Translations under genes and position numbers: made by a program
The notes under the pieces: model-generated
The model's input: the letters and a program-made list of their open reading frames with translations, nothing else
Database searches by the model: none
Told to the model about the DNA's origin: nothing
Assembly (NCBI GenBank): GCA_050298695.1
Contig: JBNKUQ010000002.1
Coordinates: 3,136-67,135 of the forward strand
Direction of reading: 5' to 3'
Origin: Cellvibrionaceae bacterium
Lineage (GTDB): Bacteria; Pseudomonadota; Gammaproteobacteria; Pseudomonadales; Cellvibrionaceae
DNA length: 64,000 nucleotides
Shown: one piece after another, positions 1-64,000 of the stretch
Layout of the letters: each line of letters opens with the position of its first letter
How positions within the stretch are numbered: the stretch's first letter is position 1

Positions 1-2784
1 CTAAATAATATTATTTCCCAAGTTAACTTGCTAGATCCTTCACAATCGACATTAAGTGCTAATGCCTTCAATGTCGATACACAAGCTTGGAACGGATTAC
101 CCTCCTTTACCGGTGCCAGCGGTTTTTTAGATATGAGTTTGGATGAGGGTATCGTCTTATTAGATGCGAACCAATTTTCTTTTTTCCCCGATGTGATCTA
201 CAACGAAGCAGTTGTCACCGATCGAGCTCGTGGCGCAGTGAGTTGGCGTATCGACACAACGAAGAAACAGGTTGAGGTTTACGGTTATGATTTAATGGCA
301 TCCAGTGAATATGGTGAAGCCCGTGGCCATTTTGCTTTGGATTTGGGGTGGGGTTCGAATAAAGAGTACCAAAATTTGGTATTACAGGTGGGCTTACAAA
401 ATTCCAATGCATTATTCCATAAACAGCTTGTTCCCAAACTATTACCGCGTGAGTTATTGCGATGGATGTCGGCATCCATTAAATCAGGTGATGTGAAACA
501 AGCAGGTTTATTTTATCGTGGAGGGTTTCAACAAAACTCCGAGCGCACGATACAATTTTTTGCTGATTTAGAAAATGGTCGTCTTGATTTCAGCGATGAT
601 TGGCCAGCGTTAAATAATTTAAAGGGGCGATTTATAGTTGAGGATAAACAGATACGAGGCAGCGTAGATACCGCTTCGGTCTATAATCGAGATTTTTTTC
701 AAGGCGAGTTTAAATGGAATAAAGACGATCGTAATGTATTGAATATTAATGCAAAAGGCAGTACCAATATTCAGTCGGGTTCTCGCTATTTGCGTGAGTC
801 ATGGTTGAATACAAAAGCGGGGCCGGTCGCTAAGCAATTAGATGGCAAAGGTAGAGTCGGTGTCGATGTAAAGTTAACCATTCCCTTAAATCATTCCCCT
901 GTACCCGCGACACAAAATGTCAGTGTTTATTTTAAAAATAATACCGTGGCATTAAAAGAAACAGGATTAACCTTTGAGGATGTATCAGGAACGCTGCATT
1001 ACTCGACAGAGCGTGGATTTGCGAGTAATCATTTAAGCGGGAAATTATTTGGCCAGTCAGTTATTGCTGAGGTCGGGCTTGATGCTTCACAAAAAGATAA
1101 AATTGTATTGATTAAAGGTAGTGGTAATGCTCCTGCTAAGTCGATTGCGAATTGGTTGCAGCATCCAATCCTTAACTACCTGTCAGGTAATGCCGATTAT
1201 CACCTGGCCATTCAGATCCCACTAGAAGAAAGTTTATTTCAACCTAATATAACGGTGACTTCAAATTTAGTCGGCGTCAGTGTGGCAATGCCCGCCCCTT
1301 TTGACAAACGCTCCGAAGCAGTATTACCACTGACCTTTACTATGCCACTAAATGAAAACAAATTTGAGTATAAGTTAGTCATAGGTAATATTTTTTCTGG
1401 TCATTTTTTATTTGAACAAGATGACAGCTACAGAGCGATTGTAGCCGTCAGTGATAAGCAATATCCTCAACAGATTAGCTTGCCTGAATCCGGTGTGAAG
1501 TTAGTAAGTCAGTTTAATGATGTGGATGGGAAAGCGTGGTTAGACTTTTTAAAGCAGTATCCTCGTGATGAAAATAAATTGAATCATCAAACATTCAATG
1601 CTTTATTTTCGATTGATCATCTTCGTTACAATGATTCTGAATTTGATAACTTGATGGTTTCAGGTCATCGGGAACAAAATGGTTGGAGCTTGTTGGTTGA
1701 AGGGGATGATATCCTCGGTGGCGTTTATGTTGATGACAATAAAGAGCGCCCCTTAATTGTTGATATAGATTATCTTAATTGGCCACCAGGGTATGTGGAA
1801 CAAGTTGGTAAAACTTTAACGCCTGAGCCTACAGATGTTACTTCTAGCATTGATATTCTTGCCGATGTCAATCCTGCGGAACTGCCTGCGGCAAATATTA
1901 AAATCAATCGCTTAATCTATAAAAATAAACCCTTAGGTAGTTGGATGATGCAACTGCAACCGGATAGTGAGGGATTGTGGGTTCGCAACTTAGTCGCGAC
2001 GGTTAATGGTTTTACGCTAGCGGGAGAAGGTGATAATCAAGGCGCGAGTTTACGTTGGTTTGCGGGAGGTGAAGGTGCTCCTATGTCAACGGTTTTCAAT
2101 GGAAAAATTACTGGTGGTAACCCTAAAACCTTATTCGAACAATGGGATCTTCCTTTTGGTTTGGAAAGCGAGCAAACCTTGTTAACGGCGGATTTATCTT
2201 GGTTGGGCTCTCCAGCAGGATTTGATATTGCGAAATTGCAGGGCAACATCCGAAGTGAGCATAAAAAGGGAATCTTTACTCAAGAAAAAACAAACGAAGC
2301 AACGGGTATATTGAGGCTATTTGGTTTATTTAATTTTGATTCTTGGGCGCGCAGAATACGTTTAGATTTTTCTGATGTCTACAAGAAGGGTATCGTTTTT
2401 GATGATTTACATGGTCAGTTAACCTTTGATCGAGGTCTTATCGTGATATCGGAACCGGTTACCATGCAAGGGCCATCAAGTAAAATGTCTTTGTCTGGAT
2501 CAATAGATTATCCTGAAAAAATGGTAGATGCTCATTTGGTGGCAACTATTCCTATTGGTGGCAACTTGGCGGTTGTTGCGGGTATTGCTGGTGGTTTACC
2601 TGCAGCGGCTGGAGTGTACTTGGTTAGCAAACTCTTCGAAAAGCAAGTAGAAAAAGTTTCCAGTGTCAATTACTCTATTGATGGTCATTGGAATAACCCA
2701 GTGATTAAAGTCGAAAATTTAAAAGAGCAAGCGACTGATACCCCCTCTGAAACAGCTAAAACTAACTCATTTGAAGATGGATAA
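1..2784 (+). CDS. yhdP: YhdP-family (AsmA-like) envelope-spanning protein, C-terminal ~925 aa; the 5' end lies off the window
   Basis: Frame 1 is open from nt 1, with no stop before the ORF-track start at 28, so the gene is truncated by the window edge. Its size and C-terminal hydrophobic Gly/Ala-rich segment (AVVAGIAGGLPAAAGVYLVSKLF), followed by VNYSIDGHWNNPVI, match my memory of YhdP C-termini. Confidence 0.7.
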   Translation, partial: LNNIISQVNLLDPSQSTLSANAFNVDTQAWNGLPSFTGASGFLDMSLDEGIVLLDANQFSFFPDVIYNEAVVTDRARGAVSWRIDTTKKQVEVYGYDLMASSEYGEARGHFALDLGWGSNKEYQNLVLQVGLQNSNALFHKQLVPKLLPRELLRWMSASIKSGDVKQAGLFYRGGFQQNSERTIQFFADLENGRLDFSDDWPALNNLKGRFIVEDKQIRGSVDTASVYNRDFFQGEFKWNKDDRNVLNINAKGSTNIQSGSRYLRESWLNTKAGPVAKQLDGKGRVGVDVKLTIPLNHSPVPATQNVSVYFKNNTVALKETGLTFEDVSGTLHYSTERGFASNHLSGKLFGQSVIAEVGLDASQKDKIVLIKGSGNAPAKSIANWLQHPILNYLSGNADYHLAIQIPLEESLFQPNITVTSNLVGVSVAMPAPFDKRSEAVLPLTFTMPLNENKFEYKLVIGNIFSGHFLFEQDDSYRAIVAVSDKQYPQQISLPESGVKLVSQFNDVDGKAWLDFLKQYPRDENKLNHQTFNALFSIDHLRYNDSEFDNLMVSGHREQNGWSLLVEGDDILGGVYVDDNKERPLIVDIDYLNWPPGYVEQVGKTLTPEPTDVTSSIDILADVNPAELPAANIKINRLIYKNKPLGSWMMQLQPDSEGLWVRNLVATVNGFTLAGEGDNQGASLRWFAGGEGAPMSTVFNGKITGGNPKTLFEQWDLPFGLESEQTLLTADLSWLGSPAGFDIAKLQGNIRSEHKKGIFTQEKTNEATGILRLFGLFNFDSWARRIRLDFSDVYKKGIVFDDLHGQLTFDRGLIVISEPVTMQGPSSKMSLSGSIDYPEKMVDAHLVATIPIGGNLAVVAGIAGGLPAAAGVYLVSKLFEKQVEKVSSVNYSIDGHWNNPVIKVENLKEQATDTPSETAKTNSFEDG

Positions 2785-3064
2785 ACCTAAATCGCCTCTC
2801 CTTAATTTATAGCCCACGTATTCCTTTTCTTTTTCAATTCGGTTAACTAATACTAAAAAATAATATATTTTTTAGTGGTGCTAACCTCTAGTAATAACTT
2901 TATACCTCAATCGTAGCTCTTTTATATTATCGATAGTCAAAAGTTATAACATGTTGCCATTTGTCGAATTTTAGCCACCTTTGATCTTATCGTTTAAAAA
3001 GCGGTCATTTTTTGAGTTAGTATTTACCTGTTGTTTCCACTTTTTCATGTAAGGTTGTACAAAA

Positions 3065-3646
3065 GTGCTTAGGTATTCAGGTTTTACTCTAATTGAACTG
3101 ATCGTGGTGATATCTATCATTGCTATTGTGGCATCGGTGGGCGTCCCTCTTTATAACTCGTTTATTAAAGATAATAGACTGTCATCCGCTACCGTCACCT
3201 TATTAGGTGAATTTCAGTATGCACGTTCTGAAGCAGTGAAGCGAAACTCTCAGGTCACTATATGTGCCTCGAGTAACGGTAGTTCATGCAACAGTAGTGA
3301 TTGGGAGGATGGACGGTTGGTGTTTGTCGATGATGGTGCTGGCACACCCGCTAATGCGGCGAATGGTGCTGTTGATAGTGAAACCATCCTCAAGGCCTTT
3401 GGTGCAGCCTCCTCAGGAATGACCTTTACTCCAACACTGTTTACCACGAGTGGATACATTATTTTTTCTGGTGACGGGACAGTGAGCGATGTTGGTACTC
3501 TAGTGATATGTGATGATCGATCAGTACCACAAGCTATTAACATTAATATGACAGGGCAAGCCCGTAAGGCTTATGACTCCGATGAGTCAGTTGATGGTGT
3601 TGTTAATAATTTTTCAGGAGTAAATGTTACATGCCCTTCTGCCTAA
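3065..3646 (+). CDS. Type IV pilus minor pilin, GspH/FimT/FimU family (first gene of cluster 1)
   Basis: GTG start. The prepilin signal MLRYSG|FTLIELIVVISIIAIVASVG has Gly-1, Phe+1 and Glu+5. It is ~190 aa and is the leading gene of a pilV-W-X-Y1-E operon. Confidence 0.8.
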   Translation: MLRYSGFTLIELIVVISIIAIVASVGVPLYNSFIKDNRLSSATVTLLGEFQYARSEAVKRNSQVTICASSNGSSCNSSDWEDGRLVFVDDGAGTPANAANGAVDSETILKAFGAASSGMTFTPTLFTTSGYIIFSGDGTVSDVGTLVICDDRSVPQAININMTGQARKAYDSDESVDGVVNNFSGVNVTCPSA

Positions 3647-3663
3647 TACAATCCAAAAAACAC

Positions 3664-4173
3664 ATGCAAGGTTTTAGTCTTATAGAGGTTATTGTGTCTG
3701 TTTTTATTCTTGCCGTTGGCGTACTAGGTATTGCCAGCATGCAAACAGCAAGTATCAAAATGAATCAAGGCGCCTTTCATCAATCTCAGGCTAATATTCT
3801 AATTAACGATATCTTTGATCGAATGCGCGCAAACAGAGACGCTTTTTTGGCGGGTGATTATGACGATGCGAATACCGCAAATGATGTGCCTGCCGCTCAA
3901 GCATGTATTACTAGTGCGGCTGGATGTACCTCTTCTCAACTTGCCTTGCAAGATATTCGAGAAATCACAGCTTATCTTAGAGATATTAGTAATCAAGGTA
4001 ATAGCTTTGCTGCACTGATACCCGATGGTAATGCTAGGGTAGTGCGTGATACCGACACCAATACGGCGACAGTTACGGTCACTTGGAAACAAGATGTTTG
4101 GTCTCAAAATAATGAGGGCGTTGCTGTGAAAAGTATTTCGAATGAAACCTTGTCGATGTCAGTTAGGATCTAA
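3664..4173 (+). CDS. pilV: Type IV pilus minor pilin PilV (cluster 1)
   Basis: MQGFSLIEVIVSVFILAVGVLGIASMQ is a typical PilV N-terminus. I prefer ATG 3664 over the ORF-track start at 3631, which overlaps the upstream gene. Confidence 0.8.
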   Translation: MQGFSLIEVIVSVFILAVGVLGIASMQTASIKMNQGAFHQSQANILINDIFDRMRANRDAFLAGDYDDANTANDVPAAQACITSAAGCTSSQLALQDIREITAYLRDISNQGNSFAALIPDGNARVVRDTDTNTATVTVTWKQDVWSQNNEGVAVKSISNETLSMSVRI

Positions 4174-4176
4174 AAC

Positions 4177-5271
4177 GTGAATATTCAGCTTGTTCAACAT
4201 TATAAAAATAGAAAAGGGTTCACTCTGGTTGAATTAATGGTGGCAATGGTACTAGGCATTATTGTGCTTTTTGCTGTCACGCAGGTGCTTAACAATAATC
4301 GCTTGTTGACCAATACAGAAGTTTCTCTGTCGCGCATTCAAGAAGCGGGTCGTTTAGCGGTTAATTTACTGAATAAAGAGTTTCGTAAAATTGGTTATCA
4401 TGGCTGTAGTAATCCTGGCGATATGAATGTAACAGTTATGGCTACGTCGGGAGTCGACTCTGATTTTGGTGCGACATCTTTACGTGGATATGAAGTGGGT
4501 GCTGGCGGTACATTTTCTCCTGCTTTAGATGCTTCATCCAGCTTGTCGGTGATTCAGGGAACGGGTGTTAGACAAGCGAGAGTCGGAAGTGATGTTATTC
4601 AAATAAAATACGCAGACCGTACGGGAGCAAAATTAACGGGGAATACGGACCCTGTTAATGCCAATATTCAAGTAGATAGTAATCCAACAGGTTTGTCGCA
4701 AAATGATATCGCCATCGTTTCTGATTGTAACTCAGCACATATTTTTCAAATTACCAATGTAAGCACGACAGGAGGAAGCAGTATTGTAACGATGGCCCAT
4801 GCTTCGAGTAACAATAGCCCTCATAAAATGTTACCAGGTTATACAACTGACGCTGATCTCTTGTCATATTACGATGCGACTTATTTTGTTGCTGATACTG
4901 GTCGCAATGTTCGTGGCAGTATCGATGTTTATTCGCTTTACAGAAAAATGAGCAACAGTGCGACCCCGGAAGAATTAGTTGAAGGCGTTGAGTTTTTCCA
5001 AGTGTTGTATGGTGAAGATGTTGGTTCTGGCCGAATAAGGTTTGTACCTGCAGGGACATCGGGGCTTAATATGCAGTCAGTAGTGGCTATTAAGTTTGCT
5101 CTATTGATTCAAGATTTTGAAGTGGGTCAAAAAGATAACGATACTCGCTCTTACACTTTATTGGATACGACAATTCCTGCCTCTGGTACTTTATCTCATT
5201 CTGGGGGCAAATATTTAAGGAAAACTTTCACCAGTACAGTACAGCTACGAAACATACGTACATCTAATTAA
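4177..5271 (+). CDS. pilW: Type IV pilus minor pilin / assembly protein PilW (cluster 1)
   Basis: The prepilin-type N-terminus is KGFTLVELMVAMVLGIIVLFAVTQV. It is 364 aa and sits between pilV and pilX. Confidence 0.8.
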   Translation: MNIQLVQHYKNRKGFTLVELMVAMVLGIIVLFAVTQVLNNNRLLTNTEVSLSRIQEAGRLAVNLLNKEFRKIGYHGCSNPGDMNVTVMATSGVDSDFGATSLRGYEVGAGGTFSPALDASSSLSVIQGTGVRQARVGSDVIQIKYADRTGAKLTGNTDPVNANIQVDSNPTGLSQNDIAIVSDCNSAHIFQITNVSTTGGSSIVTMAHASSNNSPHKMLPGYTTDADLLSYYDATYFVADTGRNVRGSIDVYSLYRKMSNSATPEELVEGVEFFQVLYGEDVGSGRIRFVPAGTSGLNMQSVVAIKFALLIQDFEVGQKDNDTRSYTLLDTTIPASGTLSHSGGKYLRKTFTSTVQLRNIRTSN

Positions 5272-5301
5272 TTATTACTTTTTATTTTTGAGACCCTATT
5301 T

Positions 5302-5817
5302 ATGAAACAAGTCAACAAACCTCTTAATTTTTTCATTACTTATTCAAGTAAACAGTCGGGCATGACTCTTTTTGTGAGCATGATTATGCTGTTTGTGATG
5401 ACAATCTTAGGTTTGTCGACGATAGGGTCGACAACTCTTGGCGTGCAGATGGCAGCTAACAATCAATTTGAAAATATTGTATTTCAAGAAAGCGAAGATG
5501 CGATAGAAACTAGTGCTGATGATATTAATTATTTAGGCAGTGCTTATACAGCTAGTGTTATTTCCTCTACTCCCAGTTGGCCTACTAATACTGTAGAAAC
5601 TGCTTCCAGTAGTAATAATTATTTAAGTAGCAGTTCTCAGGCTAAATTTATTGGTTTTGCTAACCCCAAAGGTGAGTCGGCAGGAAGTATTCGTATGGGA
5701 ATGTCGGGATACCAACTTTATAACTATGAGATTAGAGGCACGGCTTCTTTGGCAAATAATAATGCTGAAAATACCAATGTCCAAGGTGCCTATATTATTG
5801 GTGCTCGTTTTAACTAA
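5302..5817 (+). CDS. pilX: Type IV pilus minor pilin PilX (cluster 1)
   Basis: The PilX_N-type hydrophobic helix is QSGMTLFVSMIMLFVMTILGLSTIGSTTLGVQMAANNQFE. It lies immediately upstream of pilY1. Confidence 0.7.
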   Translation: MKQVNKPLNFFITYSSKQSGMTLFVSMIMLFVMTILGLSTIGSTTLGVQMAANNQFENIVFQESEDAIETSADDINYLGSAYTASVISSTPSWPTNTVETASSSNNYLSSSSQAKFIGFANPKGESAGSIRMGMSGYQLYNYEIRGTASLANNNAENTNVQGAYIIGARFN

Positions 5818-5858
5818 TTTTTGTATCAAATCCTTTTAGTATTTTGTGGGAGATAAGA

Positions 5859-8800
5859 ATGAAAACAACTGCACTTAAAACATTTTTGGCTAGCTTGGGC
5901 CTTTATTGTTTTTGTCTCTCGCTAGCTAATGCTGATGATACAGAAATTTACTTTGGAAACAACGCTGTATCGGTTGATACGGTTCACCCTAATATTTTAT
6001 TAATTCTAGATACCTCAAGTTCAATGGAAAATATTGTATCTGGTACAGGGATGAGTCGGCTAGATAATATGAAAGGTGCGCTGCGTACTTTAATTTCTAG
6101 TACCAATAACGTCAATATGGGGTTGATGCGTTTTAGCCGAGCAGGAGGCCCTGTTCTTTATCCGGTTTCTTACATTGATCAGCCGCTCGGTGAAAGTGCT
6201 GCAGGACAAGTTTCTGCTCGTGTTAGTCAAGCGGACGATGATGCTCAACAATCTTTGCTTGGTGTCATGGAGCTAGATAGTCCATTTGTTACCATGACGG
6301 AAACGACAACGGGTGGAAACCAGTCCGTTGAATTGGAAATACTCAATGTTACTGACGATGTAGAAGAGAAAGTTCCTAGTGGAAGTTTAGATATAGGCAG
6401 CTCCGATTTGGAAATTATGCACGAGGGAAGTAGTCAGCAGTTAATCGGTTTACGTTTTACGAACACATCGGCTATTACCCCTAGTTCTACGATTATCAGT
6501 GCTGAAATTGAATTTTCAGATGATGGTGATGCTGCTAATAATGACTCTGATTTAGAAGTCACTATTCAAGCTGAAAGAGAAGGTGATACGGGTACCTTTG
6601 GTACGGGTGCGGGTCAAAATAATGTTTCATCACGTAATTTAACCACGGCTGCATCTAATTGGTTTGTGGGTAATTTTGATGCAAATGGTAAATTAATAAC
6701 GAATGATTTAGCTGCTGTGCTAAATGAGGTTATTAGTGATGGTGTTTGGAGCGAAGGCGACCCATTTACCTTTGTATTGCAATATGCCTCTGGTAATGGC
6801 TCCGCCCGTCGTGTTGCCATGAGTCGGGACCGCTCTGCAACGAATCAGCCAAAGCTTAGGATTACCTATAGCACGGGGGCGTTGGCTGTTACGCAAAATC
6901 AAACGGTTGGTTTGCGCTTTCAAAATGTTGGCGTACCCAAGGGGGCGACGATTACCAGCGCTTCTCTAGAATTTGTTGTTGCACAAGCATCATCAAATAC
7001 TACTAGCTTAACTATTAGTGCAGAAGATACAGGGAATGCTGCCGCTTTCACTAACACAGCTAATAATTTAAGTATTGGTAACCGCCCTCGTACCTCCGCT
7101 TCTGAGTCTTGGGTTCCTGGTGAATGGGAGACTATTGGTGAGGTGGTCGAAAGTGTGGATATCAGTGATGTTATTCAAGAAGTCACAAGTCATGATGATT
7201 GGTGTGGCAATAATGCGATGGCGTTATTTATTAGTGGTACGGGTCAAAGAATTGCCGAATCTTTTGAGAGTAATCCTTCTTCTGCCCCTGTTTTAAAAAT
7301 TAATTATGATCCTGATTCTGTGCCTAATAATAATAGTTGCTTTAATCGCGAGTATTCTTATCGTGTTGAAAATAGTTCGGATGATGCAGAGCAAGAGTCG
7401 GGTCAGGATGTTTATTTGGTTAGTTCCGACTTAGAGTTATCTGATGATGGGAGTAAACTACAAGAGATAGGTATTCGTTTTAGTGGTGTACAAATTCCTA
7501 AAAACGCTGAAATTCAATCGGCCTATTTAGAATTTACGGCAGACGGTTCGAGTACAGATTCAACGTCCTTAATTATCTATGGCGATGATGTCGATGACTC
7601 TCCAACCTTTGGTGCATCATCTAATACGGTGATAGGTCGTACCAAAACGGCTGCTTCGGTATCATGGAGTAATGTAGCTAGCTGGGATGCTAGCGCCACT
7701 TATCAGTCCCCTGATATTACTGCTATTGTGCAAAGCATTGTTAATAGAAATGGTTGGAGCGCGGGAAATGGAATGTCCTTTATCATCACAGGCTCAGGCA
7801 CACGTAGAGCGTTTTCGTACAACGGCAGCGCAGGTCTGGCTCCAAGGTTGGTGGTACAAGCAAAAAGTGATGATGTCACTTCGTCAACCAGAACGGTAAG
7901 AGATGAATTACTCGAAATTGTTGACGGTATTCAATATAAATCAGGCACACCAATTGTTGGAACTTATTACGAAGCCGCTCTCTATTTTCGAGGAGAAAGT
8001 GTTGACTTCGGTAGACAAAGAGGCAATGACGGATCAAGTCGTAGAGAGCATACACGAGTTTCACATCCAGATTCCTATATGAGTGGTGTTGTTAACCGCG
8101 ATGCAGGTTGTACAGATGACAACCTAAGTTCCACGGACTGTAGGACTGAAAATATTAGCGGCAGTCCCGTTTATATTTCTCCTATAACTGAGTCTTGTCA
8201 AAAAAATCATATCGTTATATTGACTGATGGTCAGGCGAGTTATAACGCTGCAGAAGATAAGGTAAAAGCCATGATTGGCTCGAGTACTTGTGCTGATACA
8301 GGCAATCAAGCTTGTGGTCCCGAATTAGCAACCTGGTTAAATACGGTAGATCAGGCTCCAGGAGGAGCTATTACTGGTGACCAAACGATTACTACTCACA
8401 CGATTGGATTTAACTTTACCGGTGATTGGATTAAGTCAATCTCGGAAAATGGTGGTGGTGATTTTTATGAAGCTTCAACGGCAGATCAATTAGCGAATGC
8501 CTTTGAATCGATAGTGACAGAAGCGTTGAAGACTAATTCGACGTTTGTATCTCCAGCGGTAGCGATTAATCAGTTTAACCGACTGAATCATTTAGATAAC
8601 ATTTATTTCGCTGTGTTTAAGCCAACAGAAGAAGCGTTATGGCAAGGCAATGTTAAAAAATATCGTTTAAGTGGTACTGAAAATGATATTACCGATGTCA
8701 ATGGTAATCTTGCTATTGATGAGTTAACAGGCTTTTTTAAAGACTCATCTCAAAGCTACTGGTCTTCTAGTGTCGACGGGCCTGATGTGCCCCTGGGTGG

Positions 8801-10526
8801 TGTTGTTGAAAATTTACCAGGGCACCCTCGAAATACATATACGTTTACCGGTTCGAGTCTAGACCTTACTGATAATTCCAACGCTTTACATACCATTGCT
8901 GGTGTTTATAACAGTGGCGTTACTAAAACGATGTTAGGTGATGCAACAATGACGGATCAGGCTAGAGAAGATTTATTAGACTGGATTACAGGGCGTGATG
9001 TTCTAGATGAAGATAATGACTCTAGTACGAGTGATCGTCAATCCATGGCCGATCCTCTGCATTCAAAACCCATTGTTTTTACTTATGCTGGAACCAGTGC
9101 AAGCCCAAGTTTAGCCTTGCTCTTTGGGACTAATGATGGACATTTTCGTGCGGTTAATGCTACCAATGGTCAGCAGTTGTGGTCATTTATTCCTCCAGAA
9201 CTGCTACCAGTCTCGAAAACCTTGTATGAGAATATTAGCGCTCAGCATCCTTATGGTGTCGATGGCTCTCCAGTATTGTGGGTGAATGACCCCGATTTTA
9301 ATGGTACCGAAGTTGACTTAACGGGTGCGAATGACTTTGCTTATGTGTATTTTGGAATGCGCAGAGGGGGGCGAAATTTCTATGCACTTGATGTGACCGA
9401 TATCAATGAACCAAAAATTAAATGGAGAATAGAAGGGGGAGTCGGTGATTTTGTTGAGTTAGGTCAGACGTGGTCACGTCCGATTAAAACTAAAATAGGC
9501 ATTCGTTCTGGTAACACTACAGAAGAAATTGATGTTTTGATATTTGCGGGCGGCTATGACCCAGATCAAGATAATGTCAATATCCGCACTGCAGATACCC
9601 AAGGTAGGGCTATTTTTATTGTTAATGCGATTACTGGAAATCTGATTTGGAGTGGAGGTCCTGGCGGTAGTTTCACCGAAAACTTTGCTGACATGCAATA
9701 TAGCATTCCAGCCTCTCCTGCAGTTGCGGATCTCAATAACGATGGTTTAGCAGATCAAATTTATGTGGGTGATATGGGGGGACAGATTTGGCGCTTTGAC
9801 ATTACCAATGGAGAACAATTGAGTGGATTAATCAGTGGCGGTGTGATAGCCGATGTATCAGTGAGTAATGATGCCGCTAACACAAGACGATTCTACCACT
9901 CTCCCGATTTGGCGTTAATTAAAAACGGTGCTGGGAACCTCTCATTAACCGTATTAATTGGGTCCGGTTATCATGCCCACCCTCTTGATACGCAAGTAAC
10001 GGATCGTTTTTATAAAATTGATGTGGCTAACCCTTTTGAAGCTCCAGGGTCTTACGTAAAACTAACGGAGACAGACCTGTACGATGCTTCGGATAATGAA
10101 CTAGGGAGTAGTGATACTAGTACAGCAGCGGCAGCTCAGGCGACCTTTGCGACAAAGAATGGATGGTACGTTACCATGCCAAATCTTGGAGAAAAGGTGC
10201 TGTCATCTCCATTAACGATTGATGGTCAAGTTGTTTTTGTGACTTACGAGCCTAAAGCGAACACATCTGGTTGTACGGTTCAGCCTGGTACCTCTCGTGA
10301 GTATGTACTTAGAGTTAGTAACGCTACGCCAACCATCGATTTTAATAATGATGGTGTATTAAATGAAGATGATCGCTCGGAGACTTTGAATACAGGTAGT
10401 ATTGTTGATGAACCCGTTATGGTCTTTACAGGTGATGGTGGTGGTACAACCTTCTTAGGTACAGAAAAAGGCAGTTTAAGTATTGGCACAGACCGTGTGA
10501 TCAGAACATTTTGGTATCAAGAATAG
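5859..10526 (+). CDS. pilY1: PilY1-like pilus tip adhesin (cluster 1). It is unusually long (~1555 aa), with a vWA domain interrupted by three repeat modules.
   Basis: The signal peptide is MKTTALKTFLASLGLYCFCLSLANA, followed by DDTEIYF. The vWA MIDAS motif is ILLILDTSSSM, with GTPIVGTYYEAALYF and VILTDG far downstream. The C-terminal PilY1 propeller carries a Ca-site-like ADLNNDGLADQIYVGDMGGQIWRFD. ATG 5859 is preferred to the ORF-track start at 5844. Confidence 0.85.
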   Translation: MKTTALKTFLASLGLYCFCLSLANADDTEIYFGNNAVSVDTVHPNILLILDTSSSMENIVSGTGMSRLDNMKGALRTLISSTNNVNMGLMRFSRAGGPVLYPVSYIDQPLGESAAGQVSARVSQADDDAQQSLLGVMELDSPFVTMTETTTGGNQSVELEILNVTDDVEEKVPSGSLDIGSSDLEIMHEGSSQQLIGLRFTNTSAITPSSTIISAEIEFSDDGDAANNDSDLEVTIQAEREGDTGTFGTGAGQNNVSSRNLTTAASNWFVGNFDANGKLITNDLAAVLNEVISDGVWSEGDPFTFVLQYASGNGSARRVAMSRDRSATNQPKLRITYSTGALAVTQNQTVGLRFQNVGVPKGATITSASLEFVVAQASSNTTSLTISAEDTGNAAAFTNTANNLSIGNRPRTSASESWVPGEWETIGEVVESVDISDVIQEVTSHDDWCGNNAMALFISGTGQRIAESFESNPSSAPVLKINYDPDSVPNNNSCFNREYSYRVENSSDDAEQESGQDVYLVSSDLELSDDGSKLQEIGIRFSGVQIPKNAEIQSAYLEFTADGSSTDSTSLIIYGDDVDDSPTFGASSNTVIGRTKTAASVSWSNVASWDASATYQSPDITAIVQSIVNRNGWSAGNGMSFIITGSGTRRAFSYNGSAGLAPRLVVQAKSDDVTSSTRTVRDELLEIVDGIQYKSGTPIVGTYYEAALYFRGESVDFGRQRGNDGSSRREHTRVSHPDSYMSGVVNRDAGCTDDNLSSTDCRTENISGSPVYISPITESCQKNHIVILTDGQASYNAAEDKVKAMIGSSTCADTGNQACGPELATWLNTVDQAPGGAITGDQTITTHTIGFNFTGDWIKSISENGGGDFYEASTADQLANAFESIVTEALKTNSTFVSPAVAINQFNRLNHLDNIYFAVFKPTEEALWQGNVKKYRLSGTENDITDVNGNLAIDELTGFFKDSSQSYWSSSVDGPDVPLGGVVENLPGHPRNTYTFTGSSLDLTDNSNALHTIAGVYNSGVTKTMLGDATMTDQAREDLLDWITGRDVLDEDNDSSTSDRQSMADPLHSKPIVFTYAGTSASPSLALLFGTNDGHFRAVNATNGQQLWSFIPPELLPVSKTLYENISAQHPYGVDGSPVLWVNDPDFNGTEVDLTGANDFAYVYFGMRRGGRNFYALDVTDINEPKIKWRIEGGVGDFVELGQTWSRPIKTKIGIRSGNTTEEIDVLIFAGGYDPDQDNVNIRTADTQGRAIFIVNAITGNLIWSGGPGGSFTENFADMQYSIPASPAVADLNNDGLADQIYVGDMGGQIWRFDITNGEQLSGLISGGVIADVSVSNDAANTRRFYHSPDLALIKNGAGNLSLTVLIGSGYHAHPLDTQVTDRFYKIDVANPFEAPGSYVKLTETDLYDASDNELGSSDTSTAAAAQATFATKNGWYVTMPNLGEKVLSSPLTIDGQVVFVTYEPKANTSGCTVQPGTSREYVLRVSNATPTIDFNNDGVLNEDDRSETLNTGSIVDEPVMVFTGDGGGTTFLGTEKGSLSIGTDRVIRTFWYQE
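6216..7862 (+). repeat. Three tandem protein-level repeat modules inside pilY1 of cluster 1 (about aa 125-343, 344-489 and 505-673 of the ORF-track protein)
   Basis: Recurrent blocks are SSDLEIMHEGSSQQLIGLRFTNTSAITPSSTIISAEIEF, QTVGLRFQNVGVPKGATITSASLEF and SSDLELSDDGSKLQEIGIRFSGVQIPKNAEIQSAYLEF. Each is followed by a tail: GDPFTFVLQYASGNGSARRVAMS, NNAMALFISGTGQRIAESF or GNGMSFIITGSGTRRAFSY. Confidence 0.7.
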
Positions 10527-10549
10527 TGTTTGCAAATAAGGGTTTAAGT

Positions 10550-10987
10550 ATGAAACAACGTAATAATGGCTTTTCATTGATAGAGTTGATGATTGTTGTA
10601 GGAATCATCGCTATATTAGCGGCAGTAGTGATTCCTAGTTATCGGGACAGTGTTCGTGCAGGTAATCGAAGTGATGCTCAATCGGCATTGGTTGGTTTGT
10701 CTCAAGAAATGGAAAGACACTTTGCAAGCAATAATACATATACCACAGCTATTTCTGGCAGCGCTCCAACTGCCCCCTCAATTTTTCCTTCACAGGTTCC
10801 TTTAAATGGTGGTGATGCAACTTATAATTTAACGGTTCAGTCTGTCAGTGCTAGTGGCTATACTCTAAGAGCGACTCCCGTAGGTTCTCAGGCCGGTGAT
10901 GGTTATTTAGAATTACTGTCAACGGGAGTGCGACGCTGGAATGAAAATGATGGTGGTGTAAAGCAATGTTGGGATAGCAGCTGCTAA
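10550..10987 (+). CDS. pilE: Type IV pilus minor pilin PilE (cluster 1)
   Basis: MKQRNNG|FSLIELMIVVGIIAILAAVVIPSYRDSVRAGNRSDAQSAL. It has a C-terminal Cys pair (CWDSSC) and is the last gene of the operon. ATG 10550 is preferred to 10511. Confidence 0.8.
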   Translation: MKQRNNGFSLIELMIVVGIIAILAAVVIPSYRDSVRAGNRSDAQSALVGLSQEMERHFASNNTYTTAISGSAPTAPSIFPSQVPLNGGDATYNLTVQSVSASGYTLRATPVGSQAGDGYLELLSTGVRRWNENDGGVKQCWDSSC

Positions 10988-10998
10988 TTTATTGATTA

Positions 10999-11535
10999 CT
11001 AACATCTGGGCCCATGTATTAATATTTCCTGAATTAAACTCACTAATCGCGATCGATTTTTTTGAGAGCTATTTGCTTTCTCTTTTTCTTTATTGATGTT
11101 GCGGATCAACTGGCTAAGTTGTTGACGATTGTTGTTTGGGTAGTGCTCAATAAACTCGGCTAATGTGTTGGGATCTTGAATTAAACGTTCACACCATTGG
11201 CTAGCCGTTTCTGTTGATTGTTGGTGTTGACGGTCTTGCACGCTGAGGCTGTCGTAAGCAAGTTTTACATCATCATAATTTTCTTTACGCAATATTTTAG
11301 CAATGCGCTGCATTTGTCGACGTCGGCTATTGTCATTTTTTAATTTGCGCGCAAGCTCAAGTTCAGACCGCAACAACTCGCTGAGTGGAAGTTTTGCGAG
11401 TTTGGATGTACTCAATGTTAAGAGCATTTCAGCAAACGCGAGAATATCCTGTAGAGCTTTCTTTACTGCGCTTTTACTGAGAGCAATACCCTCATCTAGT
11501 TCCGCATCGATATCAGGGTGAATATGTTTATCCAT
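10999..11535 (-). CDS. yjgA: YjgA/DarP (DUF615) ribosome-associated protein
   Basis: It is 178 aa. LSKSAVKKALQDILAFAEMLLTLSTSKLAKLPL...LELARKLKNDNSRRRQMQRIAKILRKE parallels E. coli YjgA (SKSEIKRDAEELKRLG...RRRQLQLIGKMLR). Its start overlaps the mgtE stop by 8 nt. Confidence 0.75.
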   Translation of the reverse strand: MDKHIHPDIDAELDEGIALSKSAVKKALQDILAFAEMLLTLSTSKLAKLPLSELLRSELELARKLKNDNSRRRQMQRIAKILRKENYDDVKLAYDSLSVQDRQHQQSTETASQWCERLIQDPNTLAEFIEHYPNNNRQQLSQLIRNINKEKEKANSSQKNRSRLVSLIQEILIHGPRC

Positions 11536-12907
11536 AAAACACCGTTGCTAAACCAAGGAAAGCGATAAAACCAACGACATCCGTTAGTGTGGTGAGGGCC
11601 ACACCGCCAGCGAGAGCGGGGTCGATCCCCATACGCTTTAATAACGAGGGGAGTAGTGTGCCACCAATTGCAGCAGTAAATAAGTTAATAACGGTCGCTG
11701 CGGCAATAATAATGGCAATGCGAATATCCTCAAACCACCATGCTGTTAGTAGTGCTAAAGCCGCCGCCCATACCAAGCCATTGAGCAATCCAGACAATAC
11801 TTCTCGCATAAGTAACCAATTGCGATTACTAGCACCTATTTTTCCTAAAGCCATACCGCGAACCACAACGGTAAGTGTTTGGCTACCCGCAACGCCTCCC
11901 ATACTAGCAACGATGGGCATCAGTATCGCTAGTGCAACCACTTTGTCGATAGTATCTTGAAATAGATTAATCACAGCGGAAGCGATAATTGCTGTTAACA
12001 GATTGATCCCCAGCCAAATGGCACGACGAGGAGCGCTTTTTATTAATGGCGCAAAGGTATCTTCTTCGTTATCACTTAAGCCTGAGAGTCCCATTAACGA
12101 GTGAGCCGCATCTTCAATAATCACGTCGACCACGTCATCAATGGTGATACGCCCTACCACTTGTCCCGTTTCATTGACTACAGGAGCTGAAACCCAGTCA
12201 TTTTGTTCGAATAGCTGAGCGATTTTGCCATCATCCATATCAACCGGAATTGCTTCGGTATCCGTGCGCATAATTTCACGCACACTGATATTAGGGTCTG
12301 TTGTTAATAACTTGCTCATCGACAAGGTACCGAGATAAATATTATCGGCATTGACGACAATGAGTTGGTCAGTAGAAGGAGGAATCTCTTCATGGCGACG
12401 CAAGTAACGAAGGACAACATCCAATGTAAAGCGCGGACGGATAGTGATGACATCCGTATCCATAAGTCCACCAGCGCTATCTTCTTCATAGGAGAGAACG
12501 GTTTCGACACGCGCTCGATTTTGTGCACTCATTGCTTCGAGCACTTCCTGCATTATTTGTTCAGGCAGTTGTTGCAGTATATCGGCAACATCATCGACGT
12601 CGAGTAGTTCGGTTATCTCCGCTACTTGTTGGCTATCCATGCCTTTTATAAATTGTGCCGCAACATCTTCAGATAGTTCTTGGAGTACATCGGCATGAGA
12701 ATCGGGGTCAATAAGTCCCCACAAGTACTTGCGTGTTTTTGGTGGTGATGAGTTGAGCAGATTCGCGATTTCAACGGAGGTTAGGCCGTTGAGCATGCGT
12801 TTTACGGATCGAGCCTCTCCCCCTTCTTGCCCACTGAGTTGAATTTCAGAAAGTTTAGAGAGGTTGGCTTGGGTTTTATCAGTTTGTTCTTCGGTAGCCG
12901 TATACAT
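11528..12907 (-). CDS. mgtE: Magnesium transporter MgtE
   Basis: It is 459 aa, with an N-domain, a CBS pair (GGLMDTDVITIRP...) and a C-terminal five-helix MgtE membrane domain. Confidence 0.85.
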   Translation of the reverse strand: MYTATEEQTDKTQANLSKLSEIQLSGQEGGEARSVKRMLNGLTSVEIANLLNSSPPKTRKYLWGLIDPDSHADVLQELSEDVAAQFIKGMDSQQVAEITELLDVDDVADILQQLPEQIMQEVLEAMSAQNRARVETVLSYEEDSAGGLMDTDVITIRPRFTLDVVLRYLRRHEEIPPSTDQLIVVNADNIYLGTLSMSKLLTTDPNISVREIMRTDTEAIPVDMDDGKIAQLFEQNDWVSAPVVNETGQVVGRITIDDVVDVIIEDAAHSLMGLSGLSDNEEDTFAPLIKSAPRRAIWLGINLLTAIIASAVINLFQDTIDKVVALAILMPIVASMGGVAGSQTLTVVVRGMALGKIGASNRNWLLMREVLSGLLNGLVWAAALALLTAWWFEDIRIAIIIAAATVINLFTAAIGGTLLPSLLKRMGIDPALAGGVALTTLTDVVGFIAFLGLATVFYG

Positions 12908-12948
12908 AATATAATTTAAATTGATAAGTCTATTAATGCCTTCGAAGA

Positions 12949-13218
12949 TTATTCGGCTTCATCAAAGCGATTGTTTATTAACTCGCAAATCCCATCGCTT
13001 GCCACATCCTCATCATTGCCATCAAAATCAATTTGTATATCAGTTCCCTTGGAGGCAGCAAGTAACATCAATGCCATGACGCTTTTGCAGTCAACGGTTT
13101 TGCCATTGGCCGTTAGTTTAATATCACAGCCATAGCGGTTTGCTGCCGTCGATAGCTTTGCAGCCGCTCGAGCGTGAAGCCCTAATTTATTGATGATCGT
13201 TAATTTTGATGTAATCAT
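12949..13218 (-). CDS. ptsO: HPr-family phosphocarrier NPr
   Basis: It is 89 aa. LTIINKLGLHARAAAKL contains the phospho-His motif. It overlaps rapZ by 4 nt in the rpoN-ptsN-rapZ-ptsO order. Confidence 0.85.
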   Translation of the reverse strand: MITSKLTIINKLGLHARAAAKLSTAANRYGCDIKLTANGKTVDCKSVMALMLLAASKGTDIQIDFDGNDEDVASDGICELINNRFDEAE

Positions 13219-14066
13219 GATTTAATATCGCGATGGCGGCACTGTATATCGGTGAATGATTGTTGGAACGATTTTCCTAATCTATTGCACAAATAAACGG
13301 ATCGATGTTGTCCACCTGTGCAGCCTATCGCAATTGTCATATAGCTGCGATTGCTTTTTTCAAAATACGGTAGCCACTTTTCTAAAAAAAGGTAAGTATC
13401 ATTATACATTTCTTCAACTTCTTGTTCTTTTTCTAAAAATTGAATGACAGGTTTATCATTACCCGTCAGTGCCCGTAAAGATGGCTCCCAATGAGGATTC
13501 GGGAGACAGCGAACATCAAAGATAATATCTGCATCACGCGGTACGCCATACTTAAAACCAAAAGACTGAAAGACTAGACTCATGGAGGTGCTTTCCAGCG
13601 CGCTCATGTGTCGTTTTACCAAGTCTCGTAATTCGTGAAAGCCCATGTCACTGGTATCAATAATGATCGTTGCGACATTAATGATAGGGGTTAAACGTTC
13701 TTTTTCTTTTGTAATAGCAGAACGTAAGTCAGTTTCTTTGTCGCTCAAAGGGTGCCTGCGCCTGGTTTCACTGAAGCGTTTGAGTAGTACGTTATCGTCT
13801 GCATCTAAAAAAATAATTTGATAATCCAATGAATCAAAGGTGGTCGATTCCACTAGATTAGGTAACAGTTCTATTTCTTCTGTTGAGTTACGTGCATCAA
13901 TACTCACAGCGTAGTGCTTGTCTTTTTCCTTCGCGATTTTTTCTACCAGCATCAGTAGCATGCTGGTGGGCAGGTTATCAATACAGGTATAACCAACATC
14001 TTCTAGTACATGTAGAGCGGTACTTTTGCCCGATCCTGAACGACCACTGATGATGATAAGCCCCAT
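13215..14066 (-). CDS. rapZ: RNase adapter protein RapZ (YhbJ)
   Basis: MGLIIISGRSGSGKSTALHVLEDVGYTCIDNLP (Walker A). It is 283 aa and in conserved operon context. Confidence 0.9.
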   Translation of the reverse strand: MGLIIISGRSGSGKSTALHVLEDVGYTCIDNLPTSMLLMLVEKIAKEKDKHYAVSIDARNSTEEIELLPNLVESTTFDSLDYQIIFLDADDNVLLKRFSETRRRHPLSDKETDLRSAITKEKERLTPIINVATIIIDTSDMGFHELRDLVKRHMSALESTSMSLVFQSFGFKYGVPRDADIIFDVRCLPNPHWEPSLRALTGNDKPVIQFLEKEQEVEEMYNDTYLFLEKWLPYFEKSNRSYMTIAIGCTGGQHRSVYLCNRLGKSFQQSFTDIQCRHRDIKS

Positions 14067-14080
14067 AATATTTACCTATA

Positions 14081-14533
14081 TCAATCGCTTTGGGTGATAA
14101 GCCGGTACAATTCATCGGCATTCTCAGCTTCGCGTATTGTCGATAAGCGTGCAGTGTCCGAGAATAACTCAGCTAATTTTGCCAATGTTTGTAAATGGTC
14201 TTTGTCATGGTCTTCAGGAACGATAAGAACAAAAATGACATCTACGGGATGGTTATCAATGGCGTTAAAGTCAATAGGAGTTTTTAACGTGACTAATACG
14301 CCAATAGTTTGTTGACAACCTTGAATCCGACAATGAGGAATGGCAATGCCATTTCCTATGCCAGTAGATCCAAGTCGTTCGCGAGCAATTAATGCACTAA
14401 AAACATTGCCTGGATCAAGGACAGGGTTCTGATCGCATAAATGTGAGGCAATGGTTTCTAGAAGACGTTTTTTACTATTGCATTCATATTGATGCAATAC
14501 ACATTCTGGTTTGAGGATTGATTTTATTTCCAT
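14081..14533 (-). CDS. ptsN: Nitrogen-related PTS EIIA (PtsN)
   Basis: It is 150 aa. The EIIA-Ntr active-site region is GIGNGIAIPHCR. It lies downstream of rpoN. Confidence 0.85.
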   Translation of the reverse strand: MEIKSILKPECVLHQYECNSKKRLLETIASHLCDQNPVLDPGNVFSALIARERLGSTGIGNGIAIPHCRIQGCQQTIGVLVTLKTPIDFNAIDNHPVDVIFVLIVPEDHDKDHLQTLAKLAELFSDTARLSTIREAENADELYRLITQSD

Positions 14534-14756
14534 AGACTTAGTAACAATAGTTGAATAAATTGAATACTTTCAACAAGAACTCCTTTTTGTTTAAAGTATC
14601 GCTCAAAATGAGTCGGGTATTTTACGTGATGTCGGCACCTTTTAACATGGGACTATTGAATGACTGTTACAACTCTCCCATTTTCTTTTTAACTGATTTG
14701 CTAACAAGAGACTTAAAAAAGCACATTGAATTAATATCAATATGATGATTATTTGT
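14534..14756 (-). pseudogene. hpf: Possible decayed remnant of the ribosome hibernation factor gene hpf
   Basis: No ORF of 60 aa or more exists on the minus strand between rpoN and ptsN. One minus-strand frame reads TNNHHIDINSMCFFKSLVSKSVKKKMGEL*QSFNSPMLKGADIT*NTRLILSDTLNKKEFLLKV. In order, this faintly recalls Hpf segments (GHHIEIT..L..YV..K..KLE; LHV.GG.I.A; AID.L.DKL.RQ), but it has two in-frame stops and about 25 residues missing. The similarity is weak. Confidence 0.3.
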
Positions 14757-14758
14757 AG

Positions 14759-14837
14759 CGTCATTCCCGCGAAGGCGGGAATCCAGGTATTAACTGATAG
14801 GTTTAAGCCTGGATTCCCGCCTTCGCGGGGATGACGA
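14759..14837. repeat. REP/MITE-like palindromic element
   Basis: The left arm is CGTCATTCCCGCGAAGGCGGGAATCCAGG (14759-14787). The right arm at 14809-14837 is its reverse complement with 1 mismatch in 29. The spacer is 21 bp. Each arm also holds an internal hairpin, TCCCGC-GAAG-GCGGGA. Confidence 0.8.
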
Positions 14838-14888
14838 CTATGTATTCTTTTTTAGTGCCCCGGTAGTCATTTGTGCTCCCAGAAAAAT

Positions 14889-16406
14889 TTAGACGAGTTG
14901 CTTGCGCTCATTCGATGGAGGTATGTGCATGGCCTCCCGATATTTAGCTATAGTCCGGCGGGCAACTTTAATTCCTTGGTCAGCGAGTAAAGCAGTAATT
15001 TTGCTATCGCTGAGTGGCTTTTGAGTGTTTTCGGCCGCAATCAATTTTTTAATAATGGCGCGTATTGCGGTAGAAGAGCATTCGCCACCGCTGTCGGTAC
15101 TGACGTGACTCGAGAAAAAATACTTCAACTCGAAAATACCCTGTGGGGTATGCATATACTTATTCGTTGTTACTCGAGAAATAGTGGACTCATGCATTTC
15201 TACGGTTTCGGCAATATCATGCAAAACCAAGGGTTTCATGGCTTCTTCGCCAAAATCTAAAAAGCCTTGTTGTTTATCAACAATGGCACTAGCGACTTTC
15301 AGTAGGGTTTCATTGCGACTTTGCAGGCTTTTTAGAAACCAGCGGGCTTCTTGAAGGTTATTTTTCAAGTAAGTGTTATCGTCACTCGTATCTGCCCGTT
15401 TTACCATGGCGGCGTAATCTGCATTGATACGTAATTTAGGCGCAATATCGGGGTTGAGCTCGACTAACCAGCGATTATTAATTTTTTTGACAAAGACATC
15501 GGGAACAACATACTCCGTATCGTCTGACCCGATATCATCTCCTGGCCGCGGGTTCATGCTTTGAATGATCTGTATAGCATCACGTAGCTCTTCTTCGCGC
15601 ACTTTTAATTTGCGCATTAGAGTCTTGTAATCTCTATTACCTAGTAGAGCGATATGTTCTTTCACAATACTTTTAGCAATAGCTAGACAGGGTGTCTCAG
15701 CAGGCAATTGGCAGAGTTGGATGTGGAGGCAGTCGCCCAAATCTTGACCACCTACGCCTGGAGGGTCAAATTGTTGTATACGATGAAGTACAGCCTCGAC
15801 TTCATCCAATTCTAGCTCATCTAACTGCTCTGATAAGCTTTCAAAAATTTCATTGATGGGCGACGAAAGCAAGCCTGAAGGCTGAATATCATCAATAATC
15901 GTTATTGCGATAGAGTAGTCGCGGTCCGAGAACGGGGTTAAATTCAGCTGCCAGAAGAGGTGATCCTGTAAGCTTTCAGTTCCTCCTCTGCGACTCTCAA
16001 ATTGGCTATTGTCATCATCGTCATTACTGGCCGCTCCAGCGGGGGATGAGCTTTGGTATACGTCGTCCCAGCTGGTGTCGACGGGCAAGTCCTCGGGAAT
16101 TTCCTGTGACCACTCCCCATCTTGTGAGTCACTTTCCAGGTCACTTTTGCTACTTTCGGAGTCACTGCCATCCGTGCGAACGTCAGTAGTGGTTGAATTG
16201 TCGCTATTGGTATCTTTGTTGTTTTTATCGCTACTAGATGACTCAGGGGTGTCTTCTGACACTTCTAACATGGGGTTAGAGTCGAGGGCTTCTTGAATTT
16301 CGTTTTGCAGATCGAGGGTGGATAGTTGCAATAAGCGAATGGCTTGTTGCAGTTGCGGGGTCATGGTTAAGCTTTGACCCAGCTTAAGTTGGAGAGATTG
16401 TTTCAT
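14889..16406 (-). CDS. rpoN: RNA polymerase sigma-54 factor
   Basis: Region I is [33 protein letters not shown]. It has an acidic region II and a C-terminal RpoN box ([10 protein letters not shown]). Confidence 0.95.
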
Positions 16407-16683
16407 TAAAGCTCACTACCTTCATCTAACCAGAATCGTCATTTTTCTAATTCTAGTCAGGTGTCACTGAAGTCGCAAGTCATATTCAAGCAAGCTTTAT
16501 GCCTAATTGGTCTTGACATCTGAGAAGTCTTGTTTTTACCCAATCATATTGGCGATAAGCGATTAGTCCGCTCATGAGTGCAGAATGGTGTCGTGTTACG
16601 ATGCACAATAGTATCTTTACGTCAAAAAGTGTGTTGCAATTTGATACCGTGTTTTGAAGAAAGGGCTCTTCTGAAGGGTAGAT

Positions 16684-17808
16684 ATGTATAACTTATTGAA
16701 GTGCACCATAAAAATATTATTGTATGTCATATTCATTCCCACACTACTGTGCTCAGTGTTTTATTGGTCAATTACTCCGGTTACAAAAACTGAGCTGTTG
16801 CCTTTTGCCGATAAAAGTATTGTTGATTTTCACGTTCATGTTGCTGGCTTAGGGTATGCTGACTCAGGTGCATTTATTAATGAGGAGATGAGGCAGAATC
16901 TTCGCTTTAATTTTTATCTCATGGCCATGGGGGTCACCCTAGGAGAATTAGAAGAGCAGGGTGATAGGGTGCTCTTTAAAAAATTAAGTACCTCTATTCG
17001 AGAATCCTCTGTTGTCAGCTCGGCGGTTATTTTGGCAATGGATGGCGTTATTGATGATGGGGGGCAATTAGATAAAGCATTGACACAAGTTTATATTCCT
17101 AATGATTACGTATTTAAGGAAACCAGCCAATACGATAACTTATTATTTGGTGCCAGTATTAATCCTTATCGCCCCGATGCGATTGAGCGCTTAGAAGAGG
17201 TTCATAGACAGGGTGCGGTTTTGATTAAGTGGATACCTTCTATCATGTACATCGATCCTTCTGATCCACGGATTCGAGATTTTTATCAAAAAATGCTTGA
17301 ACTAGATATGCCGTTATTGAGCCATACGGGGATGGAAAAGTCCTTCAGCGGAGCAAAGGATGAATTAGCAGACCCTTATAAATTGCGTTTACCCCTCGAT
17401 ATGGGCGTAAAAGTCATTGCTGCACATCTTGCGACAACGGGGCAGTCCGAAGGCCAGGATAATTTTGAGCGTATTTTACCCATGTTTAAAGAGTATCCTA
17501 ATCTCTATGCGGATATTTCTAGTTTGACTCAGCTAAATAAATTAGGTTTTCTAAAAAAAGCACTACAAGCAAAAGATATAGAGCCTCGTTTTATTTATGG
17601 AACCGATTGGCCCTTACAGTTTTTTCCTTTGGTGTCGGCATGGTATCACTTGGACCAAATTACTTTAGCGGAAGCAAAAGCGATACAACAAATTGATAAC
17701 CAATGGGATCGCGATGTGGCGTTAAAGGTGGCAATGGGCTTATCTAAGGAATCGTTTTATCGAGGCAGAGATTTATTTCTTAAGCCTTTAACCCAGGTTA
17801 TGCAATAG
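16684..17808 (+). CDS. Amidohydrolase-family (TIM-barrel metal-dependent hydrolase) protein with an N-terminal membrane anchor
   Basis: The hydrophobic N-terminus is ILLYVIFIPTLLCSVFYW. Metal-ligand-like motifs are VDFHVHVAG, LSHTGME, IAAHLATTG and YGTDWPL. The substrate is unknown. Confidence 0.55.
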   Translation: MYNLLKCTIKILLYVIFIPTLLCSVFYWSITPVTKTELLPFADKSIVDFHVHVAGLGYADSGAFINEEMRQNLRFNFYLMAMGVTLGELEEQGDRVLFKKLSTSIRESSVVSSAVILAMDGVIDDGGQLDKALTQVYIPNDYVFKETSQYDNLLFGASINPYRPDAIERLEEVHRQGAVLIKWIPSIMYIDPSDPRIRDFYQKMLELDMPLLSHTGMEKSFSGAKDELADPYKLRLPLDMGVKVIAAHLATTGQSEGQDNFERILPMFKEYPNLYADISSLTQLNKLGFLKKALQAKDIEPRFIYGTDWPLQFFPLVSAWYHLDQITLAEAKAIQQIDNQWDRDVALKVAMGLSKESFYRGRDLFLKPLTQVMQ

Positions 17809-17901
17809 ACATTGGCAACTAAGCTGAACGTGTTATCTTCCTGCGATCTACCACTTGCCATAGTCGCTTCATTAAGTTTTATGATCACAGGCAACCGGAG
17901 G

Positions 17902-18819
17902 TCATCTTGAAAGAACACCAGGCACTTGCTGAATCAAAAATTCCATTAGCGCTTTAACCGCAGGCATTACCCCATACCGTGAAGGCATCAGAATACTGAG
18001 TTCCGCATTGCCAGCTGTCCATTCGGGCAGTATTCGGTGTAAAAATCCTGAGGCAATTTCCGTTCGGCATATATAGGCCGGCAACGCCACAATGCCTAGT
18101 CCCTGAATAGCGGCGTGTTTAAGCGTTTCCATATCATCGCTGGACAAGCGCGGACTAAAGGGTATCGATGCCTGTATGCCATTAGCGTGGTGCAGATTCC
18201 AGTGACCTGATGCAGGCTGCCAGCCCAGCTTGAGTCCACTGTGGTTGGATAAGTCCTGTGGTAATGTGGGCGTGCCTGCTTTTTCCAGATAGAGCGGCCC
18301 CGCAAACACATGCCACGGCGTGGCGATGAGTTTGCGTTGAATCAGGCTTGAATCAGGCAACGCTTCGTGATGCCCCCGGATAGCCAGATCAATGCCGGAC
18401 TCCACCAGATCAACATTCTGATTGGTCACTTGCTGAATAATATCCACCTTTGGATGCTCACGCAGGAACTGCGCAATCAGATCTTTGAGCAGAAACTGCG
18501 CCACCGTCACCGAGCAACTAATACGGATACGGCCAGAAAGCACATTGGTCTGACGTTTTACCGCAGCTTCGGCGGCTTCCACTTCGTTCAACATGATTCG
18601 GGCACGCTCGTAAAATGCCTGCCCGGTTTCTGTGATGGCGAACTTTCGGGAGCTACGTTGCAGCAAGCGCACCCCAAGCCGCTCTTCAAGATGATTTATG
18701 TGGCGACTCAGGCGGGACTTGGGCAGATCAAGTAGTCGTGCCGCGGGGGAAAAGCCACGCTGTTCCACCACATGAACAAAGTAAAAGTAATCATTTAAAT
18801 CAATCAAGGTCCACCTCAA
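17902..18819 (-). CDS. LysR-family transcriptional regulator
   Basis: The N-terminal wHTH is DLNDYFYFVHVVEQRGFSPAARLLDLPKSRLSRHINHLEERLGVRLLQRSSR, and the protein is ~300 aa. The true start may be the TTG at 18807 (MIDLND...). The gene is visibly GC-rich. Confidence 0.85.
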   Translation of the reverse strand: MRWTLIDLNDYFYFVHVVEQRGFSPAARLLDLPKSRLSRHINHLEERLGVRLLQRSSRKFAITETGQAFYERARIMLNEVEAAEAAVKRQTNVLSGRIRISCSVTVAQFLLKDLIAQFLREHPKVDIIQQVTNQNVDLVESGIDLAIRGHHEALPDSSLIQRKLIATPWHVFAGPLYLEKAGTPTLPQDLSNHSGLKLGWQPASGHWNLHHANGIQASIPFSPRLSSDDMETLKHAAIQGLGIVALPAYICRTEIASGFLHRILPEWTAGNAELSILMPSRYGVMPAVKALMEFLIQQVPGVLSR

Positions 18820-18927
18820 ATACTACTGTCGTTCCAAATGTAGAACGAAGAGTATCATTTTTGCCACTTTTTGCCACCATCGTTCCACTGGTAAAGTATG
18901 CAATATCAACAGAACAGGAGCTATCCC

Positions 18928-19815
18928 ATGTCAGCACTAACACAAAACACACGCACAGAGAACAGCAGCCTTCTGTATTCACCCCTGGTAAGCGGGGAGT
19001 CTCTACAGATTGGCAACGGGTTTGATGCGCTGAGCTTTAAACAGCAGCACTTTCAAGGTCTGATGGATCCCTTGGTGATGGCCGATCACTATACGATGAC
19101 CAGCCCGACCTTTGGCATTCATCCCCATGCGGGCATGTCGGCCGTATCAATACTATTCGAAGACAGTCAGGGCAGTTTTCATAACCGGGATTCGCTCGGT
19201 AACCACATCGATTTAAAGCCGGGTGATCTCTATTGGCTACAGGCTGGCGGTGGCGCTATTCACGATGAAGCCCCCCGCCCAGGCGCCCGCACCCACGGTT
19301 TGCAGGTGTTTGTAAATCTGCCGGCGCGACTTAAACACGGCGCACCAGGTTCGCTGCACGTTAAGGCCGGGGATATGCCCTTACTGCACGGTGACGACTT
19401 TCGTGTACGGGTAATGTTGGGGGAGAGTGGCGGGGTAAAAGGTGCCGACTCCCCTGCGCTGCCAGCCACTATCCTGGATGGCAAGCTAAATGCCGGTGGG
19501 CTCTTTTCGCATACGCTGGCCACTCATCACAGTGCCTGGGTTTACCCGGTGAACGGCTCCCTTCAGGTGACGCACCAAAATACCTCGATAACCATACCCG
19601 GCGGAAAGTCACTCAGCCTGCGCAATGAAGGCGAGGTGACAGACGTTGTGCTTCAGGCGGCCGCTAACAGTGAAACCCACTTTGTATTGATTGGTGCCGA
19701 ACCAGTCCGGGAAAGTTTTGTTCAACGCGGGCCTTTTGTCATGAGTACAACTGAGGAGCTGGATCGTGTTGAGGCCGACTATCGCGCGGGAAAACTGGGC
19801 TCAATAAGTAACTGA
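18928..19815 (+). CDS. Pirin-family protein
   Basis: The cupin metal site region is GIHPHAGMSAVSILFEDS...LQAGGGAIHDE. ATG 18928 is preceded by CAGGAG (the ORF-track start is 18898). It is divergent from the LysR gene. Confidence 0.8.
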   Translation: MSALTQNTRTENSSLLYSPLVSGESLQIGNGFDALSFKQQHFQGLMDPLVMADHYTMTSPTFGIHPHAGMSAVSILFEDSQGSFHNRDSLGNHIDLKPGDLYWLQAGGGAIHDEAPRPGARTHGLQVFVNLPARLKHGAPGSLHVKAGDMPLLHGDDFRVRVMLGESGGVKGADSPALPATILDGKLNAGGLFSHTLATHHSAWVYPVNGSLQVTHQNTSITIPGGKSLSLRNEGEVTDVVLQAAANSETHFVLIGAEPVRESFVQRGPFVMSTTEELDRVEADYRAGKLGSISN

Positions 19816-19894
19816 CACGCGACTAGAAAAATCGGGTTATTTTTTAACAGATACTCCCCGGCAGGTGAGTATTGGCAAACAAGAGGAACAGGAA

Positions 19895-20443
19895 ATGAAT
19901 ATTTTAGCCTTCGCAGCAAGCAACAGTAAAAAGTCCATCAACAAGCAATTGCTCACGTACGCGACGAGCTTATTGCACGATCATAACGTTGAGCTAATCG
20001 ATATCAATGATTTTGAACTGCCCATTTACAGTGAAGACCTGGAGAGGGAGCGAGGCATCCCCCAGGCGGTACATCGCTTCCTTGCAAAAATTGCCAGCGC
20101 GGATGCCTTAATGATTGCATATGCGGAACACAATGGCGGTTACACCGTTGCGTATAAAAACCTGTTTGACTGGGCATCCAGAGCAAACCGAAATGTCTAT
20201 CAAGGCAGGTCTGTGATTATGCTGGCGACATCACCGGGAGCCAGTGGCGCAAAAAGTGTGTTGTCCATGGCGGTCGAGTCCGCTCAATCTTTTGACGGAA
20301 AAGTAGCTGCATCTTTTTCACTGCCAAGTTTTTATGACAACTTTGACCTGGAAAGACAGGTTATTTCTCACACAACGCTCAAACAGGAACTAATGAGTAC
20401 CATTGAAGTAATCCGGGATGAGGCACAACGTGTTCATAGCTAA
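19895..20443 (+). CDS. NAD(P)H-dependent FMN reductase-family oxidoreductase
   Basis: MNILAFAASNSKKSINKQLL...AYAEHNGGYTVAYKNLFDW is typical of the flavodoxin-like FMN_red family. ATG 19895 follows an AGGAACAGGA Shine-Dalgarno-like sequence (the ORF-track start is 19865). Confidence 0.7.
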   Translation: MNILAFAASNSKKSINKQLLTYATSLLHDHNVELIDINDFELPIYSEDLERERGIPQAVHRFLAKIASADALMIAYAEHNGGYTVAYKNLFDWASRANRNVYQGRSVIMLATSPGASGAKSVLSMAVESAQSFDGKVAASFSLPSFYDNFDLERQVISHTTLKQELMSTIEVIRDEAQRVHS

Positions 20444-20500
20444 AACGGGGGACGTGAATTTCTAAGCCTCGGTGCCCCCAGTTATATCCAGTGGTGGGAT

Positions 20501-20641
20501 AAAATTATTTCGAACAAATACAGCTTTCATTTATTTTCATTTTTTATGTCATTAATGATGTCCGGAATTATGTCGCTGGCCATGCTGGCGTTTAAGTCCG
20601 ATTCATCTGGACAGCTTATACTGAATTGGCCAATAGCCTGA
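20501..20641 (+). pseudogene. Possible 5' fragment of a DUF2798-type membrane protein gene
   Basis: In the reductase frame, after its stop, the sequence reads KIISNKYSFHLFSFFMSLMMSGIMSLAMLAFKSDSSGQLILNWPIA*. The MSxxMSxxMS helix pattern matches my memory of DUF2798 N-termini. There is no proper start codon and only ~47 codons remain. Confidence 0.3.
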
Positions 20642-20689
20642 TCTGGGTTTAACTAGCCAACAAAGACGTTTATTAGCGAAACCTTCTGC

Positions 20690-21415
20690 TTACAGCTTAA
20701 ATTGATGACCGAGATAAACATCACGAACCGCTTGATTACTCATAATCGCGTCGGCATCCCCTTCAGCAATAATGTGCCCTTCGCTAACAATATACGCTGT
20801 TTCGCAAATGGTGAGGGTTTCGCGAACGTTGTGGTCGGTGATTAACACACCGATACCTCGGTCTTTGAGGTGGGTGATAATTTGTTTGATATCGTTAACT
20901 GAAATAGGGTCAACGCCAGCAAAGGGCTCATCCAATAAAATAAAGCTGGGCTCAGTCGCTAACGCGCGGGCAATTTCAACCCTTCGGCGCTCACCACCAG
21001 ATAATGACATTCCAAGAGAATCGCGAATATGAGTGATATGAAACTCTTTTAGTAGTTGTTCTAGTTTTTCTAGGCGTTGTTTACGCGATAATTCCTTGCG
21101 GGTTTCAAGGATTGCAAGAATATTATTCGAGACAGACAGTTTGCGAAAAACCGATGCTTCTTGTGGCAAGTAACCAATTCCTGCGCGAGCGCGACCGTGC
21201 ATAGGTAAGGGAGTAATATCTTTATCATCGATGGTGATTTTGCCTTTATCGGCGGCAACAAGCCCGGCAATCATATAAAAACACGTGGTTTTTCCAGCAC
21301 CATTAGGGCCCAATAGTCCAACAATTTGTCCGCTTTTAACACTCACGGAAACGTCGGTCACAACGGGGCGTTTTGCGTAAGTTTTGGCGAGATGGTGAGC
21401 GTAAAGCGTTGACAT
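20690..21415 (-). CDS. lptB: LPS export ABC transporter ATPase LptB
   Basis: It is 241 aa, with Walker [10 protein letters not shown], signature LSGGERRR and Walker B ILLDEPF. It lies next to lptA. Confidence 0.95.
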
Positions 21416-21430
21416 GATGTAGCGATAATT

Positions 21431-21934
21431 TTAGGGCTTATCTTTTTGTGGTTGGAGGACAACATTGACATTACCTTGGCCCTCAGCGCGAGCACCTTCG
21501 ATGTAGTAATCAATTTTATTACTTGTAAAAACAGAGCCATCCTGATCAATAGATGCATTATTTATCAGAGTGACTTTTTTTTGACTCAGCTGATATTTAA
21601 TGGTGTCGGCTTTGGCGAGTACATCCCCTTTATTGGGTTCTGGTTTTTGTTTAAAACTCGCGGGCTTGCCTTCCGCAATAATACGAGTAACCTCCTCTTC
21701 AACGATATAAATCGTTACCTTGTCCGCTTTAATGTTCAATGTGCCTTGTTTAATATCGACATTGCCTTCATAAATGGTGAGTCCGCGCTGCTGATCTTTA
21801 ATGGCAGAATTAGAGGTAATATGGATGGGTTTCTGGCTATCTTCGGGCAGACTCAATGCGTAAGAATGCACTAATAATAAAACACTTGCGAATAATAATT
21901 TAATCAATAAGTGGTGGCGTTTATTGAGGAGCAT
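21431..21934 (-). CDS. lptA: LPS transport periplasmic protein LptA
   Basis: It is 167 aa with a signal peptide and an OstA-like beta-jellyroll (ITSNSAIKDQQRGLTIYEGNVDIKQGTLNIKADKVTIY). It sits between lptB and lptC. Confidence 0.85.
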   Translation of the reverse strand: MLLNKRHHLLIKLLFASVLLLVHSYALSLPEDSQKPIHITSNSAIKDQQRGLTIYEGNVDIKQGTLNIKADKVTIYIVEEEVTRIIAEGKPASFKQKPEPNKGDVLAKADTIKYQLSQKKVTLINNASIDQDGSVFTSNKIDYYIEGARAEGQGNVNVVLQPQKDKP

Positions 21935-22536
21935 ATTGACCTTTCACATCCGAGAGTAATTCTATGCGTTTTTCATTGAAAAATACTTTTAATCCAGTGG
22001 CCGTTGTGGTGCCAGCCTTGCTCGTGATGATAACAGGTTTATCTGTTTCTGCGTAACGGCGATTCGGCTGTATGAACAGTAATTCCGTTTTTAGTTCGGA
22101 GGTTTCGCTCTCGCGACGATCTTTTTTGTTGATCGCCACTTGTTTAATAATGACATCCCCCATTAAGGTTAATTCATCTTTTTTTTTCGTTACCCTCAGC
22201 CATATTGGCAGAAATAGTTGATATGGCACTGACCTCACGATTGGTTTCATTGTAGTCATATAAGGTGAAATAGGGTTGTTCCATAATGGTGTCAGGCTTT
22301 TGAGCCCCTACATTTTCATAGTAATTAATGGTATCTGCGGTCAGTGAGTAATCCAGACGGCCTTGTTCATCATATTGTCGGGTATGAGCATTTTTCAAAA
22401 AACTACTGGGAAAGTCCGCTTTTTGTTTGTGTGAGTTAAACAGTTCATTGAGTTCAGCGGGAGGGGAGCGCCAGAGTAGATACACCAGTAAAAAAGAACC
22501 AGCGAGGGTGAGTAAGAGTATCCAGCGCCTTGGCAT
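21921..22536 (-). pseudogene. lptC: lptC interrupted by an apparent 1-nt frameshift in an A9 tract; it may be a sequencing artefact
   Basis: ORF 22174-22536 encodes the TM anchor (MPRRWILLLTLAGSFLLVYLLW) and the first half, ending ISANMAEGNEKKR*. ORF 21921-22259 carries the second half, from KKDELTLMGDVIIKQ onwards. The two frames meet at nine T on the plus strand (22179-22187). Deleting one base gives a single ~204-aa LptC. Confidence 0.75.
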
Positions 22537-22544
22537 TTTAATCC

Positions 22545-23096
22545 TTATAAATAATGTTGTAGTGCGGCTTCAAACGTCCCTTGAGCGAGCATAATAAAAT
22601 CGCAGGCCTCACGTACAGCCCCTTCGCCACCCTTATACTGACTGAGCCAGTCAGCATGCTCTTTAACGGCCCAATGTCCATCAGCGACTGTCATTCCTAA
22701 GCCAAGACGTCTTATTAAGGGTAAATCGGGGTAATCATCACCCATATGTGCAATTTCTTCATAGTCTAAAGGTAATTGCTTTCGTAGTTCGTCTAGAGCA
22801 GCGAGCTTATCTTCTCGACCTTGAATCAGGTGCTTAATCCCCAGTGCTTGGGTGCGCGTTTCAACAATATGGCTGGTGCGCCCGGTAATCACAGCGACGG
22901 TTACGCCACTTTTTTGTAGCATTTTAATACCATGCCCATCTAGTGAATTAAATGCTTTGAATTCGTCGCCATTATTGGTGAAGTAGAGTTTGCCATCAGT
23001 GAGCACACCATCCACATCGAGCACGAATAATTTTATCCTACGAGCTTTGTCGATAATAGCGGGGGAAAAATCAGATAATTTCATACAATCGTTCAC
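22545..23096 (-). CDS. kdsC: KDO 8-phosphate phosphatase KdsC
   Basis: The HAD motif is FVLDVDGVLTDGKLYF. It is 183 aa and in conserved kdsD-kdsC-lptC context. Confidence 0.9.
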   Translation of the reverse strand: MNDCMKLSDFSPAIIDKARRIKLFVLDVDGVLTDGKLYFTNNGDEFKAFNSLDGHGIKMLQKSGVTVAVITGRTSHIVETRTQALGIKHLIQGREDKLAALDELRKQLPLDYEEIAHMGDDYPDLPLIRRLGLGMTVADGHWAVKEHADWLSQYKGGEGAVREACDFIMLAQGTFEAALQHYL

Positions 23097-23105
23097 TAGG
23101 GCCTG

Positions 23106-24107
23106 TTAAAGAATACCGGCTCTTAATATATCGTGCATATGAATAACACCGATAGGGTGTTGATAGTCATCGGCAACAATGAGCGCGGTAATAGCCCGTT
23201 TTTCCATTAACCCTAAGGCTTCTGCAGCCAGCATGTTGCTACTGATATAAGACGGATTTGCGCTCATCACCTCTTGGATGCTCACGGCATTGAGATCAAC
23301 GTGTTGGTCTACAGCACGGCGTAAATCACCATCGGTAAATACGCCACTTAGCTTTCCATTTTTATCCAGTACCGTAGTAATACCTAGCCCTTTTTGTGTC
23401 ATTTCTACCAGAGCCTGTTTTAGAGGTGTGTTTTCTTCAACCACCGGCAATTCTTGGTCGCTGTGCATAATATCGCTGACTTTCAAAAGTAAACGCCGGC
23501 CCAGCGCTCCACCAGGATGTGAAAATGCAAAGTCTTCTGCGGTGAAACCCCGAGCTTCGAGTAGCGCTACTGCTAGTGCATCGCCCATCACTAAGGTAAC
23601 CGTTGTACTTGATGTTGGCGCCAGATCCAGAGGACAGGCTTCACAATCAACGCTAATATCAAGATTTATATCTGCTTGCTGAGCCAATGGTGAGTCAACC
23701 TTGCCAGCCATACTGATCAAGGGTATGTTTAGGCGCTTAAGTAGGGGTAACAGGGTGACAATTTCTGCAGAGCTGCCCGAATTCGATATTGCGATGACTA
23801 CATCACCCTTAGTAATCATACCTAAATCGCCGTGACTGGCTTCTCCTGGATGCACAAAGAAAGAGGGTGTGCCAGTACTCGCCAACGTAGCCGCTATCTT
23901 TTTGCCAATATGCCCTGATTTTCCCATGCCAGTAACGATGGTCCGGCCTTGGCAGCCTAGTATCAGCTCACAGGCTTTAATAAAACCTTCATCAATACGA
24001 TCGGTTAGTTCAGTAATCGCCGCCATTTCCATGGAGATAGTGCGTTTCCCCGCATTAATCAGGGTAGATGTATTTTGCTTAGTGTTATTGGTGACCGTAC
24101 TCGTCAT
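23106..24107 (-). CDS. kdsD: Arabinose-5-phosphate isomerase KdsD
   Basis: It has a SIS domain (VTGMGKSGHIGKKIAATLASTGTPSFFVHPGEASHGDLG) and a C-terminal CBS pair. It is 333 aa. Confidence 0.9.
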   Translation of the reverse strand: MTSTVTNNTKQNTSTLINAGKRTISMEMAAITELTDRIDEGFIKACELILGCQGRTIVTGMGKSGHIGKKIAATLASTGTPSFFVHPGEASHGDLGMITKGDVVIAISNSGSSAEIVTLLPLLKRLNIPLISMAGKVDSPLAQQADINLDISVDCEACPLDLAPTSSTTVTLVMGDALAVALLEARGFTAEDFAFSHPGGALGRRLLLKVSDIMHSDQELPVVEENTPLKQALVEMTQKGLGITTVLDKNGKLSGVFTDGDLRRAVDQHVDLNAVSIQEVMSANPSYISSNMLAAEALGLMEKRAITALIVADDYQHPIGVIHMHDILRAGIL

Positions 24108-24142
24108 TATTTGCCTTTAAAACATTGTTCTTAACGGTGTTC

Positions 24143-25096
24143 TTAAAAAAGTAAGGTGTAGTAGCCAGCGTACAATACTAACAATATAAGCCCGGATAGT
24201 CTGCCCAGTTGACTATGTTTACCGTGGTTGCGCAAAAAGCTAAATAACATAAAGCCACCTAAAGCCAAGGTAATAAGGGTCATTGCGACAAAATCTCGGG
24301 AAAATACAACACCTTCCATTGATATAGGGTGGATAAGGGTGGGAATGCCCATCACTAATAATAAATTGAAAATGTTGGAGCCAATGACATTGCCTATGGC
24401 GATATCGTGATGCCCTTTCATCGCACTGGCTACGCTAGCGGCAAGTTCGGGTAGGCTGGTGCCCACCGCGACAATCGTTAAACCAATGACAAGTGGGCTA
24501 ACCCCAAAACTCGTTGCAATAGCTGTAGCTCCCCAAACCAGCAATTCGGCACTTCCTATTAAGCAGAGCAAACCAATAAGGAACCAGATAGAGGCCATTG
24601 ATATCGGCAGCTCAGGAACTTCTTCAATCTCTTCTGGGTGTTGTTTTTTACTGTGGTTAATCCAATACAAAATGGGAATTAACAGGCCCACTAAAACAAA
24701 GCCTTCCCACAATAGAAGTTTGGCATCGTAAAGGAATACCCCTGCTACTGCCATTACCGCCATCATTAGTAAAAATTCTTGCTGGAGAATGTGGCGTTTA
24801 ATGGGTAGAGGTGCAATAAGGGCCGTGATGCCCAATACCATACCAACATTAGCCAAATTCGAGCCTAAGGCATTACCTACAGCGAGCTCTCCTGCCTGTT
24901 TCAAGGCTGAACTGATAGATACGATGACCTCTGGAGCGGAGGTGCCAAAGGCGACAACAGTTAGACCAACCATAAGCTTTGACATACCAAGATGGCTGGC
25001 AATGGTAGCACTGCCTTCTACAAAACGGTCAGCACTCCATATTAAGCCAGCAAATCCTATCAATGTGGCGATCCATGGCAGTAAGGTATCCAGCAT
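24143..25096 (-). CDS. yrbG: CaCA-family cation/Ca2+ exchanger (YrbG type)
   Basis: It is 317 aa and polytopic, with two alpha-repeats (GTSAPE and GTSLPE). It is adjacent to kdsD, as in E. coli. Confidence 0.8.
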   Translation of the reverse strand: MLDTLLPWIATLIGFAGLIWSADRFVEGSATIASHLGMSKLMVGLTVVAFGTSAPEVIVSISSALKQAGELAVGNALGSNLANVGMVLGITALIAPLPIKRHILQQEFLLMMAVMAVAGVFLYDAKLLLWEGFVLVGLLIPILYWINHSKKQHPEEIEEVPELPISMASIWFLIGLLCLIGSAELLVWGATAIATSFGVSPLVIGLTIVAVGTSLPELAASVASAMKGHHDIAIGNVIGSNIFNLLLVMGIPTLIHPISMEGVVFSRDFVAMTLITLALGGFMLFSFLRNHGKHSQLGRLSGLILLVLYAGYYTLLF

Positions 25097-25148
25097 AATA
25101 TTCAGTCTCTATTCAGTTTGAATTTGGTACAGTTGGTTTTGAGACTCA

Positions 25149-25274
25149 AGGGCGCCTCTAAACATGAGAATTTTTATTCGCTAAAAAGCACAGTGTACGT
25201 GGTATACATGAGCATTTGAGTGCGACGGCAACAACGCCGCTAGCGGACAAAAAGACAATCTTTAGAGGTGCCCT
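25149..25274. mobile_element. MITE-like non-autonomous element, copy A
   Basis: The terminal inverted repeats are AGGGCGCCTCTAAA (25149-25162) and TTTAGAGGTGCCCT (25261-25274), matching at 13 of 14 positions. Internal blocks (AAGCAC, ATGAGCATTTGAG, AAAAAGACAATCTTTAGAGGTG) are shared with copy B at 28506-28644. Confidence 0.65.
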
Positions 25275-25368
25275 AAATAGTATTTGAGCCTTGGGATGCA
25301 AATGGTATAGTGTGCCGCTTGGTATGTCAGTAAAAATTTGTTACGGAATAAGGTTATTGGAGAATCCT

Positions 25369-26043
25369 ATGCGATACGTTTCTAAAAAAGAGCGGTATAA
25401 AAAAGTGAGTCGATATCAACAGCGCTTATCTGTTGCATTATTGCTGATGTTAGCCACTTGTTTTGTTTCATTGGCATCGAATGCGAAAGTGAAGGTTATT
25501 GAGGTGACATTTGATTCTGAGCCGCATAAAGTGGTTCAGCAGACTACCTTAAAAGTATTGTCTGCTATTGATTCGGGGCTTGATCCTGTTAATGAGCCAA
25601 AAAAGTTTGTTGAGCAATTATCATTGATACTTGATCCTGTTGTTGCCTTTGACTATATCGCACGAGGGGTCATGGGTGATTATGCTAAACAAGTAAGCGC
25701 AACAGAGGTATCTAATTTTTCTAAAGCGTTTAAATTGGGCTTAGTGAATACCTATGGTAAAGGTATGTCTAATTTCAGTGATTTAGAAGTATCTGTGCTC
25801 CCTCCTGCAGAGCCTGTAGGTGAATCTAAAAAAATAGCTGTCGTACAAGAAATACGAGGTGCATCATCCACAAATCAGGTTTCTTACACGATGGCAAAAA
25901 ATAAAAAAGGCCAGTGGAAGATGATTAATGTTGTTTTGAACGGTATTAATTTGGGACAAACTTTTCGCGGGCAATTTGCGGCAGAAGTTGAAAAAAATAA
26001 AGGCGATGTTGCTAAAACTATCAATGAATGGGGTAAAAACTAG
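25369..26043 (+). CDS. MlaC/Ttg2D-family periplasmic phospholipid-binding protein (orphan copy)
   Basis: It has a signal-like region (LSVALLLMLATCFVSLASNA). The core DPVVAFDYIARGVMGDYAKQVS...FSKAFKLGLVNTYG...KGQWKMINVVLNGINLGQTFRGQF follows the MlaC pattern. ATG 25369 is preferred to the ORF-track start at 25291. Confidence 0.65.
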   Translation: MRYVSKKERYKKVSRYQQRLSVALLLMLATCFVSLASNAKVKVIEVTFDSEPHKVVQQTTLKVLSAIDSGLDPVNEPKKFVEQLSLILDPVVAFDYIARGVMGDYAKQVSATEVSNFSKAFKLGLVNTYGKGMSNFSDLEVSVLPPAEPVGESKKIAVVQEIRGASSTNQVSYTMAKNKKGQWKMINVVLNGINLGQTFRGQFAAEVEKNKGDVAKTINEWGKN

Positions 26044-26356
26044 CTTGTTTAAGCTTGTCTTCTTTGTTCCTGAATCTCATTGTGAGTCAGTAAAAACAGC
26101 AATATTTGAGGCTGGTGCTGGTCGACAAGGAAATTATGCTGACTGCTCCTGGCAAGTGCTGGGCGAGGGGCAATTCCGCCCTCTTGACCAGAGTCAGCCC
26201 TTTATTGGTGAAGAAGGGAAATTAGAAAAAGTCATGGAATATCGAGTAGAAACACTCTGTGAGTCACATCGCTTAGCGGATGTGATCGCTGCACTAAAAA
26301 ATGCCCACCCTTATGAAGATCCAGCTTATGATATTTTGCGTTTAGAAGTTTGCTAA
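26024..26356 (+). CDS. Small COG3323/YqfO-like (Nif3 insert, PII-fold) protein
   Basis: LFKLVFFVPESHCESVKTAIFEAGAGRQGNYADCSWQVLGEGQFRPL...HPYEDPAYDILRLE matches the ~100-aa stand-alone YqfO-like family as I remember it. The start is uncertain (the ORF track gives 25976). Confidence 0.55.
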   Translation: MNGVKTSLFKLVFFVPESHCESVKTAIFEAGAGRQGNYADCSWQVLGEGQFRPLDQSQPFIGEEGKLEKVMEYRVETLCESHRLADVIAALKNAHPYEDPAYDILRLEVC

Positions 26357-26377
26357 GTTATGCAAACATATACCAAA

Positions 26378-26932
26378 CTATTTCTTATCTGTATGAGACT
26401 GTTTTAGTACCTTAGCACGAAAAATAAATTCTTCTTGGCCTCTATCAGAAAAGTAATATTTCAGTGTTTCTTCTACCACAGGAAATGCGAGTTGTTGCCA
26501 AGGTATTTCACTTTCTGTAAATAACTTTACATCCAAAGACTCTTCTCCCGCGTCAAAGTTTGTATCAGCTAATTCAGCTTTATAAAAAAAATAGACTTGA
26601 TTGATATGTGGCAAATCAAAAATGGTATACAAGAAGGCGTTTTTTAATGTTGCTTTTGCTTCTTCCCAAGACTCTCTCAGAGCACCTTGCTCAGTACTTT
26701 CTCCATTTTCTAAAAAGCCCGCGGGCAATGTCCAGAGGCCATATCGTGGCTCAATAGCGCGTTTACAGAGTAATACTTTATCGTTGTGGATAGGTAAAAC
26801 CCCTGTAATGATACGGGGATTTTGGTAGTGAATAGTTGCACATGACGCGTTATCACAAACGTGGCGTTCACGATTATCGTCAGCCGGAACAAGCCAGCTA
26901 ACACTAGTACCACACATACTGCAAAATTTCAT
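26378..26932 (-). CDS. NUDIX hydrolase with an N-terminal zinc ribbon
   Basis: The zinc ribbon is CSMCG...CDNASC. The Nudix box is GFLENGESTEQGALRESWEEAKA. Confidence 0.8.
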   Translation of the reverse strand: MKFCSMCGTSVSWLVPADDNRERHVCDNASCATIHYQNPRIITGVLPIHNDKVLLCKRAIEPRYGLWTLPAGFLENGESTEQGALRESWEEAKATLKNAFLYTIFDLPHINQVYFFYKAELADTNFDAGEESLDVKLFTESEIPWQQLAFPVVEETLKYYFSDRGQEEFIFRAKVLKQSHTDKK

Positions 26933-27177
26933 AATGCCATCTTAACTATGTAACCTGGAAATTAAATAGGTGGTCCTGATCTATTTAATTTTCATCCCTT
27001 AAAAACTGGCGGAATTGCGTGAAATCCCTTGTTTTTAAGGGATTCGCACTGGTCTAACGACCAGTGGCGGTGCATCCTTGCCCCGCTTATTAACCCCAGC
27101 ATACATAAAAACCTGCCGGGTTAATAGTAATAAAAAATGGCATTATAGATGAGTTAAGTCTCGATATCTCGAAGAGA

Positions 27178-27531
27178 TTAACTCGCTGGAAAACTGAGTA
27201 CTTTTGCAGCGATTTTGGTATTGCGGTCAATGGATTGCATATCAGCATTTAAAGGATCGTTGACCCCTGTGATTGTATTCAGCCAATTACGCAATTCTGC
27301 AAATGATTCATGCATCATTTGGTTTATTTTCATACAGGCTCCCATAGGAGAATCTGCGTGTATTTTGCGTTGGGCATCAATCTGAAATTGTAGCCCGCGA
27401 AGGCGGCGTTGACACTCTTCAGGTGCGCTATTAATAATATTTTCTACCTGCTCTTGGCGAAATCTTTCCAGCTCATCTGGCTGTTCTTTTGCCAATTTAA
27501 GTAAGATATCAAAACTTGGTAAATCCGACAC
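27178..27531 (-). CDS. DUF3135-like small protein
   Basis: LPSFDILLKLAKEQPDELERFRQEQVENIINSAPEECQRRLRGLQFQIDAQRK fits my memory of DUF3135. The function is unknown. Confidence 0.5.
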   Translation of the reverse strand: MSDLPSFDILLKLAKEQPDELERFRQEQVENIINSAPEECQRRLRGLQFQIDAQRKIHADSPMGACMKINQMMHESFAELRNWLNTITGVNDPLNADMQSIDRNTKIAAKVLSFPAS

Positions 27532-27846
27532 GATGCTTCTCCTATTAAAACTTTATGCGCTGAGGCCCCCACCTCGAATACCGCAAAAGCGTGTTACTAT
27601 GGTCATAATTTTGTACAAAACTTATACTACAAAAAAAACTTTGCTATGTAGATAGCAGTTATTAGACTAAATAGTTATTAGAATAATGGGGAAATCAGCA
27701 GGTAACCGTTCTAAATTGAGATTTGCATGTATTCTTGTGTAAGAACTCAGGTTTTGCTCCTGTAATGAGGTGAATCACGCTGTTTTAGCGTTTTTTCTGT
27801 TATAACCATTTTTTGTGAAATGAATAAAGGTAGTTGAAATAATAAA

Positions 27847-28452
27847 ATGAAACGTGACATAGCTCTCATTGATTCTGGTTTATTGCCAGTGCCTGAGCCG
27901 ATGGATAAAAGCTTCTGCAAAGGGAAGGCGGCGGTGCTTGTTCCTATTGTAGAACGTGATAATGACTTGTATTTGTTATTGACGAAGCGTGCAGTGCATT
28001 TACGCCAGCATGGAGGCGAGGTGGCTTTTCCCGGTGGAATGTGGGAAGACGGTGATCAGTTTCCCGTGGCCACTGCCTTGCGTGAAGCACGTGAGGAAAT
28101 AGCCCTAGATAGCCGTTTGGTCGACGTTTTAGGGGTATTGCCCAGTTTGCCAACCCGGAACAATACGGCGGTTACACCGGTTATCGCAATGACCAATGCT
28201 CCCCTGGAGCTAGTGGCTAACCCAGGAGAAATAGAATCTATATTTTTTGTTCCTCTTGGCGAGCTTGCTCCGTCTAAGCGCATTCGAACGGATGTTTTTC
28301 TTCACCGCAAAGCCCTATTGTGGGCGCCGGCTTATGAGTTTGATGGTTTTGAAATATGGGGGTTTACAGCGGGCGTCATTAAGATATTACTAGAGCGTTG
28401 TTTTGCTCAAACCTTTGAAAGAGAGCATTCTGCGCCAGAAAAAATGTGGTAA
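27847..28452 (+). CDS. CoA pyrophosphatase (NudL/YeaB-type NUDIX hydrolase)
   Basis: The CoA-type motif LLTKRAVHLRQHGGEVAFPGG immediately precedes the Nudix box GGMWEDGDQFPVATALREAREEIAL. Confidence 0.75.
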   Translation: MKRDIALIDSGLLPVPEPMDKSFCKGKAAVLVPIVERDNDLYLLLTKRAVHLRQHGGEVAFPGGMWEDGDQFPVATALREAREEIALDSRLVDVLGVLPSLPTRNNTAVTPVIAMTNAPLELVANPGEIESIFFVPLGELAPSKRIRTDVFLHRKALLWAPAYEFDGFEIWGFTAGVIKILLERCFAQTFEREHSAPEKMW

Positions 28453-28505
28453 TCTGCGCTGAGGCTAAGCCGGTATAAGATTTTCGTAGAGGATCAGTTT
28501 TATAT

Positions 28506-28644
28506 GGGCACCTCTAAAAATTAGGATTTTTTGTGAGAGCAAGAAAGCACTGCGCGCAGAACCGCAGCTTATACAACATAAATGAGGATTTGAGCACAGC
28601 GCTGACGCTGCTATCGCGAAAAAAGACAATTTTTAGAGGTGACC
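28506..28644. mobile_element. MITE-like non-autonomous element, copy B
   Basis: The terminal inverted repeats are GGGCACCTCTAAA (28506-28518) and TTTAGAGGTGACC (28632-28644), matching at 12 of 13 positions. It shares internal blocks with copy A. ATAT flanks both ends. Confidence 0.65.
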
Positions 28645-28646
28645 AT

Positions 28647-28868
28647 ATGTCAAATGATAAGAATATTTATAACATCGAACAAATAGAGCAAAAACTAGTG
28701 GGCTCTCCTTGTATTTCTGTTTGCGCGTTAGATGAAGATGATATTTGCACGGGGTGTTACCGAAGTGCTGAAGAGATTCGACTCTGGGGGGGAATGAGTA
28801 ACGGAGAGAAGCGGGAAACTATTGAGCGTGCTTTTAATCGAGAGAAGCGGGTCAACCCCTTTATTTAG
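28647..28868 (+). CDS. DUF1289 (Cys-rich, Fe-S-like) small protein
   Basis: SPCISVCALDEDDICTGCYRSAEEIRLWGGMSNGEKRETI is the DUF1289 signature. ATG 28647 follows GAGGTG. The ORF-track start at 28533 lies inside the MITE-like element. Confidence 0.7.
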   Translation: MSNDKNIYNIEQIEQKLVGSPCISVCALDEDDICTGCYRSAEEIRLWGGMSNGEKRETIERAFNREKRVNPFI

Positions 28869-28873
28869 TTAAC

Positions 28874-28905
28874 CCTGAAAAAAGCCTTCCCTGGCTTTTT
28901 TCAGG
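28874..28905. terminator. Bidirectional terminator-like hairpin between the convergent DUF1289 and corC-type genes
   Basis: CCTGAAAAAAGCC-TTCCCT-GGCTTTTTTCAGG is a perfect 13-bp inverted repeat. The A6/T6 runs provide U-tracts in either direction. Confidence 0.5.
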
Positions 28906-29009
28906 AGTCGAAGCAAAAATCTGGTAAAAATGCTTTGAGTACAGGGTTTCTGGTTGAAATAAATTGTTAATCGGGTGATTTTATTTTTTAAATTAGTATG
29001 TCGTGCATT

Positions 29010-30281
29010 TTATGCGTCATCCACCAATCTCACTTTCGCTGTGCTAATCATAGTGTTCGAAATTTCTGTTGTCTCAAAAATATAATCTGTAATTTTAAAG
29101 CTGATGTGACCTTTAGGAATATTTTCTAGATATTCCATCATTAACCCGTTCAAGGTTTTTGGTCCATTGGTTGGTAGTTCCCAAGCTAATTGTCGGTTGA
29201 TATCTCTAATTGATGTTCCTCCATCAATTAGATACCAGTCATCATCAACGGCACGTATTTCTGCCTCATTGGAATTGCCAAGGTTTGTGGTAAAGTCCCC
29301 AACAATTTCTTCCAGTAAGTCAGCAAGTGTGATTAAACCCTGAATTTCTCCGTATTCGTCAACGACCAGCGCCATATTGTGCTTCTGGCTTTTAAAATGA
29401 ATAAGTTGCTTATGTAGCGGGGTACTTTCTGGGACAAAGTAAGGAGAACTAATATGGTCTCGAATATCCTGATGGGTTAGCGATTCTTTACTTTGTAAAA
29501 AACGAGGCGTGAAGCGAAGATGCAATACACCAATCACATTATTGATATTGCCTTCGTAGACGGGTAAACGCGTATATTCGACGGTTTCTAGTTGTTTAAT
29601 GATATCGGCTATGGAGTCTTCGATATTAATTCCTACCACATCACTTCGAGGAATCATAATATCTTCAACGGAAGCTTTTTCCAGATCTAGGATGTTGAGC
29701 AGCATATCTTGGTGCTCATCAGGTATGAGGCCTCCTGCTTCACCTACCACTGTTCTTAACTCATCCGGATTTAAATGCTCATGAACCTGTGCATTTGTTG
29801 TATTAACGCCACATGCTCTAGCTAAACCATTCGATATGGAATTCACTAGCCAAACAGCGGGGTAGAGTACAAAGAGTAATGGTTTTAGTATCCAGCTAAA
29901 TGGGAAGGCCACTTTCTCAGGGTAGAGAGCGGCGATAGTTTTGGGGGTGACTTCTGCGAAGATAAGTACCGCTAGCGTTAAAATAACACTGGCAGAGAGA
30001 ACAGCATCTTCTCCATAGAGGCGAATAGCGATCAAGGTTGCAATGGCGGCGGCAATGTTATTAACCAAGTTATTGCCAATTAGGATAACACCTATTAGCC
30101 GGTCAGGCCTTTTGAGTAGAGAAGAAGAGCGTTTAGCGCCTTGATGACCTTTCTTTTCCAAATGTCTCAAGCGATATCGGTTGAGTGACATCATCGCGGT
30201 TTCTGAACTAGAAAAGAAAGCTGAACAAAGGATCAGTATACCGAGGGAGCTAAATAAGAAACTCAATGGAATGTCGTTCAA
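29010..30281 (-). CDS. HlyC/CorC-family (CNNM/DUF21-CBS-CorC_HlyC) transporter
   Basis: The N-terminal DUF21 membrane domain is LILCSAFFSSSETAMMSLNRYRLRHL. It also has a CBS pair and a C-terminal CorC_HlyC domain. It is 423 aa. Confidence 0.8.
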   Translation of the reverse strand: MNDIPLSFLFSSLGILILCSAFFSSSETAMMSLNRYRLRHLEKKGHQGAKRSSSLLKRPDRLIGVILIGNNLVNNIAAAIATLIAIRLYGEDAVLSASVILTLAVLIFAEVTPKTIAALYPEKVAFPFSWILKPLLFVLYPAVWLVNSISNGLARACGVNTTNAQVHEHLNPDELRTVVGEAGGLIPDEHQDMLLNILDLEKASVEDIMIPRSDVVGINIEDSIADIIKQLETVEYTRLPVYEGNINNVIGVLHLRFTPRFLQSKESLTHQDIRDHISSPYFVPESTPLHKQLIHFKSQKHNMALVVDEYGEIQGLITLADLLEEIVGDFTTNLGNSNEAEIRAVDDDWYLIDGGTSIRDINRQLAWELPTNGPKTLNGLMMEYLENIPKGHISFKITDYIFETTEISNTMISTAKVRLVDDA

Positions 30282-30348
30282 AAAAAATCTGCCTACAGGT
30301 TGTTGGGAGTGCTTATCTTAAAGAGTTTTGCCACATTCGCAAGGGGTC

Positions 30349-30729
30349 TTAGGAGCGGATATTGACGAGGGATGTAATGCATGCAGATGCAATATCAGAT
30401 TTATCGATAATTCCGCACCCACTCCAAAAAAGGTCGTCATCTCCTTCAGATGGATGGCACCAAATACATTCAATTCCTAACTGAAATTCACGCTGTAGAT
30501 TGACCATACTAGGTAAAAATAGCTTTATTTGATGGGATGCGTTTAATGCTAAGGCGTCACCAATAAGCAGTAAACCTTCCTGGTGTATGTCTACTAATTT
30601 ACCTAGACGTTTATTGCTGAGAGTGTCGATTATTTCGATATCCGCATAAAGGCGATAACGTTTTAAGCGACGCCTGTTTGCCAGGGTTTGCTGATCATTA
30701 TTGCTCCCTGGGGTGTTGGTAGGCTCCAT
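30349..30729 (-). CDS. PilZ-domain protein (putative c-di-GMP receptor, non-canonical second motif)
   Basis: An RxxxR motif lies within NRRRLKRYR. About 22 residues later, DIHQEG stands where (D/N)xSxxG is expected. The protein is 126 aa and lies 30 nt downstream of the DUF1631 gene. Confidence 0.55.
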   Translation of the reverse strand: MEPTNTPGSNNDQQTLANRRRLKRYRLYADIEIIDTLSNKRLGKLVDIHQEGLLLIGDALALNASHQIKLFLPSMVNLQREFQLGIECIWCHPSEGDDDLFWSGCGIIDKSDIASACITSLVNIRS

Positions 30730-30759
30730 TAAGTTTCTCTTTTTATTGGTTCTGCATCG

Positions 30760-33078
30760 TTATAATGATTTTGCTTCATTATCCAATTTTTGAAAAATAC
30801 GCTCTAGCGCTCGTTCAAATAGAGGCTTAGTACTACCAGCCACAATTTCAGCATCACCAGACATTATTTTTCTCGCGAGTTCTAGGCGCGATATCATAAC
30901 AACTTTGTGACTAGTGCTGTCAACTAGCATATATTTCATCAGTTTTGAGCTGAAGCCATTAACTTTAAGTCGTACATGGTCTTTGAATTCGAACCAGGTT
31001 CCAGGCTCGATGAGTTTAAGATAATTGATTACCTTTTCCTCTTCGGCTGTAGGTGTTTCTTCTTTTTGCTTAATGGGCGTTGGCTCCTTAATCGGAAGAG
31101 GTTTAGCATTATCTTCCACTTTTTCTTCAGGGGGTTTAGCAACCGTTGCCGCAGGTTTCACAAATTTCTTAATGGTTGCTATTTTTAGGGCAGTTAAATC
31201 GACTAGTGCTTTTTTCGATTTGCTTTGATCATAGCCCATGGTGTTAAAGCCAACTTTAATTGCCGATAAAATACCATTGAAGCGGGATTCTAATTCACTG
31301 CGATCGGTATCTTTTTTTCCGAAGTTAAAAAAGTAAACTAACTCATCAACAACTCTAATGGCTTGTTTCCAAAGCGCTTCGTTATCACTATCTCGCAGTT
31401 GTAACAGCGTTAGATAGGTAAACCACGGTTTAAATAGCTGGATGACTGCTGAAGGTAACTTAATACCTTTAACGCGTGACTCTAATTCTTTTTTAGCTCT
31501 CTGTTTTGCGAGACGGAGACGCTCTTGCCCCTGAACTCTCTCAATAGTGTTACGTTCTTTAAGCTGATGTTTGTGATTAAGCTTATTTTTGAGGCGATTG
31601 AATTCAAATAATATTTCTGCAAACAGACGGACATCATTTTTAAATTCATCCATGATGCGCATAACAATGGCTTTTATTTCATTGTACATATCATATTGCG
31701 CAGAACCATCGTTGTTCACCCAGTTTGCGCCTGCTTCTGCCAAACTATCCAATAAAAGCCGAGCAGGATGTTCCGGTTTTTCAAAGAACTGAGTATCAAT
31801 AAATGCGAGTTTTAAGAAAGGCGTATGCAAATGACTGAGTAGCGTTTTTACTGAGTCAGGTAGACTATCGTCCGTTAATATATATTCGAAAAGTATACCT
31901 ACCAAATCAATGGTATACATGTCTTGGGGGTTGATTTTGCCATCGGGTGACTCTTTGGCAAGTTCATTAGCGATTTGTTTATTGGTTTCAATAATACTCT
32001 GAGGGTCTAGTTGCTTAACTTCACTGATCAGCACCGTTTTAGCCGATTGAACATTCTCAACTGCATCAATAATCTGTTGATTAACAAATAAAATAGGCGG
32101 GTGGGAGACCTTTTGCCCTGGGTCTCTAAATTGTTGTGGTGCTACATCAGACACTACGGGTGGTTTGTTGTCTGCTTCGTAGTTACGTGTTTGTTGCAAT
32201 AGAGATCGAATAGCATAGACAAGTTGAATTTGATCTCCCTCTTTCACGGGTTGGTTAGTTCCCATCACGTCACTAGTTTGGGCATCCGCTTTTTCTTGTA
32301 AATAAGGATTTTTGTCAATATTACTTTTGACATCATAGGTGCTCTGAGTGACACCTTTATCATAGCGAAGGTTTGGTAAAATACCCTCAGAAATAAAGTA
32401 CTCGTTTGTAGTTGTGTACAACGGCTGAAGATATTTATAAATGATACTCGCAAACACCTTGTACGTTGTTAGTTTAGAGGGGGTATCTAAATTAACCAAG
32501 GTTAGACTAGACCGTAACGCAACACAGAATTGTAAGGGAGAGATAGGATTGTTGTGCTCGTTAACGGCCTCTCCTCCATTGATGCTGCCAAAACGCTTTT
32601 CTAAACGCCATAATTCATCCTGAAATTCTATGTTGCTCTCATGAGCGATGGTTTTGATGGCAATTGTCTCTTCCAGTTCATCGTTGTCGATGAGAGACCA
32701 TATTTTATCGTCTGGGTGTGGTTCACGTAAGTATGTTGAGAGGGCTTTGCGCTGAAAAAGATCAAACCCATGATTAATCTGGTCACCAAAGTTGAGTTTT
32801 AAGCGATCAATATTGGCCTTGAATTCATTCAAGTTTTCCATGGCAAGAATATTGCCCTGGTTGGTGGTCGACTTTTCAATATTTTCGTTGAGTTGCTCAA
32901 TAGCGAGTTCTGTGAACTCCTCAAACAACATATCTGCTTGGGTCACAGCGACTTCTTGGCAATGATTAATCCAGGCAGCAACTTTGATATCGTAGGTTGT
33001 GACTTTGCCTGGAGCCACAGAGCGTAGGTGTGGGCGAGGTTTGTTAAACACTTGTTTATTCTCAGTCATAGACTTCAC
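30760..33078 (-). CDS. DUF1631-family protein
   Basis: It is 772 aa. The central block LLSHLHTPFLKLAFIDTQFFEKPEHPARLLLDSLAEAG and the C-terminal GTWFEFKDHVRLKVNGFSSKLMKYMLVD fit my memory of DUF1631. Confidence 0.6.
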   Translation of the reverse strand: MKSMTENKQVFNKPRPHLRSVAPGKVTTYDIKVAAWINHCQEVAVTQADMLFEEFTELAIEQLNENIEKSTTNQGNILAMENLNEFKANIDRLKLNFGDQINHGFDLFQRKALSTYLREPHPDDKIWSLIDNDELEETIAIKTIAHESNIEFQDELWRLEKRFGSINGGEAVNEHNNPISPLQFCVALRSSLTLVNLDTPSKLTTYKVFASIIYKYLQPLYTTTNEYFISEGILPNLRYDKGVTQSTYDVKSNIDKNPYLQEKADAQTSDVMGTNQPVKEGDQIQLVYAIRSLLQQTRNYEADNKPPVVSDVAPQQFRDPGQKVSHPPILFVNQQIIDAVENVQSAKTVLISEVKQLDPQSIIETNKQIANELAKESPDGKINPQDMYTIDLVGILFEYILTDDSLPDSVKTLLSHLHTPFLKLAFIDTQFFEKPEHPARLLLDSLAEAGANWVNNDGSAQYDMYNEIKAIVMRIMDEFKNDVRLFAEILFEFNRLKNKLNHKHQLKERNTIERVQGQERLRLAKQRAKKELESRVKGIKLPSAVIQLFKPWFTYLTLLQLRDSDNEALWKQAIRVVDELVYFFNFGKKDTDRSELESRFNGILSAIKVGFNTMGYDQSKSKKALVDLTALKIATIKKFVKPAATVAKPPEEKVEDNAKPLPIKEPTPIKQKEETPTAEEEKVINYLKLIEPGTWFEFKDHVRLKVNGFSSKLMKYMLVDSTSHKVVMISRLELARKIMSGDAEIVAGSTKPLFERALERIFQKLDNEAKSL

Positions 33079-33197
33079 CCTGACTTCAGGTCGCTCCGTT
33101 AATATTTATTGGTTTAAAGGCCCTACTTACTAGGTTTTCGTAATTTGATCAATAATACAACAATAATGGGTGCCAATATCCAAGCTTATACTAAAGA

Positions 33198-33213
33198 TGT
33201 GATATGCGTCACA
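33198..33213. promoter_or_regulatory. Perfect CRP/Vfr-type palindrome TGTGA-N6-TCACA
   Basis: GATGTGATATGCGTCACATT has both consensus half-sites intact and the canonical 6-bp spacer. It is centred ~127 bp upstream of the DUF1631 start codon. Confidence 0.5.
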
Positions 33214-33280
33214 TTATTGTAAGTTAAAAATTGATCACATGTTTATAATAAATAATTATCATTAGTGGTCTTGTATAAAG

Positions 33281-34084
33281 CTATCTGTTATTTATTATCA
33301 ACTCAAGCGCTACTTTGCTACCAAAATAACTAAGCATTAGTAGGCAAAACCCGCTTAATATCCATTTTACAGCAATATTGCCTCGCCAGCCTAGATAGTG
33401 ACGACCCCACAGTAATGCAGAGAAAACACTTAATGCAAATAGCGATAGCACGGTTTTATGTATGAGGTGTTGATCAAAAATATCTTCAAGATAAATAAAG
33501 CCCACGGTGATCGCGGCTGCTAGTAAAATAACACCAACCCATAATATATCAAAGATTAACAATTCCATTGTTTGTAGCGGAGGGAGTAGTTGAGCGACGC
33601 CGGATAGTCGATGACGCTTAATTTGATGGCTTTGCCAACTCCACAAAAGTGCTTGTAGAGATGCCATCGATAAAAGGCCATAAGCAATGATTGATAATAT
33701 GATGTGTGCACTAACGCCAGGAGTAACGGCGATGAATAGATGGTTACTTTCTCGTAAAAATAATGAAAAACTGATGGCTGTAATAGTTAATGGGAGTAGT
33801 GCAATAAACAAATTTTGCAGAGGCTTTTTGACACTGCTTAATAAAACCAACACATTTATCACCAGTATTACTAGTGAGAACATATTGTGGATGGCTAGGT
33901 CGATGCCATTTTCCAAAAACATAAGCTGATATAGGCCAACACAATGGCTCGTTGTTGCTAATACAATCAGTGTTGATAATAAAGGTGTGCTAAGAGAATG
34001 TTTCCGTACAATCAATACAAATAGGCATATGCTAGCAGCCAAGTAGAAGCCAATTGCAATGGTATTTGTGACAAGTGCAGACAT
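33281..34084 (-). CDS. YpjD/CcsA-like cytochrome c assembly-family inner membrane protein
   Basis: It is 267 aa with about 8 predicted TM helices. The C-terminal region LHKTVLSLFALSVFSALLWGRHYLGWRG resembles YpjD-type proteins. Confidence 0.55.
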   Translation of the reverse strand: MSALVTNTIAIGFYLAASICLFVLIVRKHSLSTPLLSTLIVLATTSHCVGLYQLMFLENGIDLAIHNMFSLVILVINVLVLLSSVKKPLQNLFIALLPLTITAISFSLFLRESNHLFIAVTPGVSAHIILSIIAYGLLSMASLQALLWSWQSHQIKRHRLSGVAQLLPPLQTMELLIFDILWVGVILLAAAITVGFIYLEDIFDQHLIHKTVLSLFALSVFSALLWGRHYLGWRGNIAVKWILSGFCLLMLSYFGSKVALELIINNR

Positions 34085-34175
34085 GTGACCCTCGGGTTAA
34101 TGTTCAGGGCATTAGTTTGTCATAGCGGCAGAGGTAATAGAAGCCACAGGCGCCTCTATATCCGCTTAAAGATAG

Positions 34176-34201
34176 TAAAACGCCCTGATAATCAGGGCGT
34201 T
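34176..34201 (-). terminator. Rho-independent terminator of rpsT
   Basis: On the minus strand, ACGCCCTGA-TTA-TCAGGGCGT is followed by TTTTAC, 29 nt after the rpsT stop. Confidence 0.75.
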
Positions 34202-34229
34202 TGTACATAGATAGACAGTGTTGTCTTGA

Positions 34230-34490
34230 TTAGAGCGCTTTAACTTGGCTATTCAGTCTGCTTTTGTAGCGAGCTGCTTTATTTTTATGAATGATGCCTT
34301 TGTCGGCCATACGATCGATAACAGGTACCGCAGAAGCGTATGCTTTGTTTGCTTCCTCTTTATTGCCCGCGTCTATTGCAGCTATCACTTTCTTAATTTG
34401 TGTGCGAACCATAGATCGCAAGCTAGCATTGTGTTTGCGAGCCTTTTCGTTCTGGATGGCACGCTTTTTCGCTTGAGGTGAGTTTGCCAC
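34230..34490 (-). CDS. rpsT: 30S ribosomal protein S20
   Basis: (V)[34 protein letters not shown]...[16 protein letters not shown] is 86 aa from the GTG at 34490. The 138-aa ORF-track model is over-extended upstream. Confidence 0.9.
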
Positions 34491-34680
34491 CGTTGTGCTC
34501 CTATATTGAGTGTTCAGTAAAATGAATTCGTATGCGTTTGCTGGGAAATGACCCAGGTCAAATTCAGGGGGCGCAATTATGCCAGTTAAGGCGGCTTTGT
34601 CAACCACTAACCCGGCAGGTTTTAATGTCGAGTTAATAGCAGACACTTTGGATGTTAAAAAGGTGATATATAGAAGATTT

Positions 34681-35037
34681 CTATACCTTGGGGGCTAATT
34701 CGATATTGTCAAAGTTGCTTCCGCTAAATTGAGCAACTCTAAGGCGCTTTTTGCGCTCGTAGTCATAATCGACATCACCCTGCACAAATAAAGGGTTAGA
34801 TTCGTATTCAATGCAGCAATCCGCCCCTAGCTTTTGTAAAATCTCACTATAGTGTTGGGCTTGTTCGTAGTTTAAACCTCTTTTGAGGGTAATGGTCTTA
34901 CCAGAAAACAAGCGTTCTAGGGCATCTTTATCTTTAAGGTTAAAAGCATTGGCAAAACGTATCGAAACATCAGCTTTTGATCTGCCATCAAGGGTGTTAC
35001 CCGAGAATACGACTCTGTAGGTGTTGGCTAAACTCAT
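34681..35037 (-). CDS. Hypothetical protein (118 aa)
   Basis: It is a clean ORF in an otherwise non-coding gap. I recognised no family. Confidence 0.4.
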
Positions 35038-35244
35038 AGTGGTGTCCTTAAAATGTATGAGGTTATCAATGATGTGTACGTCTAATTTTGCATCCTTCCG
35101 TTCTCGGAGGCGCGCGTATCTTATATAAAGCTATCGCTAAAAGCGAATATTGTGGCGTTTTTAGAAACCATTGTTACTCGGTGTGTGATTTCTATCACAA
35201 AATAAGCCTCAATGCGAGCTTTAATAGAAGTTAGTATAGTCGCT

Positions 35245-36996
35245 TTAAAAGTTGCTGAGCCAAAGTGCTTGATATGGCGCCATAACATATTTGTCTCCGT
35301 GATTGTCTAGTTGGGCCCCGCTGATTAGGTCATGCCAGTGGTCAGTAGCTATAAGGTTAATACTGGACAATAAAACGGTTTGGGCTGTGTCGCTGATGTT
35401 GTGCAAACAAAAAATACTTTGACGTCTATCCATGCTTTGTCGCCAAAAAGCAAAGATTTGGTTGTTAAAATGAAGTGTAAACTGTGTGGCATTAGGGTGG
35501 AATGCTGGTTGTTGTTTACGTATGTGAATTAAATTTTTTAGCTGTTTAAGAACTTGATGATGAGTGGTGTTTTCATTGATGAGTTGTTTCGTCAGTTCCT
35601 CAGCTTGCCATTGATGTCGATTAATCGCACGGTTATAGCCCTTATCGTCAACGCGCTTTAAGTCATTTTCGGTCGCAAGAAGGCTGTGAATATAAAACGC
35701 GGGGATGCCTTCTAGGGCCAACATAATGGCATGTGCACAAACGAAGCGAGCGATCTGCCACTGATCAGGACCTTTGGTCGTTCCTTTTAGTGCATCAAAT
35801 AATGAAATATTGATTTCGTAGGGTTTATTTATGCCATTATCAAGTGCGCGCCAAGAAATTTTTCCACCAAACATTTCCATGGTTTCAGTCAGGTTTTGGA
35901 TTTCTTTATCACTTAACAGCCCCTCCGCAGGTCTTAGCCCTATACCATCGTGGGAGGCTATGAAATTAAAATAGGTCGTACCGTTTTGAGCCGGCGGCAT
36001 ACTCATTAGCCAGTTTTTTAGATAATGACAGTCTCCGGTTGTTAGTGTGTTGACAAGTAGTGGAGGTAATGAAAAATTATAAATGCAGTGTGCCTCATTG
36101 CCATTGCCAAAATAGGACAAGTTTTCTCTATTGGGAATGTTCGTTTCGGTAATGATAATGGAATCTTTTTGTGCGTGTTCTATGAGTGTCCTTAATAAGC
36201 GCACAATCTCATGGGTTTGTGGCAGGTTGATACAGCTTGTGCCCAGTTCTTTCCATAAAAATGCCACAGCATCAAACCGAAAAATACGTATACCGTGATT
36301 GAGATAAAAACGAATGATGCCGACAATTGCGCATAGCACGTCGGGATTTTTAAAATCAAAATCGACTTGGTCGTGACTGAATGTGCACCATACGTACTTA
36401 GGGTCATCTTGCTTGTTCGCTTTGATTACGTTGGTTTTACGAAACAGCGGTGTGGTTCGTGGCCGTACAACGGCTGAAGTATCATCGTCTGGTGAACCCG
36501 TGACAAAGAAAAACTTTCCTGGTTCTTCATCGCGAATAAACTGCTGAAACCATTCATTGTCTTTTGAGCAGTGATTAATAACCAGATCCGACATGAGCCG
36601 GAAATCACGACTAATAATGTCGATGTCATCCCATGAGCCTAACTCTGTATTGACAGAACGATAGTTGATAACAGAAAAGCCATCATCTGCGCAGTAAGGA
36701 AAAAAAGGCAGAATATGAATGGTATTGATATATTCGTGTAGATACTGATGTAAAAAATGATGGAGCGTTTTTAAAGGCGCTTCATTGTCATTGACGACAG
36801 AATTTCCGTAAGTGATAACCGCAATGTCGTGTTCAGTCCAGTGGTTGTGTTGGTGCAAGGGTGTAAAGCAAAATTCGTCCAGACGCATAATTTTGATGAG
36901 TTTTTGCGCCAGCGCTTTATTGTCTTCATCGGTATAAATTAAACCAAGGTGATTCTCTATGCGCTCTGCTAATTGTTCGAGTGTAACATTCTGCAT
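35245..36996 (-). CDS. GH13_18 sucrose-phosphorylase-family enzyme; by context, probably a glucosylglycerate phosphorylase
   Basis: The GH13 conserved regions are [29 protein letters not shown] and FIASHDGIG. It is 583 aa and the last gene of the gpgS/gpgP operon. Confidence 0.7.
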
Positions 36997-36999
36997 GGC

Positions 37000-38229
37000 T
37001 TATCCGCTTTTACTAAATTCTTCGTTATCTTCATGCACAGCATTGCGCAAACGCTCGTAAATATCCGGTATCGCGCTGACGACTCGGCTCCAGCTGGGTA
37101 TAAAAGGGTTTTCCATAGGTTTGTCGATAAATTCTTGTCCAGCTTTCATGACATTCTTAGCAAACATTTCAACGGCTAATTCTTCTTTATGGACATCAAT
37201 GTTAAGGCCATTGATGATGGCATCGTTTTTATAGGTTTCAACAAAGTCGAGTGCTATTCGAAAGTAAGTGGCTTTTATTGTGCGGAATGTTTCCGGGGAA
37301 AAAACGACACCTTGCGTTGCCAATTTTCGAAATAGTGCCTTGCTGATATCAATGGACATTTTTGATAAACCAGCAGTGGCATCATCGAAAGATAAATCTT
37401 GATGTTTGTGGTCATAGGTGGCTGCAATATCAACCTGACACAAGCGATTATTGGCATAGTTTCGGTGGACTTCTGAGAGTACACCTATTTCTAGTCCCCA
37501 ATCACTTGGAATGCGAATATCAGAAATAACATCTCGCCGGAATGAAAATTCTCCAGCCAGTGAATATCGATAGCTGTCCATATAATCCAAGTAGGGTGAG
37601 TCACCTACGATACGTTTAAGTGCCCGCAATAGTGGTGTAACGAGTAAGCGGCAGACGCGGCCATTCATGTTTTGATCGGCAATGCGGGCATAGTAGCCTT
37701 TACAAAATTCATAGTTAAAATTAGGGTTGGCAACGGGGTAGATGAGTCGCGCAAGCATGCGGCGATCATAGGTCAAAATATCACAATCATGTAAAGCAAT
37801 CGATTCGCTTTTCCCTGAAGAGAAAATGTAGCCCAGACAATACCAAACATTTCTACCTTTGCCGAGTTCTTGCGGCGCGAGCCCGAGGGCTTGTAACTCC
37901 TTGTCGATAGCTTGCAAACGTGGACCATCATTCCACAAAATACGGTGGTGTTGGGGTAGTTCTCCAAAAAAGTCTAAGGCATAGCGGTACTGTGTTTCAT
38001 CGGCTCGGTCCAGCCCAATGACAATTTCATTAAGGTAAGGTACTTTTTTTAAATGCTCAACAATATTGAGTAGGGCATCGCCTTCTAATTCTGAAAAAAG
38101 AGAGGGTAGCAGCAGCGACATGGGTCTGATTTTTGAAAAGCAGATGAGTTCGTATTCTAGTTCTTCTAAGCTGCGGTTGGATAGATCGTGTAATGTCGTA
38201 ATAATACCGTTTTGGTAAAAATCACCCAT
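37000..38229 (-). CDS. gpgS: Glucosyl-3-phosphoglycerate synthase-like glycosyltransferase
   Basis: The N-terminus is FYQNGIITTLHDL. The blocks LWNDGPRLQAID...GKGRNVWYCLGY...ALHDCDILTYDRRMLARLIYPV...CKGYYARI...NGRVCRLLVTPLLRAL match my memory of cyanobacterial/proteobacterial GpgS. Mannosyl specificity cannot be excluded. Confidence 0.65.
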   Translation of the reverse strand: MGDFYQNGIITTLHDLSNRSLEELEYELICFSKIRPMSLLLPSLFSELEGDALLNIVEHLKKVPYLNEIVIGLDRADETQYRYALDFFGELPQHHRILWNDGPRLQAIDKELQALGLAPQELGKGRNVWYCLGYIFSSGKSESIALHDCDILTYDRRMLARLIYPVANPNFNYEFCKGYYARIADQNMNGRVCRLLVTPLLRALKRIVGDSPYLDYMDSYRYSLAGEFSFRRDVISDIRIPSDWGLEIGVLSEVHRNYANNRLCQVDIAATYDHKHQDLSFDDATAGLSKMSIDISKALFRKLATQGVVFSPETFRTIKATYFRIALDFVETYKNDAIINGLNIDVHKEELAVEMFAKNVMKAGQEFIDKPMENPFIPSWSRVVSAIPDIYERLRNAVHEDNEEFSKSG

Positions 38230-38247
38230 AGTTTCTCCTATTTTTTA

Positions 38248-39090
38248 TCATTGTTGTGTTTCTGCCTGTTTGAAAAAAAGTTGGTGAATGGCTTCGCTCC
38301 AGCCACTGGGTCCTGTTTTTTTTGTGATGATCTTGCAAGGGTGGTCAAATATGGGGGCGTCATTGATTGGCGATTTAACGACAACTGCTATGTCAGCTGC
38401 TTTCAGCATATCTATGTCATTTTTACCATCGCCCAGAGCCACGACTTTAACATTTTCGCCATAGTGTTTTTCGTACTGTTGTGCTAGCCAAGACGTGGCG
38501 CTACCTTTATTGGTGTGTCCCATCAAATGAATAAAACGCCCGCCTTCGGTAAAATGAATATGCTGTTTATATAAATGCCAGTAAAACTGTTTTCGCTGTT
38601 CTTCATTGCCGAGCCATTGCAGTGGTTCGGTATAATCTCGCCGCATTGAACGCTCTGCCTGTTCTTTTGATAATCCTGTCATTTGTATAATGTCATCAAC
38701 TGTAGACTGATGATAGCTACGATAGTACTGATTAAATTCGGCAGGTAATTTTTTTAATGCGGCAATAAGTTGCTCTCTGGATCTTCCAAGATTCACTTTC
38801 CAGTAGTGGCCACCTTCTTCGCTGATATCGAGTTTATGTGAAAAATAATTTTTGGGAACAAAAATGCCGGACCCATTTTCTGTAACAAATGGATGCTGAT
38901 TATTGAGTTGCTTGCGCAAACCATTTATTTCTCCGGCGGTCTTACTGCTATTGATGATAATGGGGGTATTGTATTGCTTGAGTTTGTTAAGTGCGTTAAT
39001 GGCAGGAATAAAACTGTAAGTGTGGTGATCTAGCAGTGTGCCATCTAGGTCTGTCACAATAATCCAACGGGTTTGTTTATCGGTGTTCAT
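38248..39090 (-). CDS. gpgP: HAD-IIB glucosyl/mannosyl-3-phosphoglycerate phosphatase (YedP/MpgP family)
   Basis: WIIVTDLDGTLLDHH, INSSKT and ALGDGKNDIDML are present. ATG 39090 (MNTDKQT) is preferred to 39138. It overlaps the upstream kinase gene by 14 nt. Confidence 0.7.
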   Translation of the reverse strand: MNTDKQTRWIIVTDLDGTLLDHHTYSFIPAINALNKLKQYNTPIIINSSKTAGEINGLRKQLNNQHPFVTENGSGIFVPKNYFSHKLDISEEGGHYWKVNLGRSREQLIAALKKLPAEFNQYYRSYHQSTVDDIIQMTGLSKEQAERSMRRDYTEPLQWLGNEEQRKQFYWHLYKQHIHFTEGGRFIHLMGHTNKGSATSWLAQQYEKHYGENVKVVALGDGKNDIDMLKAADIAVVVKSPINDAPIFDHPCKIITKKTGPSGWSEAIHQLFFKQAETQQ

Positions 39091-39994
39091 TATCCAACCT
39101 ATTGATAATGTTATGTTCTGGGCTGAGTTCGAAAACAATATCGGCTTTTTGTGGTAGAAAGCATAACATATGCTCAGTTAAACGTTGGTAATGTTCTATA
39201 AATCGTCGCAGTTCATTGGAATTCATTATTTTTTTATTTTGTAGTGATTGTTCTGTTTTTTTTTTGCGCAGTTTCTCTTCTTGTTTTTCTCGCCAAAGGT
39301 AGACGCAGTCAAAACTCGGCGCCTTAAGCATAACTAAGCGATCTAATTGTGCAAACAAAGGCATGTACTCTTTTTCTATATACTTATTTATTTTACGTCG
39401 CCATATTCCTTTGGGATCCTCTTCTTTTTCCAGCGTATTTATTGCGGTAATTAAGGCTGACTCCTTTTGAGAACATACGCCAATGCACCAACCTTCCAAA
39501 ATAATAATATCTGCGGGTCCATTTAAGTAATCCCATTGAGATGTTGCGCTGCGATCATCTATTGATTTATCAAAGCGTGGGATGGGAATGGATGCTTGAG
39601 TATTTGTTAAGTTTGTTAGTGTTTTTTGTAGCAGTCTTGTGTCATGTGTTCCTGGAACCCCTCGTGTTTTAAATAAAGGATGTACTTTGTTTGCTAAGTC
39701 TTGACGCTCTTGTCGTGTTAAATAAAAGTCATCAATCGACAGGTTGGCCACATTTTTCTGATATGTGTGTGTCAGTAGCTTTGTTAGCAATGCAGCCAGG
39801 GTGGATTTTCCACTACCTTGGCAGCCATTAATACCGATGAGTAAGCATGACGAGGATTGATTGGCGAGTTCAGCTAATTCTTCGCTAAGTGGTAAATAGT
39901 AGGCCTCTGCTGTCTCGCTAAACTGGCTAGGGAGCTGCTCTTCCTGGTAGAAGTGCTCTAGAAGTTCCTTTTCACATAGGTTCAACTTGTGCAT
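39077..39994 (-). CDS. P-loop D-glycerate 3-kinase (plant/cyanobacterial GLYK type)
   Basis: IGINGCQGSGKSTLAALL...LSIDDFYLTRQERQDLA...FKTRGVPGTHD parallels the GLYK signature (GCGKTT...LSIDDFYLT...RGNAGSHD). ATG 39994 is preferred to 40018. Confidence 0.65.
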   Translation of the reverse strand: MHKLNLCEKELLEHFYQEEQLPSQFSETAEAYYLPLSEELAELANQSSSCLLIGINGCQGSGKSTLAALLTKLLTHTYQKNVANLSIDDFYLTRQERQDLANKVHPLFKTRGVPGTHDTRLLQKTLTNLTNTQASIPIPRFDKSIDDRSATSQWDYLNGPADIIILEGWCIGVCSQKESALITAINTLEKEEDPKGIWRRKINKYIEKEYMPLFAQLDRLVMLKAPSFDCVYLWREKQEEKLRKKKTEQSLQNKKIMNSNELRRFIEHYQRLTEHMLCFLPQKADIVFELSPEHNIINRLDNEHR

Positions 39995-40233
39995 TAGGCA
40001 TTCTTCCAAAATGATCAAGATAATAGAGTTAATTGACTATAAAAGGGTAGATTTGCTGCAAGGTTCATGCAAGAAACGACAAATGTCTCTACATCCATTA
40101 CACTCACGCCTTTTTCTATGTCCGATAATCTTACTCACGTGTGATGATTATTACTCCATTTATTAAGCCCCTCGTCTTGGGTAAGGTGGATCGGGTGCGG
40201 ATAAATAGATGATCATGTCTAAAGAGTAGTCGT

Positions 40234-41826
40234 GTGGAAAAATCGAATAACAGCAGTGCAAAGATAACAAAACACAAAGGTTTGTTGAGATCGGGCTTAA
40301 TTGTAAGCGCTATGACTATGCTTTCCCGAGTACTTGGTTTGGCCCGTGATGTCGTATTTGCGCACCTTATTGGTGCGCAACCGGGTGCTGATGCTTTTTT
40401 TGTGGCATTTAAAATCCCTAATTTTTTGCGCCGTTTGTTTGCTGAGGGGGCATTTGCGCAAGCCTTTGTCCCTGTTTTATCCGAGTATCGCGAAAAGGGA
40501 AGCCGTGAAGCGGTACAAGGTTTAATTGACCGAGTTTGTGGATGCTTGGGAATTACCTTGTTGGGACTAACCTTAGTTGTAATTGTTGGTGCGCCGGTAG
40601 TGACGACTATCTTCGCGCCAGGATTCTGGAATGATCCTTACAAGTTTGACCTTGCTCAACAGATGCTGCGCATTACCTTTCCCTATTTGTTATTGATTTC
40701 CTTAACGGGTTTTGCCGGCGCCATATTGAATAGTTACGATCATTTTGCTGCGCCTGCTTTTACCCCTGTCTTACTGAATATATGCCTAATAAGCGCCGCC
40801 ATCTGGGTAAGTCCTTATTTTGATCCACCCGTCATGGCCTTAGCTTGGGGGGTATTAGCGGCTGGTATGGTTCAGTTAGGGTTTCAGATTCCTTTTTTGT
40901 GGAAAATGCGTTTGATGCCTCGACCTAAGGTTGATTTTAAGGACAGTGGTGTTCGGCGGGTATTACTGTTGATGGCTCCCGCTATTTTTGGTGTGTCGGT
41001 ATCGCAAATCAATTTATTATTGGACACGGTACTGGCGTCTTTTCTACCTACGGGCAGCATTGCTTGGCTTTACTATTCTGACCGTCTTGTTGAGTTACCG
41101 TTGGGGACGATTGCCATTGCTATTGGTACTGTCATTTTGCCAAGTTTGTCGAGGCAACACGTAGCAGAAGATAGTAGTAAATTTAGTGCAACGATGGATT
41201 GGGCTTTGCGTTGGATTCTTCTTATTGCTTTTCCTGCGACAGTGGCTTTGTTTATTTTGTCTCAGCCCATATTAAGTACTTTGTTTGAGTATGGAAAAAC
41301 AACCACTACAGATATTGCGATGTCTTCATTAAGTCTAAAGGCCTACTCTGTTGGATTACTCGCGTTTATGTTAATTAAAGTGTTAGCACCGGGGTATTTT
41401 TCGCGACAAGATACCAAAACGCCGGTGAAAATAGGCATTATTGCCATGGGGATGAATATGCTGTTCAACTTGTTGTTTGTTATTCCCTTCCATTTTCTGT
41501 GGCAGCTAGGTCATGTTGGCTTGGCGATAGCGACCTCTTTATCCGCTTTTGTGAATGCGGGTTTGCTTTATCGCGGCTTACGCAAGAGAAACGTTTATCA
41601 ACCTGCTTATGGTTGGTGTTATTACATCTTGCGATTATTAGTGGCTAATACGGTAATGGCGATTACCTTGTTTTTGAGCTTACAGTACGTTGCTGATTGG
41701 TCTACTTTTCTAGCTTTGGAGCGCATTGTCTATGTGGGTGTTATTTGTATGACGGGTTTGTTGGTCTATGTTGTAACACTTTTTGTTGTGGGGTTTAGAT
41801 TGGATTCTATTCGCTACAAAGCTTAG
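40234..41826 (+). CDS. murJ: Lipid II flippase MurJ (MviN)
   Basis: GLLRSGLIVSAMTMLSRVLGLARDVVFAHLIGA...FFVAFKIPNFLRRLFAEGAF is the canonical MurJ N-terminus. The protein has about 14 TM helices and is 530 aa. It has a GTG start, and the exact start is uncertain. Confidence 0.9.
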   Translation: MEKSNNSSAKITKHKGLLRSGLIVSAMTMLSRVLGLARDVVFAHLIGAQPGADAFFVAFKIPNFLRRLFAEGAFAQAFVPVLSEYREKGSREAVQGLIDRVCGCLGITLLGLTLVVIVGAPVVTTIFAPGFWNDPYKFDLAQQMLRITFPYLLLISLTGFAGAILNSYDHFAAPAFTPVLLNICLISAAIWVSPYFDPPVMALAWGVLAAGMVQLGFQIPFLWKMRLMPRPKVDFKDSGVRRVLLLMAPAIFGVSVSQINLLLDTVLASFLPTGSIAWLYYSDRLVELPLGTIAIAIGTVILPSLSRQHVAEDSSKFSATMDWALRWILLIAFPATVALFILSQPILSTLFEYGKTTTTDIAMSSLSLKAYSVGLLAFMLIKVLAPGYFSRQDTKTPVKIGIIAMGMNMLFNLLFVIPFHFLWQLGHVGLAIATSLSAFVNAGLLYRGLRKRNVYQPAYGWCYYILRLLVANTVMAITLFLSLQYVADWSTFLALERIVYVGVICMTGLLVYVVTLFVVGFRLDSIRYKA

Positions 41827-41941
41827 GGGTTGTTGACGCGCAGAACATGGGCAGGTATATGCTCCTGCGAGAAGCAAAAATACCAGTAAATCGAGGCCAT
41901 TGTACTCACGACATCCGGCCGTTTGGTGCGTCAGGATTTTT

Positions 41942-43102
41942 TCAGGGATAACTAGATAGTATCTCCCCATCCCAGTTGATGCCATAAGTTGTCGCATCTC
42001 GTATCGAGCTTTGATTGCGTATTGCTAATAATAATATTTCGGCGATGCTTAAATATTGAGAAAAAAATAAAAAGGGATCTTTTTTATCGAAAATAATATC
42101 GCGAGCATGCCGGTAGTCGCGTAACCATTCTAATGTTTGTCGTTTGATAATGGCTTGAGGTAAGGCATTAAGTATCATGGCCGCAGCAGACATGGCTGCT
42201 TTGCTTTCAGTATCGGTAGTGATAGTTTTTAGTCCAAGAATGGCATCGCCTATATTCTGTTTATTAAATAAATGTATGCCACTTGTTGCTCTAGGGTTGC
42301 ATTCGATTAGTGATATACCGTTGTCATTTTTCATAAAATCAAAGCTGATTTGGCCGCTAAATTCATGCTTTTTAACAAAGTTTCTGACAAACTTTTCTAG
42401 AGTGCTATTTGTTTCTTTAGAAAAATAAATGCTTGCAGAATTCTTAATCCGGTATTTAGGTCGATAACTACTATGCGCATACAAATTTCCTTTGTGGGCA
42501 ATACTATAAGTGCATATCTCGTTCCCATGTATTTTATCTTGAATTAGATAGTGACTGTTTTTTCCACCATTTTGTATTAATTTTATAATATTTTTAGCCT
42601 TAGGATTGAGTAAAACGCCAGTGCCAAACCGTGAATATTCACGTTTAATGATTTTGTTTTCCCAATTTTCATGAAGTCTATCTATAAGCTTTTTGTCATC
42701 AATTAATTCCGTGTCAGGAAATTCAATCCCACAATTTTGAGCGAGATGGAATATTTGATATTTACTGTGAGCTTTTGTTAAAAAATCTATGTCACTGGAA
42801 ATAATGTCGCAGTATCTTCCAAGTGTTTTTTTAAGATAAGCAATATAAAAAATTTCTTCACAAGTAGGTAGAAGGTAATCAATATTTTCTTTTTCTATAA
42901 TTTTAAGCAAATCCTTTTTAAATTGTTTTACGTTTTTTCTAGGTGCGGTGATTAGATAGTGATTTTTGATTAAGCGAGAGTAACGTGATAGAGGAAGATG
43001 TAAACAGTCTACAGTAGAAACTTGATGCCCATGGTGTGTGAGGTTTCTTGTCAACTCCAAGGCGGCAGGGGAACGAGAGCCGGTAATAAGAAAGTGTGCC
43101 AT
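41942..43102 (-). CDS. ATP-grasp-domain ligase, substrate unknown
   Basis: It has a Rossmann-like N-domain (HFLITGSRSPAALELTRNLTHHGHQV) and an ATP-grasp core ending in ISLIECNPRATSG. It is 386 aa and visibly AT-rich. Confidence 0.65.
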   Translation of the reverse strand: MAHFLITGSRSPAALELTRNLTHHGHQVSTVDCLHLPLSRYSRLIKNHYLITAPRKNVKQFKKDLLKIIEKENIDYLLPTCEEIFYIAYLKKTLGRYCDIISSDIDFLTKAHSKYQIFHLAQNCGIEFPDTELIDDKKLIDRLHENWENKIIKREYSRFGTGVLLNPKAKNIIKLIQNGGKNSHYLIQDKIHGNEICTYSIAHKGNLYAHSSYRPKYRIKNSASIYFSKETNSTLEKFVRNFVKKHEFSGQISFDFMKNDNGISLIECNPRATSGIHLFNKQNIGDAILGLKTITTDTESKAAMSAAAMILNALPQAIIKRQTLEWLRDYRHARDIIFDKKDPFLFFSQYLSIAEILLLAIRNQSSIRDATTYGINWDGEILSSYP

Positions 43103-43112
43103 TTCTTAGGTT

Positions 43113-44255
43113 TTATAATTGCAGTGAAATTAGTTTGTTGGCAACTAAAGGACTTATTTTTTCAAGAAGGCGCCATGGTATTCTTCTTTTAAAACGTTGG
43201 TTAGTTAAATCAATAAAATTGTACTCCATGTATTGTTTTGCTCCTCGCGTTCGTTTGAACTCAGCGGCTCCACTACTACAGTGAACCAATAAATTTTTCT
43301 GATATGCGACTTGATAAGGAATAAAACAAGCCATTCGATAAAGCCCCTCATTTGCTGGTCGTTGAGTATCAAAGCCTAAAATAGGGGTGGTGACCATTCC
43401 ATTGCGAATAAAATATCCACAGGCACTACGCATATTACCGTTAATTTTTTTAAATCCTGTGTAATGGAGGGTGTGTTGTCTATGGGTTTCTTTGTAAAAA
43501 TACTTGGTAAATTGAGGGTTGAGACTGCTCCATTTTTCAAGATAGAGCTGATCGTACAATCTGTTAATGCTTATGAGATCGCTCTCTGAGATATCCTCAT
43601 GATCGAGTGGCTCATATCTTGTTGTTTTTAGCATTCGAATGTCATTCTTTAATGAACGTTTTTGGCTGGCGATAATAGGATCTTGTAGATAAACAGAACG
43701 CCCTAGTATCGGGGTTAGTCCTAATTTTAATAACTGCCCGTAAAGCTCTTGAGAATTAAATGCTGATACTGAACGAAAATAAACGCCATGTTTTGGAAAA
43801 TGTTTTTTTACTTCGCTGATTACAGCTTTTAATTCTGCTTCTTCATAATTTAAGTGTAGGTTTGTTGATAGCATCCAATTATTGATTGTAGCGACTTTGT
43901 TAATGTCACAATGCTTAAAGAGGGTTCCTAATAGCTTGATTAAAAGCGATAAGATGTAAGCAATAAAAGGGGTTCTCAGCTCTTTCAGCTCATAGAGTAA
44001 ATAGGATACATATTGGCCATAGGGGGAAGCTACATAAGAATTAGCGTATTCGCGATTATTGACAGTTAGAGGCAATACTTTGTCGCCGACAATAATGACA
44101 TATAGCTCTGTTTTGATGTTGCGTATAAACTTTGTACAGCCTTTTTTTAGCATAGGTGATAAGAACCTTCTGGCGTAATCACCATCTGAGTTATTTGGCC
44201 AAGGTATCATGTCGAGCTCTTTGGCTGCGTAAATCTGAGCAGTAATAGTTTTCAT
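43113..44255 (-). CDS. GNAT-fold (Acetyltransf_6/FemAB-like) protein, function unknown
   Basis: The C-terminal block YDQLYLEKWSSLNPQFT...ILGFDTQRPANEGLYRMACF...SSGAAEFKRTRGAKQYMEY resembles BioF2-like/FemAB-like acyl(aminoacyl)transferase domains as I remember them. It is 10 nt upstream of the ATP-grasp gene. Confidence 0.45.
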   Translation of the reverse strand: MKTITAQIYAAKELDMIPWPNNSDGDYARRFLSPMLKKGCTKFIRNIKTELYVIIVGDKVLPLTVNNREYANSYVASPYGQYVSYLLYELKELRTPFIAYILSLLIKLLGTLFKHCDINKVATINNWMLSTNLHLNYEEAELKAVISEVKKHFPKHGVYFRSVSAFNSQELYGQLLKLGLTPILGRSVYLQDPIIASQKRSLKNDIRMLKTTRYEPLDHEDISESDLISINRLYDQLYLEKWSSLNPQFTKYFYKETHRQHTLHYTGFKKINGNMRSACGYFIRNGMVTTPILGFDTQRPANEGLYRMACFIPYQVAYQKNLLVHCSSGAAEFKRTRGAKQYMEYNFIDLTNQRFKRRIPWRLLEKISPLVANKLISLQL

Positions 44256-44388
44256 AGGGTGGTAATACCAAGGTATGTCTCTGGCAATGTTTTATTTCTG
44301 ATTTTGTGTTCTATAATAAATATTAATTTGTTATGGGCAATTCATGTCTGTATAAAAAAATAATAGGTAATAGGGCTGAGCCATATAA

Positions 44389-45660
44389 ATGCGAATGCTG
44401 GTTGTCGAAGATAGTATCACCTTAGGACATGTTCTTAAAAAATATGTTAAGGACATGAATCACAAGGTGATTACTGTTCGCAGCGGTGAGCAGGCGCTAC
44501 AGTATATCGAAACCATGCCCGTCGATATGGTATTGATGGATATCGAAATGCCTGGCTTAGATGGTTTGGAAACAACCCGATTGATACGTGAAAGTATGGA
44601 TCACTGGTTGCCCATTATCTTTGTATCTGGCAAAGGTGAGGAGGATGATTTTAAAAAAGGTATCGAGGCGGGTGGCGATGATTATTTGATCAAGCCAATC
44701 AGCCGAGTTATTTTACAAGCCAAAATCAAAGCGATGGAACGTATTCTTTCTATGCAAAAAGAGCTTAACTCTCTTTACGAAGAATTGGAGTTCTTACATC
44801 GTTACGATAGCCTAACCCAGATCTATAATCGAGCTGCTGTTAAAGAACGTGCAGATGCCATGTGGAAACAAGTGGGTCGCCAAGGTCGTTACATTGCGGT
44901 ATTGATGATCGATGTCGATCACTTTAAACAATACAATGATCATTATGGCCATCCTGCCGGGGATAGTTGCTTACAGCAAATAAGCCAAGCCTTTCATAAG
45001 ACATTTCAACGCTCTGAAGATTTGTATGGCCGCTATGGTGGGGAAGAGTTTATCGTTGTGCTTTCCAATACTGACCTCAAAAGTGTGCAAATAGCCAGTG
45101 AAAAACTGAAATCTGAGATTGAATCTTTGGCAATACCTCACGCAATGTCCAAGACCAGTGATTATGTGACCATTAGTGTTGGTGGTTCAGTTATTCCTCA
45201 TAGTAATGATGCAAATTTAGAGCAAACAATTAAACATGCCGATTCAGCACTTTATAAGGCAAAAAGCCAGGGACGAAATAGAGTTGTTATTGAAGAATTT
45301 CTCTTTAGGGCGCATAAAAATATCATCATTCTCAATGCTACTGATACAGTACTCCGCATATTTAGGGATATGCTCAAGGATCGTTGTCGCATACTAACAG
45401 CGGATAATAGTGAAGATTGCTTTGAAATCGTCGAGGCTATTAATGCTGAAATGGTTGTAGTCAATAGCTATAGTACTCAACTTGGAGATGCTGAAAGTTT
45501 TCAAAAGCTCCATAAAAAGGTAGAGGAGCTTGAGATACCGCTGATTTACCTTGCCACTGAAGACAGCCCTCCAATAGAGAAGGGAAGCTATATCGAGTCC
45601 GTAGATGTGAATGATGACGCTGCTCTGCAGAGCGTGGTCAATCGTCATTTTCCTGCATAG
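44389..45660 (+). CDS. Response-regulator diguanylate cyclase (REC-GGDEF with an extra C-terminal pseudo-receiver-like domain)
   Basis: The REC domain is MLVVEDS...VDMVLMDIEMPGLDG...DDYLIKP. The GGDEF domain has an active GGEEF motif and an I-site at canonical spacing (RSEDLYGRYGGEEF). The ~120-aa tail (NIIILNATD...EMVVVNSY) has Asn where a phospho-acceptor Asp would be. Confidence 0.85.
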   Translation: MRMLVVEDSITLGHVLKKYVKDMNHKVITVRSGEQALQYIETMPVDMVLMDIEMPGLDGLETTRLIRESMDHWLPIIFVSGKGEEDDFKKGIEAGGDDYLIKPISRVILQAKIKAMERILSMQKELNSLYEELEFLHRYDSLTQIYNRAAVKERADAMWKQVGRQGRYIAVLMIDVDHFKQYNDHYGHPAGDSCLQQISQAFHKTFQRSEDLYGRYGGEEFIVVLSNTDLKSVQIASEKLKSEIESLAIPHAMSKTSDYVTISVGGSVIPHSNDANLEQTIKHADSALYKAKSQGRNRVVIEEFLFRAHKNIIILNATDTVLRIFRDMLKDRCRILTADNSEDCFEIVEAINAEMVVVNSYSTQLGDAESFQKLHKKVEELEIPLIYLATEDSPPIEKGSYIESVDVNDDAALQSVVNRHFPA

Positions 45661-45748
45661 TACCTTTTGAGATATTTCCGATACGACGCCAGCCCCTATT
45701 GGCTTTTCATTCCTTCTGTTGCAACGATAGACTGTCGTTTCTATTGCG

Positions 45749-46762
45749 TTGCCGTTATACTTGCCAGCTTTTGTGGCTACAGTTTTGACGACTTTCAAAC
45801 GCGAATTTATCCGTGGGTTGCACAATTTACGACCAGAACACCATGGTAATGTGGTGACTGTGGGTTCGTTTGATGGGGTGCATCTGGGTCACCAAGCTAT
45901 TTTAAGGCAAGTTTTAGCGCAATCAGAGCGTTTGACCTTACCATCTGCTGCGATGATATTTGAGCCCCAACCTCATGAGTTTTTTTCTGGAGATAAGGCA
46001 CCACCACGGTTAATGCGTCTGGGAGAAAAGGTTCAAGCACTGTTTGACCACGGTATTCACCGGGTTTTTTGTTTGCCCTTTAATCATGCCTTGAGCGAAC
46101 TTTCATCATTTGTTTTTATTGAGAAAGTATTGGTACAAGGTTTGGGAACTCGCTATTTGGTTGTCGGGGATGATTTTCGTTTTGGCGTTGGGCGAACAGG
46201 TGATTACGAGCAATTGTTGGAAGCTGGCGAACGCCATCATTTTGCGGTGACCGATACTCAGTCATTTTTAGTTGGCGGAGAACGGGTCAGTAGCACCCGA
46301 ATTCGTGAGTTGCTTCAGCAAAATCGGTTTGAAGCCGCGGCTGATTTATTGGGGCGTCCTTATACTATTAGTGGCAAAGTGGTGAGGGGTAATCAGCTCG
46401 GTAGAAACTTGGGCGTTCCGACAGCAAATGTCCATTTACATCGTTACCGTTCACCCTTAGCGGGTGTTTTTGCGGTGGTTGCCACTCTAGCATCCGGTGA
46501 GCGTTTGCAGGGTGTTGCGAATGTGGGAGTGCGTCCTACGGTAACGGCCAGCGACGGTAATACCGTTGTCAAGCCCATCTTGGAAGTTCATGTCTTCGAT
46601 TGGGTAGGAGACTTATATGGGCAGACCATTGCGGTTGAATTTAAATACAAACTTCGGGATGAGCAGCGATTTGCCGGCTTAGATGAACTTTCACAGCAAA
46701 TAGGCAAAGATGTACAGCAGGCGCGCGATTTTTTTAAGCGGAACAATAACTGCGAGACATAA
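45749..46762 (+). CDS. ribF: Bifunctional riboflavin kinase / FAD synthetase
   Basis: FIRGLHNLRPEHHGNVVTVGSFDGVHLGHQAIL and a C-terminal riboflavin kinase domain are present. The true start is probably GTG 45773 or TTG 45785 rather than 45749. Confidence 0.9.
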   Translation: MPLYLPAFVATVLTTFKREFIRGLHNLRPEHHGNVVTVGSFDGVHLGHQAILRQVLAQSERLTLPSAAMIFEPQPHEFFSGDKAPPRLMRLGEKVQALFDHGIHRVFCLPFNHALSELSSFVFIEKVLVQGLGTRYLVVGDDFRFGVGRTGDYEQLLEAGERHHFAVTDTQSFLVGGERVSSTRIRELLQQNRFEAAADLLGRPYTISGKVVRGNQLGRNLGVPTANVHLHRYRSPLAGVFAVVATLASGERLQGVANVGVRPTVTASDGNTVVKPILEVHVFDWVGDLYGQTIAVEFKYKLRDEQRFAGLDELSQQIGKDVQQARDFFKRNNNCET

Positions 46763-46817
46763 ATTTTTTAAACAACTACTTTTTACATAACTTTTCTAAA
46801 CAACTTTCTAAACAACA

Positions 46818-49625
46818 ATGACAGACTATAAAGCAACTCTAAATTTACCGAATACGTCCTTTCCTATGAAGGCCAACTTGGCCCAACGCGAACCACAAAT
46901 TTTAAAAAAGTGGCAGCAAAATAAGGTATATGAAAGTATTCGCGCTGCTCGCACGGGTCGTGAACAATTTATTCTGCACGATGGTCCTCCATACGCCAAT
47001 GGCAATATTCATATTGGCCATGCGGTGAATAAAATATTGAAAGACATCATTGTTAAGTCAAAAACACTCAGTGGTATGGATGCGCCTTACGTTCCTGGCT
47101 GGGACTGCCACGGCTTGCCTATTGAGCATCAAGTGGAAAAAAAGGTGGGTAAGGCAGGTCAAAAAGTGGATGTAAAAACGTTTCGCCAAAAATGTCGGGA
47201 TTACGCAGCGAAGCAAGTGGATGGTCAAAAGGCAGATTTTGTTCGCTTGGGTGTTTTAGGTGAATGGGATAAGCCCTACTTGACGATGGATTTTAAAACG
47301 GAGGCCAATACTGTTCGTGCCTTGGGAAGGATTGTCGAAAATGGTTACTTGATTCGCGGTTATAAGCCGGTTTACTGGAGTGTTGTTGGCGGTTCTGCAT
47401 TGGCTGAAGCTGAAGTTGAATACCAGGATAAGACGTCATTTTCAATTTATGTTCGCTACAGTGTTGTTAACATGGATGATGCAACTAAGCGCATCCCTGA
47501 GTTGACTGGGGAAGGTTCTTTATCTGTTGTCATCTGGACCACAACGCCTTGGACTTTGCCAGCCAGTTCAGCCGTGAGTGTTAATGAGGCCTTGGATTAT
47601 GTGGTTGTACAAGCGGGCAGTGAGCGTTTGTTGGTTGCTGAGGCTTTACTCGATTCTGTGATGAAAGCAGGCAGTATTGAAAATTACTCGGTTTTGGCGA
47701 CGGTCAAGGGTGAGGCATTGGAAAAATTGTTACTGCAGCACCCTTTTTACGAGAGGCAAGTGCCCATTATTTTGGGAGAACATGTCACCACTGATGCCGG
47801 TACCGGTTGTGTCCACACTGCGCCCGATCACGGTATGGAGGATTTCTTGGTTGGCAAACGCTATGGCATCGAAACAGTGAATTATGTGAATGGTGATGGC
47901 ACCTATCACGATGGAGTGGAATTATTTGCTGGTGACCATGTTTACAAAGTCGATGAAAAAGTTATCAGCTTGCTAGAAGAACGTGGAAAATTATTTTACC
48001 AAACAAAGTTTGTGCATAGTTATCCCCATTGTTGGCGTACCAAAACTCCTCTTATCTATCGAGCAACGCCCCAATGGTTTATTACTTTAGACCACAACGA
48101 TTTGAAACAAGGGATTAAAACTGCCATCGATGACGTTGAGTGGATTCCTCATTGGGGGCAGGCGCGTATTGAAGGAATGGTTTCTAACAGCCCGGATTGG
48201 TGTGTCTCTCGTCAACGAACCTGGGGTGTGCCTATTACCTTGTTTGTGCATAAGCAAACTCAGGAGTTGCATCCTAGAACGGCTGAAATTTTTGAAACGG
48301 TTGCACAAAAAATAGAGCAAAATGGTATTGATGCCTGGTTCGAGTTAAGTGCTGAAGATCTCTTGGGTGATGAAGCGGGTGACTATGAAAAAGTCAGCGA
48401 TACCTTAGATGTTTGGTTTGATTCTGGGGTGACTCATTATTCTGTGTTACGTGAGCGTGATAATTTACGTTTCCCGGCTGACCTGTATTTAGAAGGTTCT
48501 GACCAGCATCGTGGTTGGTTTCAGTCTTCATTAAAAACATCAATGACGATTAATAATGTCCCTCCCTACAAGCAAGTATTAACTCATGGTTTTACTGTGG
48601 ACTCTGAGGGACGAAAGATGTCTAAGTCTCTCGGTAATGTGATTCCGCCGCAAAAGATAATGAATGATCTTGGTGCCGATGTGTTGAGACTGTGGGTTGC
48701 TGCAACGGACTTTAGTGCGGAGATGAATGTTTCCGATGAAATTTTAAAGCGCACGGCGGATTCCTATCGACGACTGCGTAATACCGCTCGCTTCTTATTG
48801 GCTAATTTGGAAGGTTTCAATCCAGAAACGGATCTTCTTCCTTTCGAGCAATTAATTGCGCTGGACCAATGGGCGGTCAAGCGTGCTAGCGATATACAAA
48901 AAGAATTAATCGCTGCCTACGATGGTTATCAGTTACACATCATTTATCAAAAGCTACAGCAATTTTGTATTGTTGATATGGGTGGTTTCTATTTGGATAT
49001 TATTAAGGACCGCCAATATACCACCAAGGCTGATAGCGTAGCTCGACGATCTGCACAGACGGCTCTTTACCATATTGCCGAGGCCTTTACTCGATGGATT
49101 TCGCCGATACTGAGTTATACCGCTGATGAACTATGGGAGGCATTGCCGCCATTATCCGATCGTGAGGCCCATGTTTTTGTTGCCGAATGGTACGAGTTCC
49201 CTGCGACAGAAAAAGCCAGTGACATGGATGAGCATTATTGGTCCATGGTTGCCAAAGTAAAAGATGCAGTTAATAAAGTGCTTGAAAGCAAGCGAAATGA
49301 GGGGCTGATTGGTAAGTCCTTGAGTGCATCGGTGGTCTTGTATTGCGATGCTGAATTGGCCCAACAGTTAATGCGCTTGAAAGATGAGTTACGTTTTGTG
49401 TTGATTACCTCTTCCGCGATTGTTTCCGGTGCGTCAGCGAGTGATACGGCAGAAGCGACGAGTGTAGAAGGTTTGTTTGTTGAGGTAATGGCGAATCCCG
49501 ACCCTAAGTGTGCGCGCTGTTGGCATCAGCGGCCGGATGTTGGCTCTTTTGAACAACATCCTGAATTATGTGGCCGTTGTGTTGATAATGTTGACGGTGA
49601 TGGTGAGCCCCGGAATTTTGCGTAA
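46818..49625 (+). CDS. ileS: Isoleucine--tRNA ligase
   Basis: The HIGH motif is [11 protein letters not shown] and the KMSKS motif is [10 protein letters not shown]. The C-terminal zinc finger is CARCW...CGRC. It is 935 aa. Confidence 0.97.
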
Positions 49626-49657
49626 TCATTCTAAATAAATCGGGGACTAGAAATATT

Positions 49658-50206
49658 GTGTTAAAACCTTTGTTTAAGCAAAAGAAAGCTTGGTTGGCGT
49701 TGGTGGTGTTGGTTTTTGTTATTGACCAAGTCACTAAATCTTGGGCTACGAGTATGCTGGCTCTTGGGCAGCCTCAACCATTTCTTCCTTTTTTTAATTT
49801 TACTTTGTTACATAATTATGGCGCTGCTTTTAGTTTCCTGAGTGATGCGGGTGGCTGGCAATGGTGGTTTTTTACTAGTGTTGCTTTGGCGGTGAGCGTC
49901 TTTTTAGTTGTTTGGATAGCAAAAATCGAGCGCACTAAAAAAATAGAGTTGGCGGGTTTGTCCTTTATTTTGGGGGGGGCAATCGGTAACTTGTGCGATC
50001 GCGTTTTGTTGGGATATGTCGTTGACTTTGTTGACTGGTTCTATCCTGCATCAACATCTTGTTTGCCATTTTTTTACGCTCGTTCAGACTTGCAAAGCTG
50101 TCATTGGCCCGCATTTAATGTCGCGGACTCAGCGATACTCTTAGGTCTATTGTTACTTATTATTGATATGTTTTTTAATCAAAAAAATACCAGGAAGGAT
50201 GTATGA
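49658..50206 (+). CDS. lspA: Lipoprotein signal peptidase (SPase II)
   Basis: HNYGAAFSFL and PAFNVADSAI motifs are present, with four TM helices. It follows ileS. Confidence 0.9.
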   Translation: MLKPLFKQKKAWLALVVLVFVIDQVTKSWATSMLALGQPQPFLPFFNFTLLHNYGAAFSFLSDAGGWQWWFFTSVALAVSVFLVVWIAKIERTKKIELAGLSFILGGAIGNLCDRVLLGYVVDFVDWFYPASTSCLPFFYARSDLQSCHWPAFNVADSAILLGLLLLIIDMFFNQKNTRKDV

Positions 50207-50652
50207 CATCGTTATCTATAGGAGAGGGCACACAAGTGACCTTACACTTTGCTCTCAAGTTAAATAATGGCGAAGTGGTTGATTCTACGTTTGAAAAAGA
50301 ACCCGCGCAGTTTGTGTTTGGTGATGGTAATTTTTTGGCGGGTTTTGAGCGAGCTTTAGAAGGGCTTACAGAAGGCGCTAAAGAAATTTTTACTATTAAA
50401 CCCGAGTCGGGTTTTGGTCAGGCTAATCCAAATAATATTCAACAATTTTCTCGCGATCAGTTTAGCGATGATATTCTATTAGAAGAGGGGCTAATGCTGT
50501 CCTTTGCCGACGCGCAAAATTCAGAGTTGCCCGGTGTGGTCAAAGCCTTCAACGATGAGACGGTAACCATTGATTTTAATCATCCTTTGGCGGGTAAAGA
50601 AATTCAGTTTGAAGTTGAAATTCTTGCGGTTGCGCCGGTGACTAAGCATTAA
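50203..50652 (+). CDS. fkpB: FKBP-type peptidyl-prolyl isomerase (FkpB/SlpA type)
   Basis: It is 149 aa. VTLHFALKLNNGEVVDSTF...FVFGDGNFLAGFERAL...DFNHPLAGKEIQFEVEIL is present. It has a 4-nt overlap with lspA. Confidence 0.85.
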   Translation: MTSLSIGEGTQVTLHFALKLNNGEVVDSTFEKEPAQFVFGDGNFLAGFERALEGLTEGAKEIFTIKPESGFGQANPNNIQQFSRDQFSDDILLEEGLMLSFADAQNSELPGVVKAFNDETVTIDFNHPLAGKEIQFEVEILAVAPVTKH

Positions 50653-50703
50653 GTTTCTCGTTGTTAACAATATTATTTATTGAAAAATATCAGGTGTTTA
50701 AGT

Positions 50704-51648
50704 ATGGCAGCACAGATCAAATTGGCTAACCCAAGAGGTTTTTGTGCTGGTGTTGATAGAGCAATTGATATTGTAAATCGTGCGCTTGATGTCTATGGTC
50801 CACCAATTTATGTGCGTCATGAAGTGGTCCACAATAAATTTGTTGTGGAATCTCTTCGTGAGCGTGGAGCTATTTTTGTTGATGAGTTAGAAGAAGTACC
50901 TGACAATAAAATTGTTATTTTCAGCGCTCACGGTGTATCCAAAGCGGTAAAAAAGAATGCTGAAGAGCGTGAGCTTCCCGTTTTTGATGCGACTTGTCCG
51001 CTAGTGACAAAGGTACATTTGGAAGTGACTAAATACAGCAAAAGTGGAACGGAGTGCATTTTGATTGGTCATGAAGGGCACCCTGAAGTTGAAGGCACCA
51101 TGGGGCAGTATGACAGTCGTTACGGTGGGGCTATTTATCTTGTCGAGGATGAACAGGATGTAGAAGCGCTTGAGGTTAAGCACCCTGAGTCGCTCTATTA
51201 CGTCACGCAAACGACCTTATCTATGGATGACACAGCAAAAGTCATTGCTGCTCTTCGGAAGAAATTTCCAGAAATTCAAGGCCCGCGGACGGATGATATT
51301 TGTTATGCCACTCAGAACCGTCAGGATGCGGTAAAACAACTGGCCTTGGAGTGCGATTTGGTGCTTGTTGTGGGGTCTCCCAATAGCTCTAACTCTAATC
51401 GCTTGCGCGAATTGGCAGAGCGTTGCGGTGCAGAGTCTTACTTGGTGGACTCTGCTGAGGATATTCAATCTGCATGGCTTGTAAACAAAGCGACGATTGG
51501 GGTGACAGCGGGTGCCTCTGCACCTGAGATATTGGTTCAAGAGGTGATCTCAGCGCTAGAAACCTTAGGTGCCTCGGCACCAGAAGAAATGCCTGGAGAG
51601 CCTGAAAATATTAGCTTTTCCTTGCCGAAAGCCTTGCGTCAGGGATAA
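50704..51648 (+). CDS. ispH: 4-hydroxy-3-methylbut-2-enyl diphosphate reductase
   Basis: [31 protein letters not shown] and [10 protein letters not shown] motifs are present. ATG 50704 is preferred to 50680. Confidence 0.95.
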
Positions 51649-51795
51649 TCTTTCTGTTTTGAGTTTGCGGATCAACCATAGTTTTTTTTTGTATCAATAA
51701 TTAAATATCCATATCTTTTTCGTCTAACCATTAAAAACTACCGTTTGTCGGCGAATACTGTCCATTGAGCTAGTGCAGAGTATAGTTTCGTCCAT

Positions 51796-52320
51796 ATGAA
51801 AGCAAAAGGACTGATGGGTATGAAAAGAAACGGTTTTACTCTCATTGAACTACTCGTAACAATTACTTTACTAGGTATATTGTTGGGTGTAGGTATACCC
51901 AGTTTGCAAACCTTAATGGCGAATATGACCATTCGCTCCAATACCGAAAAATTAATTAACTCTCTAGCCTATGCCCGTGGCGAGGCCGTTGCACGTGTTA
52001 AAAATGTATCCGTACGTTCCGCTAGCGTTACCGAAAGTGGTGGCGCAGTGACATCCGTTGATTGGAGCGACGGTTGGATGGTATTTGTCGATGAAGCTGG
52101 CAATTGCTCTTTTGATGCTGGAGATGAAGTCTTGCGGGTCATCGATATCAGTGCCGATGATGTCACAATCACTCCGCCTAGTAATACAACGGCATGTATC
52201 AGGTTCAATCGCTTGGGTGAGAATGACAATGCAACAGCGGCTGGTTTCGGTTTGTCTAAAACGGGCGCAAGTTCCGCAGCAATTACGGTTTCCAATACCG
52301 GTTACACATCTAAGGATTAA
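51796..52320 (+). CDS. fimU: Type IV pilus minor pilin, GspH/FimT/FimU family (first gene of cluster 2)
   Basis: MKRNG|FTLIELLVTITLLGILLGVGIPSLQTLM. It is the leading gene of the pilVWXY1E operon next to ispH, so the symbol is given by positional analogy with P. aeruginosa. Confidence 0.75.
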   Translation: MKAKGLMGMKRNGFTLIELLVTITLLGILLGVGIPSLQTLMANMTIRSNTEKLINSLAYARGEAVARVKNVSVRSASVTESGGAVTSVDWSDGWMVFVDEAGNCSFDAGDEVLRVIDISADDVTITPPSNTTACIRFNRLGENDNATAAGFGLSKTGASSAAITVSNTGYTSKD

Positions 52321-52332
52321 TGGGTAAATACT

Positions 52333-52851
52333 ATGATTTTCTCTAAATCGAATCAGTTGGGTTCTAGTCTTGTCGAAACCATGGTGTCCTTACTGCTTAT
52401 GGGGGTGGGTTTACTGGGTGTTTTAACGCTACAAGCTAAGGGTTTAAATAGTAATCAGCGGGCGGTATTTGTGACAGAAGCACAAATCATTGCCCAAGAT
52501 ATGGCTGACCGAATTATGGCTTTTGGGAGTACAGATTCTAATGCTATCAGTAATGCGGTTGCTAGTAGTGGTTTCTATAATGGCATCAGTATTGCCAAAG
52601 GTAATGAACTAGTGGAATCAAGCTGCTCGGTTGCTTCTCCCTGTAATTCTAATGCCGATATCAGAGCTTACGATGCCAATGAGTGGTTGCGCCTCATGAG
52701 AAACTCTTCTCTACCTCGAGCAAGAGCTACGGTTAGTTGGGCAAGTCAGGTATACAGTATCAGGGTGATGTGGGATCAAGAGCGTATAGGAGAAGGTGAG
52801 GTAGAGTGTGGTACCGACAATTGCTTCACTATGGAGGTTAGACTTCCATGA
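52333..52851 (+). CDS. pilV: Type IV pilus minor pilin PilV (cluster 2)
   Basis: The PilV-type N-terminus is GSSLVETMVSLLLMGVGLLGVLTLQAKGLNSNQ. Confidence 0.8.
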   Translation: MIFSKSNQLGSSLVETMVSLLLMGVGLLGVLTLQAKGLNSNQRAVFVTEAQIIAQDMADRIMAFGSTDSNAISNAVASSGFYNGISIAKGNELVESSCSVASPCNSNADIRAYDANEWLRLMRNSSLPRARATVSWASQVYSIRVMWDQERIGEGEVECGTDNCFTMEVRLP

Positions 52852-53990
52852 TCGCATTACCTGTTAATTGTACCCGTCAGTTAGGGGTAAGTTTGGTCGA
52901 GTTATTGGTCTCTATGGTGATTGGCCTGTTCATTATGGCCGGCGTATTACAGTTGTTCAGCACCACTACTCAAAACTCTGTAGCGGTAACAGGTCTTTCC
53001 CGTATTCAAGAAAATACTCGTTATGCTTTTTCACGGATAGCGGAAGATATTGCACAGTCGGGTAATTTAGGTTGTATGTCCGCTTCTATTGCTACCAATT
53101 ATTCATCCAGAGAACCGATTACTAATATGCTTTCTGGCGTCACAGATGCCAATGCTTACGATTTTTTATCTACTATATGGGGTAAGGATGGGGCGAGCTC
53201 TGGAAGTGTCAATACCGAAGATGAAGATGAAGATGGTGTTGCTCCAGGTACAGACCGATTTCGTATCCGCTATGTTAATCATGTGGTTAGATTCGATGTA
53301 ATTGATATGAGTGATACTAGCGTAACGGTTAGCTATAATGCATCCGATAGTGCTGAGACAGCCACACTGCCACAGAGTGGGCAAATTGTAGCGGTAACTA
53401 ATTGTTCGCAGGGTGCGGTTTTCACGGCAACAGGTATTGATATAGGTACGACGACAAACGACGAGGGAGATATTACTTATACAAACGAGGCAGTTATTAC
53501 TCATACAACTGAGACGGAAAATATTGCCGTTCCAAATTCAACGTCTGAAAAAAATATCAATACGTTTATTCCCAACACTAGTGCATCGGCGGCAAATGTT
53601 ATTTCGCCTTTCTATTTGTACGCGGGTTCAACGGGTTCTTACGAGTACACAGTAGGCACTGCGGTAGGTGCGGCAGCCGCCTGCAACAGTGCTACTGCAC
53701 CACAAAATTGTGCCTTGTTTCGTAGTGACTCTGGAACACCACCAGAAGAAATCGTCAAAGGTGTTCACGATATTCAAGTCGAATATGGTTGGGTTGACTC
53801 GGCTGGTAACTTACGCTTTGCGGCAGCCCCAGATTCTGCTCAGTGGCCGTTTATCGACAGAATGAAAGTTACGATGGCTTTTAATTCAATGGATAATGTG
53901 ATCACTAATGGCAATGCCATTGATCAATCGACAGATGGTCTTCTTAAAAAGTCTTACACGCGAACCTTTAATTTATACAACCAACTTTAA
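52848..53990 (+). CDS. pilW: Type IV pilus minor pilin / assembly protein PilW (cluster 2)
   Basis: LGVSLVELLVSMVIGLFIMAGVLQLFSTTTQN. It is 380 aa and shares an ATGA overlap with pilV. Confidence 0.8.
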   Translation: MIALPVNCTRQLGVSLVELLVSMVIGLFIMAGVLQLFSTTTQNSVAVTGLSRIQENTRYAFSRIAEDIAQSGNLGCMSASIATNYSSREPITNMLSGVTDANAYDFLSTIWGKDGASSGSVNTEDEDEDGVAPGTDRFRIRYVNHVVRFDVIDMSDTSVTVSYNASDSAETATLPQSGQIVAVTNCSQGAVFTATGIDIGTTTNDEGDITYTNEAVITHTTETENIAVPNSTSEKNINTFIPNTSASAANVISPFYLYAGSTGSYEYTVGTAVGAAAACNSATAPQNCALFRSDSGTPPEEIVKGVHDIQVEYGWVDSAGNLRFAAAPDSAQWPFIDRMKVTMAFNSMDNVITNGNAIDQSTDGLLKKSYTRTFNLYNQL

Positions 53991-54007
53991 TTATATTAGG
54001 CCAGCTT

Positions 54008-54646
54008 ATGAATATACCAAGAGGGTCAGTATCAACTCCTATCAATCAGGTACAACAACGAGGAGTTGTTCTAGTCATATCGTTAGTGATGCTTTTGGTG
54101 ATGACCATTGTTGGTGTCACCATGATAACGGGTGCAACTTTACAAGAACGCATGGCGGGTAATAATCGTCAACTTGCTATTGCAAGACTAAATGCCGAGT
54201 CTGCATTACGCGAAGCCGAAGAAGAGCTTGACGATTTAAATATAGCTACAAGTGCTGATCCTGTGGCGACGATACTATCGCAATTCTCTACTGAAGATGA
54301 TGCTTACGCCGTTGCAGTTTATGCCAATGGCTTCACCTATGACCCGCTCAGTTTTACAGTATCCGATGCTAGTGAATGGGCGTCAGCTTCTGCAGAAGGC
54401 TCCGTTTTAACAGAAGCAGCTACCGCTTTGGAGGGGACTGGAGCAAATGCCCCTCGCTATGTGATCGAATACATTGGGCGGATGGCTATTAATGACCCCA
54501 GTCCTGATATCGATATCAGTGTAGAGAAAAAAGATCTTGTTAGTACCATTCCCCATGCTTTTCGTATTACAGCGATTGGTTATGGAAGAGATAATAAAAT
54601 CAATGCAATTTTGCAAAGTATTTATTCTACCGCTGACAATCTTTAA
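54008..54646 (+). CDS. pilX: Type IV pilus minor pilin PilX (cluster 2)
   Basis: The PilX_N pattern is QQRGVVLVISLVMLLVMTIVGVTMITGATLQERMAGNNRQLAIARLNAESALREAE. Confidence 0.8.
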   Translation: MNIPRGSVSTPINQVQQRGVVLVISLVMLLVMTIVGVTMITGATLQERMAGNNRQLAIARLNAESALREAEEELDDLNIATSADPVATILSQFSTEDDAYAVAVYANGFTYDPLSFTVSDASEWASASAEGSVLTEAATALEGTGANAPRYVIEYIGRMAINDPSPDIDISVEKKDLVSTIPHAFRITAIGYGRDNKINAILQSIYSTADNL

Positions 54647-54670
54647 GAATAGTGTAGAACGAGGACAATT

Positions 54671-57600
54671 ATGAAAGCTAAACAGTTGATACGGTATTTA
54701 TTGAGTCCGGTAGTTCCGCTTATAAGTATTCATGTCTTTGCTGCGCCAGGGGTATTACAAGATGCGCCGTTAATAGTTTCTATAGAGCCAGTTCAGCCTA
54801 ATATTTTATTTATGTTAGATGATTCTGGGAGTATGGCAAGTTTACTTTTGTATTCCAATAGTGCGGTAGAAGTTGATGGGGTAGATTCCAATGCTCTTCA
54901 AAACAACTTGGATTTTACCCCAGACAATTCTGGTGAACGAAAAAGGCTGTGCCCAGCCTACAATGTGTTGGCATATGACCCAACGCAAATATACTCCCCT
55001 TGGCCTGGGGTTGATGAAAATGGAGTTGCTTTTCAACCAGTAACTGATCTGACAAGTGTCAGGCGTGACCCTTATATTGCCTCAGATACCGTTAACATTT
55101 CTAACAATCGTTATGTTTTAGATGATCTGAACGATGGTATTTATGTTGTGGGTGATTGTGATAGCGATAATGTACGCTCGATTGCTGATGAGACAGATCC
55201 AGTAGCTAGGACTAATTATGGGAACTGGTATGTTTATTATCGCTCGCGTCAATTGACGGCAAAAGCTTCTCTCTCGAATATAATTTATGGAAGCCGCGCT
55301 CGTGTTGGTGCAACGGGGCTTTTTAAGAAAAATGGCGATGCTTTAAACCGTACAAAAGGAGGTGTATTAATTAAAGATATTGATGACTCTCAAGAAGATG
55401 AGACTTTAGCTGCTGTGGCGGCTCAAAATAAGGCTGCACTATTGCAATATATTCACGGCACTATTGTTTCGGATACTGGAGCAGGTACACCATTGAAGAG
55501 AACCTTGTTGCAAGCGGGTAGGTACTTTAATTCGGAAGAAAGCCCCGACCCATATTTCTTTGGTGTAGGGAAAGAACATGCTGAGTCAGAGAATACTATC
55601 AATAGCAATACGCCTATTCTGAATGCTGCCAATAGTGGTGCATGTCAACAAAACTTTGCAGTTTTGTTTTCTGATGGTTTTATGAATAGAGATTCAAGCC
55701 CTGGTTTGGGAAATGTAGACGGTGATAATGGACCTACATTTGCCGATACATATAGTAATACCCTGGCGGACATCGCTATGTATTACTTTGAAAATGATTT
55801 AGTTCCTGATGGTAGTGAGGCAAATCAATTGAATGACTATGTTCGCGCTAGAGACCCGCGCACAGGGTCTACAATTAATCGCCAACATATGACCACCTAT
55901 ACTATTGCTTTTGGCGTTAATGGTAATTTATCTGGTAATCCAGGAGAGGTTGGTTTTGATGAATGGCCAGAGCCAGTAGAACAATCTCCTAGCTCAATTG
56001 ATGATATGCGACATGCTGCTTGGAATGGTAGGGGCCGTTTTTTAAACTCTAGTAACCCACGCAAGTTAAATGAGGATTTGGACAGTATTTTTGACGATAT
56101 TTATGGACGCACAGAAGGTACAGCGGCAGCAGCTACTGTTAGCTCTGGCCTTCTTGAAACCACTACCCAGTTATTTACAGCAAAGTATGATTCATCTGAT
56201 TGGAGTGGTGATTTAACCTCTCAATTATTTGACAGCAATGGCTTGCTTGAAGAAGAAAATGAATGGTCAGCAAAAGGTCGGTTAAATAAAAGGGTAGAAG
56301 ATGATAATGGTGATACCTCTTATACCAATAGCCGCACTATACTGACTTATAGTGTTGATCTTAATGACTTTAATAACTTATCGAATACTGGTGGAGTCGT
56401 ATTTGATTACGCCAATTTGCATACAAGCCAACAGGCTATATTGACATCTGCGACCTTTGATAGCTGGACGGAAACAGATGAAAATTTTGCTATTGCGTTA
56501 GTCGATTATCTAAAAGGCAGTAAAATTTATGAAACCGGCGTGATTACGGATTATATTCTAGATAATGAAGACGCCGATGATTATCCAGATGTTTTTCGTT
56601 CGCGTAATGGTAATTACTTGGGAGCGATTGTTAACTCCTCCCCACAATATGTAGGGCCGCCTAACGATAAATATCCTGATCAAATTCAAAGTAGTAGTGC
56701 ACTCTATAACAGTTTCAAAACAAGCCGTGCCAATCGAACACCTTTGGTTTATGTCGGCTCTAATGATGGAATGTTACATGCTTTTAATGCTGCGGTTAAT
56801 GTCAGTAATGAAGGTGATGTATCAGTTTCTAATGACGGAGGGGAGGAAGTTTTTACGTATATACCAGGTTTGCTAACCGAAAAACTACCTAACCTTGCGA
56901 GTCCTAACTACCAGTATCAAGCTTATGTGGACGCAACCCCAACCGTAAGGGATGTTTATATAGGTACAGATAGCACTAGTGGTGCAAGTACTTCTGTAGA
57001 TGCCTGGCGGACTTATTTAGTGGGAGGGTTTCGTAGCGGTGCTAAGGGCATTTATGTATTGGATGTCACCGATCCAGTAGGTACTTTCGCTTCGAGTATT
57101 ACCACTGATGCTCAAAAAGCTGCATCAATTGTTAAATTCGAATATACCCATCCAGATTTAGGCTACACCTTTAGCCGTCCACAAATTGCTAAGTTAAACG
57201 ATGGCAAGTGGGTGGCTATTTTTGGTAATGGTTATAATGCGGATGGGGACGGTAGAGCAAAATTATTTATTGTTGATCTTGCAACGGGGCAAGCCGTGGA
57301 TATTCTTGATACGGGTGTGGGTAATAATGCTGGTGGCTCTTGCTTGGACGAGGACGCAAGTGATGGCGATGCGGCTAGTGATTGTAATGGTCTTTCTTCG
57401 CCTACGTTGGTTGATTTGAATGGAGACTTTAAAGTCGATCGTGTTTATGCCGGTGACTTACATGGCAATATGTGGGCTTTTGACATTGAAAATACTAGCT
57501 CAGATGCTTGGACAAGTAATAAATTGTTTACCGCTAATCGAAGTGGAGATGGAGAGTGTACTAGTACCACTTGCCGTCAACCTATTACGGTAAAACCTGA

Positions 57601-58309
57601 GGTGACTTTACACCCCTCTCGTCGTTCATCGAGTACTAAGCCTAATATTTTAGTCTTTTTTGGTACCGGTCAATATCTTGCTGAAGGAGATAATGCAACA
57701 ACCGAACGCCAATCTTTCTACGCAGTGTGGGATGCGATCAATGTCGATGACGATAATAACCTCGTTAATAATAATTTAACTAAACAAAACCTGGTCGAAA
57801 GGACTTTTTCTAGCAGTGATACAGATGACGGCACAGTATTTACAATAGCTGGTGACCCTGCCACTTATATCACTTCTAATGCTGACGGAGATGGTAATTA
57901 TGGCTGGTATGTCGATCTGGAATTAGCTGAAAATAATGTATTCTTGAGAGGCAGGGTGGTGATTAACCCTTTGTTATCGGGTGAAGTTGTCTTTTTTATT
58001 GTTTCCGTTCCTCGTCAAGGGGCTTCTTGTGACTCTGGTAGTAGTAATAGCTATCTGGTGTCACTTGACTTGCTGTCAGGTTTGGTCCCTGATTTTACGG
58101 TTTTTCCGGATGGTGATGGAAGTTCGAATTCTTCCGATACTTTCTCTAGCCCAGTAACGGAGTTAACGAATTCTGTCGTTGGGATGGGAATAAGTGGTAT
58201 TGAAAACACACTTATTTTAACTAATGAGAATAGTTCTATCACAACTAAAAACGTGACTGATGGTAGACCAATTCCCTCTGGCAGGAAGTCCTGGTCAATT
58301 ATAAAGTAA
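54671..58309 (+). CDS. pilY1: PilY1 pilus tip adhesin / Ca-binding protein (cluster 2)
   Basis: It has a signal peptide. vWA-like motifs are NILFMLDDSGSM, GTPLKRTLLQAGRYF and VLFSDG. The C-terminal propeller carries VDLNGDFKVDRVYAGDLHGNMWAFD. It is 1212 aa. Confidence 0.9.
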   Translation: MKAKQLIRYLLSPVVPLISIHVFAAPGVLQDAPLIVSIEPVQPNILFMLDDSGSMASLLLYSNSAVEVDGVDSNALQNNLDFTPDNSGERKRLCPAYNVLAYDPTQIYSPWPGVDENGVAFQPVTDLTSVRRDPYIASDTVNISNNRYVLDDLNDGIYVVGDCDSDNVRSIADETDPVARTNYGNWYVYYRSRQLTAKASLSNIIYGSRARVGATGLFKKNGDALNRTKGGVLIKDIDDSQEDETLAAVAAQNKAALLQYIHGTIVSDTGAGTPLKRTLLQAGRYFNSEESPDPYFFGVGKEHAESENTINSNTPILNAANSGACQQNFAVLFSDGFMNRDSSPGLGNVDGDNGPTFADTYSNTLADIAMYYFENDLVPDGSEANQLNDYVRARDPRTGSTINRQHMTTYTIAFGVNGNLSGNPGEVGFDEWPEPVEQSPSSIDDMRHAAWNGRGRFLNSSNPRKLNEDLDSIFDDIYGRTEGTAAAATVSSGLLETTTQLFTAKYDSSDWSGDLTSQLFDSNGLLEEENEWSAKGRLNKRVEDDNGDTSYTNSRTILTYSVDLNDFNNLSNTGGVVFDYANLHTSQQAILTSATFDSWTETDENFAIALVDYLKGSKIYETGVITDYILDNEDADDYPDVFRSRNGNYLGAIVNSSPQYVGPPNDKYPDQIQSSSALYNSFKTSRANRTPLVYVGSNDGMLHAFNAAVNVSNEGDVSVSNDGGEEVFTYIPGLLTEKLPNLASPNYQYQAYVDATPTVRDVYIGTDSTSGASTSVDAWRTYLVGGFRSGAKGIYVLDVTDPVGTFASSITTDAQKAASIVKFEYTHPDLGYTFSRPQIAKLNDGKWVAIFGNGYNADGDGRAKLFIVDLATGQAVDILDTGVGNNAGGSCLDEDASDGDAASDCNGLSSPTLVDLNGDFKVDRVYAGDLHGNMWAFDIENTSSDAWTSNKLFTANRSGDGECTSTTCRQPITVKPEVTLHPSRRSSSTKPNILVFFGTGQYLAEGDNATTERQSFYAVWDAINVDDDNNLVNNNLTKQNLVERTFSSSDTDDGTVFTIAGDPATYITSNADGDGNYGWYVDLELAENNVFLRGRVVINPLLSGEVVFFIVSVPRQGASCDSGSSNSYLVSLDLLSGLVPDFTVFPDGDGSSNSSDTFSSPVTELTNSVVGMGISGIENTLILTNENSSITTKNVTDGRPIPSGRKSWSIIK

Positions 58310-58349
58310 GTACATAGAATCTTTAATCGCAGATAAATTGGATGCATAA

Positions 58350-58808
58350 ATGGTGACATTAGAACGCTCAGAAAATATAAAGGGATTTACGCTTGTAGAA
58401 CTACTAGTGGTGGTGGTTATCCTCTCTATTTTAGCCGCAGTAGCAATACCATCTTACCAGGCATATATAGAGGATGGCCGACGTTCAGAGTGCCAGGCTT
58501 TTGCTCTGGATATTGCTTCGCGACAAGAGCGTCATTGGACGCAACAATCAACTTACGGTAATTTAGATGCCGGTTCTCCTGAGTCATCAGAAGGCGCAGG
58601 AGATGCCGTGGCTGCGAATAATGATCTAGGTATGCCTAATGGTAATCAAAGTGAAAATGGTTATTGTAGTGCTATCGTTGTAGGAGGTGATAGCTTTACT
58701 ATTCAGGTAACAATGACGCCTGCGGATACGGAGTGTGGAGTACTAACCTTAAGAAACACTGGAGAGCGCACAAGCGAACGAGGTAATGCTGCTGAGTGTT
58801 GGCGTTAA
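58350..58808 (+). CDS. pilE: Type IV pilus minor pilin PilE (cluster 2)
   Basis: KG|FTLVELLVVVVILSILAAVAIPSYQAYIEDGRRSECQAF. It has C-terminal Cys residues and is the last gene of the operon. Confidence 0.8.
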   Translation: MVTLERSENIKGFTLVELLVVVVILSILAAVAIPSYQAYIEDGRRSECQAFALDIASRQERHWTQQSTYGNLDAGSPESSEGAGDAVAANNDLGMPNGNQSENGYCSAIVVGGDSFTIQVTMTPADTECGVLTLRNTGERTSERGNAAECWR

Positions 58809-59353
58809 GTACATTTTTCCAACGCTTCTTCTTGACTTGCTTTTCTCGCTCTACCCGTTCTGTAAATGATTAATTGCTTTGCATAAACATTTCCGCTTTT
58901 TATTAGGCAATACGTTAACCTACCGTTTTGATTCGCTGTGCTACCGTCAGCTTTAAAGCGAAGGTAGCGCAAGCTTCCCGAAGCATGCCATTTAATAGTC
59001 TCATTGTTGTCATGGCCTGGATTTTCAATAAGGGTTTCCACTCTTAATAATTGTTCGTCTTCGCTTCTTATTTTATCATTATCATTATCCACAAAGATCA
59101 TCAAATCATGTTTCCAATCATTAATACAGTCGAGTTGATTATTAGTTGGGCACAAAATAACTTGGCTATGATAGTTAACCGCTTGTATTCGAGTGAATTG
59201 AACTAAGGTGAAAAGCTGGTTATAAATATTTGTAGCTTTGTTATTGTTCAGTAAAGCCTGTAGTGATGGGATAGCGCTAGCTGCTAAAATACAGAGAATA
59301 GCGAGAGAGACAAGTAAATTGAGTAAAGTGAAACCGTAGAATATCCTTTTCAT
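58805..59353 (-). CDS. fimT: GspH/FimT-family minor pilin with Asn instead of Glu at +5
   Basis: MKRIFYG|FTLLNLLVSLAILCILAASAIPSLQALL. The GspH-like body includes VILCPTNNQLDC...DLMIFVD. It is convergent with pilE, and their stop codons overlap (TTAA at 58805-58808). Confidence 0.7.
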   Translation of the reverse strand: MKRIFYGFTLLNLLVSLAILCILAASAIPSLQALLNNNKATNIYNQLFTLVQFTRIQAVNYHSQVILCPTNNQLDCINDWKHDLMIFVDNDNDKIRSEDEQLLRVETLIENPGHDNNETIKWHASGSLRYLRFKADGSTANQNGRLTYCLIKSGNVYAKQLIIYRTGRARKASQEEALEKCT

Positions 59354-59494
59354 GGTGAGCTCCTTCCTTGGGCTGTTGAATGAATTAGTTGTTTAAATAA
59401 ATAATCTAGCTAAGTAAACGATCTAGATAAAACCTATAATTAAAACAATAAGCGTTATTTCCCTATGCAAACGTTTAACTATAATACACCATCA

Positions 59495-60910
59495 TTATTC
59501 ATCGTCAATCCCTAATTTCTTTAGACGATAACGCAATGAGCGAAAAGTGATGCCTAATGTTTTTGCGGTATTGGTTCGGTTCCAGCGGTTTTGTTCAAGG
59601 TGTTCGGTAATAATATTTTTCTCAATATTTTCTAAATAATCGTCAAGCGACATTGCTTCGGCATCGTAATGGAGCAAAGCGTTTGTCTGCACTTGTTCTT
59701 TAAGCAGGTATTGTTCGGTGATTTTAGTATTTTCATTTTCATGATGTTGAGAAAAAGTATTAGCGTCTTCTCTATTTAGGTTGAGATCATGGGGTTCAAT
59801 GCCCATATCGCCGCAGAGGGCACAGGCGCGCTCCAATATATTCTCCAGCTCTCTCACATTGCCGGGAAAAGTGTATTGGCTCAACAAACTCATCGCTTCG
59901 CTTGTAATATTGGTCCTGTGGCTTGCATTTTTTTCGGCAATTCGTTGTAGTAACTTTTCGGTAAGAAGAGGGATATCTTCTCGGCGTTGCCGAAGTGCTG
60001 GCACATTAATTTCAATGACATTGATGCGATAATAAAGGTCATTTCTAAATAAACCTTGCTTGATCGCGTCGAGAAGATTTTTATGGGTGGCGCTTAAAAT
60101 ACGTATATTTATAGAAATTTCTTTTTGAGAGCCAACGGGCCGGATGCTTTTCTCTTGTATGGCACGTAATAGTTTAACTTGCATGTCCATCGGTAAGTCG
60201 GCGACTTCGTCTAAAAATAAAGTACCACCTTCTGCGCTTTGGAACAGTCCTTGTTTATCTTGATGTGCACCCGTAAAGCTCCCTTTTACATGTCCAAAGA
60301 ATTCACTTTCCATAAGCTCTTTTGGGATGGCGCCACAGTTAACTGCGATAAAAGGTTTGCTGTGTCGATTGCTTGCTTTGTGGATGGCGCGAGCCACTAA
60401 TTCTTTACCGCTTCCAGATTCTCCATGAATAAAAACAGGTGCTTGAGAGCGAGAAACTTTTGCAATGTTATCTTTGAGTTTTTCTATGGTTTTTGATTGT
60501 CCAATGATGTCATTAATACCGTCATTGGCCCTTCTTTGTCGATTGACGCTTAACGCACTGGTAATAAGGTTGCGTAAGTGAGTTAAGTCAACAGGTTTGT
60601 TAATAAAGTCAAAAGCACCGCGCTTCATTGCATCGATGGCAATATCCATGGAGCCATGTGCTGTTATCACTACAACGGGAGTGGGTTTTTCTTGAGACTG
60701 TGTTAGTTTGACAATATCAATGCCAGAGCCATCGGGTAGTTTTAAATCGGTGAGGCATAAATCAAACTTGTTACTCTCTAATTGTTCTTTGGCGTCACTA
60801 AAATTTGCAGCGCAAATGGTATTGTGTCCCATCCGCTCCAGTGTCATAGAGAGTAGCCCGCGAATATCAGGTTCGTCATCAATAATTAAAATAGTGTTAT
60901 TAGTACTCAT
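59495..60910 (-). CDS. pilR: Sigma-54-dependent response regulator PilR
   Basis: The REC domain is ILIIDDEPDI...DLCLTDLKLPDG. The AAA+ sigma-54 activator module has GESGSGKE and GSFTGA. It has a C-terminal HTH and a 4-nt overlap with pilS. Confidence 0.85.
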   Translation of the reverse strand: MSTNNTILIIDDEPDIRGLLSMTLERMGHNTICAANFSDAKEQLESNKFDLCLTDLKLPDGSGIDIVKLTQSQEKPTPVVVITAHGSMDIAIDAMKRGAFDFINKPVDLTHLRNLITSALSVNRQRRANDGINDIIGQSKTIEKLKDNIAKVSRSQAPVFIHGESGSGKELVARAIHKASNRHSKPFIAVNCGAIPKELMESEFFGHVKGSFTGAHQDKQGLFQSAEGGTLFLDEVADLPMDMQVKLLRAIQEKSIRPVGSQKEISINIRILSATHKNLLDAIKQGLFRNDLYYRINVIEINVPALRQRREDIPLLTEKLLQRIAEKNASHRTNITSEAMSLLSQYTFPGNVRELENILERACALCGDMGIEPHDLNLNREDANTFSQHHENENTKITEQYLLKEQVQTNALLHYDAEAMSLDDYLENIEKNIITEHLEQNRWNRTNTAKTLGITFRSLRYRLKKLGIDDE

Positions 60911-62502
60911 TGTAATTCAATTCTTCGTTGCGAGTGAGAGAGTATTAGTTTAAATACGCTGTAACTATTTTGGGTATCGTAATAATAACTTAAATTTGCC
61001 TGGTTAGCTTCGCTTAATTCTTTACATAAATACAATCCGAGCCCTGATCCGGTGACCTCTGTGGTATAAAAAGGTTCAAAAATGTGTTCGCGTCCTTTGT
61101 CATCGATACCCTCGCCATAATCAATAATTTCCATAATAGGGCGATGGTCTTTTTCTTGAGTATCGATAATAACCTGTATAATTGCTCGTCCCGTTTTTTT
61201 GAGGCTGTAGCGCATCCCATTTTCAGCTAAATTACTAATAATTTGATGCAGATGTGTAGAATCAATTTTTGCTAAAACATTACGTTTTCTTTCAATAATT
61301 TCGATATCACCACTATGATGTTGTAAATATTCGGCTTTGAAGTCTTTTGACCATTGATTGATATTGATAATTGCAGGGCTAGCATTTTTTCGTCGAGAAA
61401 AATCTAAAATGTTATTAATAATAAAATTAATGCGCTGTGAATGGTTGTGAATAATAGTGAGTAGTTTTTTGTCATCTTCTTGAATGTCTGAGGATTCTTC
61501 AAGTAGTTGACTTGCATGGCTGATAGCGCCCAGAGGATTTCTGATTTCATGGGCAATACTTGCTGTTAATCGTCCTAGTGAGGCAAGTTTTAATTGCTGC
61601 GCCTCTTGCCCCAAGCGTTGCATATCTTCAATAAATAACATTATCGACGGAAAGCGGTTGTCATTTAAATAGGCAAAGCTGATTTTAATCGTTTGGTTAT
61701 CTGCTAATGTTAAGGTAATGGGGCTTGGAATAATGCCATCTTTCTGCCAGTTTTCTAATGCATCATGAACAGCTTGGATACCTTTTACACCATCAAACTT
61801 ATTATTAACAGTTAACATTAAAGCAGCGGCATTATTGATGAGCTGTATACGCAAATTGAGATCTACAACAACAATGCCTGTTCGCATAGTTTCAACAATG
61901 CGTTGGCTGATTAGCTGTAAATAATCGGCTTGTTCGGTTTGCTTTTTTGCCGTATCTTCACTGTCTTGTACTTTTTTAGAGAAAATACGAAAGGCAATGG
62001 CTGTTACAAAAAGAGCTACACCGGTGATTCCCGCTGAGAAAAAATCTCTGCCATCCGCGTCGTTGGCATTAATTGCAAATAGGCTCATTCCCAGCACGAG
62101 CAGCGTTCCAAATGCGGCTAAGCCAACACTGGCTTGACTGCGCAAAAAGGTGCTACCAACGGCCATAGGAATTAGCAGTAGATAGCCGAGTCCACCGGAG
62201 AGATTGCCGCTGGCATATATCAGGGTTACAAGAGCCGCGAAGTCAAAAACTAATAGAGCAACTAAGTGGGTACTATAGGCCTTGATGGTATTTGCCCAAT
62301 AGAGGATCAAGGATATTGAGCAAATAATAATATAGAAGAGAACGGCATTGCTGAATAAGTCTGGGTATACGTAACCAAAAACATCTTTGGATAAGCCCGT
62401 CCAATGCATACTACCTAGGATAAGCCCCAATCCAAGGCGATAATAAACATAGGTTCCGAGGAGTCGAAGGTTGTCATGGGTGGTAGGGCTTAGAAAAGAC
62501 AC
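60907..62502 (-). CDS. pilS: Sensor histidine kinase PilS
   Basis: It has about six N-terminal TM helices. The H-box is SIAHEIRNPLGAI, and the ATPase G-boxes are DYGEGI and GSGLGL. It lies upstream of pilR. Confidence 0.85.
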   Translation of the reverse strand: MSFLSPTTHDNLRLLGTYVYYRLGLGLILGSMHWTGLSKDVFGYVYPDLFSNAVLFYIIICSISLILYWANTIKAYSTHLVALLVFDFAALVTLIYASGNLSGGLGYLLLIPMAVGSTFLRSQASVGLAAFGTLLVLGMSLFAINANDADGRDFFSAGITGVALFVTAIAFRIFSKKVQDSEDTAKKQTEQADYLQLISQRIVETMRTGIVVVDLNLRIQLINNAAALMLTVNNKFDGVKGIQAVHDALENWQKDGIIPSPITLTLADNQTIKISFAYLNDNRFPSIMLFIEDMQRLGQEAQQLKLASLGRLTASIAHEIRNPLGAISHASQLLEESSDIQEDDKKLLTIIHNHSQRINFIINNILDFSRRKNASPAIININQWSKDFKAEYLQHHSGDIEIIERKRNVLAKIDSTHLHQIISNLAENGMRYSLKKTGRAIIQVIIDTQEKDHRPIMEIIDYGEGIDDKGREHIFEPFYTTEVTGSGLGLYLCKELSEANQANLSYYYDTQNSYSVFKLILSHSQRRIELQ

Positions 62503-62651
62503 GGTTTACCTTTTATTTTATAGTCGATTAGCGCTAATCTTTTGCTTTCGTTTTTACTTTACCCGACAATGGTCGGCTTTGTATAGGGTCCATTGGGGAC
62601 CCTGTCATTATCCTGAAAAAAACCAGCAGTTCTAAGTATTAAGTGGGTAGA

Positions 62652-64000
62652 ATGAAAAAACTAGTGATTGTGATGGCTCAAATTAATCCGCTCGTAGGGG
62701 ATATAGAGGGCAATACTAAACTTATTATTCAATGTGTTCGAGAGGCTGAGCAGCAGCTTCGAGCAGATATTATTATCTTTCCTGAGCTCAGTCTTTGTGG
62801 TTATCCGCCGGAAGACTTATTGCTTCGCGGTAGTATGCATCGCCGAATACAGGCCGCGCTAGATGATTTAAGCTCGCAAACTTTTACGGCAACGGTTGTT
62901 ATTGGTTATCCACTGTACAGCGATGGTCAATGCTTTAATGTGGCTGGTGCTCTTCAGTCAGGTGACTGGATAGCTTGTTATGCCAAGCAAGAGCTGCCTA
63001 ACTACCAGGTCTTTGATGAGAAGCGTTATTTTCAAAAAGGTAATCAAGCGTGTGTATTTAACTGTCATGGTATTCCTACGGCTCTCTCTATTTGTGAAGA
63101 TATTTGGCATTCTGGACCCATGCTTCAGGCAAAAGCGCAGGGCGCTCAGTTAATGATTAACCTTAATGCCTCACCTTTTCATTTGAGTAAGCGCCAACAG
63201 CGATTGGATTTGCTGAAGGCCAGAGCGCGTGAAGGCAATATGCCTATTATCTACGTCAACCAAGTGGGTGGACAGGATGAGTTAGTGTTTGATGGCGGTT
63301 CATTTGTGGTGGATGCCGAGGGAAATTGCTGTGCGCAAGCGCCTTATTATGAACCTGCTTTATTTTCTGTTGAAATTACCTTGCCTGAGGCTTCTGGTTC
63401 CGCTCTTAGTATTACTCAACAAGCATTGCCCATGGAACAATCTCAGTTAAAAATAATTTACGATGCGCTGGTGTTGGGTGTTAGAGATTATGTTCGTAAA
63501 AATGGTTTCAAAAAAGCAATACTGGGCCTTTCTGGCGGGATAGATTCATCATTGACATTGGCCATCGCGGTGGATGCACTAGGTGCGGATAATGTGTCTG
63601 CTGTGATGATGCCGTTTCGTTATACTTCTGAACTCAGTCGTAATGATGCTGCTAAACAAGCAGATGTAATGGGTGTGGATTATCGAGTAATTAGTATCGA
63701 ACCTATGTACGATGCTTTTATGTCTGGTCTAGCAGAATCTTTTGTAGGGACAGAAGTGGACTTGACTGAGCAAAATCTACAAGCTCGTTGCCGTGGTGTC
63801 ATATTAATGGCTTTGTCTAATAAAACCGGCGCAATTGTTCTTACCACGGGTAATAAAAGTGAGATGGCAGTAGGATATTCCACGCTCTATGGGGACATGG
63901 CCGGCGGTTTTGATGTATTAAAAGATGTCCCTAAAATAACGGTTTTTGCACTGGCTCGCTATCGCAATACGCTTTGCAAGGCGGGGGAATATTGTATCCC
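62652..64000 (+). CDS. nadE: Glutamine-dependent NAD+ synthetase, N-terminal ~450 aa (the 3' end lies off the window; not in the ORF track)
   Basis: ATG 62652 opens a frame that stays open to nt 64000. It begins MKKLVIVMAQINPLVGDIEGN. The CN-hydrolase domain has FPELSLCGYPPED, LPNYQVFDEKRYF and ICEDIW, and is followed by the NAD-synthetase PP-loop LGLSGGIDSS. Confidence 0.85.
   Translation, partial: MKKLVIVMAQINPLVGDIEGNTKLIIQCVREAEQQLRADIIIFPELSLCGYPPEDLLLRGSMHRRIQAALDDLSSQTFTATVVIGYPLYSDGQCFNVAGALQSGDWIACYAKQELPNYQVFDEKRYFQKGNQACVFNCHGIPTALSICEDIWHSGPMLQAKAQGAQLMINLNASPFHLSKRQQRLDLLKARAREGNMPIIYVNQVGGQDELVFDGGSFVVDAEGNCCAQAPYYEPALFSVEITLPEASGSALSITQQALPMEQSQLKIIYDALVLGVRDYVRKNGFKKAILGLSGGIDSSLTLAIAVDALGADNVSAVMMPFRYTSELSRNDAAKQADVMGVDYRVISIEPMYDAFMSGLAESFVGTEVDLTEQNLQARCRGVILMALSNKTGAIVLTTGNKSEMAVGYSTLYGDMAGGFDVLKDVPKITVFALARYRNTLCKAGEYCI

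Follow-up and report, generated by a model that had tools for sequence, protein, structure and literature searches.

An intact minor-pilin/PilY1 operon with CBM-like modules, probably gained horizontally, between yhdP and yjgA of a Cellvibrionaceae bacterium

Introduction

The window, that is the whole stretch of 64,000 nucleotides analysed here, comes from a marine bacterium and carries two minor-pilin/PilY1 operons, one of them (cluster 2) in a Pseudomonas-like neighbourhood and the other (cluster 1) between yhdP and yjgA. This raises the question of where cluster 1 came from and what it might do beside another set. We consider it probable that cluster 1 is an intact, horizontally gained, alternative T4aP priming/tip operon, and its most interesting detail is a predicted tip adhesin decorated with CBM-like modules.

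Organization of the Minor-Pilin/PilY1 Sets

The ORFs of cluster 1 (3065–10987) lie exactly where the preliminary description had placed them. The closest relative of the cluster is a whole six-gene orthologue in a genome of another genus (G021), at 55–66% identity; values for single proteins against it are included below.

1–2784, forward strand: 3' part of yhdP (AsmA2/YhdP family; NCBIfam TIGR02099, E 1.6e-124), left flank
2785–3064, forward strand: cluster 1 leader, 280 bp, AT-rich, holding an AlgR-type box
2957–2966, forward strand: AlgR-type box CCATTTGTCG, 108 bp before the first gene of cluster 1
3065–3646, forward strand: fimU-like (GspH-type) minor pilin 1 (Pfam GspH 4e-16 and N_methyl); prepilin site GFTLIE with E+5; 57% identity
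3631–4173, forward strand: pilV-like minor pilin 1 (Pfam Tt1218-like and N_methyl); prepilin site GFSLIE; 55% identity
4177–5271, forward strand: pilW-like minor pilin 1 (Pfam PilW 3.9e-18 and N_methyl); 64% identity
5302–5817, forward strand: pilX-like minor pilin 1 (Pfam PilX_N 2.3e-7); prepilin site GMTLFV, with V at +5 and no E+5; 59% identity
5844–10526, forward strand: pilY1-1, 1560 aa, likely start ATG 5859 (Pfam VWA_2 and T4P_PilY1)
6318–7871, forward strand: three tandem CBM-like beta-sandwich modules of PilY1-1 (profile matches, model, Foldseek)
10511–10987, forward strand: pilE-like minor pilin 1, likely start ATG 10550 (Pfam ComP_DUS 3e-20 and N_methyl); prepilin site GFSLIELM; 64% identity
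10999–11535, reverse strand: yjgA (ribosome biogenesis factor; NCBIfam NF003593, E 9e-34), right flank

The stop codons of pilE-1 and yjgA are 11 bp apart. The absence of E+5 in pilX-1 is also a trait of GspK/PilX-type tip pilins. Judged by its gene content, cluster 1 is an intact and complete T4aP-type minor-pilin/PilY1 set, comprising the four core minor pilins FimU, PilV, PilW, and PilX together with PilE and the tip protein PilY1. The order FimU(GspH-like)-PilV-PilW-PilX-PilY1-PilE, which the two clusters had been said to share, is borne out by the ORFs and Pfam matches of cluster 2.

51741–51750, forward strand: AlgR-type box CCGTTTGTCG, 55 bp before fimU-2
51796–58808, forward strand: cluster 2, fimU-pilV-pilW-pilX-pilY1-pilE, with the same Pfam series as cluster 1
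51796–52320, forward strand: fimU of cluster 2
52333–52851, forward strand: pilV of cluster 2
52848–53990, forward strand: pilW of cluster 2
54008–54646, forward strand: pilX of cluster 2
54671–58309, forward strand: pilY1 of cluster 2
58350–58808, forward strand: pilE of cluster 2
58805–59353, reverse strand: fimT-like divergent GspH-type pilin beside cluster 2 (Pfam GspH 2.7e-14)
59495–60910, reverse strand: pilR-like sigma54 response regulator (NCBIfam NtrC/AtoC class, below the equivalog cut-off)
60907–62502, reverse strand: pilS-like histidine kinase (NCBIfam HK class, below the equivalog cut-offs)

In the fimT-like pilin, N replaces E at +5 and the C-terminal part carries a GRAR motif; the names pilR and pilS are based on synteny with P. 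aeruginosa. The ispH/pilRS neighbourhood proposed for cluster 2 was recovered in its members (ribF, ileS, ispH, murJ and the regulator/kinase pair), but not in the adjacency of murJ and ribF, between which lie two genes with no Pfam matches and a REC-GGDEF gene. A prepilin search of the window returned only the genes of clusters 1 and 2 and fimT, in line with the earlier claim.

Pairwise identities between clusters 1 and 2 are 33% for FimU, 26% for PilV, 22% for PilW, 29% for PilE, 36% for PilX (over the N-terminal 89 aa only), and 24% for PilY1 (over the C-terminal 490 aa). Values as low as 22–36% rule out a recent duplication or an assembly repeat, and agree with the ancient divergence proposed previously.

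The count of two complete sets holds for the window but not for the genome, where a third complete six-gene set with the same gene order (cluster 3) is found on contig C13. In the PilY1 tree, PilY1-3 is sister to the proteins of G020 and G022 (support 98), and by the sequence evidence cluster 3 is a second, independent acquisition. PilY1 multiplicity is common outside this genus, one related genome having as many as 8 such genes, and has been published (PMC8833165, PMC7541494, PMC13190605), which makes the arrangement less unusual than was first implied. We regard it as well supported but ordinary in kind, multiple sets and horizontal gain both being already published.

Cluster 2, in turn, is on phylogenetic and syntenic grounds the vertically inherited set. 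Its PilY1 is present in 12 of the 13 congeners at 45–57% identity, compared to 41–42% for the nearest other genera, and in the PilY1 tree it falls inside the genus clade, among nine congeners. In six congeners the gene immediately before the orthologous fimU is ispH, and in three (G007, G012, and G013) yjgA is found on the same contig, 37–47 kb from the cluster 2 orthologue.

The PilY1-1 Protein and the Upstream Boxes

PilY1-1 has a signal peptide and a vWA domain (MIDAS motif DTSSS) into which three modules are inserted. Its C-terminal part is a PilY1 beta-propeller, in which residues 1296–1304 form the Ca-loop motif DLNNDGLAD; the protein matches the PilY1 structure 3hx6 with E 2e-12. The modules (residues 159–344, 348–490, and 498–676) separate the MIDAS strand from the remainder of the vWA domain, and each was detected in a profile search with E 1e-55 to 1e-67. 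The structure model of a module (pLDDT 90.2, pTM 0.87) was matched by Foldseek to the chondroitin-sulfate-binding CBM of 8wab (E 8e-7, TM 0.62/0.65, 21% identity) and to the alginate-binding CBM of 7vbo (TM 0.52/0.54), while Pfam CBM96 was matched by only 1 of 15 modules, with a score under the cut-off. We call the modules CBM-like, which denotes similarity of fold (TM about 0.6) and not membership in a sequence family. PilY1-1 may enable the pilus tip to bind a polysaccharide or some other surface made of glycans.

An AlgR-type box (CCRTTTRTCG) precedes all three operons, at 108, 55, and 87 bp upstream of clusters 1, 2, and 3, respectively; such a 10-mer was common to none of 400 random segment triples. 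Over its first nine bases, the box before cluster 2 matches the P. aeruginosa site algD-RB3 exactly, and the surrounding block is conserved, in a degenerate form, before the orthologous operon in six congeners. No AlgR-type box was found upstream of the G021 orthologue of cluster 1, and a promoter scan of the cluster 1 leader gave no result above chance. The AlgR core and sites, as well as AlgR control of fimU, are documented in P. aeruginosa (PMC4064291). The only LytTR regulator in the genome scores under every NCBIfam equivalog cut-off and is preceded by a candidate sensor-kinase ORF, forming a FimS/AlgR-like pair. Since the box is found before all three operons and there is one such pair, the acquired sets appear to be wired into the host regulator of minor pilins, and AlgR may control all three operons.

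The common box also bears on the possibility that cluster 1 is a redundant and largely silent spare, intact and capable of priming pili but lacking an adhesive role of its own, any set being sufficient. The box argues for co-regulation over differential regulation, and the sets of M. xanthus are reported to be partly interchangeable for pilus formation (PMC7541494). We nevertheless find this unlikely, as the N-terminal regions of the three PilY1 proteins have unrelated architectures, with the triple module present only in PilY1-1 and the MIDAS motif absent from PilY1-3. Furthermore, the module-bearing form of PilY1 is kept across orders at 33–68% identity, which suggests selection on the module part.

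A Single Pilus Machine

The assembly is a MAG of 195 contigs, 83% complete with 1.4% contamination, and contains one T4aP machine (pilA/pilBCD, pilMNOPQ, and pilT/U), in which the one PilB adjoins pilA, pilC, and pilD, and the one PilQ accompanies pilMNOP. Given this single machine, the three sets would be alternative priming complexes, each placing a different PilY1 at the tip of the same T4aP pilus. Such a model fits everything seen, although at 83% completeness a second machine could be unassembled.

Cluster 1 might instead serve a filament other than that of PilA. This could be the pseudopilus of a T2SS, a pilus of the MSHA type, or a filament dedicated to DNA uptake, the last powered by an orphan ATPase that is encoded on contig C32, resembles PilB, and has an MshEN domain. 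Besides this extra ATPase, the matches of the first gene of the cluster to the GspH family and of the last to ComP_DUS are compatible with such a role, as is the 17% of the genome that is unassembled. However, PilW, PilX_N, and a Ca-loop-bearing PilY1 propeller are hallmarks of a T4aP set, and no prepilin gene was found near the C32 ATPase. The one T2SS has a separate gspD-J locus, its pseudopilins GspG-J lying with gspE/F on contig C87, and the assembly search found only a single platform of each type, PilC and GspF, together with two secretins. A separate gspD-J locus together with a single PilC and a single PilQ places clusters 1 and 2 outside both T2SS and MSHA systems, as the initial assignment to T4aP had presumed, and a different filament is quite improbable.

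Origin of Cluster 1

The flanking genes reported for cluster 1 (yhdP, yjgA, mgtE, rapZ, ptsN, and rpoN) were all identified in a domain/family search. In six congeners (G002, G005, G006, G007, G012, and G013), yhdP and yjgA are convergent neighbours, stop adjoining stop, with no pilin gene between them, so that the site is empty in all six of those examined. The expectation of tldD/pmbA in this interval fails for this family, the two flanking genes of the congeners abutting each other; in the genus of G021 (g9) the gap carries msrB and a nitrilase-type amidase. A PilY1 of the PilY1-1 type was found in none of the 13 congeners searched. By this comparison, cluster 1 is an 8-kb insertion between convergent yhdP and yjgA. 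Neither mobility genes nor a tRNA nor terminal repeats were found at the cluster, which is native to the genome in its GC content, codon usage, and tetranucleotide signature. Because GC is similar in all candidate donor lineages, a transfer can be neither supported nor dated from composition.

PilY1-1 and its G021 orthologue share 66–68% identity, whereas housekeeping proteins of the two genomes share 27–64%. The two proteins are sisters in the PilY1 tree (support 99), separated by a path of 0.47, compared to 0.57 between PilY1-2 and its closest congener, and both PilY1-1 and PilY1-3 belong to a deep clade with no member from the same genus. As the similarity of cluster 1 to that of G021 exceeds the similarity of cluster 2 within the genus, horizontal acquisition, which the preliminary description had not considered, is the best-supported origin of cluster 1. 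The cluster would have entered the lineage as a six-gene unit and then taken up residence between yhdP and yjgA.

An ancestral presence of cluster 1, at this locus or in the family, followed by repeated loss everywhere but in this genome, would account for the patchy distribution of related clusters across a number of genera in the family and order, for the fully native composition, and for the lack of detected mobility genes. It is nonetheless very improbable: on the PilY1-2 tree this genome falls within the genus, as the sister of G006, and the site is empty in all six congeners examined, G006 included, so that several independent clean deletions would be needed. Moreover, the G021 orthologue lies on a contig other than that of yhdP and yjgA, and the identity of PilY1-1 between genera is well above the 41–42% of the vertically inherited PilY1-2. 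That cluster 1, or C13 with cluster 3, came from another organism of the metagenome through misassembly or binning is barely conceivable even in a fragmented MAG and with no independent assembly found. Both junctions of cluster 1 fall precisely in the one intergenic gap between neighbours syntenic in the congeners, to which a chimera would not return. All three clusters have the codon usage, GC content, and tetranucleotide signature typical of this genome, and C13 carries its only rpoC along with rpoB, fusA, and tuf.

Comparison with Known Systems

P. aeruginosa PAO1 is known to have one minor-pilin/PilY1 set, compared to three here, and cluster 2 is inverted relative to its flanks when set against the PAO1 operon. 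The gene series of the P. aeruginosa operon fimU-pilVWXY1Y2E, its neighbours (ispH, the lspA/ileS side, fimT, and pilR/pilS), and its upstream AlgR core sequence are otherwise as in cluster 2 (PMC4064291), except that pilY2 is absent here. In P. aeruginosa, as here, PilY1 joins a MIDAS-bearing vWA domain to a propeller that binds Ca (3hx6), although PilY1-1 is ~400 aa longer due to the module insert. The CBMs of 8wab and 7vbo have the beta-jelly-roll fold common to all three PilY1-1 modules, with sequence identity of 14–21%. The CBM of 8wab is part of a chondroitinase; the modules described here lie within the vWA domain of a pilus protein and are not attached to a glycoside hydrolase or lyase.

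A close parallel is Myxococcus xanthus, where three sets have been shown experimentally to act as alternative priming/tip complexes. Its clusters 1–3, described in Treuner-Lange et al. 2020 (PMC7541494), Herfurth et al. 2022 (PMC8833165), and Xue et al. 2022 (PMC9109919), are several complete FimU-PilV-PilW-PilX-PilY1 sets with a single T4aP machine, as here. In both organisms the N-terminal domains of PilY1 are divergent and the C-terminal propellers conserved, and one class has been inferred to be horizontally acquired (PMC13190605). The present case differs in that it concerns a gammaproteobacterium, with PilE within each set, no TfcP-like cytochrome adjoining the clusters, and extra sets absent from all 13 congeners searched. 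The common box suggests shared AlgR-type control, unlike the HsfBA-type differential control of M. xanthus.

Neisseria and Kingella have multiple PilY1/PilC paralogues per genome, for which functional specialisation has been proposed or shown. In these genera and in Xylella it is mostly the PilY1/PilC gene alone that is duplicated. Xylella fastidiosa likewise encodes multiple tip proteins of the PilY1 family, for which specialisation has been proposed or shown (PMC9956873). In the genome described here, by contrast, the multiplication concerns complete sets of six genes, of which two are foreign to the genus.

Gene content of the clusters

The ORF map of the window agrees with the preliminary description in placing complete minor-pilin/PilY1 operons at 3065-10987 (cluster 1) and 51796-58808 (cluster 2).

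Genes of cluster 1, assigned with Pfam
3065-3646, GspH-type pilin (FimU)
3631-4173, PilV-like pilin of the Tt1218 type
4177-5271, PilW
5302-5817, PilX_N pilin
5844-10526, PilY1-1, 1560 residues, with the start of a vWA domain at the N terminus and a PilY1 propeller at the C terminus
10511-10987, PilE/ComP_DUS-type pilin

The domains of cluster 1 (GspH, Tt1218-like, PilW, PilX_N, T4P_PilY1, and ComP_DUS) follow each other in the canonical order, all above the Pfam cut-offs, and the same Pfam series is found in cluster 2, followed there by a divergent fimT-like gene. Class III prepilin sites (GF[TS]L[IV]E, with G at position -1 and E at +5) are present in FimU, PilV, PilW, and PilE of cluster 1; the PilX-type proteins lack E at +5, the site in PilX-1 being GMTLFV. 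The C-terminal β-propeller of PilY1-1 matches PDB entry 3hx6 (E 2e-12) and contains the sequence motif of a Ca loop, DLNNDGLAD, at residues 1296-1304. Pairwise comparison gives 22-36% identity between the paralogue pairs, which rules out an assembly repeat and bears out the earlier claim that the clusters do not stem from a recent duplication.

The flanking genes yhdP, yjgA, mgtE, rapZ, ptsN, and rpoN were found beside cluster 1 as named. Of the neighborhood attributed to cluster 2, murJ, ribF, ileS, ispH, and a sigma54 regulator with a kinase were recovered, but the murJ-ribF interval holds three extra genes. This region (41942-45660) comprises a pair of genes on the minus strand (386 and 380 aa), unmatched in Pfam and low in GC (0.36 vs 0.42), then a REC-GGDEF response regulator, and looks like another small insertion into a gene order that is otherwise Pseudomonas-like. 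In the fimT-like pilin encoded next to cluster 2 (58805-59353, minus strand), position +5 is N and not the usual E (GFTLLN), and the C terminus bears a GRAR motif; the protein may be a FimT of the DNA-receptor type whose N terminus is atypical.

Three sets and a single pilus machine

The window belongs to contig C2 of the source genome, a MAG of 3.16 Mb in 195 contigs, 83% complete. By its RpoN the genome falls within the Cellvibrionaceae, the best matches being those of Gilvimarinus (68%) and Cellvibrio (66%). Two sets had been claimed; a whole-genome Pfam search for PilY1 adds a third, PilY1-3, on contig C13, located within a third complete FimU-PilV-PilW-PilX-PilY1-PilE operon (cluster 3).

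Cluster 3 and the machinery genes, by contig (C)
C13:35992-42971 (locus L039, 5993-12972), cluster 3 operon fimU-pilV-pilW-pilX-pilY1-pilE, 3' of tuf and a second EF-G gene
C19, pilin genes (pilA) beside pilB-pilC-pilD-coaE
C40, ponA / pilMNOPQ-aroKB
C41, pilT/pilU
C110 and C87, the one T2SS, with gspD on C110 and gspE-F-G-H-I-J on C87
C32:13915-15717, orphan T2SSE (PilB/GspE-family) ATPase with an MshEN N-terminal domain (c-di-GMP-binding type)

Contig C13 genuinely belongs to the genome, carrying rpoB, rpoC (the only copy), fusA, and tuf and showing a typical tetranucleotide signature. PilY1-3 consists of 1279 residues, and the first pilin of cluster 3 ends in GRPR, an instance of the GRxR motif, which we take to be a mark of DNA-binding FimT proteins. 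Approximately 20 kb of ORFs lie between rpoC and fusA-tuf on this contig (6155-26805), an unusual feature in a ribosomal/RNA-polymerase region that is normally compact.

The inventory of the assembled contigs includes a T4aP machine, with PilA, PilBCD, PilMNOPQ, and PilT all found. The assembled 83% of the genome contains one PilC-type and one GspF-type platform, as well as one PilQ-type and one GspD-type secretin; with a single PilC-type platform and a single PilQ-type secretin in that assembled part, the three minor-pilin/PilY1 sets face a single T4aP machine. Cluster 1 has the sequence features of a T4aP priming/tip set, whose proteins would prime pilus assembly and be placed at the pilus tip. 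An MSHA-type locus is disfavored by the flanks, which hold no mshA-D, mshE/G/L, or mshO/P/Q, and the only MshEN-domain ATPase of the genome, that on C32, has no pilin, platform, or secretin gene near it (it adjoins ORFs of 1007 and 307 aa). A T2SS pseudopilin set (GspH-I-J-K) is rejected by the presence of PilY1 and PilW in the cluster and by the location of the gsp genes elsewhere, on C87 and C110.

The pilA locus on C19 (8783-12058) has three pilin genes (133, ~140, and 141 aa), with a 557-aa Wzy_C/O-antigen-ligase-like membrane protein encoded between them, and resembles the TfpO-type arrangement for pilin glycosylation.

Insertion of cluster 1 between yhdP and yjgA

Forty related genomes were searched, 13 of them of the same genus (congeners). 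PilY1 of the PilY1-1 type was found in none of the 13 congeners, the weak matches there being genes of the cluster 2 type. Comparison of the yhdP-yjgA interval, which had been called a non-canonical locus for such an operon, reveals no cluster in any of the six congeners whose yjgA neighborhood was examined: the series rpoN-ptsN-rapZ-mgtE-yjgA adjoins convergent yhdP, and no pilin gene intervenes. The gap is short in five congeners and ~360 bp in G006; yhdP and yjgA are 8.2 kb apart in the window, the insert is filled by the six pilus genes, and 11 bp separate the stop codon of pilE-1 from that of yjgA. The empty site of G006, the closest congener (locus L035, on its contig C63), contains a GC-rich palindromic REP-like element (…CCCTTGGGGCAATGCCCCAAGGG…).

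Two other accounts of the filled site were considered. A genomic island or mobile element fares poorly, with no integrase or transposase in or beside cluster 1, no direct or inverted repeats flanking its borders, and no mobility genes beside its orthologue in G021, a genome from another genus of the family; nor is the composition deviant. The GC and codon-usage profiles place the clusters within the normal range of the genome, with z-scores within ~1.2 sd for GC, GC3, codon-usage likelihood, and tetranucleotide distance, a test that is uninformative on transfer because the candidate donors share the GC range. A chimeric assembly would not rejoin the syntenic neighbor on both sides; an exact-protein look-up found no independent assembly.

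Origin of cluster 1 and phylogeny of PilY1

Closest to cluster 1 is an orthologous cluster in G021 with all six genes, the protein identities being 57, 55, 64, 59, 66, and 64% in gene order. It lies on a different contig from yhdP/yjgA of that genome, with an ABC transporter and a response regulator as neighbors, and G021 has a second PilY1-like gene besides that of the cluster 1 type. Between the source genome and G021, the identities of housekeeping proteins are 64% (RpoN), 62% (MgtE), 46% (RapZ), 41% (PtsN), 35% (YjgA), and 27% (YhdP). Since PilY1-2 shows identities of 45-57% among the congeners and of 41-42% with the nearest other genera, and FimU-2 shows 43-46% among the congeners, the proteins of cluster 1 are more alike between genera than those of cluster 2 are within one.

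For 40 PilY1 proteins, a maximum-likelihood tree was computed in a quick search mode from the C-terminal 620 residues. It consists of two deep clades, with support values that on long branches are to be read with care. In clade A, PilY1-2 is sister to the protein of G006, nine congeners group with it, and members of the family and order fall outside, as is expected for vertical descent of PilY1-2. Clade B contains no congener sequence. Within it, PilY1-1 is sister to the G021 protein (support 99), whereas PilY1-3 is sister to genes of two other relatives, G020 and G022 (support 98), and then to those of Thalassotalea/Alteromonadaceae. Their separate positions indicate that clusters 1 and 3 are separate acquisitions and not products of internal duplication. 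For cluster 3, a search of five congeners did not recover the neighboring genes, which encode a hydrolase and a methylaspartate mutase, so that no empty site can be defined.

The alternative to a gain is repeated clean losses; with the source genome nested inside the genus on the tree, one gain on the branch leading to it is by far the more parsimonious account. Cluster 1 is best explained as an accessory T4aP priming/tip operon that was acquired horizontally and inserted in the yhdP-yjgA interval. The observation in the preliminary description stands and widens to three sets, and its interpretation of the clusters is supported in part.

A shared upstream box and putative AlgR-type regulation

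In each operon, the sequence CC[AG]TTT[AG]TCG precedes the first gene on the coding strand, at a distance of 108 bp in cluster 1, 55 bp in cluster 2, and 87 bp in cluster 3. It occurs 21 times in the genome, both strands counted. When 400 random triples of 150-bp segments were drawn, none shared a 10-mer (at most one mismatch). Promoter and terminator scans gave nothing above shuffled expectation. The nine-base core of the cluster 2 box is that of algD-RB3 (CCGTTTGTC) of P. aeruginosa, where AlgR binds both algD-RB3 and the region upstream of fimU, activating the fimU operon (PMC4064291).

Membership of an AlgR regulon would call for an AlgR core site (CCGTTCGTC-like) ahead of the operons, along with a FimS/AlgR pair encoded by the genome. 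A strict search recovered the box upstream of two of seven cluster 2 orthologues, the inspected sequences showing a conserved block with a degenerate core; the block CTAATCTCTAAAAACCAACC-RYTYRTC is kept at the same place in six congeners. In G021, no such box was found ahead of the cluster 1 orthologue. The genome has one REC-LytTR regulator, which scores below all NCBIfam equivalog cut-offs, and the 339-aa ORF 5' of its gene, with no NCBIfam match, is by its sequence motif a candidate LytS/AlgZ-type kinase. All three sets may be under FimS/AlgR-type control in the source organism, a reading with some support.

CBM-like modules in PilY1-1

All three PilY1 proteins have a Ca-loop motif in the propeller, and the DxSxS MIDAS motif is present in PilY1-1 and PilY1-2 and missing from PilY1-3. 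PilY1-1 owes its length to three tandem modules (residues 159-344, 348-490, and 498-676), inserted between the MIDAS strand and the rest of the vWA domain. By sequence, Pfam and PDB profile searches with the N-terminal regions of five orthologues gave the vWA domain alone, and a fold model of 861 residues was of low confidence (pLDDT 63). A single-module model based on 15 module sequences reached pLDDT 90.2 and pTM 0.87, and its predicted structure is a β-jelly-roll, as in CBM96 and CBMs that bind acidic polysaccharides. Structurally it comes closest to two CBMs, 8wab, which binds chondroitin sulfate (E 8e-7, TM 0.62-0.65), and 7vbo, which binds alginate (TM 0.52-0.54). Against Pfam CBM96 (PF24517, cut-off 26 bits), the best score was 20.8 bits, in one of 15 modules, which does not amount to membership by sequence.

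The module is absent from PilY1-2, PilY1-3, and all other ORFs of the source genome. Its carriers are a subset of clade B PilY1 proteins, found in the source genome, G021, three further relatives (G032, G035, and G039), a Methylococcales MAG, and another gammaproteobacterial MAG. The fold match makes a polysaccharide-binding pilus tip a reasonable, though unproven, function of the PilY1-1 modules. In a family of marine polysaccharide degraders, three such modules on a PilY1 suggest a link between pilus attachment and substrate recognition, and this CBM-decorated PilY1 is the most promising lead. We can speculate, with rather low confidence, that PilY1-1 and its orthologues from several gammaproteobacterial orders might form an undescribed PilY1 subfamily with a lectin-like tip, in which three CBM-like modules within the vWA domain would let a retractile pilus take hold of an acidic polysaccharide, a glycan of algal or host origin. 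The operon would then be a horizontally spreading six-gene "substrate-attachment cassette" that connects to the T4aP machine and AlgR circuit already present in the recipient.

Comparison with other multi-set genomes

A single PilY1 gene is the norm within the genus: eleven congeners have one each, two occur in G006, and G011 yielded none. In genomes from outside the genus, PilY1 genes often occur in multiples, with two or three in several cases. The extreme is G032, of the same order, with eight PilY1-like genes on its contigs C26, C28, C65, C79, and C87, three of them in tandem on C28. The empty site in congeners, the filled site here, and the orthologue located elsewhere in another genus make cluster 1 a clean natural example of T4aP tip/priming sets as exchangeable cassettes, the inherited set having been retained and further sets with other PilY1 "heads" added, apparently under the resident regulator. 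Multiple sets and horizontal gain are already described, and the picture of T4aP biology is unchanged. Three sets are described for M. xanthus (PMC7541494), and in Myxococcota one class of PilY1 is inferred to be of horizontal origin (PMC13190605).

Follow-up and report, generated by a model that had tools for sequence, protein, structure and literature searches.

The vWA domain of the PilY1 protein encoded in cluster 1 of the window (the whole stretch of 64,000 nucleotides analysed here) is interrupted by ~560 residues, aa 113–670, that contain three related modules, and these modules appear to be distant relatives of the DNRLRE/CBM96 β-sandwich, with one of them nested within another. We lean slightly towards reading this protein as a pilus tip and priming protein in which a nested, CBM-like array set into the vWA domain would provide lectin-like multivalent binding. 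The features on which this reading rests are collected in Table 1.

The open reading frame extends from 5844 to 10526 on the forward strand, with a likely start at ATG 5859 (MKTTALK...) that gives a product of 1555 aa; residues are counted from this ATG throughout, relative to which the numbering of the preliminary description is +5. A Pfam search matched the PilY1 propeller family PF05567 at aa 1128–1318 (E 1.6e-9, 37.6 bits against a cut-off of 28.1), with hints of FG-GAP as well, and a sequence search of the PDB matched PilY1 (PDB 3hx6, chain 3hx6_A) at aa 1063–1319 with an E-value of 2.1e-12. The propeller contains an EF-hand-like Ca-binding motif, DLNNDGLAD, which we take to be the equivalent of the Ca site of Pseudomonas aeruginosa PilY1 (Orans et al. 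2010). The order of genes around pilY1, as obtained by Pfam analysis of the neighbouring ORFs, is fimU-pilVWX-pilY1-pilE. Judged by its propeller, the 3hx6 match and its minor-pilin operon, all read from sequence, the cluster-1 protein is a PilY1, as the preliminary description had proposed. An identical protein (P0001) is encoded in contig JBNKWH010000193.1 of NCBI assembly GCA_050299675.1, and the mature N-terminus, ADDTEIF, is kept across 112 homologues. Searches with the Pfam and NCBIfam HMMs found no catalytic domain in the protein, and an Rfam search of the window returned zero matches.

Table 1. Features of the cluster-1 pilY1 locus, with coordinates in the window and residue numbers counted from ATG 5859.
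Feature	Residues	Position	Strand	Basis
Minor pilin genes fimU-like (GspH), pilV-like, pilW, pilX, upstream of pilY1		3065..5817	+	Pfam GspH, N_methyl, Tt1218-like, PilW, PilX_N
pilY1 gene, cluster 1	1555 aa plus stop	5859..10526	+	ORF list and translation
Signal peptide (MKTTALKTFLASLGLYCFCLSLANA then DD)	1-24	5859..5930	+	read from sequence; cleavage site inferred
vWA N-terminal part: β1, MIDAS DxSxS, α1, β2, β3	25-112	5931..6194	+	Pfam VWA_2/VWA aa 45-96; AF2
MIDAS DxSxS	D51, S53, S55	6009-6023	+	invariant in 112 sequences
segA, displaced N-terminal strands of module 2 (VSARVSQADDDAQQ...MELDSPFVTM)	113-153	6195..6317	+	hhalign
Module 1, complete DNRLRE/CBM96-like β-sandwich	154-338	6318..6872	+	module HMM positions 4-174, E 9e-43; BLASTP
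Module 2 core	339-484	6873..7310	+	module HMM positions 34-173 only, E 3e-50
Short linker	485-493	7311..7337	+	invariant Cys494 directly after
Module 3, complete	494-670	7338..7868	+	module HMM positions 2-172, E 3e-61
vWA C-terminal part	671-895	7869..8543	+	AF2 secondary-structure order; profile hits; paralogue hhalign
PilY1 C-terminal β-propeller region	1063-1555	9045..10523	+	PF05567, FG-GAP hints, 3hx6 match
Ca-site-like motif DLNNDGLAD	1291-1299	9729-9755	+	regular expression Dx[DN]x[DN]Gxx[DE]
pilE-like minor pilin, downstream of pilY1		10511..10987	+	Pfam N_methyl, ComP_DUS

The motifs that had originally suggested a divided vWA domain, ILLILDTSSSM (aa 46), MGLMRFSR (aa 87), GTPIVGTYYEAALYF (aa 696) and VILTDG (aa 786), were found at the places given for them. 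The C-terminal part of the domain presents, in this order, α2, Thr697 (in GTP), α3, β4 with Asp790 (in VILTDG), β5, β6 and the last helix, and the complete MIDAS, made up of D51, S53, S55, T697 and D790, is invariant at all five positions in 112 homologues. In the intact protein, Pfam reports just the first ~50 residues of the vWA domain, with scores of 26.8 bits for VWA_2 (cut-off 27) and 18 bits for VWA (cut-off 23.8). Excision of the insert in silico raised both above their cut-offs, to 30.8 and 24.7 bits, respectively, and extended the coverage of the VWA profile from positions 1–47 to 1–76, with the match spanning the junction. When a profile built from 20 insert-deleted homologues was searched against the PDB, it matched 4rck (E 4e-8) and also 3ibs, with the N-terminal, TDG and C-terminal segments aligned in colinear order. 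An AF2 model of aa 25–934, computed from a 49-sequence alignment (mean pLDDT 84.8, pTM 0.68), displays the order β1-α1-β2-β3, an all-β region at aa ~113–670, and then α2-α3-β4-α-β5-α-β6-α, with high confidence on both vWA halves (pLDDT ~79–93 over the N-terminal part). A Foldseek search with the whole model aligned vWA structures over the N-terminal 59–79 columns alone, as would be expected with a gap of 560 residues, and is no test of closure of the domain; the AF2 model of the insert-excised vWA, generated from a single sequence without an alignment, was uninformative (pLDDT 31.8). The invariance of the MIDAS on either side of the insert, the VWA match restored by excision, the colinear 4rck and 3ibs hits and the modelled order of elements fit a single vWA domain formed by the DTSSS and TDG segments and split by the insert, as first proposed.

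According to the AF2 secondary structure, the insert departs from the connection between strand β3 (βC) and α2. In canonical vWA and I-domains, the βC-α2 connection is on the face opposite the MIDAS, so that the original suggestion of an array projecting from the MIDAS face is not borne out. The cluster-2 paralogue (54671..58309), which is of the P. aeruginosa PilY1 type, has only ~55–60 residues between RVGATGLF, in β2, and GTPLKRT, in line with the ~55 aa reported earlier, and the C-terminal half of its vWA aligns with the post-insert half of the cluster-1 protein (hhalign Prob 96.6%, E 6e-10).

Whole-protein self-BLAST gave the identity match only, and it was the comparison of segment against segment by BLASTP that revealed the repeat, with E-values of 3.6e-15 for modules 1 and 2 (28% identity), 9e-20 for modules 1 and 3 (32%) and 3e-23 for modules 2 and 3 (35%). 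A module HMM detects exactly three copies in the cluster-1 PilY1 and zero in the other ORFs of the window. The three related modules of the preliminary description are thereby recovered, along with the motifs by which they had been recognized, at the locations assigned to them: GLRF or GIRF at aa 197, 351 and 538, and DD.E...SSDLE twice, as DDVEE...SSDLE at aa 166/181 and DDAEQ...SSDLE at aa 508/522. Each module has Arg, Trp and Ala residues that stay invariant from module to module and from taxon to taxon, among them the R of GLRF, those of SxR and GxR, and two Trp. C449 (in the WCG of module 2) and C494 do not vary among 112 sequences, and we infer a disulfide between them. The modules are strongly acidic (pI 4.1–4.3, with 6–12 K+R versus 16–28 D+E), an observation that runs against the lectin view in that the CBM96 groove is basic.

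The array is not simply tandem. Comparison of segA with the N-termini of modules 1 and 3 by hhalign gave probabilities of 96–97.5% and E-values of 1e-9 to 1e-11, and segA supplies the first ~33 profile positions that the module 2 core is without. The same truncation of the module 2 core is seen in every three-module relative, and in two-module relatives segA directly adjoins the module 2 core. From these sequence comparisons, module 1 is nested within module 2, and an arrangement of three simple tandem repeats is rejected on the strength of the homology of segA, the truncated core and the two-module relatives. Of the modules as originally drawn, the homology of all three stands and the tandem order does not; the boundary of module 1 (aa 120–338) was also misplaced, since it takes in part of aa 113–153, ~40 residues that belong to module 2. 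The predicted order is therefore that of module 2 N-terminal strands, module 1, module 2 core and module 3. The same array is found in relatives, in versions of 2, 3 or 4 modules that differ by expansion at one internal site only, and among the matches listed some PilY1-like representative hits have up to 5–6 matched stretches. A plausible course of events is that the βC-α2 loop received an array of DNRLRE/CBM96-like β-sandwich modules, which would then have grown from 2 to 3 to 4 through further copies inserted at a constant position in the first module. The locus is a clean natural case of repeated nested insertion, with three domains set one inside the other.

Module 1 is all-β in the AF2 model. 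The best Foldseek match is 8wab, a chondroitin-sulfate-binding CBM (E 2e-5, prob 1.0, TMt 0.62), and 7vbo, the alginate-binding founder of CBM96, is also retrieved (E 2e-3, prob 1.0, TMt 0.52), together with PNGase F, the pro-BMP9 prodomain and BcsB. The structural neighbours listed for CBM96 are the same set (PMC9971899). At the sequence level, the whole protein scores 25.2 bits against the NCBIfam model DNRLRE_dom, below its cut-off of 34, and single modules score 11.5–22.1 bits, likewise below the cut-off, with E-values of 2.9e-4 for the module 2 core and 1e-4 for module 3; the latter is the sole module of this protein to touch Pfam CBM96 (E 3e-4, 20.9 bits, below the cut-off of 26). Across the family, DNRLRE_dom reaches E ≤ 0.01 in 20 of 32 modules (best 4.8e-8), and CBM96 is matched by one of the 32. 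Sequence searches of the PDB with the module profile, with module 3 and with a non-PilY1 three-module protein returned only a low-complexity PT-linker match. The sub-threshold HMM hits and the Foldseek matches to 8wab and 7vbo point to the modules being distant relatives of the DNRLRE/CBM96 fold, and the DNRLRE-type resemblance suggested in the preliminary description is real but weak.

The same architecture, with a continuous ORF and the domain order kept, is present in >100 full-length homologue clusters, and at least 251 matched stretches in species-representative genomes, complete chromosomes included, encode a relative. It is common in Gammaproteobacteria, with 2–4 modules in the genomes counted, and its lineages include Alteromonadaceae, Halieaceae, Motiliproteus, Methylococcales and large sulfur bacteria; the carriers, which range from free-living marine heterotrophs to methanotrophs and sulfur oxidisers, have no host in common. 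Cultured carriers include Motiliproteus sp. MSK22-1, with 3 modules, Glaciecola, Agaribacter and Alteromonas flava, with 2, and Pseudomaricurvus alkylphenolicus. The abundance of homologues rules out a unique giant PilY1. None of these PilY1 homologues is a characterised member, no description of a PilY1 with such a module array was found in the literature searched, and neither Pfam nor NCBIfam has a model for the module. The earlier remark of not being aware of a characterised PilY1 with such an array holds in that the group is uncharacterised, but with >100 clusters it is not unusual in databases. Of the common and already annotated architecture that would have counted against the preliminary description, the first half applies, whereas at the domain level the annotation is lacking. 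Outside this context, the module occurs in >15,000 protein clusters (50% identity, E ≤ 1e-10), mostly not PilY1, including thousands of secreted multidomain proteins in which it stands beside PKD, Ig and enzyme domains.

By analogy with known CBMs and tip adhesins, the insert is probably a polymer- or glycan-binding extension of a pilus-tip adhesin. On this reading, the cluster-1 PilY1 is encoded by a second minor-pilin operon for a type IVa pilus and serves in priming and at the tip, where its modules would be displayed beside the metal-dependent vWA site. They could act there as lectin-like multivalent units that bind extracellular polymers, for instance polysaccharide, EPS or the surfaces of particles; retraction of the pilus would then pull the cell onto bound substrates or report contact with them. 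Because the same fold is also that of a protein prodomain (BMP9) and of a putative PHB-binding domain, it does not by itself imply a carbohydrate ligand. It is improbable that the modules bind protein instead, either on a host, prey or partner-cell surface or in another part of the pilus machine, for example the secretin or a minor pilin. TGF-β/BMP prodomains, which have this fold, clamp a protein ligand, and vWA-bearing pilus adhesins such as Streptococcus sanguinis PilB bind proteins (PMC8179133); the nearest structural and sequence relatives of the modules, however, are polysaccharide-binding CBMs, and the free-living habit of the carrier taxa offers no common host.

An unlikely, though somewhat better placed, alternative is a structural or mechanical role, in which the modules would be a spacer, a shield that places or masks the MIDAS, or force-bearing tuners of mechanosensing. 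Such a role would agree with the exit of the insert at βC-α2 and not beside the MIDAS (from the AF2 order and the canonical topology), with acidic modules devoid of an obvious basic groove, and with a copy number of 2 to 4, as for a length-tuning element. The vWA of P. aeruginosa PilY1 has, in addition, been reported to be mechanosensitive; it carries a lateral insert domain (PMC11525922). Nevertheless, the invariant Arg, Trp and Ala of each module are more than a spacer requires, and the company of PKD, Ig and enzyme domains in thousands of secreted proteins is typical of binding modules. Scarcely credible is an artefact, be it a fusion created by assembly or gene calling or two unrelated half-vWA remnants around a repeat protein. 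The short Pfam vWA match in the intact protein might suggest one, but the same continuous ORF recurs in independent homologue clusters and complete chromosomes, the MIDAS is invariant on both sides of the insert, excision yields a longer, above-threshold VWA match, the vWA structure-profile hits are colinear, and AF2 confidence is high on both halves; this reading is already effectively refuted.

What a type IV pilus binds and senses is determined by the N-terminal region of its PilY1, where vWA and DUF4114 are the only domains to have been recognised (PMC13190605). The array would be a third, widespread N-terminal element, invisible to domain databases, and would provide a candidate route for the pilus attachment of many marine and aquatic gammaproteobacteria to polysaccharide-rich surfaces. 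More tentatively, the large sister family could be a general polymer-binding unit of secreted bacterial proteins that aquatic gammaproteobacterial PilY1 recruited into the vWA domain. On that view, copies added at a nested hot spot would tune the specificity or avidity of the pilus tip, and the pili would bear an array of lectins directed at polysaccharide particles or EPS. The module also points to a very large domain family of secreted proteins that deserves its own model.

Among characterised carbohydrate-binding domains, CBM96 (TM6-N4 of alginate lyase Dp0100, PDB 7VBO) and 8WAB share the β-sandwich fold with the modules by Foldseek, and DNRLRE (NF033679) aligns with them over nearly its full length, positions 19–163 of 164, in a sub-threshold match. 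The module scores fall below the cut-offs of both families (PF24517/NF033679), and the modules belong to a larger sister family of CBM96/DNRLRE, the >15,000 clusters described above. The alginate groove of TM6-N4 is basic, with K10, K22, K25, K27, K31, R36 and Y159 (PMC9971899); whereas this groove is rich in Lys and Arg, the PilY1 modules are acidic but keep three conserved Arg and two Trp. In addition, CBMs in CAZy are appended to a carbohydrate-active enzyme, which the PilY1 modules are not.

Functional insertions in the vWA of pilus tip adhesins have precedents (PMC10374093, PMC11525922). P. aeruginosa PilY1 (PA4554) resembles the cluster-1 protein in its minor-pilin operon, its N-terminal vWA with a MIDAS and its C-terminal β-propeller with an EF-hand-like Ca site, and its vWA likewise contains an inserted domain (PMC11525922); the cluster-1 protein is ~400 aa longer, and its insert differs in its size of ~560 aa, its three CBM-like modules and its site at βC-α2. 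In Acinetobacter baumannii ComC variant 1, adhesion, twitching and DNA uptake depend on a finger-like protrusion of the vWFa domain (PMC10374093). This finger and the array described here are both lineage-specific additions within the vWA domain of T4aP tip adhesins, but the finger, ~90 aa and Tyr-rich, is unlike a repeated β-sandwich and has no relationship to CBMs. Myxococcus xanthus PilY1.1 and PilY1.2 have an N-terminal DUF4114, which may bind sugar and for which exopolysaccharide has been proposed as the ligand (PMC13190605); this domain belongs to another family, replaces the vWA and, unlike the modules, is neither repeated nor nested. Finally, RrgA and S. sanguinis PilB have a pilus-tip vWA with inserted β-structure arms (PMC8179133); these arms are short and flank the MIDAS, and are not independent repeated domains like those in the cluster-1 PilY1.

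The product of the cluster-1 pilY1 gene is a PilY1, since its PF05567 score exceeds the Pfam cut-off, its only clear sequence relative in the PDB is the C-terminal domain of P. aeruginosa PilY1 (3hx6, E 2e-12), its propeller carries the EF-hand-like motif DLNNDGLAD, and its neighbours are minor-pilin genes (fimU-like, pilV-like, pilW and pilX upstream, pilE-like downstream). An identical protein is on record in NCBI assembly GCA_050299675.1. Residues are numbered from the likely start codon (see the table); those of the preliminary description, whose quoted motifs were all found where it had placed them, are higher by 5.

Positions in the window and residue ranges of the features discussed
Feature	Window	Residues	Remarks
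ORF enclosing giant pilY1	5844..10526 (+)		single ORF (ORF list)
giant pilY1	5859-10526 (+)	1-1555	likely start ATG 5859 (MKTTALK...)
vWA before insert		b1 45-50, a1, b2 86-91, b3 99-105	AlphaFold2
insert		~113-670	all-beta (AlphaFold2)
segA		113-153	VSARVSQADDDAQQ...MELDSPFVTM
module 1 (M1)		154-338	
module 2 (M2) core		339-484	
module 3 (M3)		494-670	
Cys449	7203-7205	449	WCG motif of M2
Cys494	7338-7340	494	just before M3
vWA after insert		two helices, Thr697, helix, b4 783-789, helices alternating with b5, b6	b4 is VILTDG (AlphaFold2)
GC-rich region	17902-19815		two 305-aa ORFs
ileS	46818		upstream of cluster 2
lspA	49658		upstream of cluster 2
ispH/lytB	50680		upstream of cluster 2
cluster-2 operon	50680-58808		complete
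fimU-like	51796		cluster 2
pilV-like	52333		cluster 2
pilW	52848		cluster 2
pilX	54008		cluster 2
pilY1 (paralogue)	54671-58309		cluster 2
paralogue vWA	54671-56320	~43-480	interrupted
pilE-like	58350		cluster 2

Several lines of evidence strongly suggest that the two vWA halves close into one domain in three dimensions, as the preliminary description had proposed. In the AlphaFold2 model of residues 25-934 (49-sequence alignment, model number + 24 = protein number; mean pLDDT 84.8, pTM 0.68) the order of elements is that of a canonical vWA domain, with the insert lying between β3 (βC) and α2, and the five MIDAS residues D51, S53, S55, T697 and D790, which stand on both sides of it, are all invariant across 112 homologues. 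When residues 113-670 were excised in silico, the Pfam VWA match rose from 18 bits (profile positions 1-47) to 24.7 bits (1-76), above the cut-off and spanning the junction. A profile of 20 homologues with the insert deleted aligned colinearly with two vWA structures, in two pieces with 4rck (E 4e-8) and in three with 3ibs, the TDG strand among the latter, and the vWA of the cluster-2 paralogue aligns from helix α2 onward with the post-insert half (Prob 96.6%, E 6e-10). A single-sequence AlphaFold2 model of the spliced domain had a pLDDT of 32, too low to be informative. In the paralogue only about 55-60 residues separate the two vWA elements that flank the insert here (RVGATGLF and GTPLKRT in the paralogue), much as previously described. 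[quoted passage not shown]

The three modules of the insert are related to one another (pairwise BLASTP E-values of 3.6e-15, 9e-20 and 3e-23; 28-35% identity), and an HMM derived from homologues detects the module three times in this protein and nowhere else in the window, so that the repeat first noticed by eye is statistically significant. Their arrangement is not the simple tandem array initially described. Of the 174 positions of the module HMM the M2 core covers only 34-173, M1 and M3 match from position 2-4 onward, and the piece missing from M2 is segA, which lies upstream of M1: the segA family profile aligns with the first ~35 residues of M1 and M3 (Prob 96-97.5%, E 1e-9 to 1e-11) and shows no alignment with the M2 core. 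We surveyed 80 species-representative genomes, obtained with the family alignment, using type-specific HMMs for segA, M1, M2 core and M3. In 17 proteins (Paraglaciecola, Aliiglaciecola, Fluctibacter, Granulosicoccaceae) segA, M2 core and M3 are contiguous, forming two modules; 27 (Motiliproteus, Methylococcales, Pseudomonadales MAGs) have the three-module order segA-M1-M2core-M3, and six (Neptunomonas, Motiliproteus and Thiotrichaceae MAGs) the four-module order segA-M1-M1-M2core-M3, the other 30 being variant or partial labellings of these patterns. The general module HMM counts two modules in 35 of the 80 proteins, three in 40 and four in five, and direct alignment of the relatives agrees with the nested layout. 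The segA match and the two-module relatives show a nested rather than a tandem array; judged from these alignments, M1 is a full copy lodged between the N-terminal strands of M2 and its remainder, and copy-number growth is confined to that one site inside module 2. Among the representative matches listed, some PilY1-like proteins, reaching 2,400-2,900 aa, have 5-6 matched module stretches (P0165, 2436 aa, P0155, P0159 and P0160, matching both the vWA and PilY1 C-terminal profiles, and P0124, 2891 aa, matching the latter only), so the array can grow well past the 2-4 modules counted in the 80 genomes. Cys449 and Cys494 are invariant in 112 homologues and may form a disulfide that tethers module 2 to the linker.

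A search with the N-terminal 914 residues gave 664 clusters at E<=1e-5. Over 100 of these are 1,550-1,600 aa long with 97-100% query coverage and, where a name is given, are annotated no further than 'PilC/PilY family type IV pilus protein' or 'VWA domain-containing protein'. The species-representative genome set holds at least 251 matched stretches encoding a relative. The preliminary description had allowed for a common, already annotated architecture; common it is, but at the domain level the module scores above threshold with no model in Pfam or NCBIfam, and sequence search of the PDB found no solved structure of it. Some carriers of three or four modules are listed under implausible taxa (Salibacteraceae, 'uncultured Enterobacteriaceae', a Klebsiella pneumoniae MAG and a Dichelobacter nodosus MAG; loci L015, L038, L039, L045, L060), which probably reflects mis-binning or mislabelling of metagenome bins and not true occurrence in the named taxa. 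The resemblance to DNRLRE-type domains noted earlier holds at the superfamily level, not as curated family membership: the NCBIfam model DNRLRE_dom aligns nearly end to end with each module below its cut-off (E 1e-4 to 0.2), and M3 reaches Pfam CBM96 weakly (E 3e-4). Among 32 modules from 11 proteins, 20 match DNRLRE_dom at E<=0.01 (best 4.8e-8) and one matches CBM96, a weak yet consistent link. A profile of 32 PilY1 modules matched 20,170 representative proteins at E<=1e-3, of which 15,584 remain at E<=1e-10 (clusters at 50% identity), with up to eight copies per protein and lengths up to 5,880 aa (P0121-P0266). Only about 10-12 of the best 148 new matches are PilY1-like; the remainder are secreted and multidomain, with PKD, Ig-like, fn3, HYR, metallophosphoesterase, CotH or LTD domains, and their modules are 31-50% identical to M3. 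The module makes up a domain family of very large size in secreted proteins and is a candidate for a new domain or CBM-like family.

The general idea of a modular PilY1 with a vWA insertion is established: the modularity of PilC/PilY1 proteins is known (PMC8179133), and the vWA domain of Acinetobacter ComC carries a functional finger insertion (PMC10374093). A 2026 survey states that vWFA and DUF4114 are the only conserved N-terminal PilY1 domains identified so far (PMC13190605). Our literature searches turned up no PilY1 bearing an array of CBM- or DNRLRE-like domains, and the preliminary description was aware of no characterised one with such modules. The nested-module PilY1 is real, well defined, common in Gammaproteobacteria, uncharacterised and invisible to domain databases.

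We infer that the array gives the tip adhesin a multivalent extension for polymer binding, acting beside the intact MIDAS site, because polysaccharide is what its closest relatives in structure and sequence bind, Arg and Trp positions are kept in every module, the module otherwise occurs in proteins typical of secreted binders or enzymes, and sugar-binding PilY1 domains provide a precedent. Against polymer binding stand the sub-threshold family scores, the acidity of the modules (pI 4.1-4.3, unlike the basic CBM96 groove) and the use of the same fold in protein binding and possibly PHB binding. Projection from the MIDAS face, as originally envisaged, is unsupported, because the chain enters the insert just past the antiparallel strand βC; in canonical I/vWA domains this point lies on the face opposite the MIDAS, with the domain termini. 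The insert is at least as likely to sit laterally, like that of P. aeruginosa PilY1.

Elsewhere in the window, a locally GC-rich region (0.52 versus ~0.42 for the window) contains two divergently transcribed ORFs, which by eye resemble a LysR-type regulator and a pirin-like protein and show no repeat relationship to one another; Rfam gave no RNA family match there. A second complete minor-pilin/PilY1 operon lies directly downstream of ileS-lspA-ispH/lytB, which we take to be the canonical site of this operon in P. aeruginosa; the cluster of the giant PilY1, located between yhdP and darP-mgtE-rapZ-rpoN, would then be the extra, non-syntenic one. The vWA domain of the paralogue, in which Pfam detects no vWA anywhere, is also interrupted, at a different site: about 160 residues separate the DxSxS strand (NILFMLDDSGSM) from β2 (RVGATGLF), in agreement with the β1/α1 insert domain described for P. 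aeruginosa PilY1.

Follow-up and report, generated by a model that had tools for sequence, protein, structure and literature searches.

The window analyzed here, a stretch of 64,000 nt from a marine Cellvibrionaceae bacterium (contig JBNKUQ010000002.1; all coordinates are window positions), carries three genes between murJ and ribF: a minus-strand pair encoding an ATP-grasp ligase and a double-GNAT transferase, and a divergently oriented gene for a diguanylate cyclase (Table 1). The limits of these three open reading frames (ORFs), the short gap within the pair, and the divergent spacer were all exact as first described.

Table 1. Features of the murJ-ribF segment and its surroundings
Feature	Position	Strand	Details
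GpgS / MPGP-family phosphatase / kinase cluster (glucosylglycerate)	35245-40018		Other side of murJ
murJ	40234-41826	+	Pfam MurJ 470 bits; TIGR01695 466 bits
Convergent spacer, murJ stop to ATP-grasp stop	41827-41941		115 nt, 50% GC; marks one boundary of the variable segment
ATP-grasp carboxylate-amine ligase gene	41942-43102	-	386 aa; PRK06849 match
Spacer between ATP-grasp and double-GNAT genes	43103-43112	-	10 nt
Double-GNAT (Fem/MprF-like) transferase gene	43113-44255	-	380 aa; assigned by fold; upstream gene of the pair
Divergent intergenic region, double-GNAT/GGDEF genes	44256-44388		133 nt, 30% GC; presumed promoters
REC-GGDEF response-regulator diguanylate cyclase gene	44389-45660	+	423 aa; Pfam Response_reg, GGDEF
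ribF	45749-46762	+	Flanks the GGDEF-gene side

Because only 10 nt separate them, the ATP-grasp and double-GNAT genes probably form a co-transcribed two-gene operon. No terminator-like site lies between the two, and a consensus scan found no terminator in the spacer between murJ and the ATP-grasp gene. The divergent region holds two sigma-70-like matches in minus-strand orientation, at 44389-44360 and at 44340-44313; the 11 such matches in the whole scanned region are not above the shuffled expectation of 14.2 ± 4.1. A clear Shine-Dalgarno sequence was not found ahead of either gene of the pair.

The GC content of the pair (35.8%) is the lowest of any 2,314-bp stretch in the window, where sliding windows have a mean of 42.0% (SD 2.4%); a value this low is reached by 0.6% of sliding windows, every one of them overlapping the pair. 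Among 48 ORFs, the ATP-grasp gene ranks lowest (34.7%, z -2.2) and the double-GNAT gene third lowest (36.9%, z -1.6), and the GGDEF gene is ordinary for the window (41.3%, z -0.4). The hand counts of G+C given in the preliminary description (21/60 at 42601-42660 and 29/60 in ribF at 46201-46260) were exact on recount, and the pair does differ from its flanks, but "low-GC" applies to two genes rather than to the three-gene insert proposed there: because the composition of the GGDEF gene is normal, the three do not act as a single insert. Neither mobility genes nor a tRNA nor flanking direct repeats were found to mark an insertion of the pair.

The genomic backbone, initially taken to be of Pseudomonas type, is that of Cellvibrionaceae, the name borne by MurJ relatives at 74-86% identity. 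Three Cellvibrionaceae relatives (MurJ 78-82% identical) carry differing cargo downstream of murJ, and none of the three has the pair at this site. In only one relative, L092, do ribF-ileS-lspA come after murJ, as had been expected, and there not directly, three other genes already lying between. The site downstream of murJ is a variable spot, and relatives do not share the adjacency of the pair to murJ. Its GC content, lower than anywhere else in the window, together with its absence at this position from the three relatives, makes the pair look acquired.

The ATP-grasp protein gives a full-length match to NCBIfam PRK06849, a family titled "hypothetical protein" (354 bits, E 8e-106), that falls below the cut-off of 406 bits, and its Pfam matches (ATP-grasp_3, ATPgrasp_Ter, and RimK) are all sub-threshold. 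Its AF2 model (pLDDT 94.9) finds 2pn1, PurD, PurK, PylC, and RizA in Foldseek searches (E 1e-14 to 1e-16, TM about 0.6). All 30 residues that are invariant among the other 34 aligned members are retained, including K153, Q188, D255, and E267-x-N269-P-R271; the IECNPRATSG motif on which attention had first been drawn is present at residue 266. The match, the fold, and the intact invariant residues uphold the original ligase assignment and indicate that the protein is probably a divergent PRK06849 member, an ATP-grasp carboxylate-amine ligase. In an NJ tree, 200/200 bootstraps place it within the proteobacterial clade of the operon described below.

The 380-aa protein has no match in Pfam, NCBIfam, or PDB sequences, so that the earlier GNAT/FemAB-like call stands by fold and by family (PF13480 is matched by 17 of 36 members and PF04339 by three of 36) and not from the protein's own sequence. 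Its AF2 model (pLDDT 94.0) is a double GNAT. The Foldseek comparison suggested at the outset, which found nearest structures for both proteins, places the aminoacyl-tRNA (aa-tRNA)-dependent peptide synthases Sba18 and Sbb17 at the top (E 2e-8, TMq 0.51-0.53), with further matches to the MprF/aminoacyl-phosphatidylglycerol (aa-PG) synthase C-domain, FemX, FemA, and the clavulanate tandem GNAT. In global superposition, TMq is 0.49-0.53 on Sbb17, Sba18, MprF, and FemA versus 0.33-0.39 on CoA-dependent tandem GNATs; the E-values of the latter (2wpw 1.2e-7, GLYAT 1e-6) trail those of the tRNA-dependent matches by only about a factor of ten. By inspection, the family consensus PQxxGLYR (ANEGLYR in the window protein) differs from the Q/RxxGxG/A of CoA-binding GNATs. 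A family-invariant motif, F333-K334-x-x-R337-G338, is kept, its aromatic-Lys element (F333-K334) lying in the C-terminal GNAT. Lys305 of FemX directly follows Phe304. F333-K334 corresponds in pattern to the catalytic Lys305 of FemX and to Phe328-Lys329 of DhpH-C (PMC12945691). The modeled fold points to a Fem/MprF-like double GNAT, closest to aa-tRNA-dependent transferases.

The window protein is also the most divergent member of its family seen, forming its own cluster at 50% identity. It keeps 33 of 39 otherwise invariant residues and alone departs from residues that all other architectures conserve (E88Y, Y134H, S185G, Y242W, Y295F, L309A, H352N, L353Q, and P374K). In an NJ tree it lies on a long, unplaced branch, grouping with the clade of its ATP-grasp partner in 5/200 bootstraps.

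Of 70 informative species loci, 64 have an ATP-grasp gene at most 9 kb from a gene of the 380-aa family, and there are three independent natural ATP-grasp–GNAT fusions (P0448, P0505, and P0486); the supposition that the pair travels together is thus borne out. Elsewhere the pair is part of a conserved five- or six-gene operon, within which fusion P0448 is also situated and which had been missed in the preliminary description. Its other members are a KAS III (PRK07204, 640 bits), an OleD-like reductase of the SDR type (best NCBIfam match 2-alkyl-3-oxoalkanoate reductase at 243 bits, below the OleD cut-off of 580 bits), a lactonase-like MBL hydrolase (AHL-lactonase-like), and an F390-synthetase-like adenylating enzyme (TIGR02304, 714 bits). 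At least 560 species have this operon, among them members of the Bacillus cereus group, Paenibacillus, Anaerolineales, and vent gammaproteobacteria. A literature search aimed at the cluster yielded no description of the operon or its pathway, in agreement with the initial statement that no characterized pathway could be named for the pair. By homology, the window pair is probably the ligase core of this widespread orphan operon. Its four partners are absent from the window and could be elsewhere in the genome. Pair-only loci with unrelated neighbors also exist in Ktedonobacteraceae, in another phylum, so the pair can stand alone. The operon, the usual bacterial setting of the pair, has a fatty-acid- or beta-lactone-like chemistry, a context that points to small-molecule biosynthesis and not to envelope or exopolymer modification.

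Among known systems, the orphan operon (PRK06849/PRK07204/TIGR02304) is homologous to the window pair through its ATP-grasp and terminal 380-aa genes, whereas in the window the four partners are missing and the genes run in the opposite order, with GNAT ahead of ATP-grasp. The Ole and beta-lactone pathways (OleABCD; lipstatin LstA-F) are analogues of the four accessory genes only, sharing a condensing enzyme of the KAS III/thiolase type, a 3-oxo reductase resembling OleD, and an adenylate-forming enzyme; unlike Ole, the operon has an SDR below the OleD cut-off and an adenylating enzyme that is F390/PaaK-like, not OleC-like. Lipstatin also bears an N-acylated amino acid. The window contains none of the four accessory genes. 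The 380-aa protein resembles the double-GNAT enzymes FemX/FemA/MurM, Orf11/Sba18/Sbb17 (streptothricin-type antibiotics), VlmA, PacB, and DhpH-C/DhpK, among which its best Foldseek matches are 9wqy, 9wqx, 4ii9, 1ne9, 1lrz, and 6snr, and it shares their conserved aromatic-Lys motif. Identity to this group is, however, only 9-13%, with no HMMER similarity to PDB chains and no PF02388, and partnership with an ATP-grasp ligase, sometimes by fusion, sets the 380-aa family apart. The C-terminal aa-PG synthase domain of MprF (DUF2156), which aminoacylates a non-protein acceptor from aa-tRNA, has the same double-GNAT fold (9goe, 5vrv, 4v36, and 4v34/35; E 4e-8 to 4e-6, TMq 0.41-0.51); the 380-aa protein differs in being without a flippase or membrane domain, in having no Pfam or NCBIfam model, and in a context of acyl-chain enzymes, not lipid resistance.

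We favor, at a probability slightly above even, a reading in which the pair is a self-contained, horizontally acquired two-enzyme unit that forms amide bonds on a small molecule rather than a polymer. The ATP-grasp enzyme would convert a carboxylate to an acyl-phosphate and couple it to an amine; the double GNAT would next add a further acyl unit to the same scaffold, most likely an aminoacyl group from aa-tRNA, as in FemX, MprF, Orf11, and Sbb17. The pair would represent the operon's ligase core, inserted alone into the variable site downstream of murJ, and the divergence of the double GNAT at otherwise conserved positions suggests a changed acceptor. It is unlikely, though conceivable, that the double GNAT instead uses acyl-CoA and that the pair makes an N-acylated amino-acid or dipeptide-type product. 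The fusions resemble Ngg, a fused GNAT/ATP-grasp enzyme that makes the osmolyte N-acetylglutaminylglutamine amide, and CoA-dependent tandem GNATs are among the Foldseek matches (2wpw, GLYAT 7pk0, and VipF). A comparable pairing of the two enzyme classes in one pathway is found in clavulanic acid biosynthesis, where Orf17 is the ATP-grasp N-glycyl-clavaminate synthetase, forming N-glycyl-clavaminic acid, and Orf14 (PDB 2WPW) a tandem GNAT that binds acetyl-CoA (PMC8788787). Orf14 superposes less well on the 380-aa protein (TMq 0.38) than the tRNA-dependent group, as do the CoA enzymes generally, and the window has neither beta-lactam genes nor any sequence relationship to the clavulanate genes; the GLYR-type consensus and the family-invariant F-K motif, typical of Fem-type enzymes, also speak against CoA, and no asnO-like amidotransferase adjoins the pair. 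The product might be a compatible solute, an idea prompted by the glucosylglycerate cluster beyond murJ, but those genes are kept in relatives without the pair, so this is not a functional linkage.

The preliminary description had proposed a signal-controlled envelope or exopolymer module, in which the decoration of lipid II, a lipid, or an exopolysaccharide with amino acids by a Fem-type reaction would be tied to MurJ and the cyclase. FemX, FemA, and MprF do act on peptidoglycan precursors or membrane lipids, PF13480 also includes CelD/BcsL-type proteins of exopolysaccharide loci, and the pair adjoins murJ and has its divergent promoter region in common with the cyclase gene. The cyclase itself was correctly recognized, Pfam finding both REC (residues 4-113, Response_reg, 95 bits) and GGDEF (139-298, 173 bits), with D51, I-site RSED208, and GGEEF217; in the C-terminal region of about 120 aa, the last 113 aa have no Pfam match even at E 10. 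The pair does not travel with a GGDEF gene, however: one lies within the flanks in two of 80 related loci and is adjacent in only one. No murJ or other peptidoglycan gene accompanies the pair in the neighborhoods examined, its conserved partners are acyl-chain enzymes, Pfam and NCBIfam annotate no membrane or secretion-related domain in either protein, and relatives carry unrelated cargo at the murJ site. With the ordinary composition of the GGDEF gene, these observations leave the envelope/c-di-GMP reading unsupported and very improbable, murJ and the cyclase gene being neighbors by position only. It seems quite improbable that the pair is a leftover of the six-gene operon, decaying or already without function, and makes nothing of consequence. 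The missing partner genes and the loss of 6/39 invariant residues could reflect decay, not new function, as could the long branch, the unique alterations, and the want of clear Shine-Dalgarno sequences. Both ORFs, however, are full length, without frameshift or stop, and keep their close spacing; both models have pLDDT of about 94, the ATP-grasp protein retains 30 of 30 invariant residues and the double GNAT 33 of 39 together with the FK-x-x-RG motif, and pair-only loci recur in another phylum. The aromatic swaps in the double GNAT (Y to W, Y to F) are conservative and look more like retuning than decay.

The ATP-grasp gene and the gene for a 380-aa double-GNAT protein form a tight pair between murJ and ribF, separated from each other by 10 nt and from a diverging REC-GGDEF cyclase gene by 133 nt. 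Genes discussed here are collected in the table.

Genes around the ATP-grasp/GNAT pair, in window coordinates
Feature	Coordinates	Strand	Size	Basis or remark
Alpha-amylase-family protein	within 35245-40018	-	583 aa	
GpgS-like glucosyl-3-phosphoglycerate synthase	within 35245-40018	-		NF040724, 375 bits, below cut-off
MPGP-family phosphatase	within 35245-40018	-		TIGR01486, 236 bits
P-loop PRK/uridine-kinase-like kinase	within 35245-40018	-		upstream of murJ
murJ	40234-41826	+	530 aa	Pfam/NCBIfam
ATP-grasp	41942-43102	-	386 aa	ORF list
380-aa protein (double GNAT)	43113-44255	-	380 aa	ORF list
REC-GGDEF	44389-45660	+	423 aa	REC and GGDEF by Pfam
ribF	45749-46762	+	337 aa	Pfam/NCBIfam

With a G+C content of 35.8%, the pair is the lowest 2.3-kb stretch of the 64-kb window (mean 42.0%, sd 2.4%). 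The ATP-grasp gene (34.7%, z -2.2) ranks lowest among the 48 ORFs and the 380-aa gene (36.9%, z -1.6) third lowest; the cyclase gene (41.3%, z -0.4) is ordinary. A preliminary description of this region gave gene coordinates and gaps that agree with the ORF list and hand counts of G+C (21/60 and 29/60) that were exact on recount. It also spoke of a low-GC insert of three genes; this holds for the pair but not for the cyclase, because the composition of the latter is ordinary. Promoter and terminator scans were uninformative, since match counts lay at or below shuffled expectation.

Judged from its sequence, the ATP-grasp protein is a divergent relative of PRK06849 (NCBIfam NF005315, "hypothetical protein"): residues 4-382 align to positions 7-387 of 389 with a score of 354.4 bits (E 7.7e-106), below the 406-bit cut-off, and the ATP-grasp protein of the related Bacillus operon scores 533 bits. 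Pfam matches remain below their gathering thresholds (ATP-grasp_3, 21.2 against 23.2 bits; ATPgrasp_Ter, 19.9 against 29.1; RimK, 17.2 against 21), and PDB searches by sequence or profile returned only marginal generic ATP-grasp matches (AMdnB, E 2e-4). The AF2 model (pLDDT 94.9) predicts the three-domain ATP-grasp fold, and its Foldseek matches include 2pn1, PurD, PurK, PylC, RizA, and biotin carboxylases (E 1e-14 to 1e-16, TM 0.5-0.63). The protein keeps every one of the 30 residues that are invariant in 34 relatives, among them K153, Q188, D255, and E267-x-N269-P-R271; by analogy, these would supply the ATP-binding Lys, the hinge Q/E, the acidic Mg ligands, the E-x-N motif, and the Arg of the family.

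The 380-aa protein has no match in Pfam (even at E 1), NCBIfam, or PDB, by sequence or profile, and thus none to the families that would mark Fem/MprF-type membership (PF02388 FemAB, PF09924, PF13480, and PF04339). Among 36 members of its own family, 17 match PF13480 weakly (best 4e-7) and three match PF04339. The AF2 model (pLDDT 94.0) predicts two GNAT domains in tandem, separated by a cleft. Its best Foldseek matches, Sba18/Sbb17, the C-terminal domain of MprF/aa-PG synthase, FemX, and FemA (probability 1.00, E 2e-8 to 4e-6, TMq ~0.5), are aminoacyl-tRNA-dependent double-GNAT transferases, which suggests membership in that class; the CoA-dependent tandem GNATs clavulanate Orf14, GLYAT, and VipF rank after them (TMq 0.33-0.39). 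The double-GNAT model, these matches, and the family-level profile matches therefore bear out the preliminary assignment to a GNAT/FemAB-like fold, although current profile libraries cannot yield that assignment from the sequence of this protein alone.

An aromatic residue precedes the catalytic Lys305 of FemX. The C-terminal GNAT domain of the window protein carries the motif F333-K334-x-x-R337-G338, which is invariant across the family or, for F333-K334, invariant or nearly so. The F333-K334 dipeptide resembles, and may be equivalent to, the catalytic motif of FemX (Lys305) and DhpH-C (Phe328-Lys329) (PMC12945691). Where CoA-dependent GNATs have the pyrophosphate-binding loop Q/R-x-x-G-x-G/A, a position matched by inspection only, the family consensus reads PQxxGLYR and the window protein ANEGLYR.

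The two genes are strongly linked across genomes. When genomes were scanned with the family alignment, relatives turned up in at least 560 species, including the Bacillus cereus group. An exhaustive HMMER search gave 1,468 clusters at 50% identity, of which 958 have E <= 1e-30, and the window GNAT forms a cluster by itself. Eighty loci were annotated with HMMs, 70 of them with informative flanks, and an ATP-grasp gene lies within 9 kb of the GNAT gene in 64 of these 70. Three natural fusions, verified by BLASTP and PRK06849 matches, join an N-terminal ATP-grasp to a C-terminal GNAT (P0448, 751 aa; P0505, 783 aa; P0486, 660 aa); the gene for P0448 (L095 1235-3490) sits within the usual operon and is followed by SDR, MBL, and adenylating-enzyme genes. 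Co-occurrence of the pair, which the preliminary description had left to be checked, is thus strong. The pair can also stand alone, because pair-only loci exist in Ktedonobacteraceae, where the neighbours (cobalamin genes, Nramp/DtxR, SHMT, amidohydrolase, acyl-CoA dehydrogenase) are unrelated and share no common theme.

In most genomes the pair belongs to a conserved operon, ordered KAS III – ATP-grasp – SDR – MBL – ~440-aa protein – GNAT in Firmicutes, KAS III – SDR – MBL – ~430-aa protein – ATP-grasp – GNAT (– Rieske) in Gammaproteobacteria, and SDR – MBL – GNAT – KAS III – ATP-grasp in Chloroflexi. The Bacillus partners match PRK07204 (KAS III, 640 bits), the TIGR02304 "F390 synthetase-related" adenylate-forming enzymes (~440-aa protein, 714 bits), OleD 2-alkyl-3-oxoalkanoate reductase (SDR, 243 bits, below cut-off), and, weakly, AHL lactonases (MBL, 93 bits). 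This is acyl-chain or small-molecule chemistry, not envelope chemistry, and the set of KAS III, SDR, MBL, and adenylating enzyme is reminiscent of Ole/beta-lactone logic. We found no description of the operon in the literature, and a 2010 paper by Aravind does not mention it; it is widespread and apparently unstudied.

The extra Rieske [2Fe-2S] gene of gammaproteobacterial operons lies directly 3' of the GNAT gene (L009 10242-11225; L093 4801-5778); neither the Firmicute nor the Chloroflexi layout has it, and nor does the window. Among the closest relatives of the window ATP-grasp (43% identical) is P0126, encoded in a hydrothermal vent metagenome (L002 8001-9140, UOFI01000139) and publicly named "Glycerate kinase"; this label is almost certainly a misannotation, because P0126 is a PRK06849-type ATP-grasp within the six-gene operon.

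The window copy is a reduced, divergent form of this operon. Searches of the 64-kb window with tblastn (queries from three operons, E 1e-2) detected no KAS III, SDR, MBL, or adenylating enzyme, so the full complement of six genes is not assembled around the pair there. No protein more than 46% identical to the ATP-grasp or more than 40% identical to the GNAT was found among 5.8 billion protein clusters. In neighbour-joining bootstraps the window ATP-grasp joined the proteobacterial operon clade in 200/200 replicates and the window GNAT in 5/200, an incongruence that may reflect long-branch effects or accelerated evolution, or separate origins of the two genes.

MurJ relatives that are 74-86% identical carry the names Cellvibrionaceae, Candidatus Endobugula, or Eionea, and the backbone is therefore that of a marine Cellvibrionales genome rather than that of Pseudomonas. 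Three Cellvibrionaceae murJ loci (MurJ 78-82% identical) were compared downstream of murJ. In L090 murJ is followed by a chromate transporter, an ECF sigma factor, cytochrome b/YceI, and a desaturase-ACP-KS set; in L091 by an SDR, a TetR regulator, holA, lptE, and leuS, with the ribF-ileS block not adjacent to murJ; and in L092 by chrA, cytochrome b561, and yceI, then ribF-ileS-lspA-fkpB-ispH. Because the cargo differs in each relative, and neither the pair nor the cyclase gene follows murJ in any of the three, this position is a variable spot; in Cellvibrionaceae, the segment 3' of murJ acts as a hot spot where the cargo varies. The compatible-solute-type, glucosylglycerate-type cluster upstream of murJ belongs to the backbone and lies outside the insert, since its four genes also precede murJ in L090 and L091 (they do not in L092). 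No tRNA was found in the window, no integrase ORF in the segment (ORF list), and only chance-level short direct repeats flank it. Deviating composition, for the pair only, and absence from relatives are therefore present as in an acquired islet, and hallmarks of mobility are not; the pair looks like an acquired accessory module.

We propose, with somewhat more confidence than doubt, that the pair makes a small amide or peptide-like metabolite by ATP-grasp ligation followed by GNAT acyl transfer onto the same scaffold. The ATP-grasp enzyme would activate a carboxylate as an acyl-phosphate and ligate it to an amine, and the double GNAT would then add a further acyl unit, for which the likeliest candidate is an aminoacyl group supplied by aa-tRNA. 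Folds, intact motifs, linkage, fusions, operon context, composition, and the variability of the site are observations, whereas the chemistry, the donor, the order of the two steps, and the class of substrate are inferred. The GNAT might instead use an acyl-CoA donor, as in clavulanate Orf17/Orf14 or Ngg; CoA-dependent tandem GNATs do occur among its structural matches, but at lower TMq than the aminoacyl-tRNA-dependent transferases, and we regard this donor as unlikely. Nine substitutions in the window GNAT at sites conserved in all other architectures (E88Y, Y134H, S185G, Y242W, Y295F, L309A, H352N, L353Q, and P374K, with Y134H in the NNWLLSTNLY motif) could mean that the pair is a decaying remnant of the operon. 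They fit either relaxed constraint or a retuning to a new acceptor after loss of the enzymes for the original one; the FK-x-x-RG motif is kept. We consider decay a decidedly improbable account.

The preliminary description had suggested for the same genes an envelope or exopolymer module under c-di-GMP control. The cyclase scores 95 bits against the REC model of Pfam and 173 bits against that for GGDEF, and it has, as in PleD/WspR-type enzymes, a receiver domain with a phospho-acceptor Asp (D51), an RxxD I-site (RSED at 208), and an intact GG[DE]EF motif (GGEEF at 217). Of the 80 related loci, only 2 have a GGDEF domain in their flanks, so the pair does not travel with such a gene; no murJ or peptidoglycan gene adjoins it in the neighbourhoods examined, and the composition of the cyclase gene differs from that of the pair. 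We therefore read the adjacency to the cyclase and murJ as positional and, given also operon partners of acyl-chain or small-molecule chemistry, consider an envelope module highly improbable. Co-regulation of pair and cyclase through their common spacer is possible; promoter-like matches in it are not above chance. The cyclase carries a C-terminal extension of ~120 aa (residues ~303-423; 45295-45660) without a Pfam match even at E 10, in which hydrophobic residues alternate in a way that suggests a degenerate second receiver-like domain.

Other ideas were set aside. A defence-system reading was dropped because no PADLOC model matched the pair. An NAGGN-type osmolyte, prompted by the adjacent glucosylglycerate genes, was demoted to part of a rival explanation, as relatives keep those genes while lacking the pair.

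Both ATP-grasp ligases and Fem-like GNAT transferases are known kinds of enzyme, and at least one characterised pathway, that of clavulanate (PMC8788787), has the two together. No member of the present family pair has been characterised; one protein carries only the name "hypothetical protein", and for the other no family model exists. If the proposed reading is right, a gene pair that is very common forms the core of a biosynthetic operon without an assigned product, in which amide bonds are made by two different non-ribosomal routes, and it would extend the still short list of natural-product enzymes that depend on tRNA. More tentatively, and with doubt outweighing confidence, PRK06849-type ATP-grasp and 380-aa double GNAT may be an unrecognised, widespread ligase pair (at least 560 species, ~1,000-1,500 clusters at 50% identity, sometimes fused) for ATP- and aminoacyl-tRNA-dependent amide formation. 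It would then be a signature of orphan acyl-amino-acid or beta-lactone-like natural products, including those of the Bacillus cereus group, with the window copy a stand-alone offshoot that has a new function and makes a different metabolite. Well-studied bacteria, the Bacillus cereus group among them, carry the operon, so its product should be within experimental reach. The neighbours of the window pair give no ground for a cell-wall or c-di-GMP annotation, and the pair is a testable lead for natural-product enzymology, not for cell-envelope biology.

Two smaller observations concern the ATP-grasp gene. In Legionella shakespearei (L007 946-9131, LNYW01000069) a same-family ATP-grasp, 34% identical, occurs without a GNAT in a very different putative operon with a P450, two unknown proteins, a PEMT-like methyltransferase, a fatty-acid desaturase, PGA_cap, and a haem-oxygenase-like protein; more than one pathway therefore makes use of this ATP-grasp family. 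A 95-aa ORF (41710-41997, minus strand), present as a public gene call (L001 12259-12546), overlaps the 3' ends of the ATP-grasp gene and, on the opposite strand, murJ, and is probably spurious.
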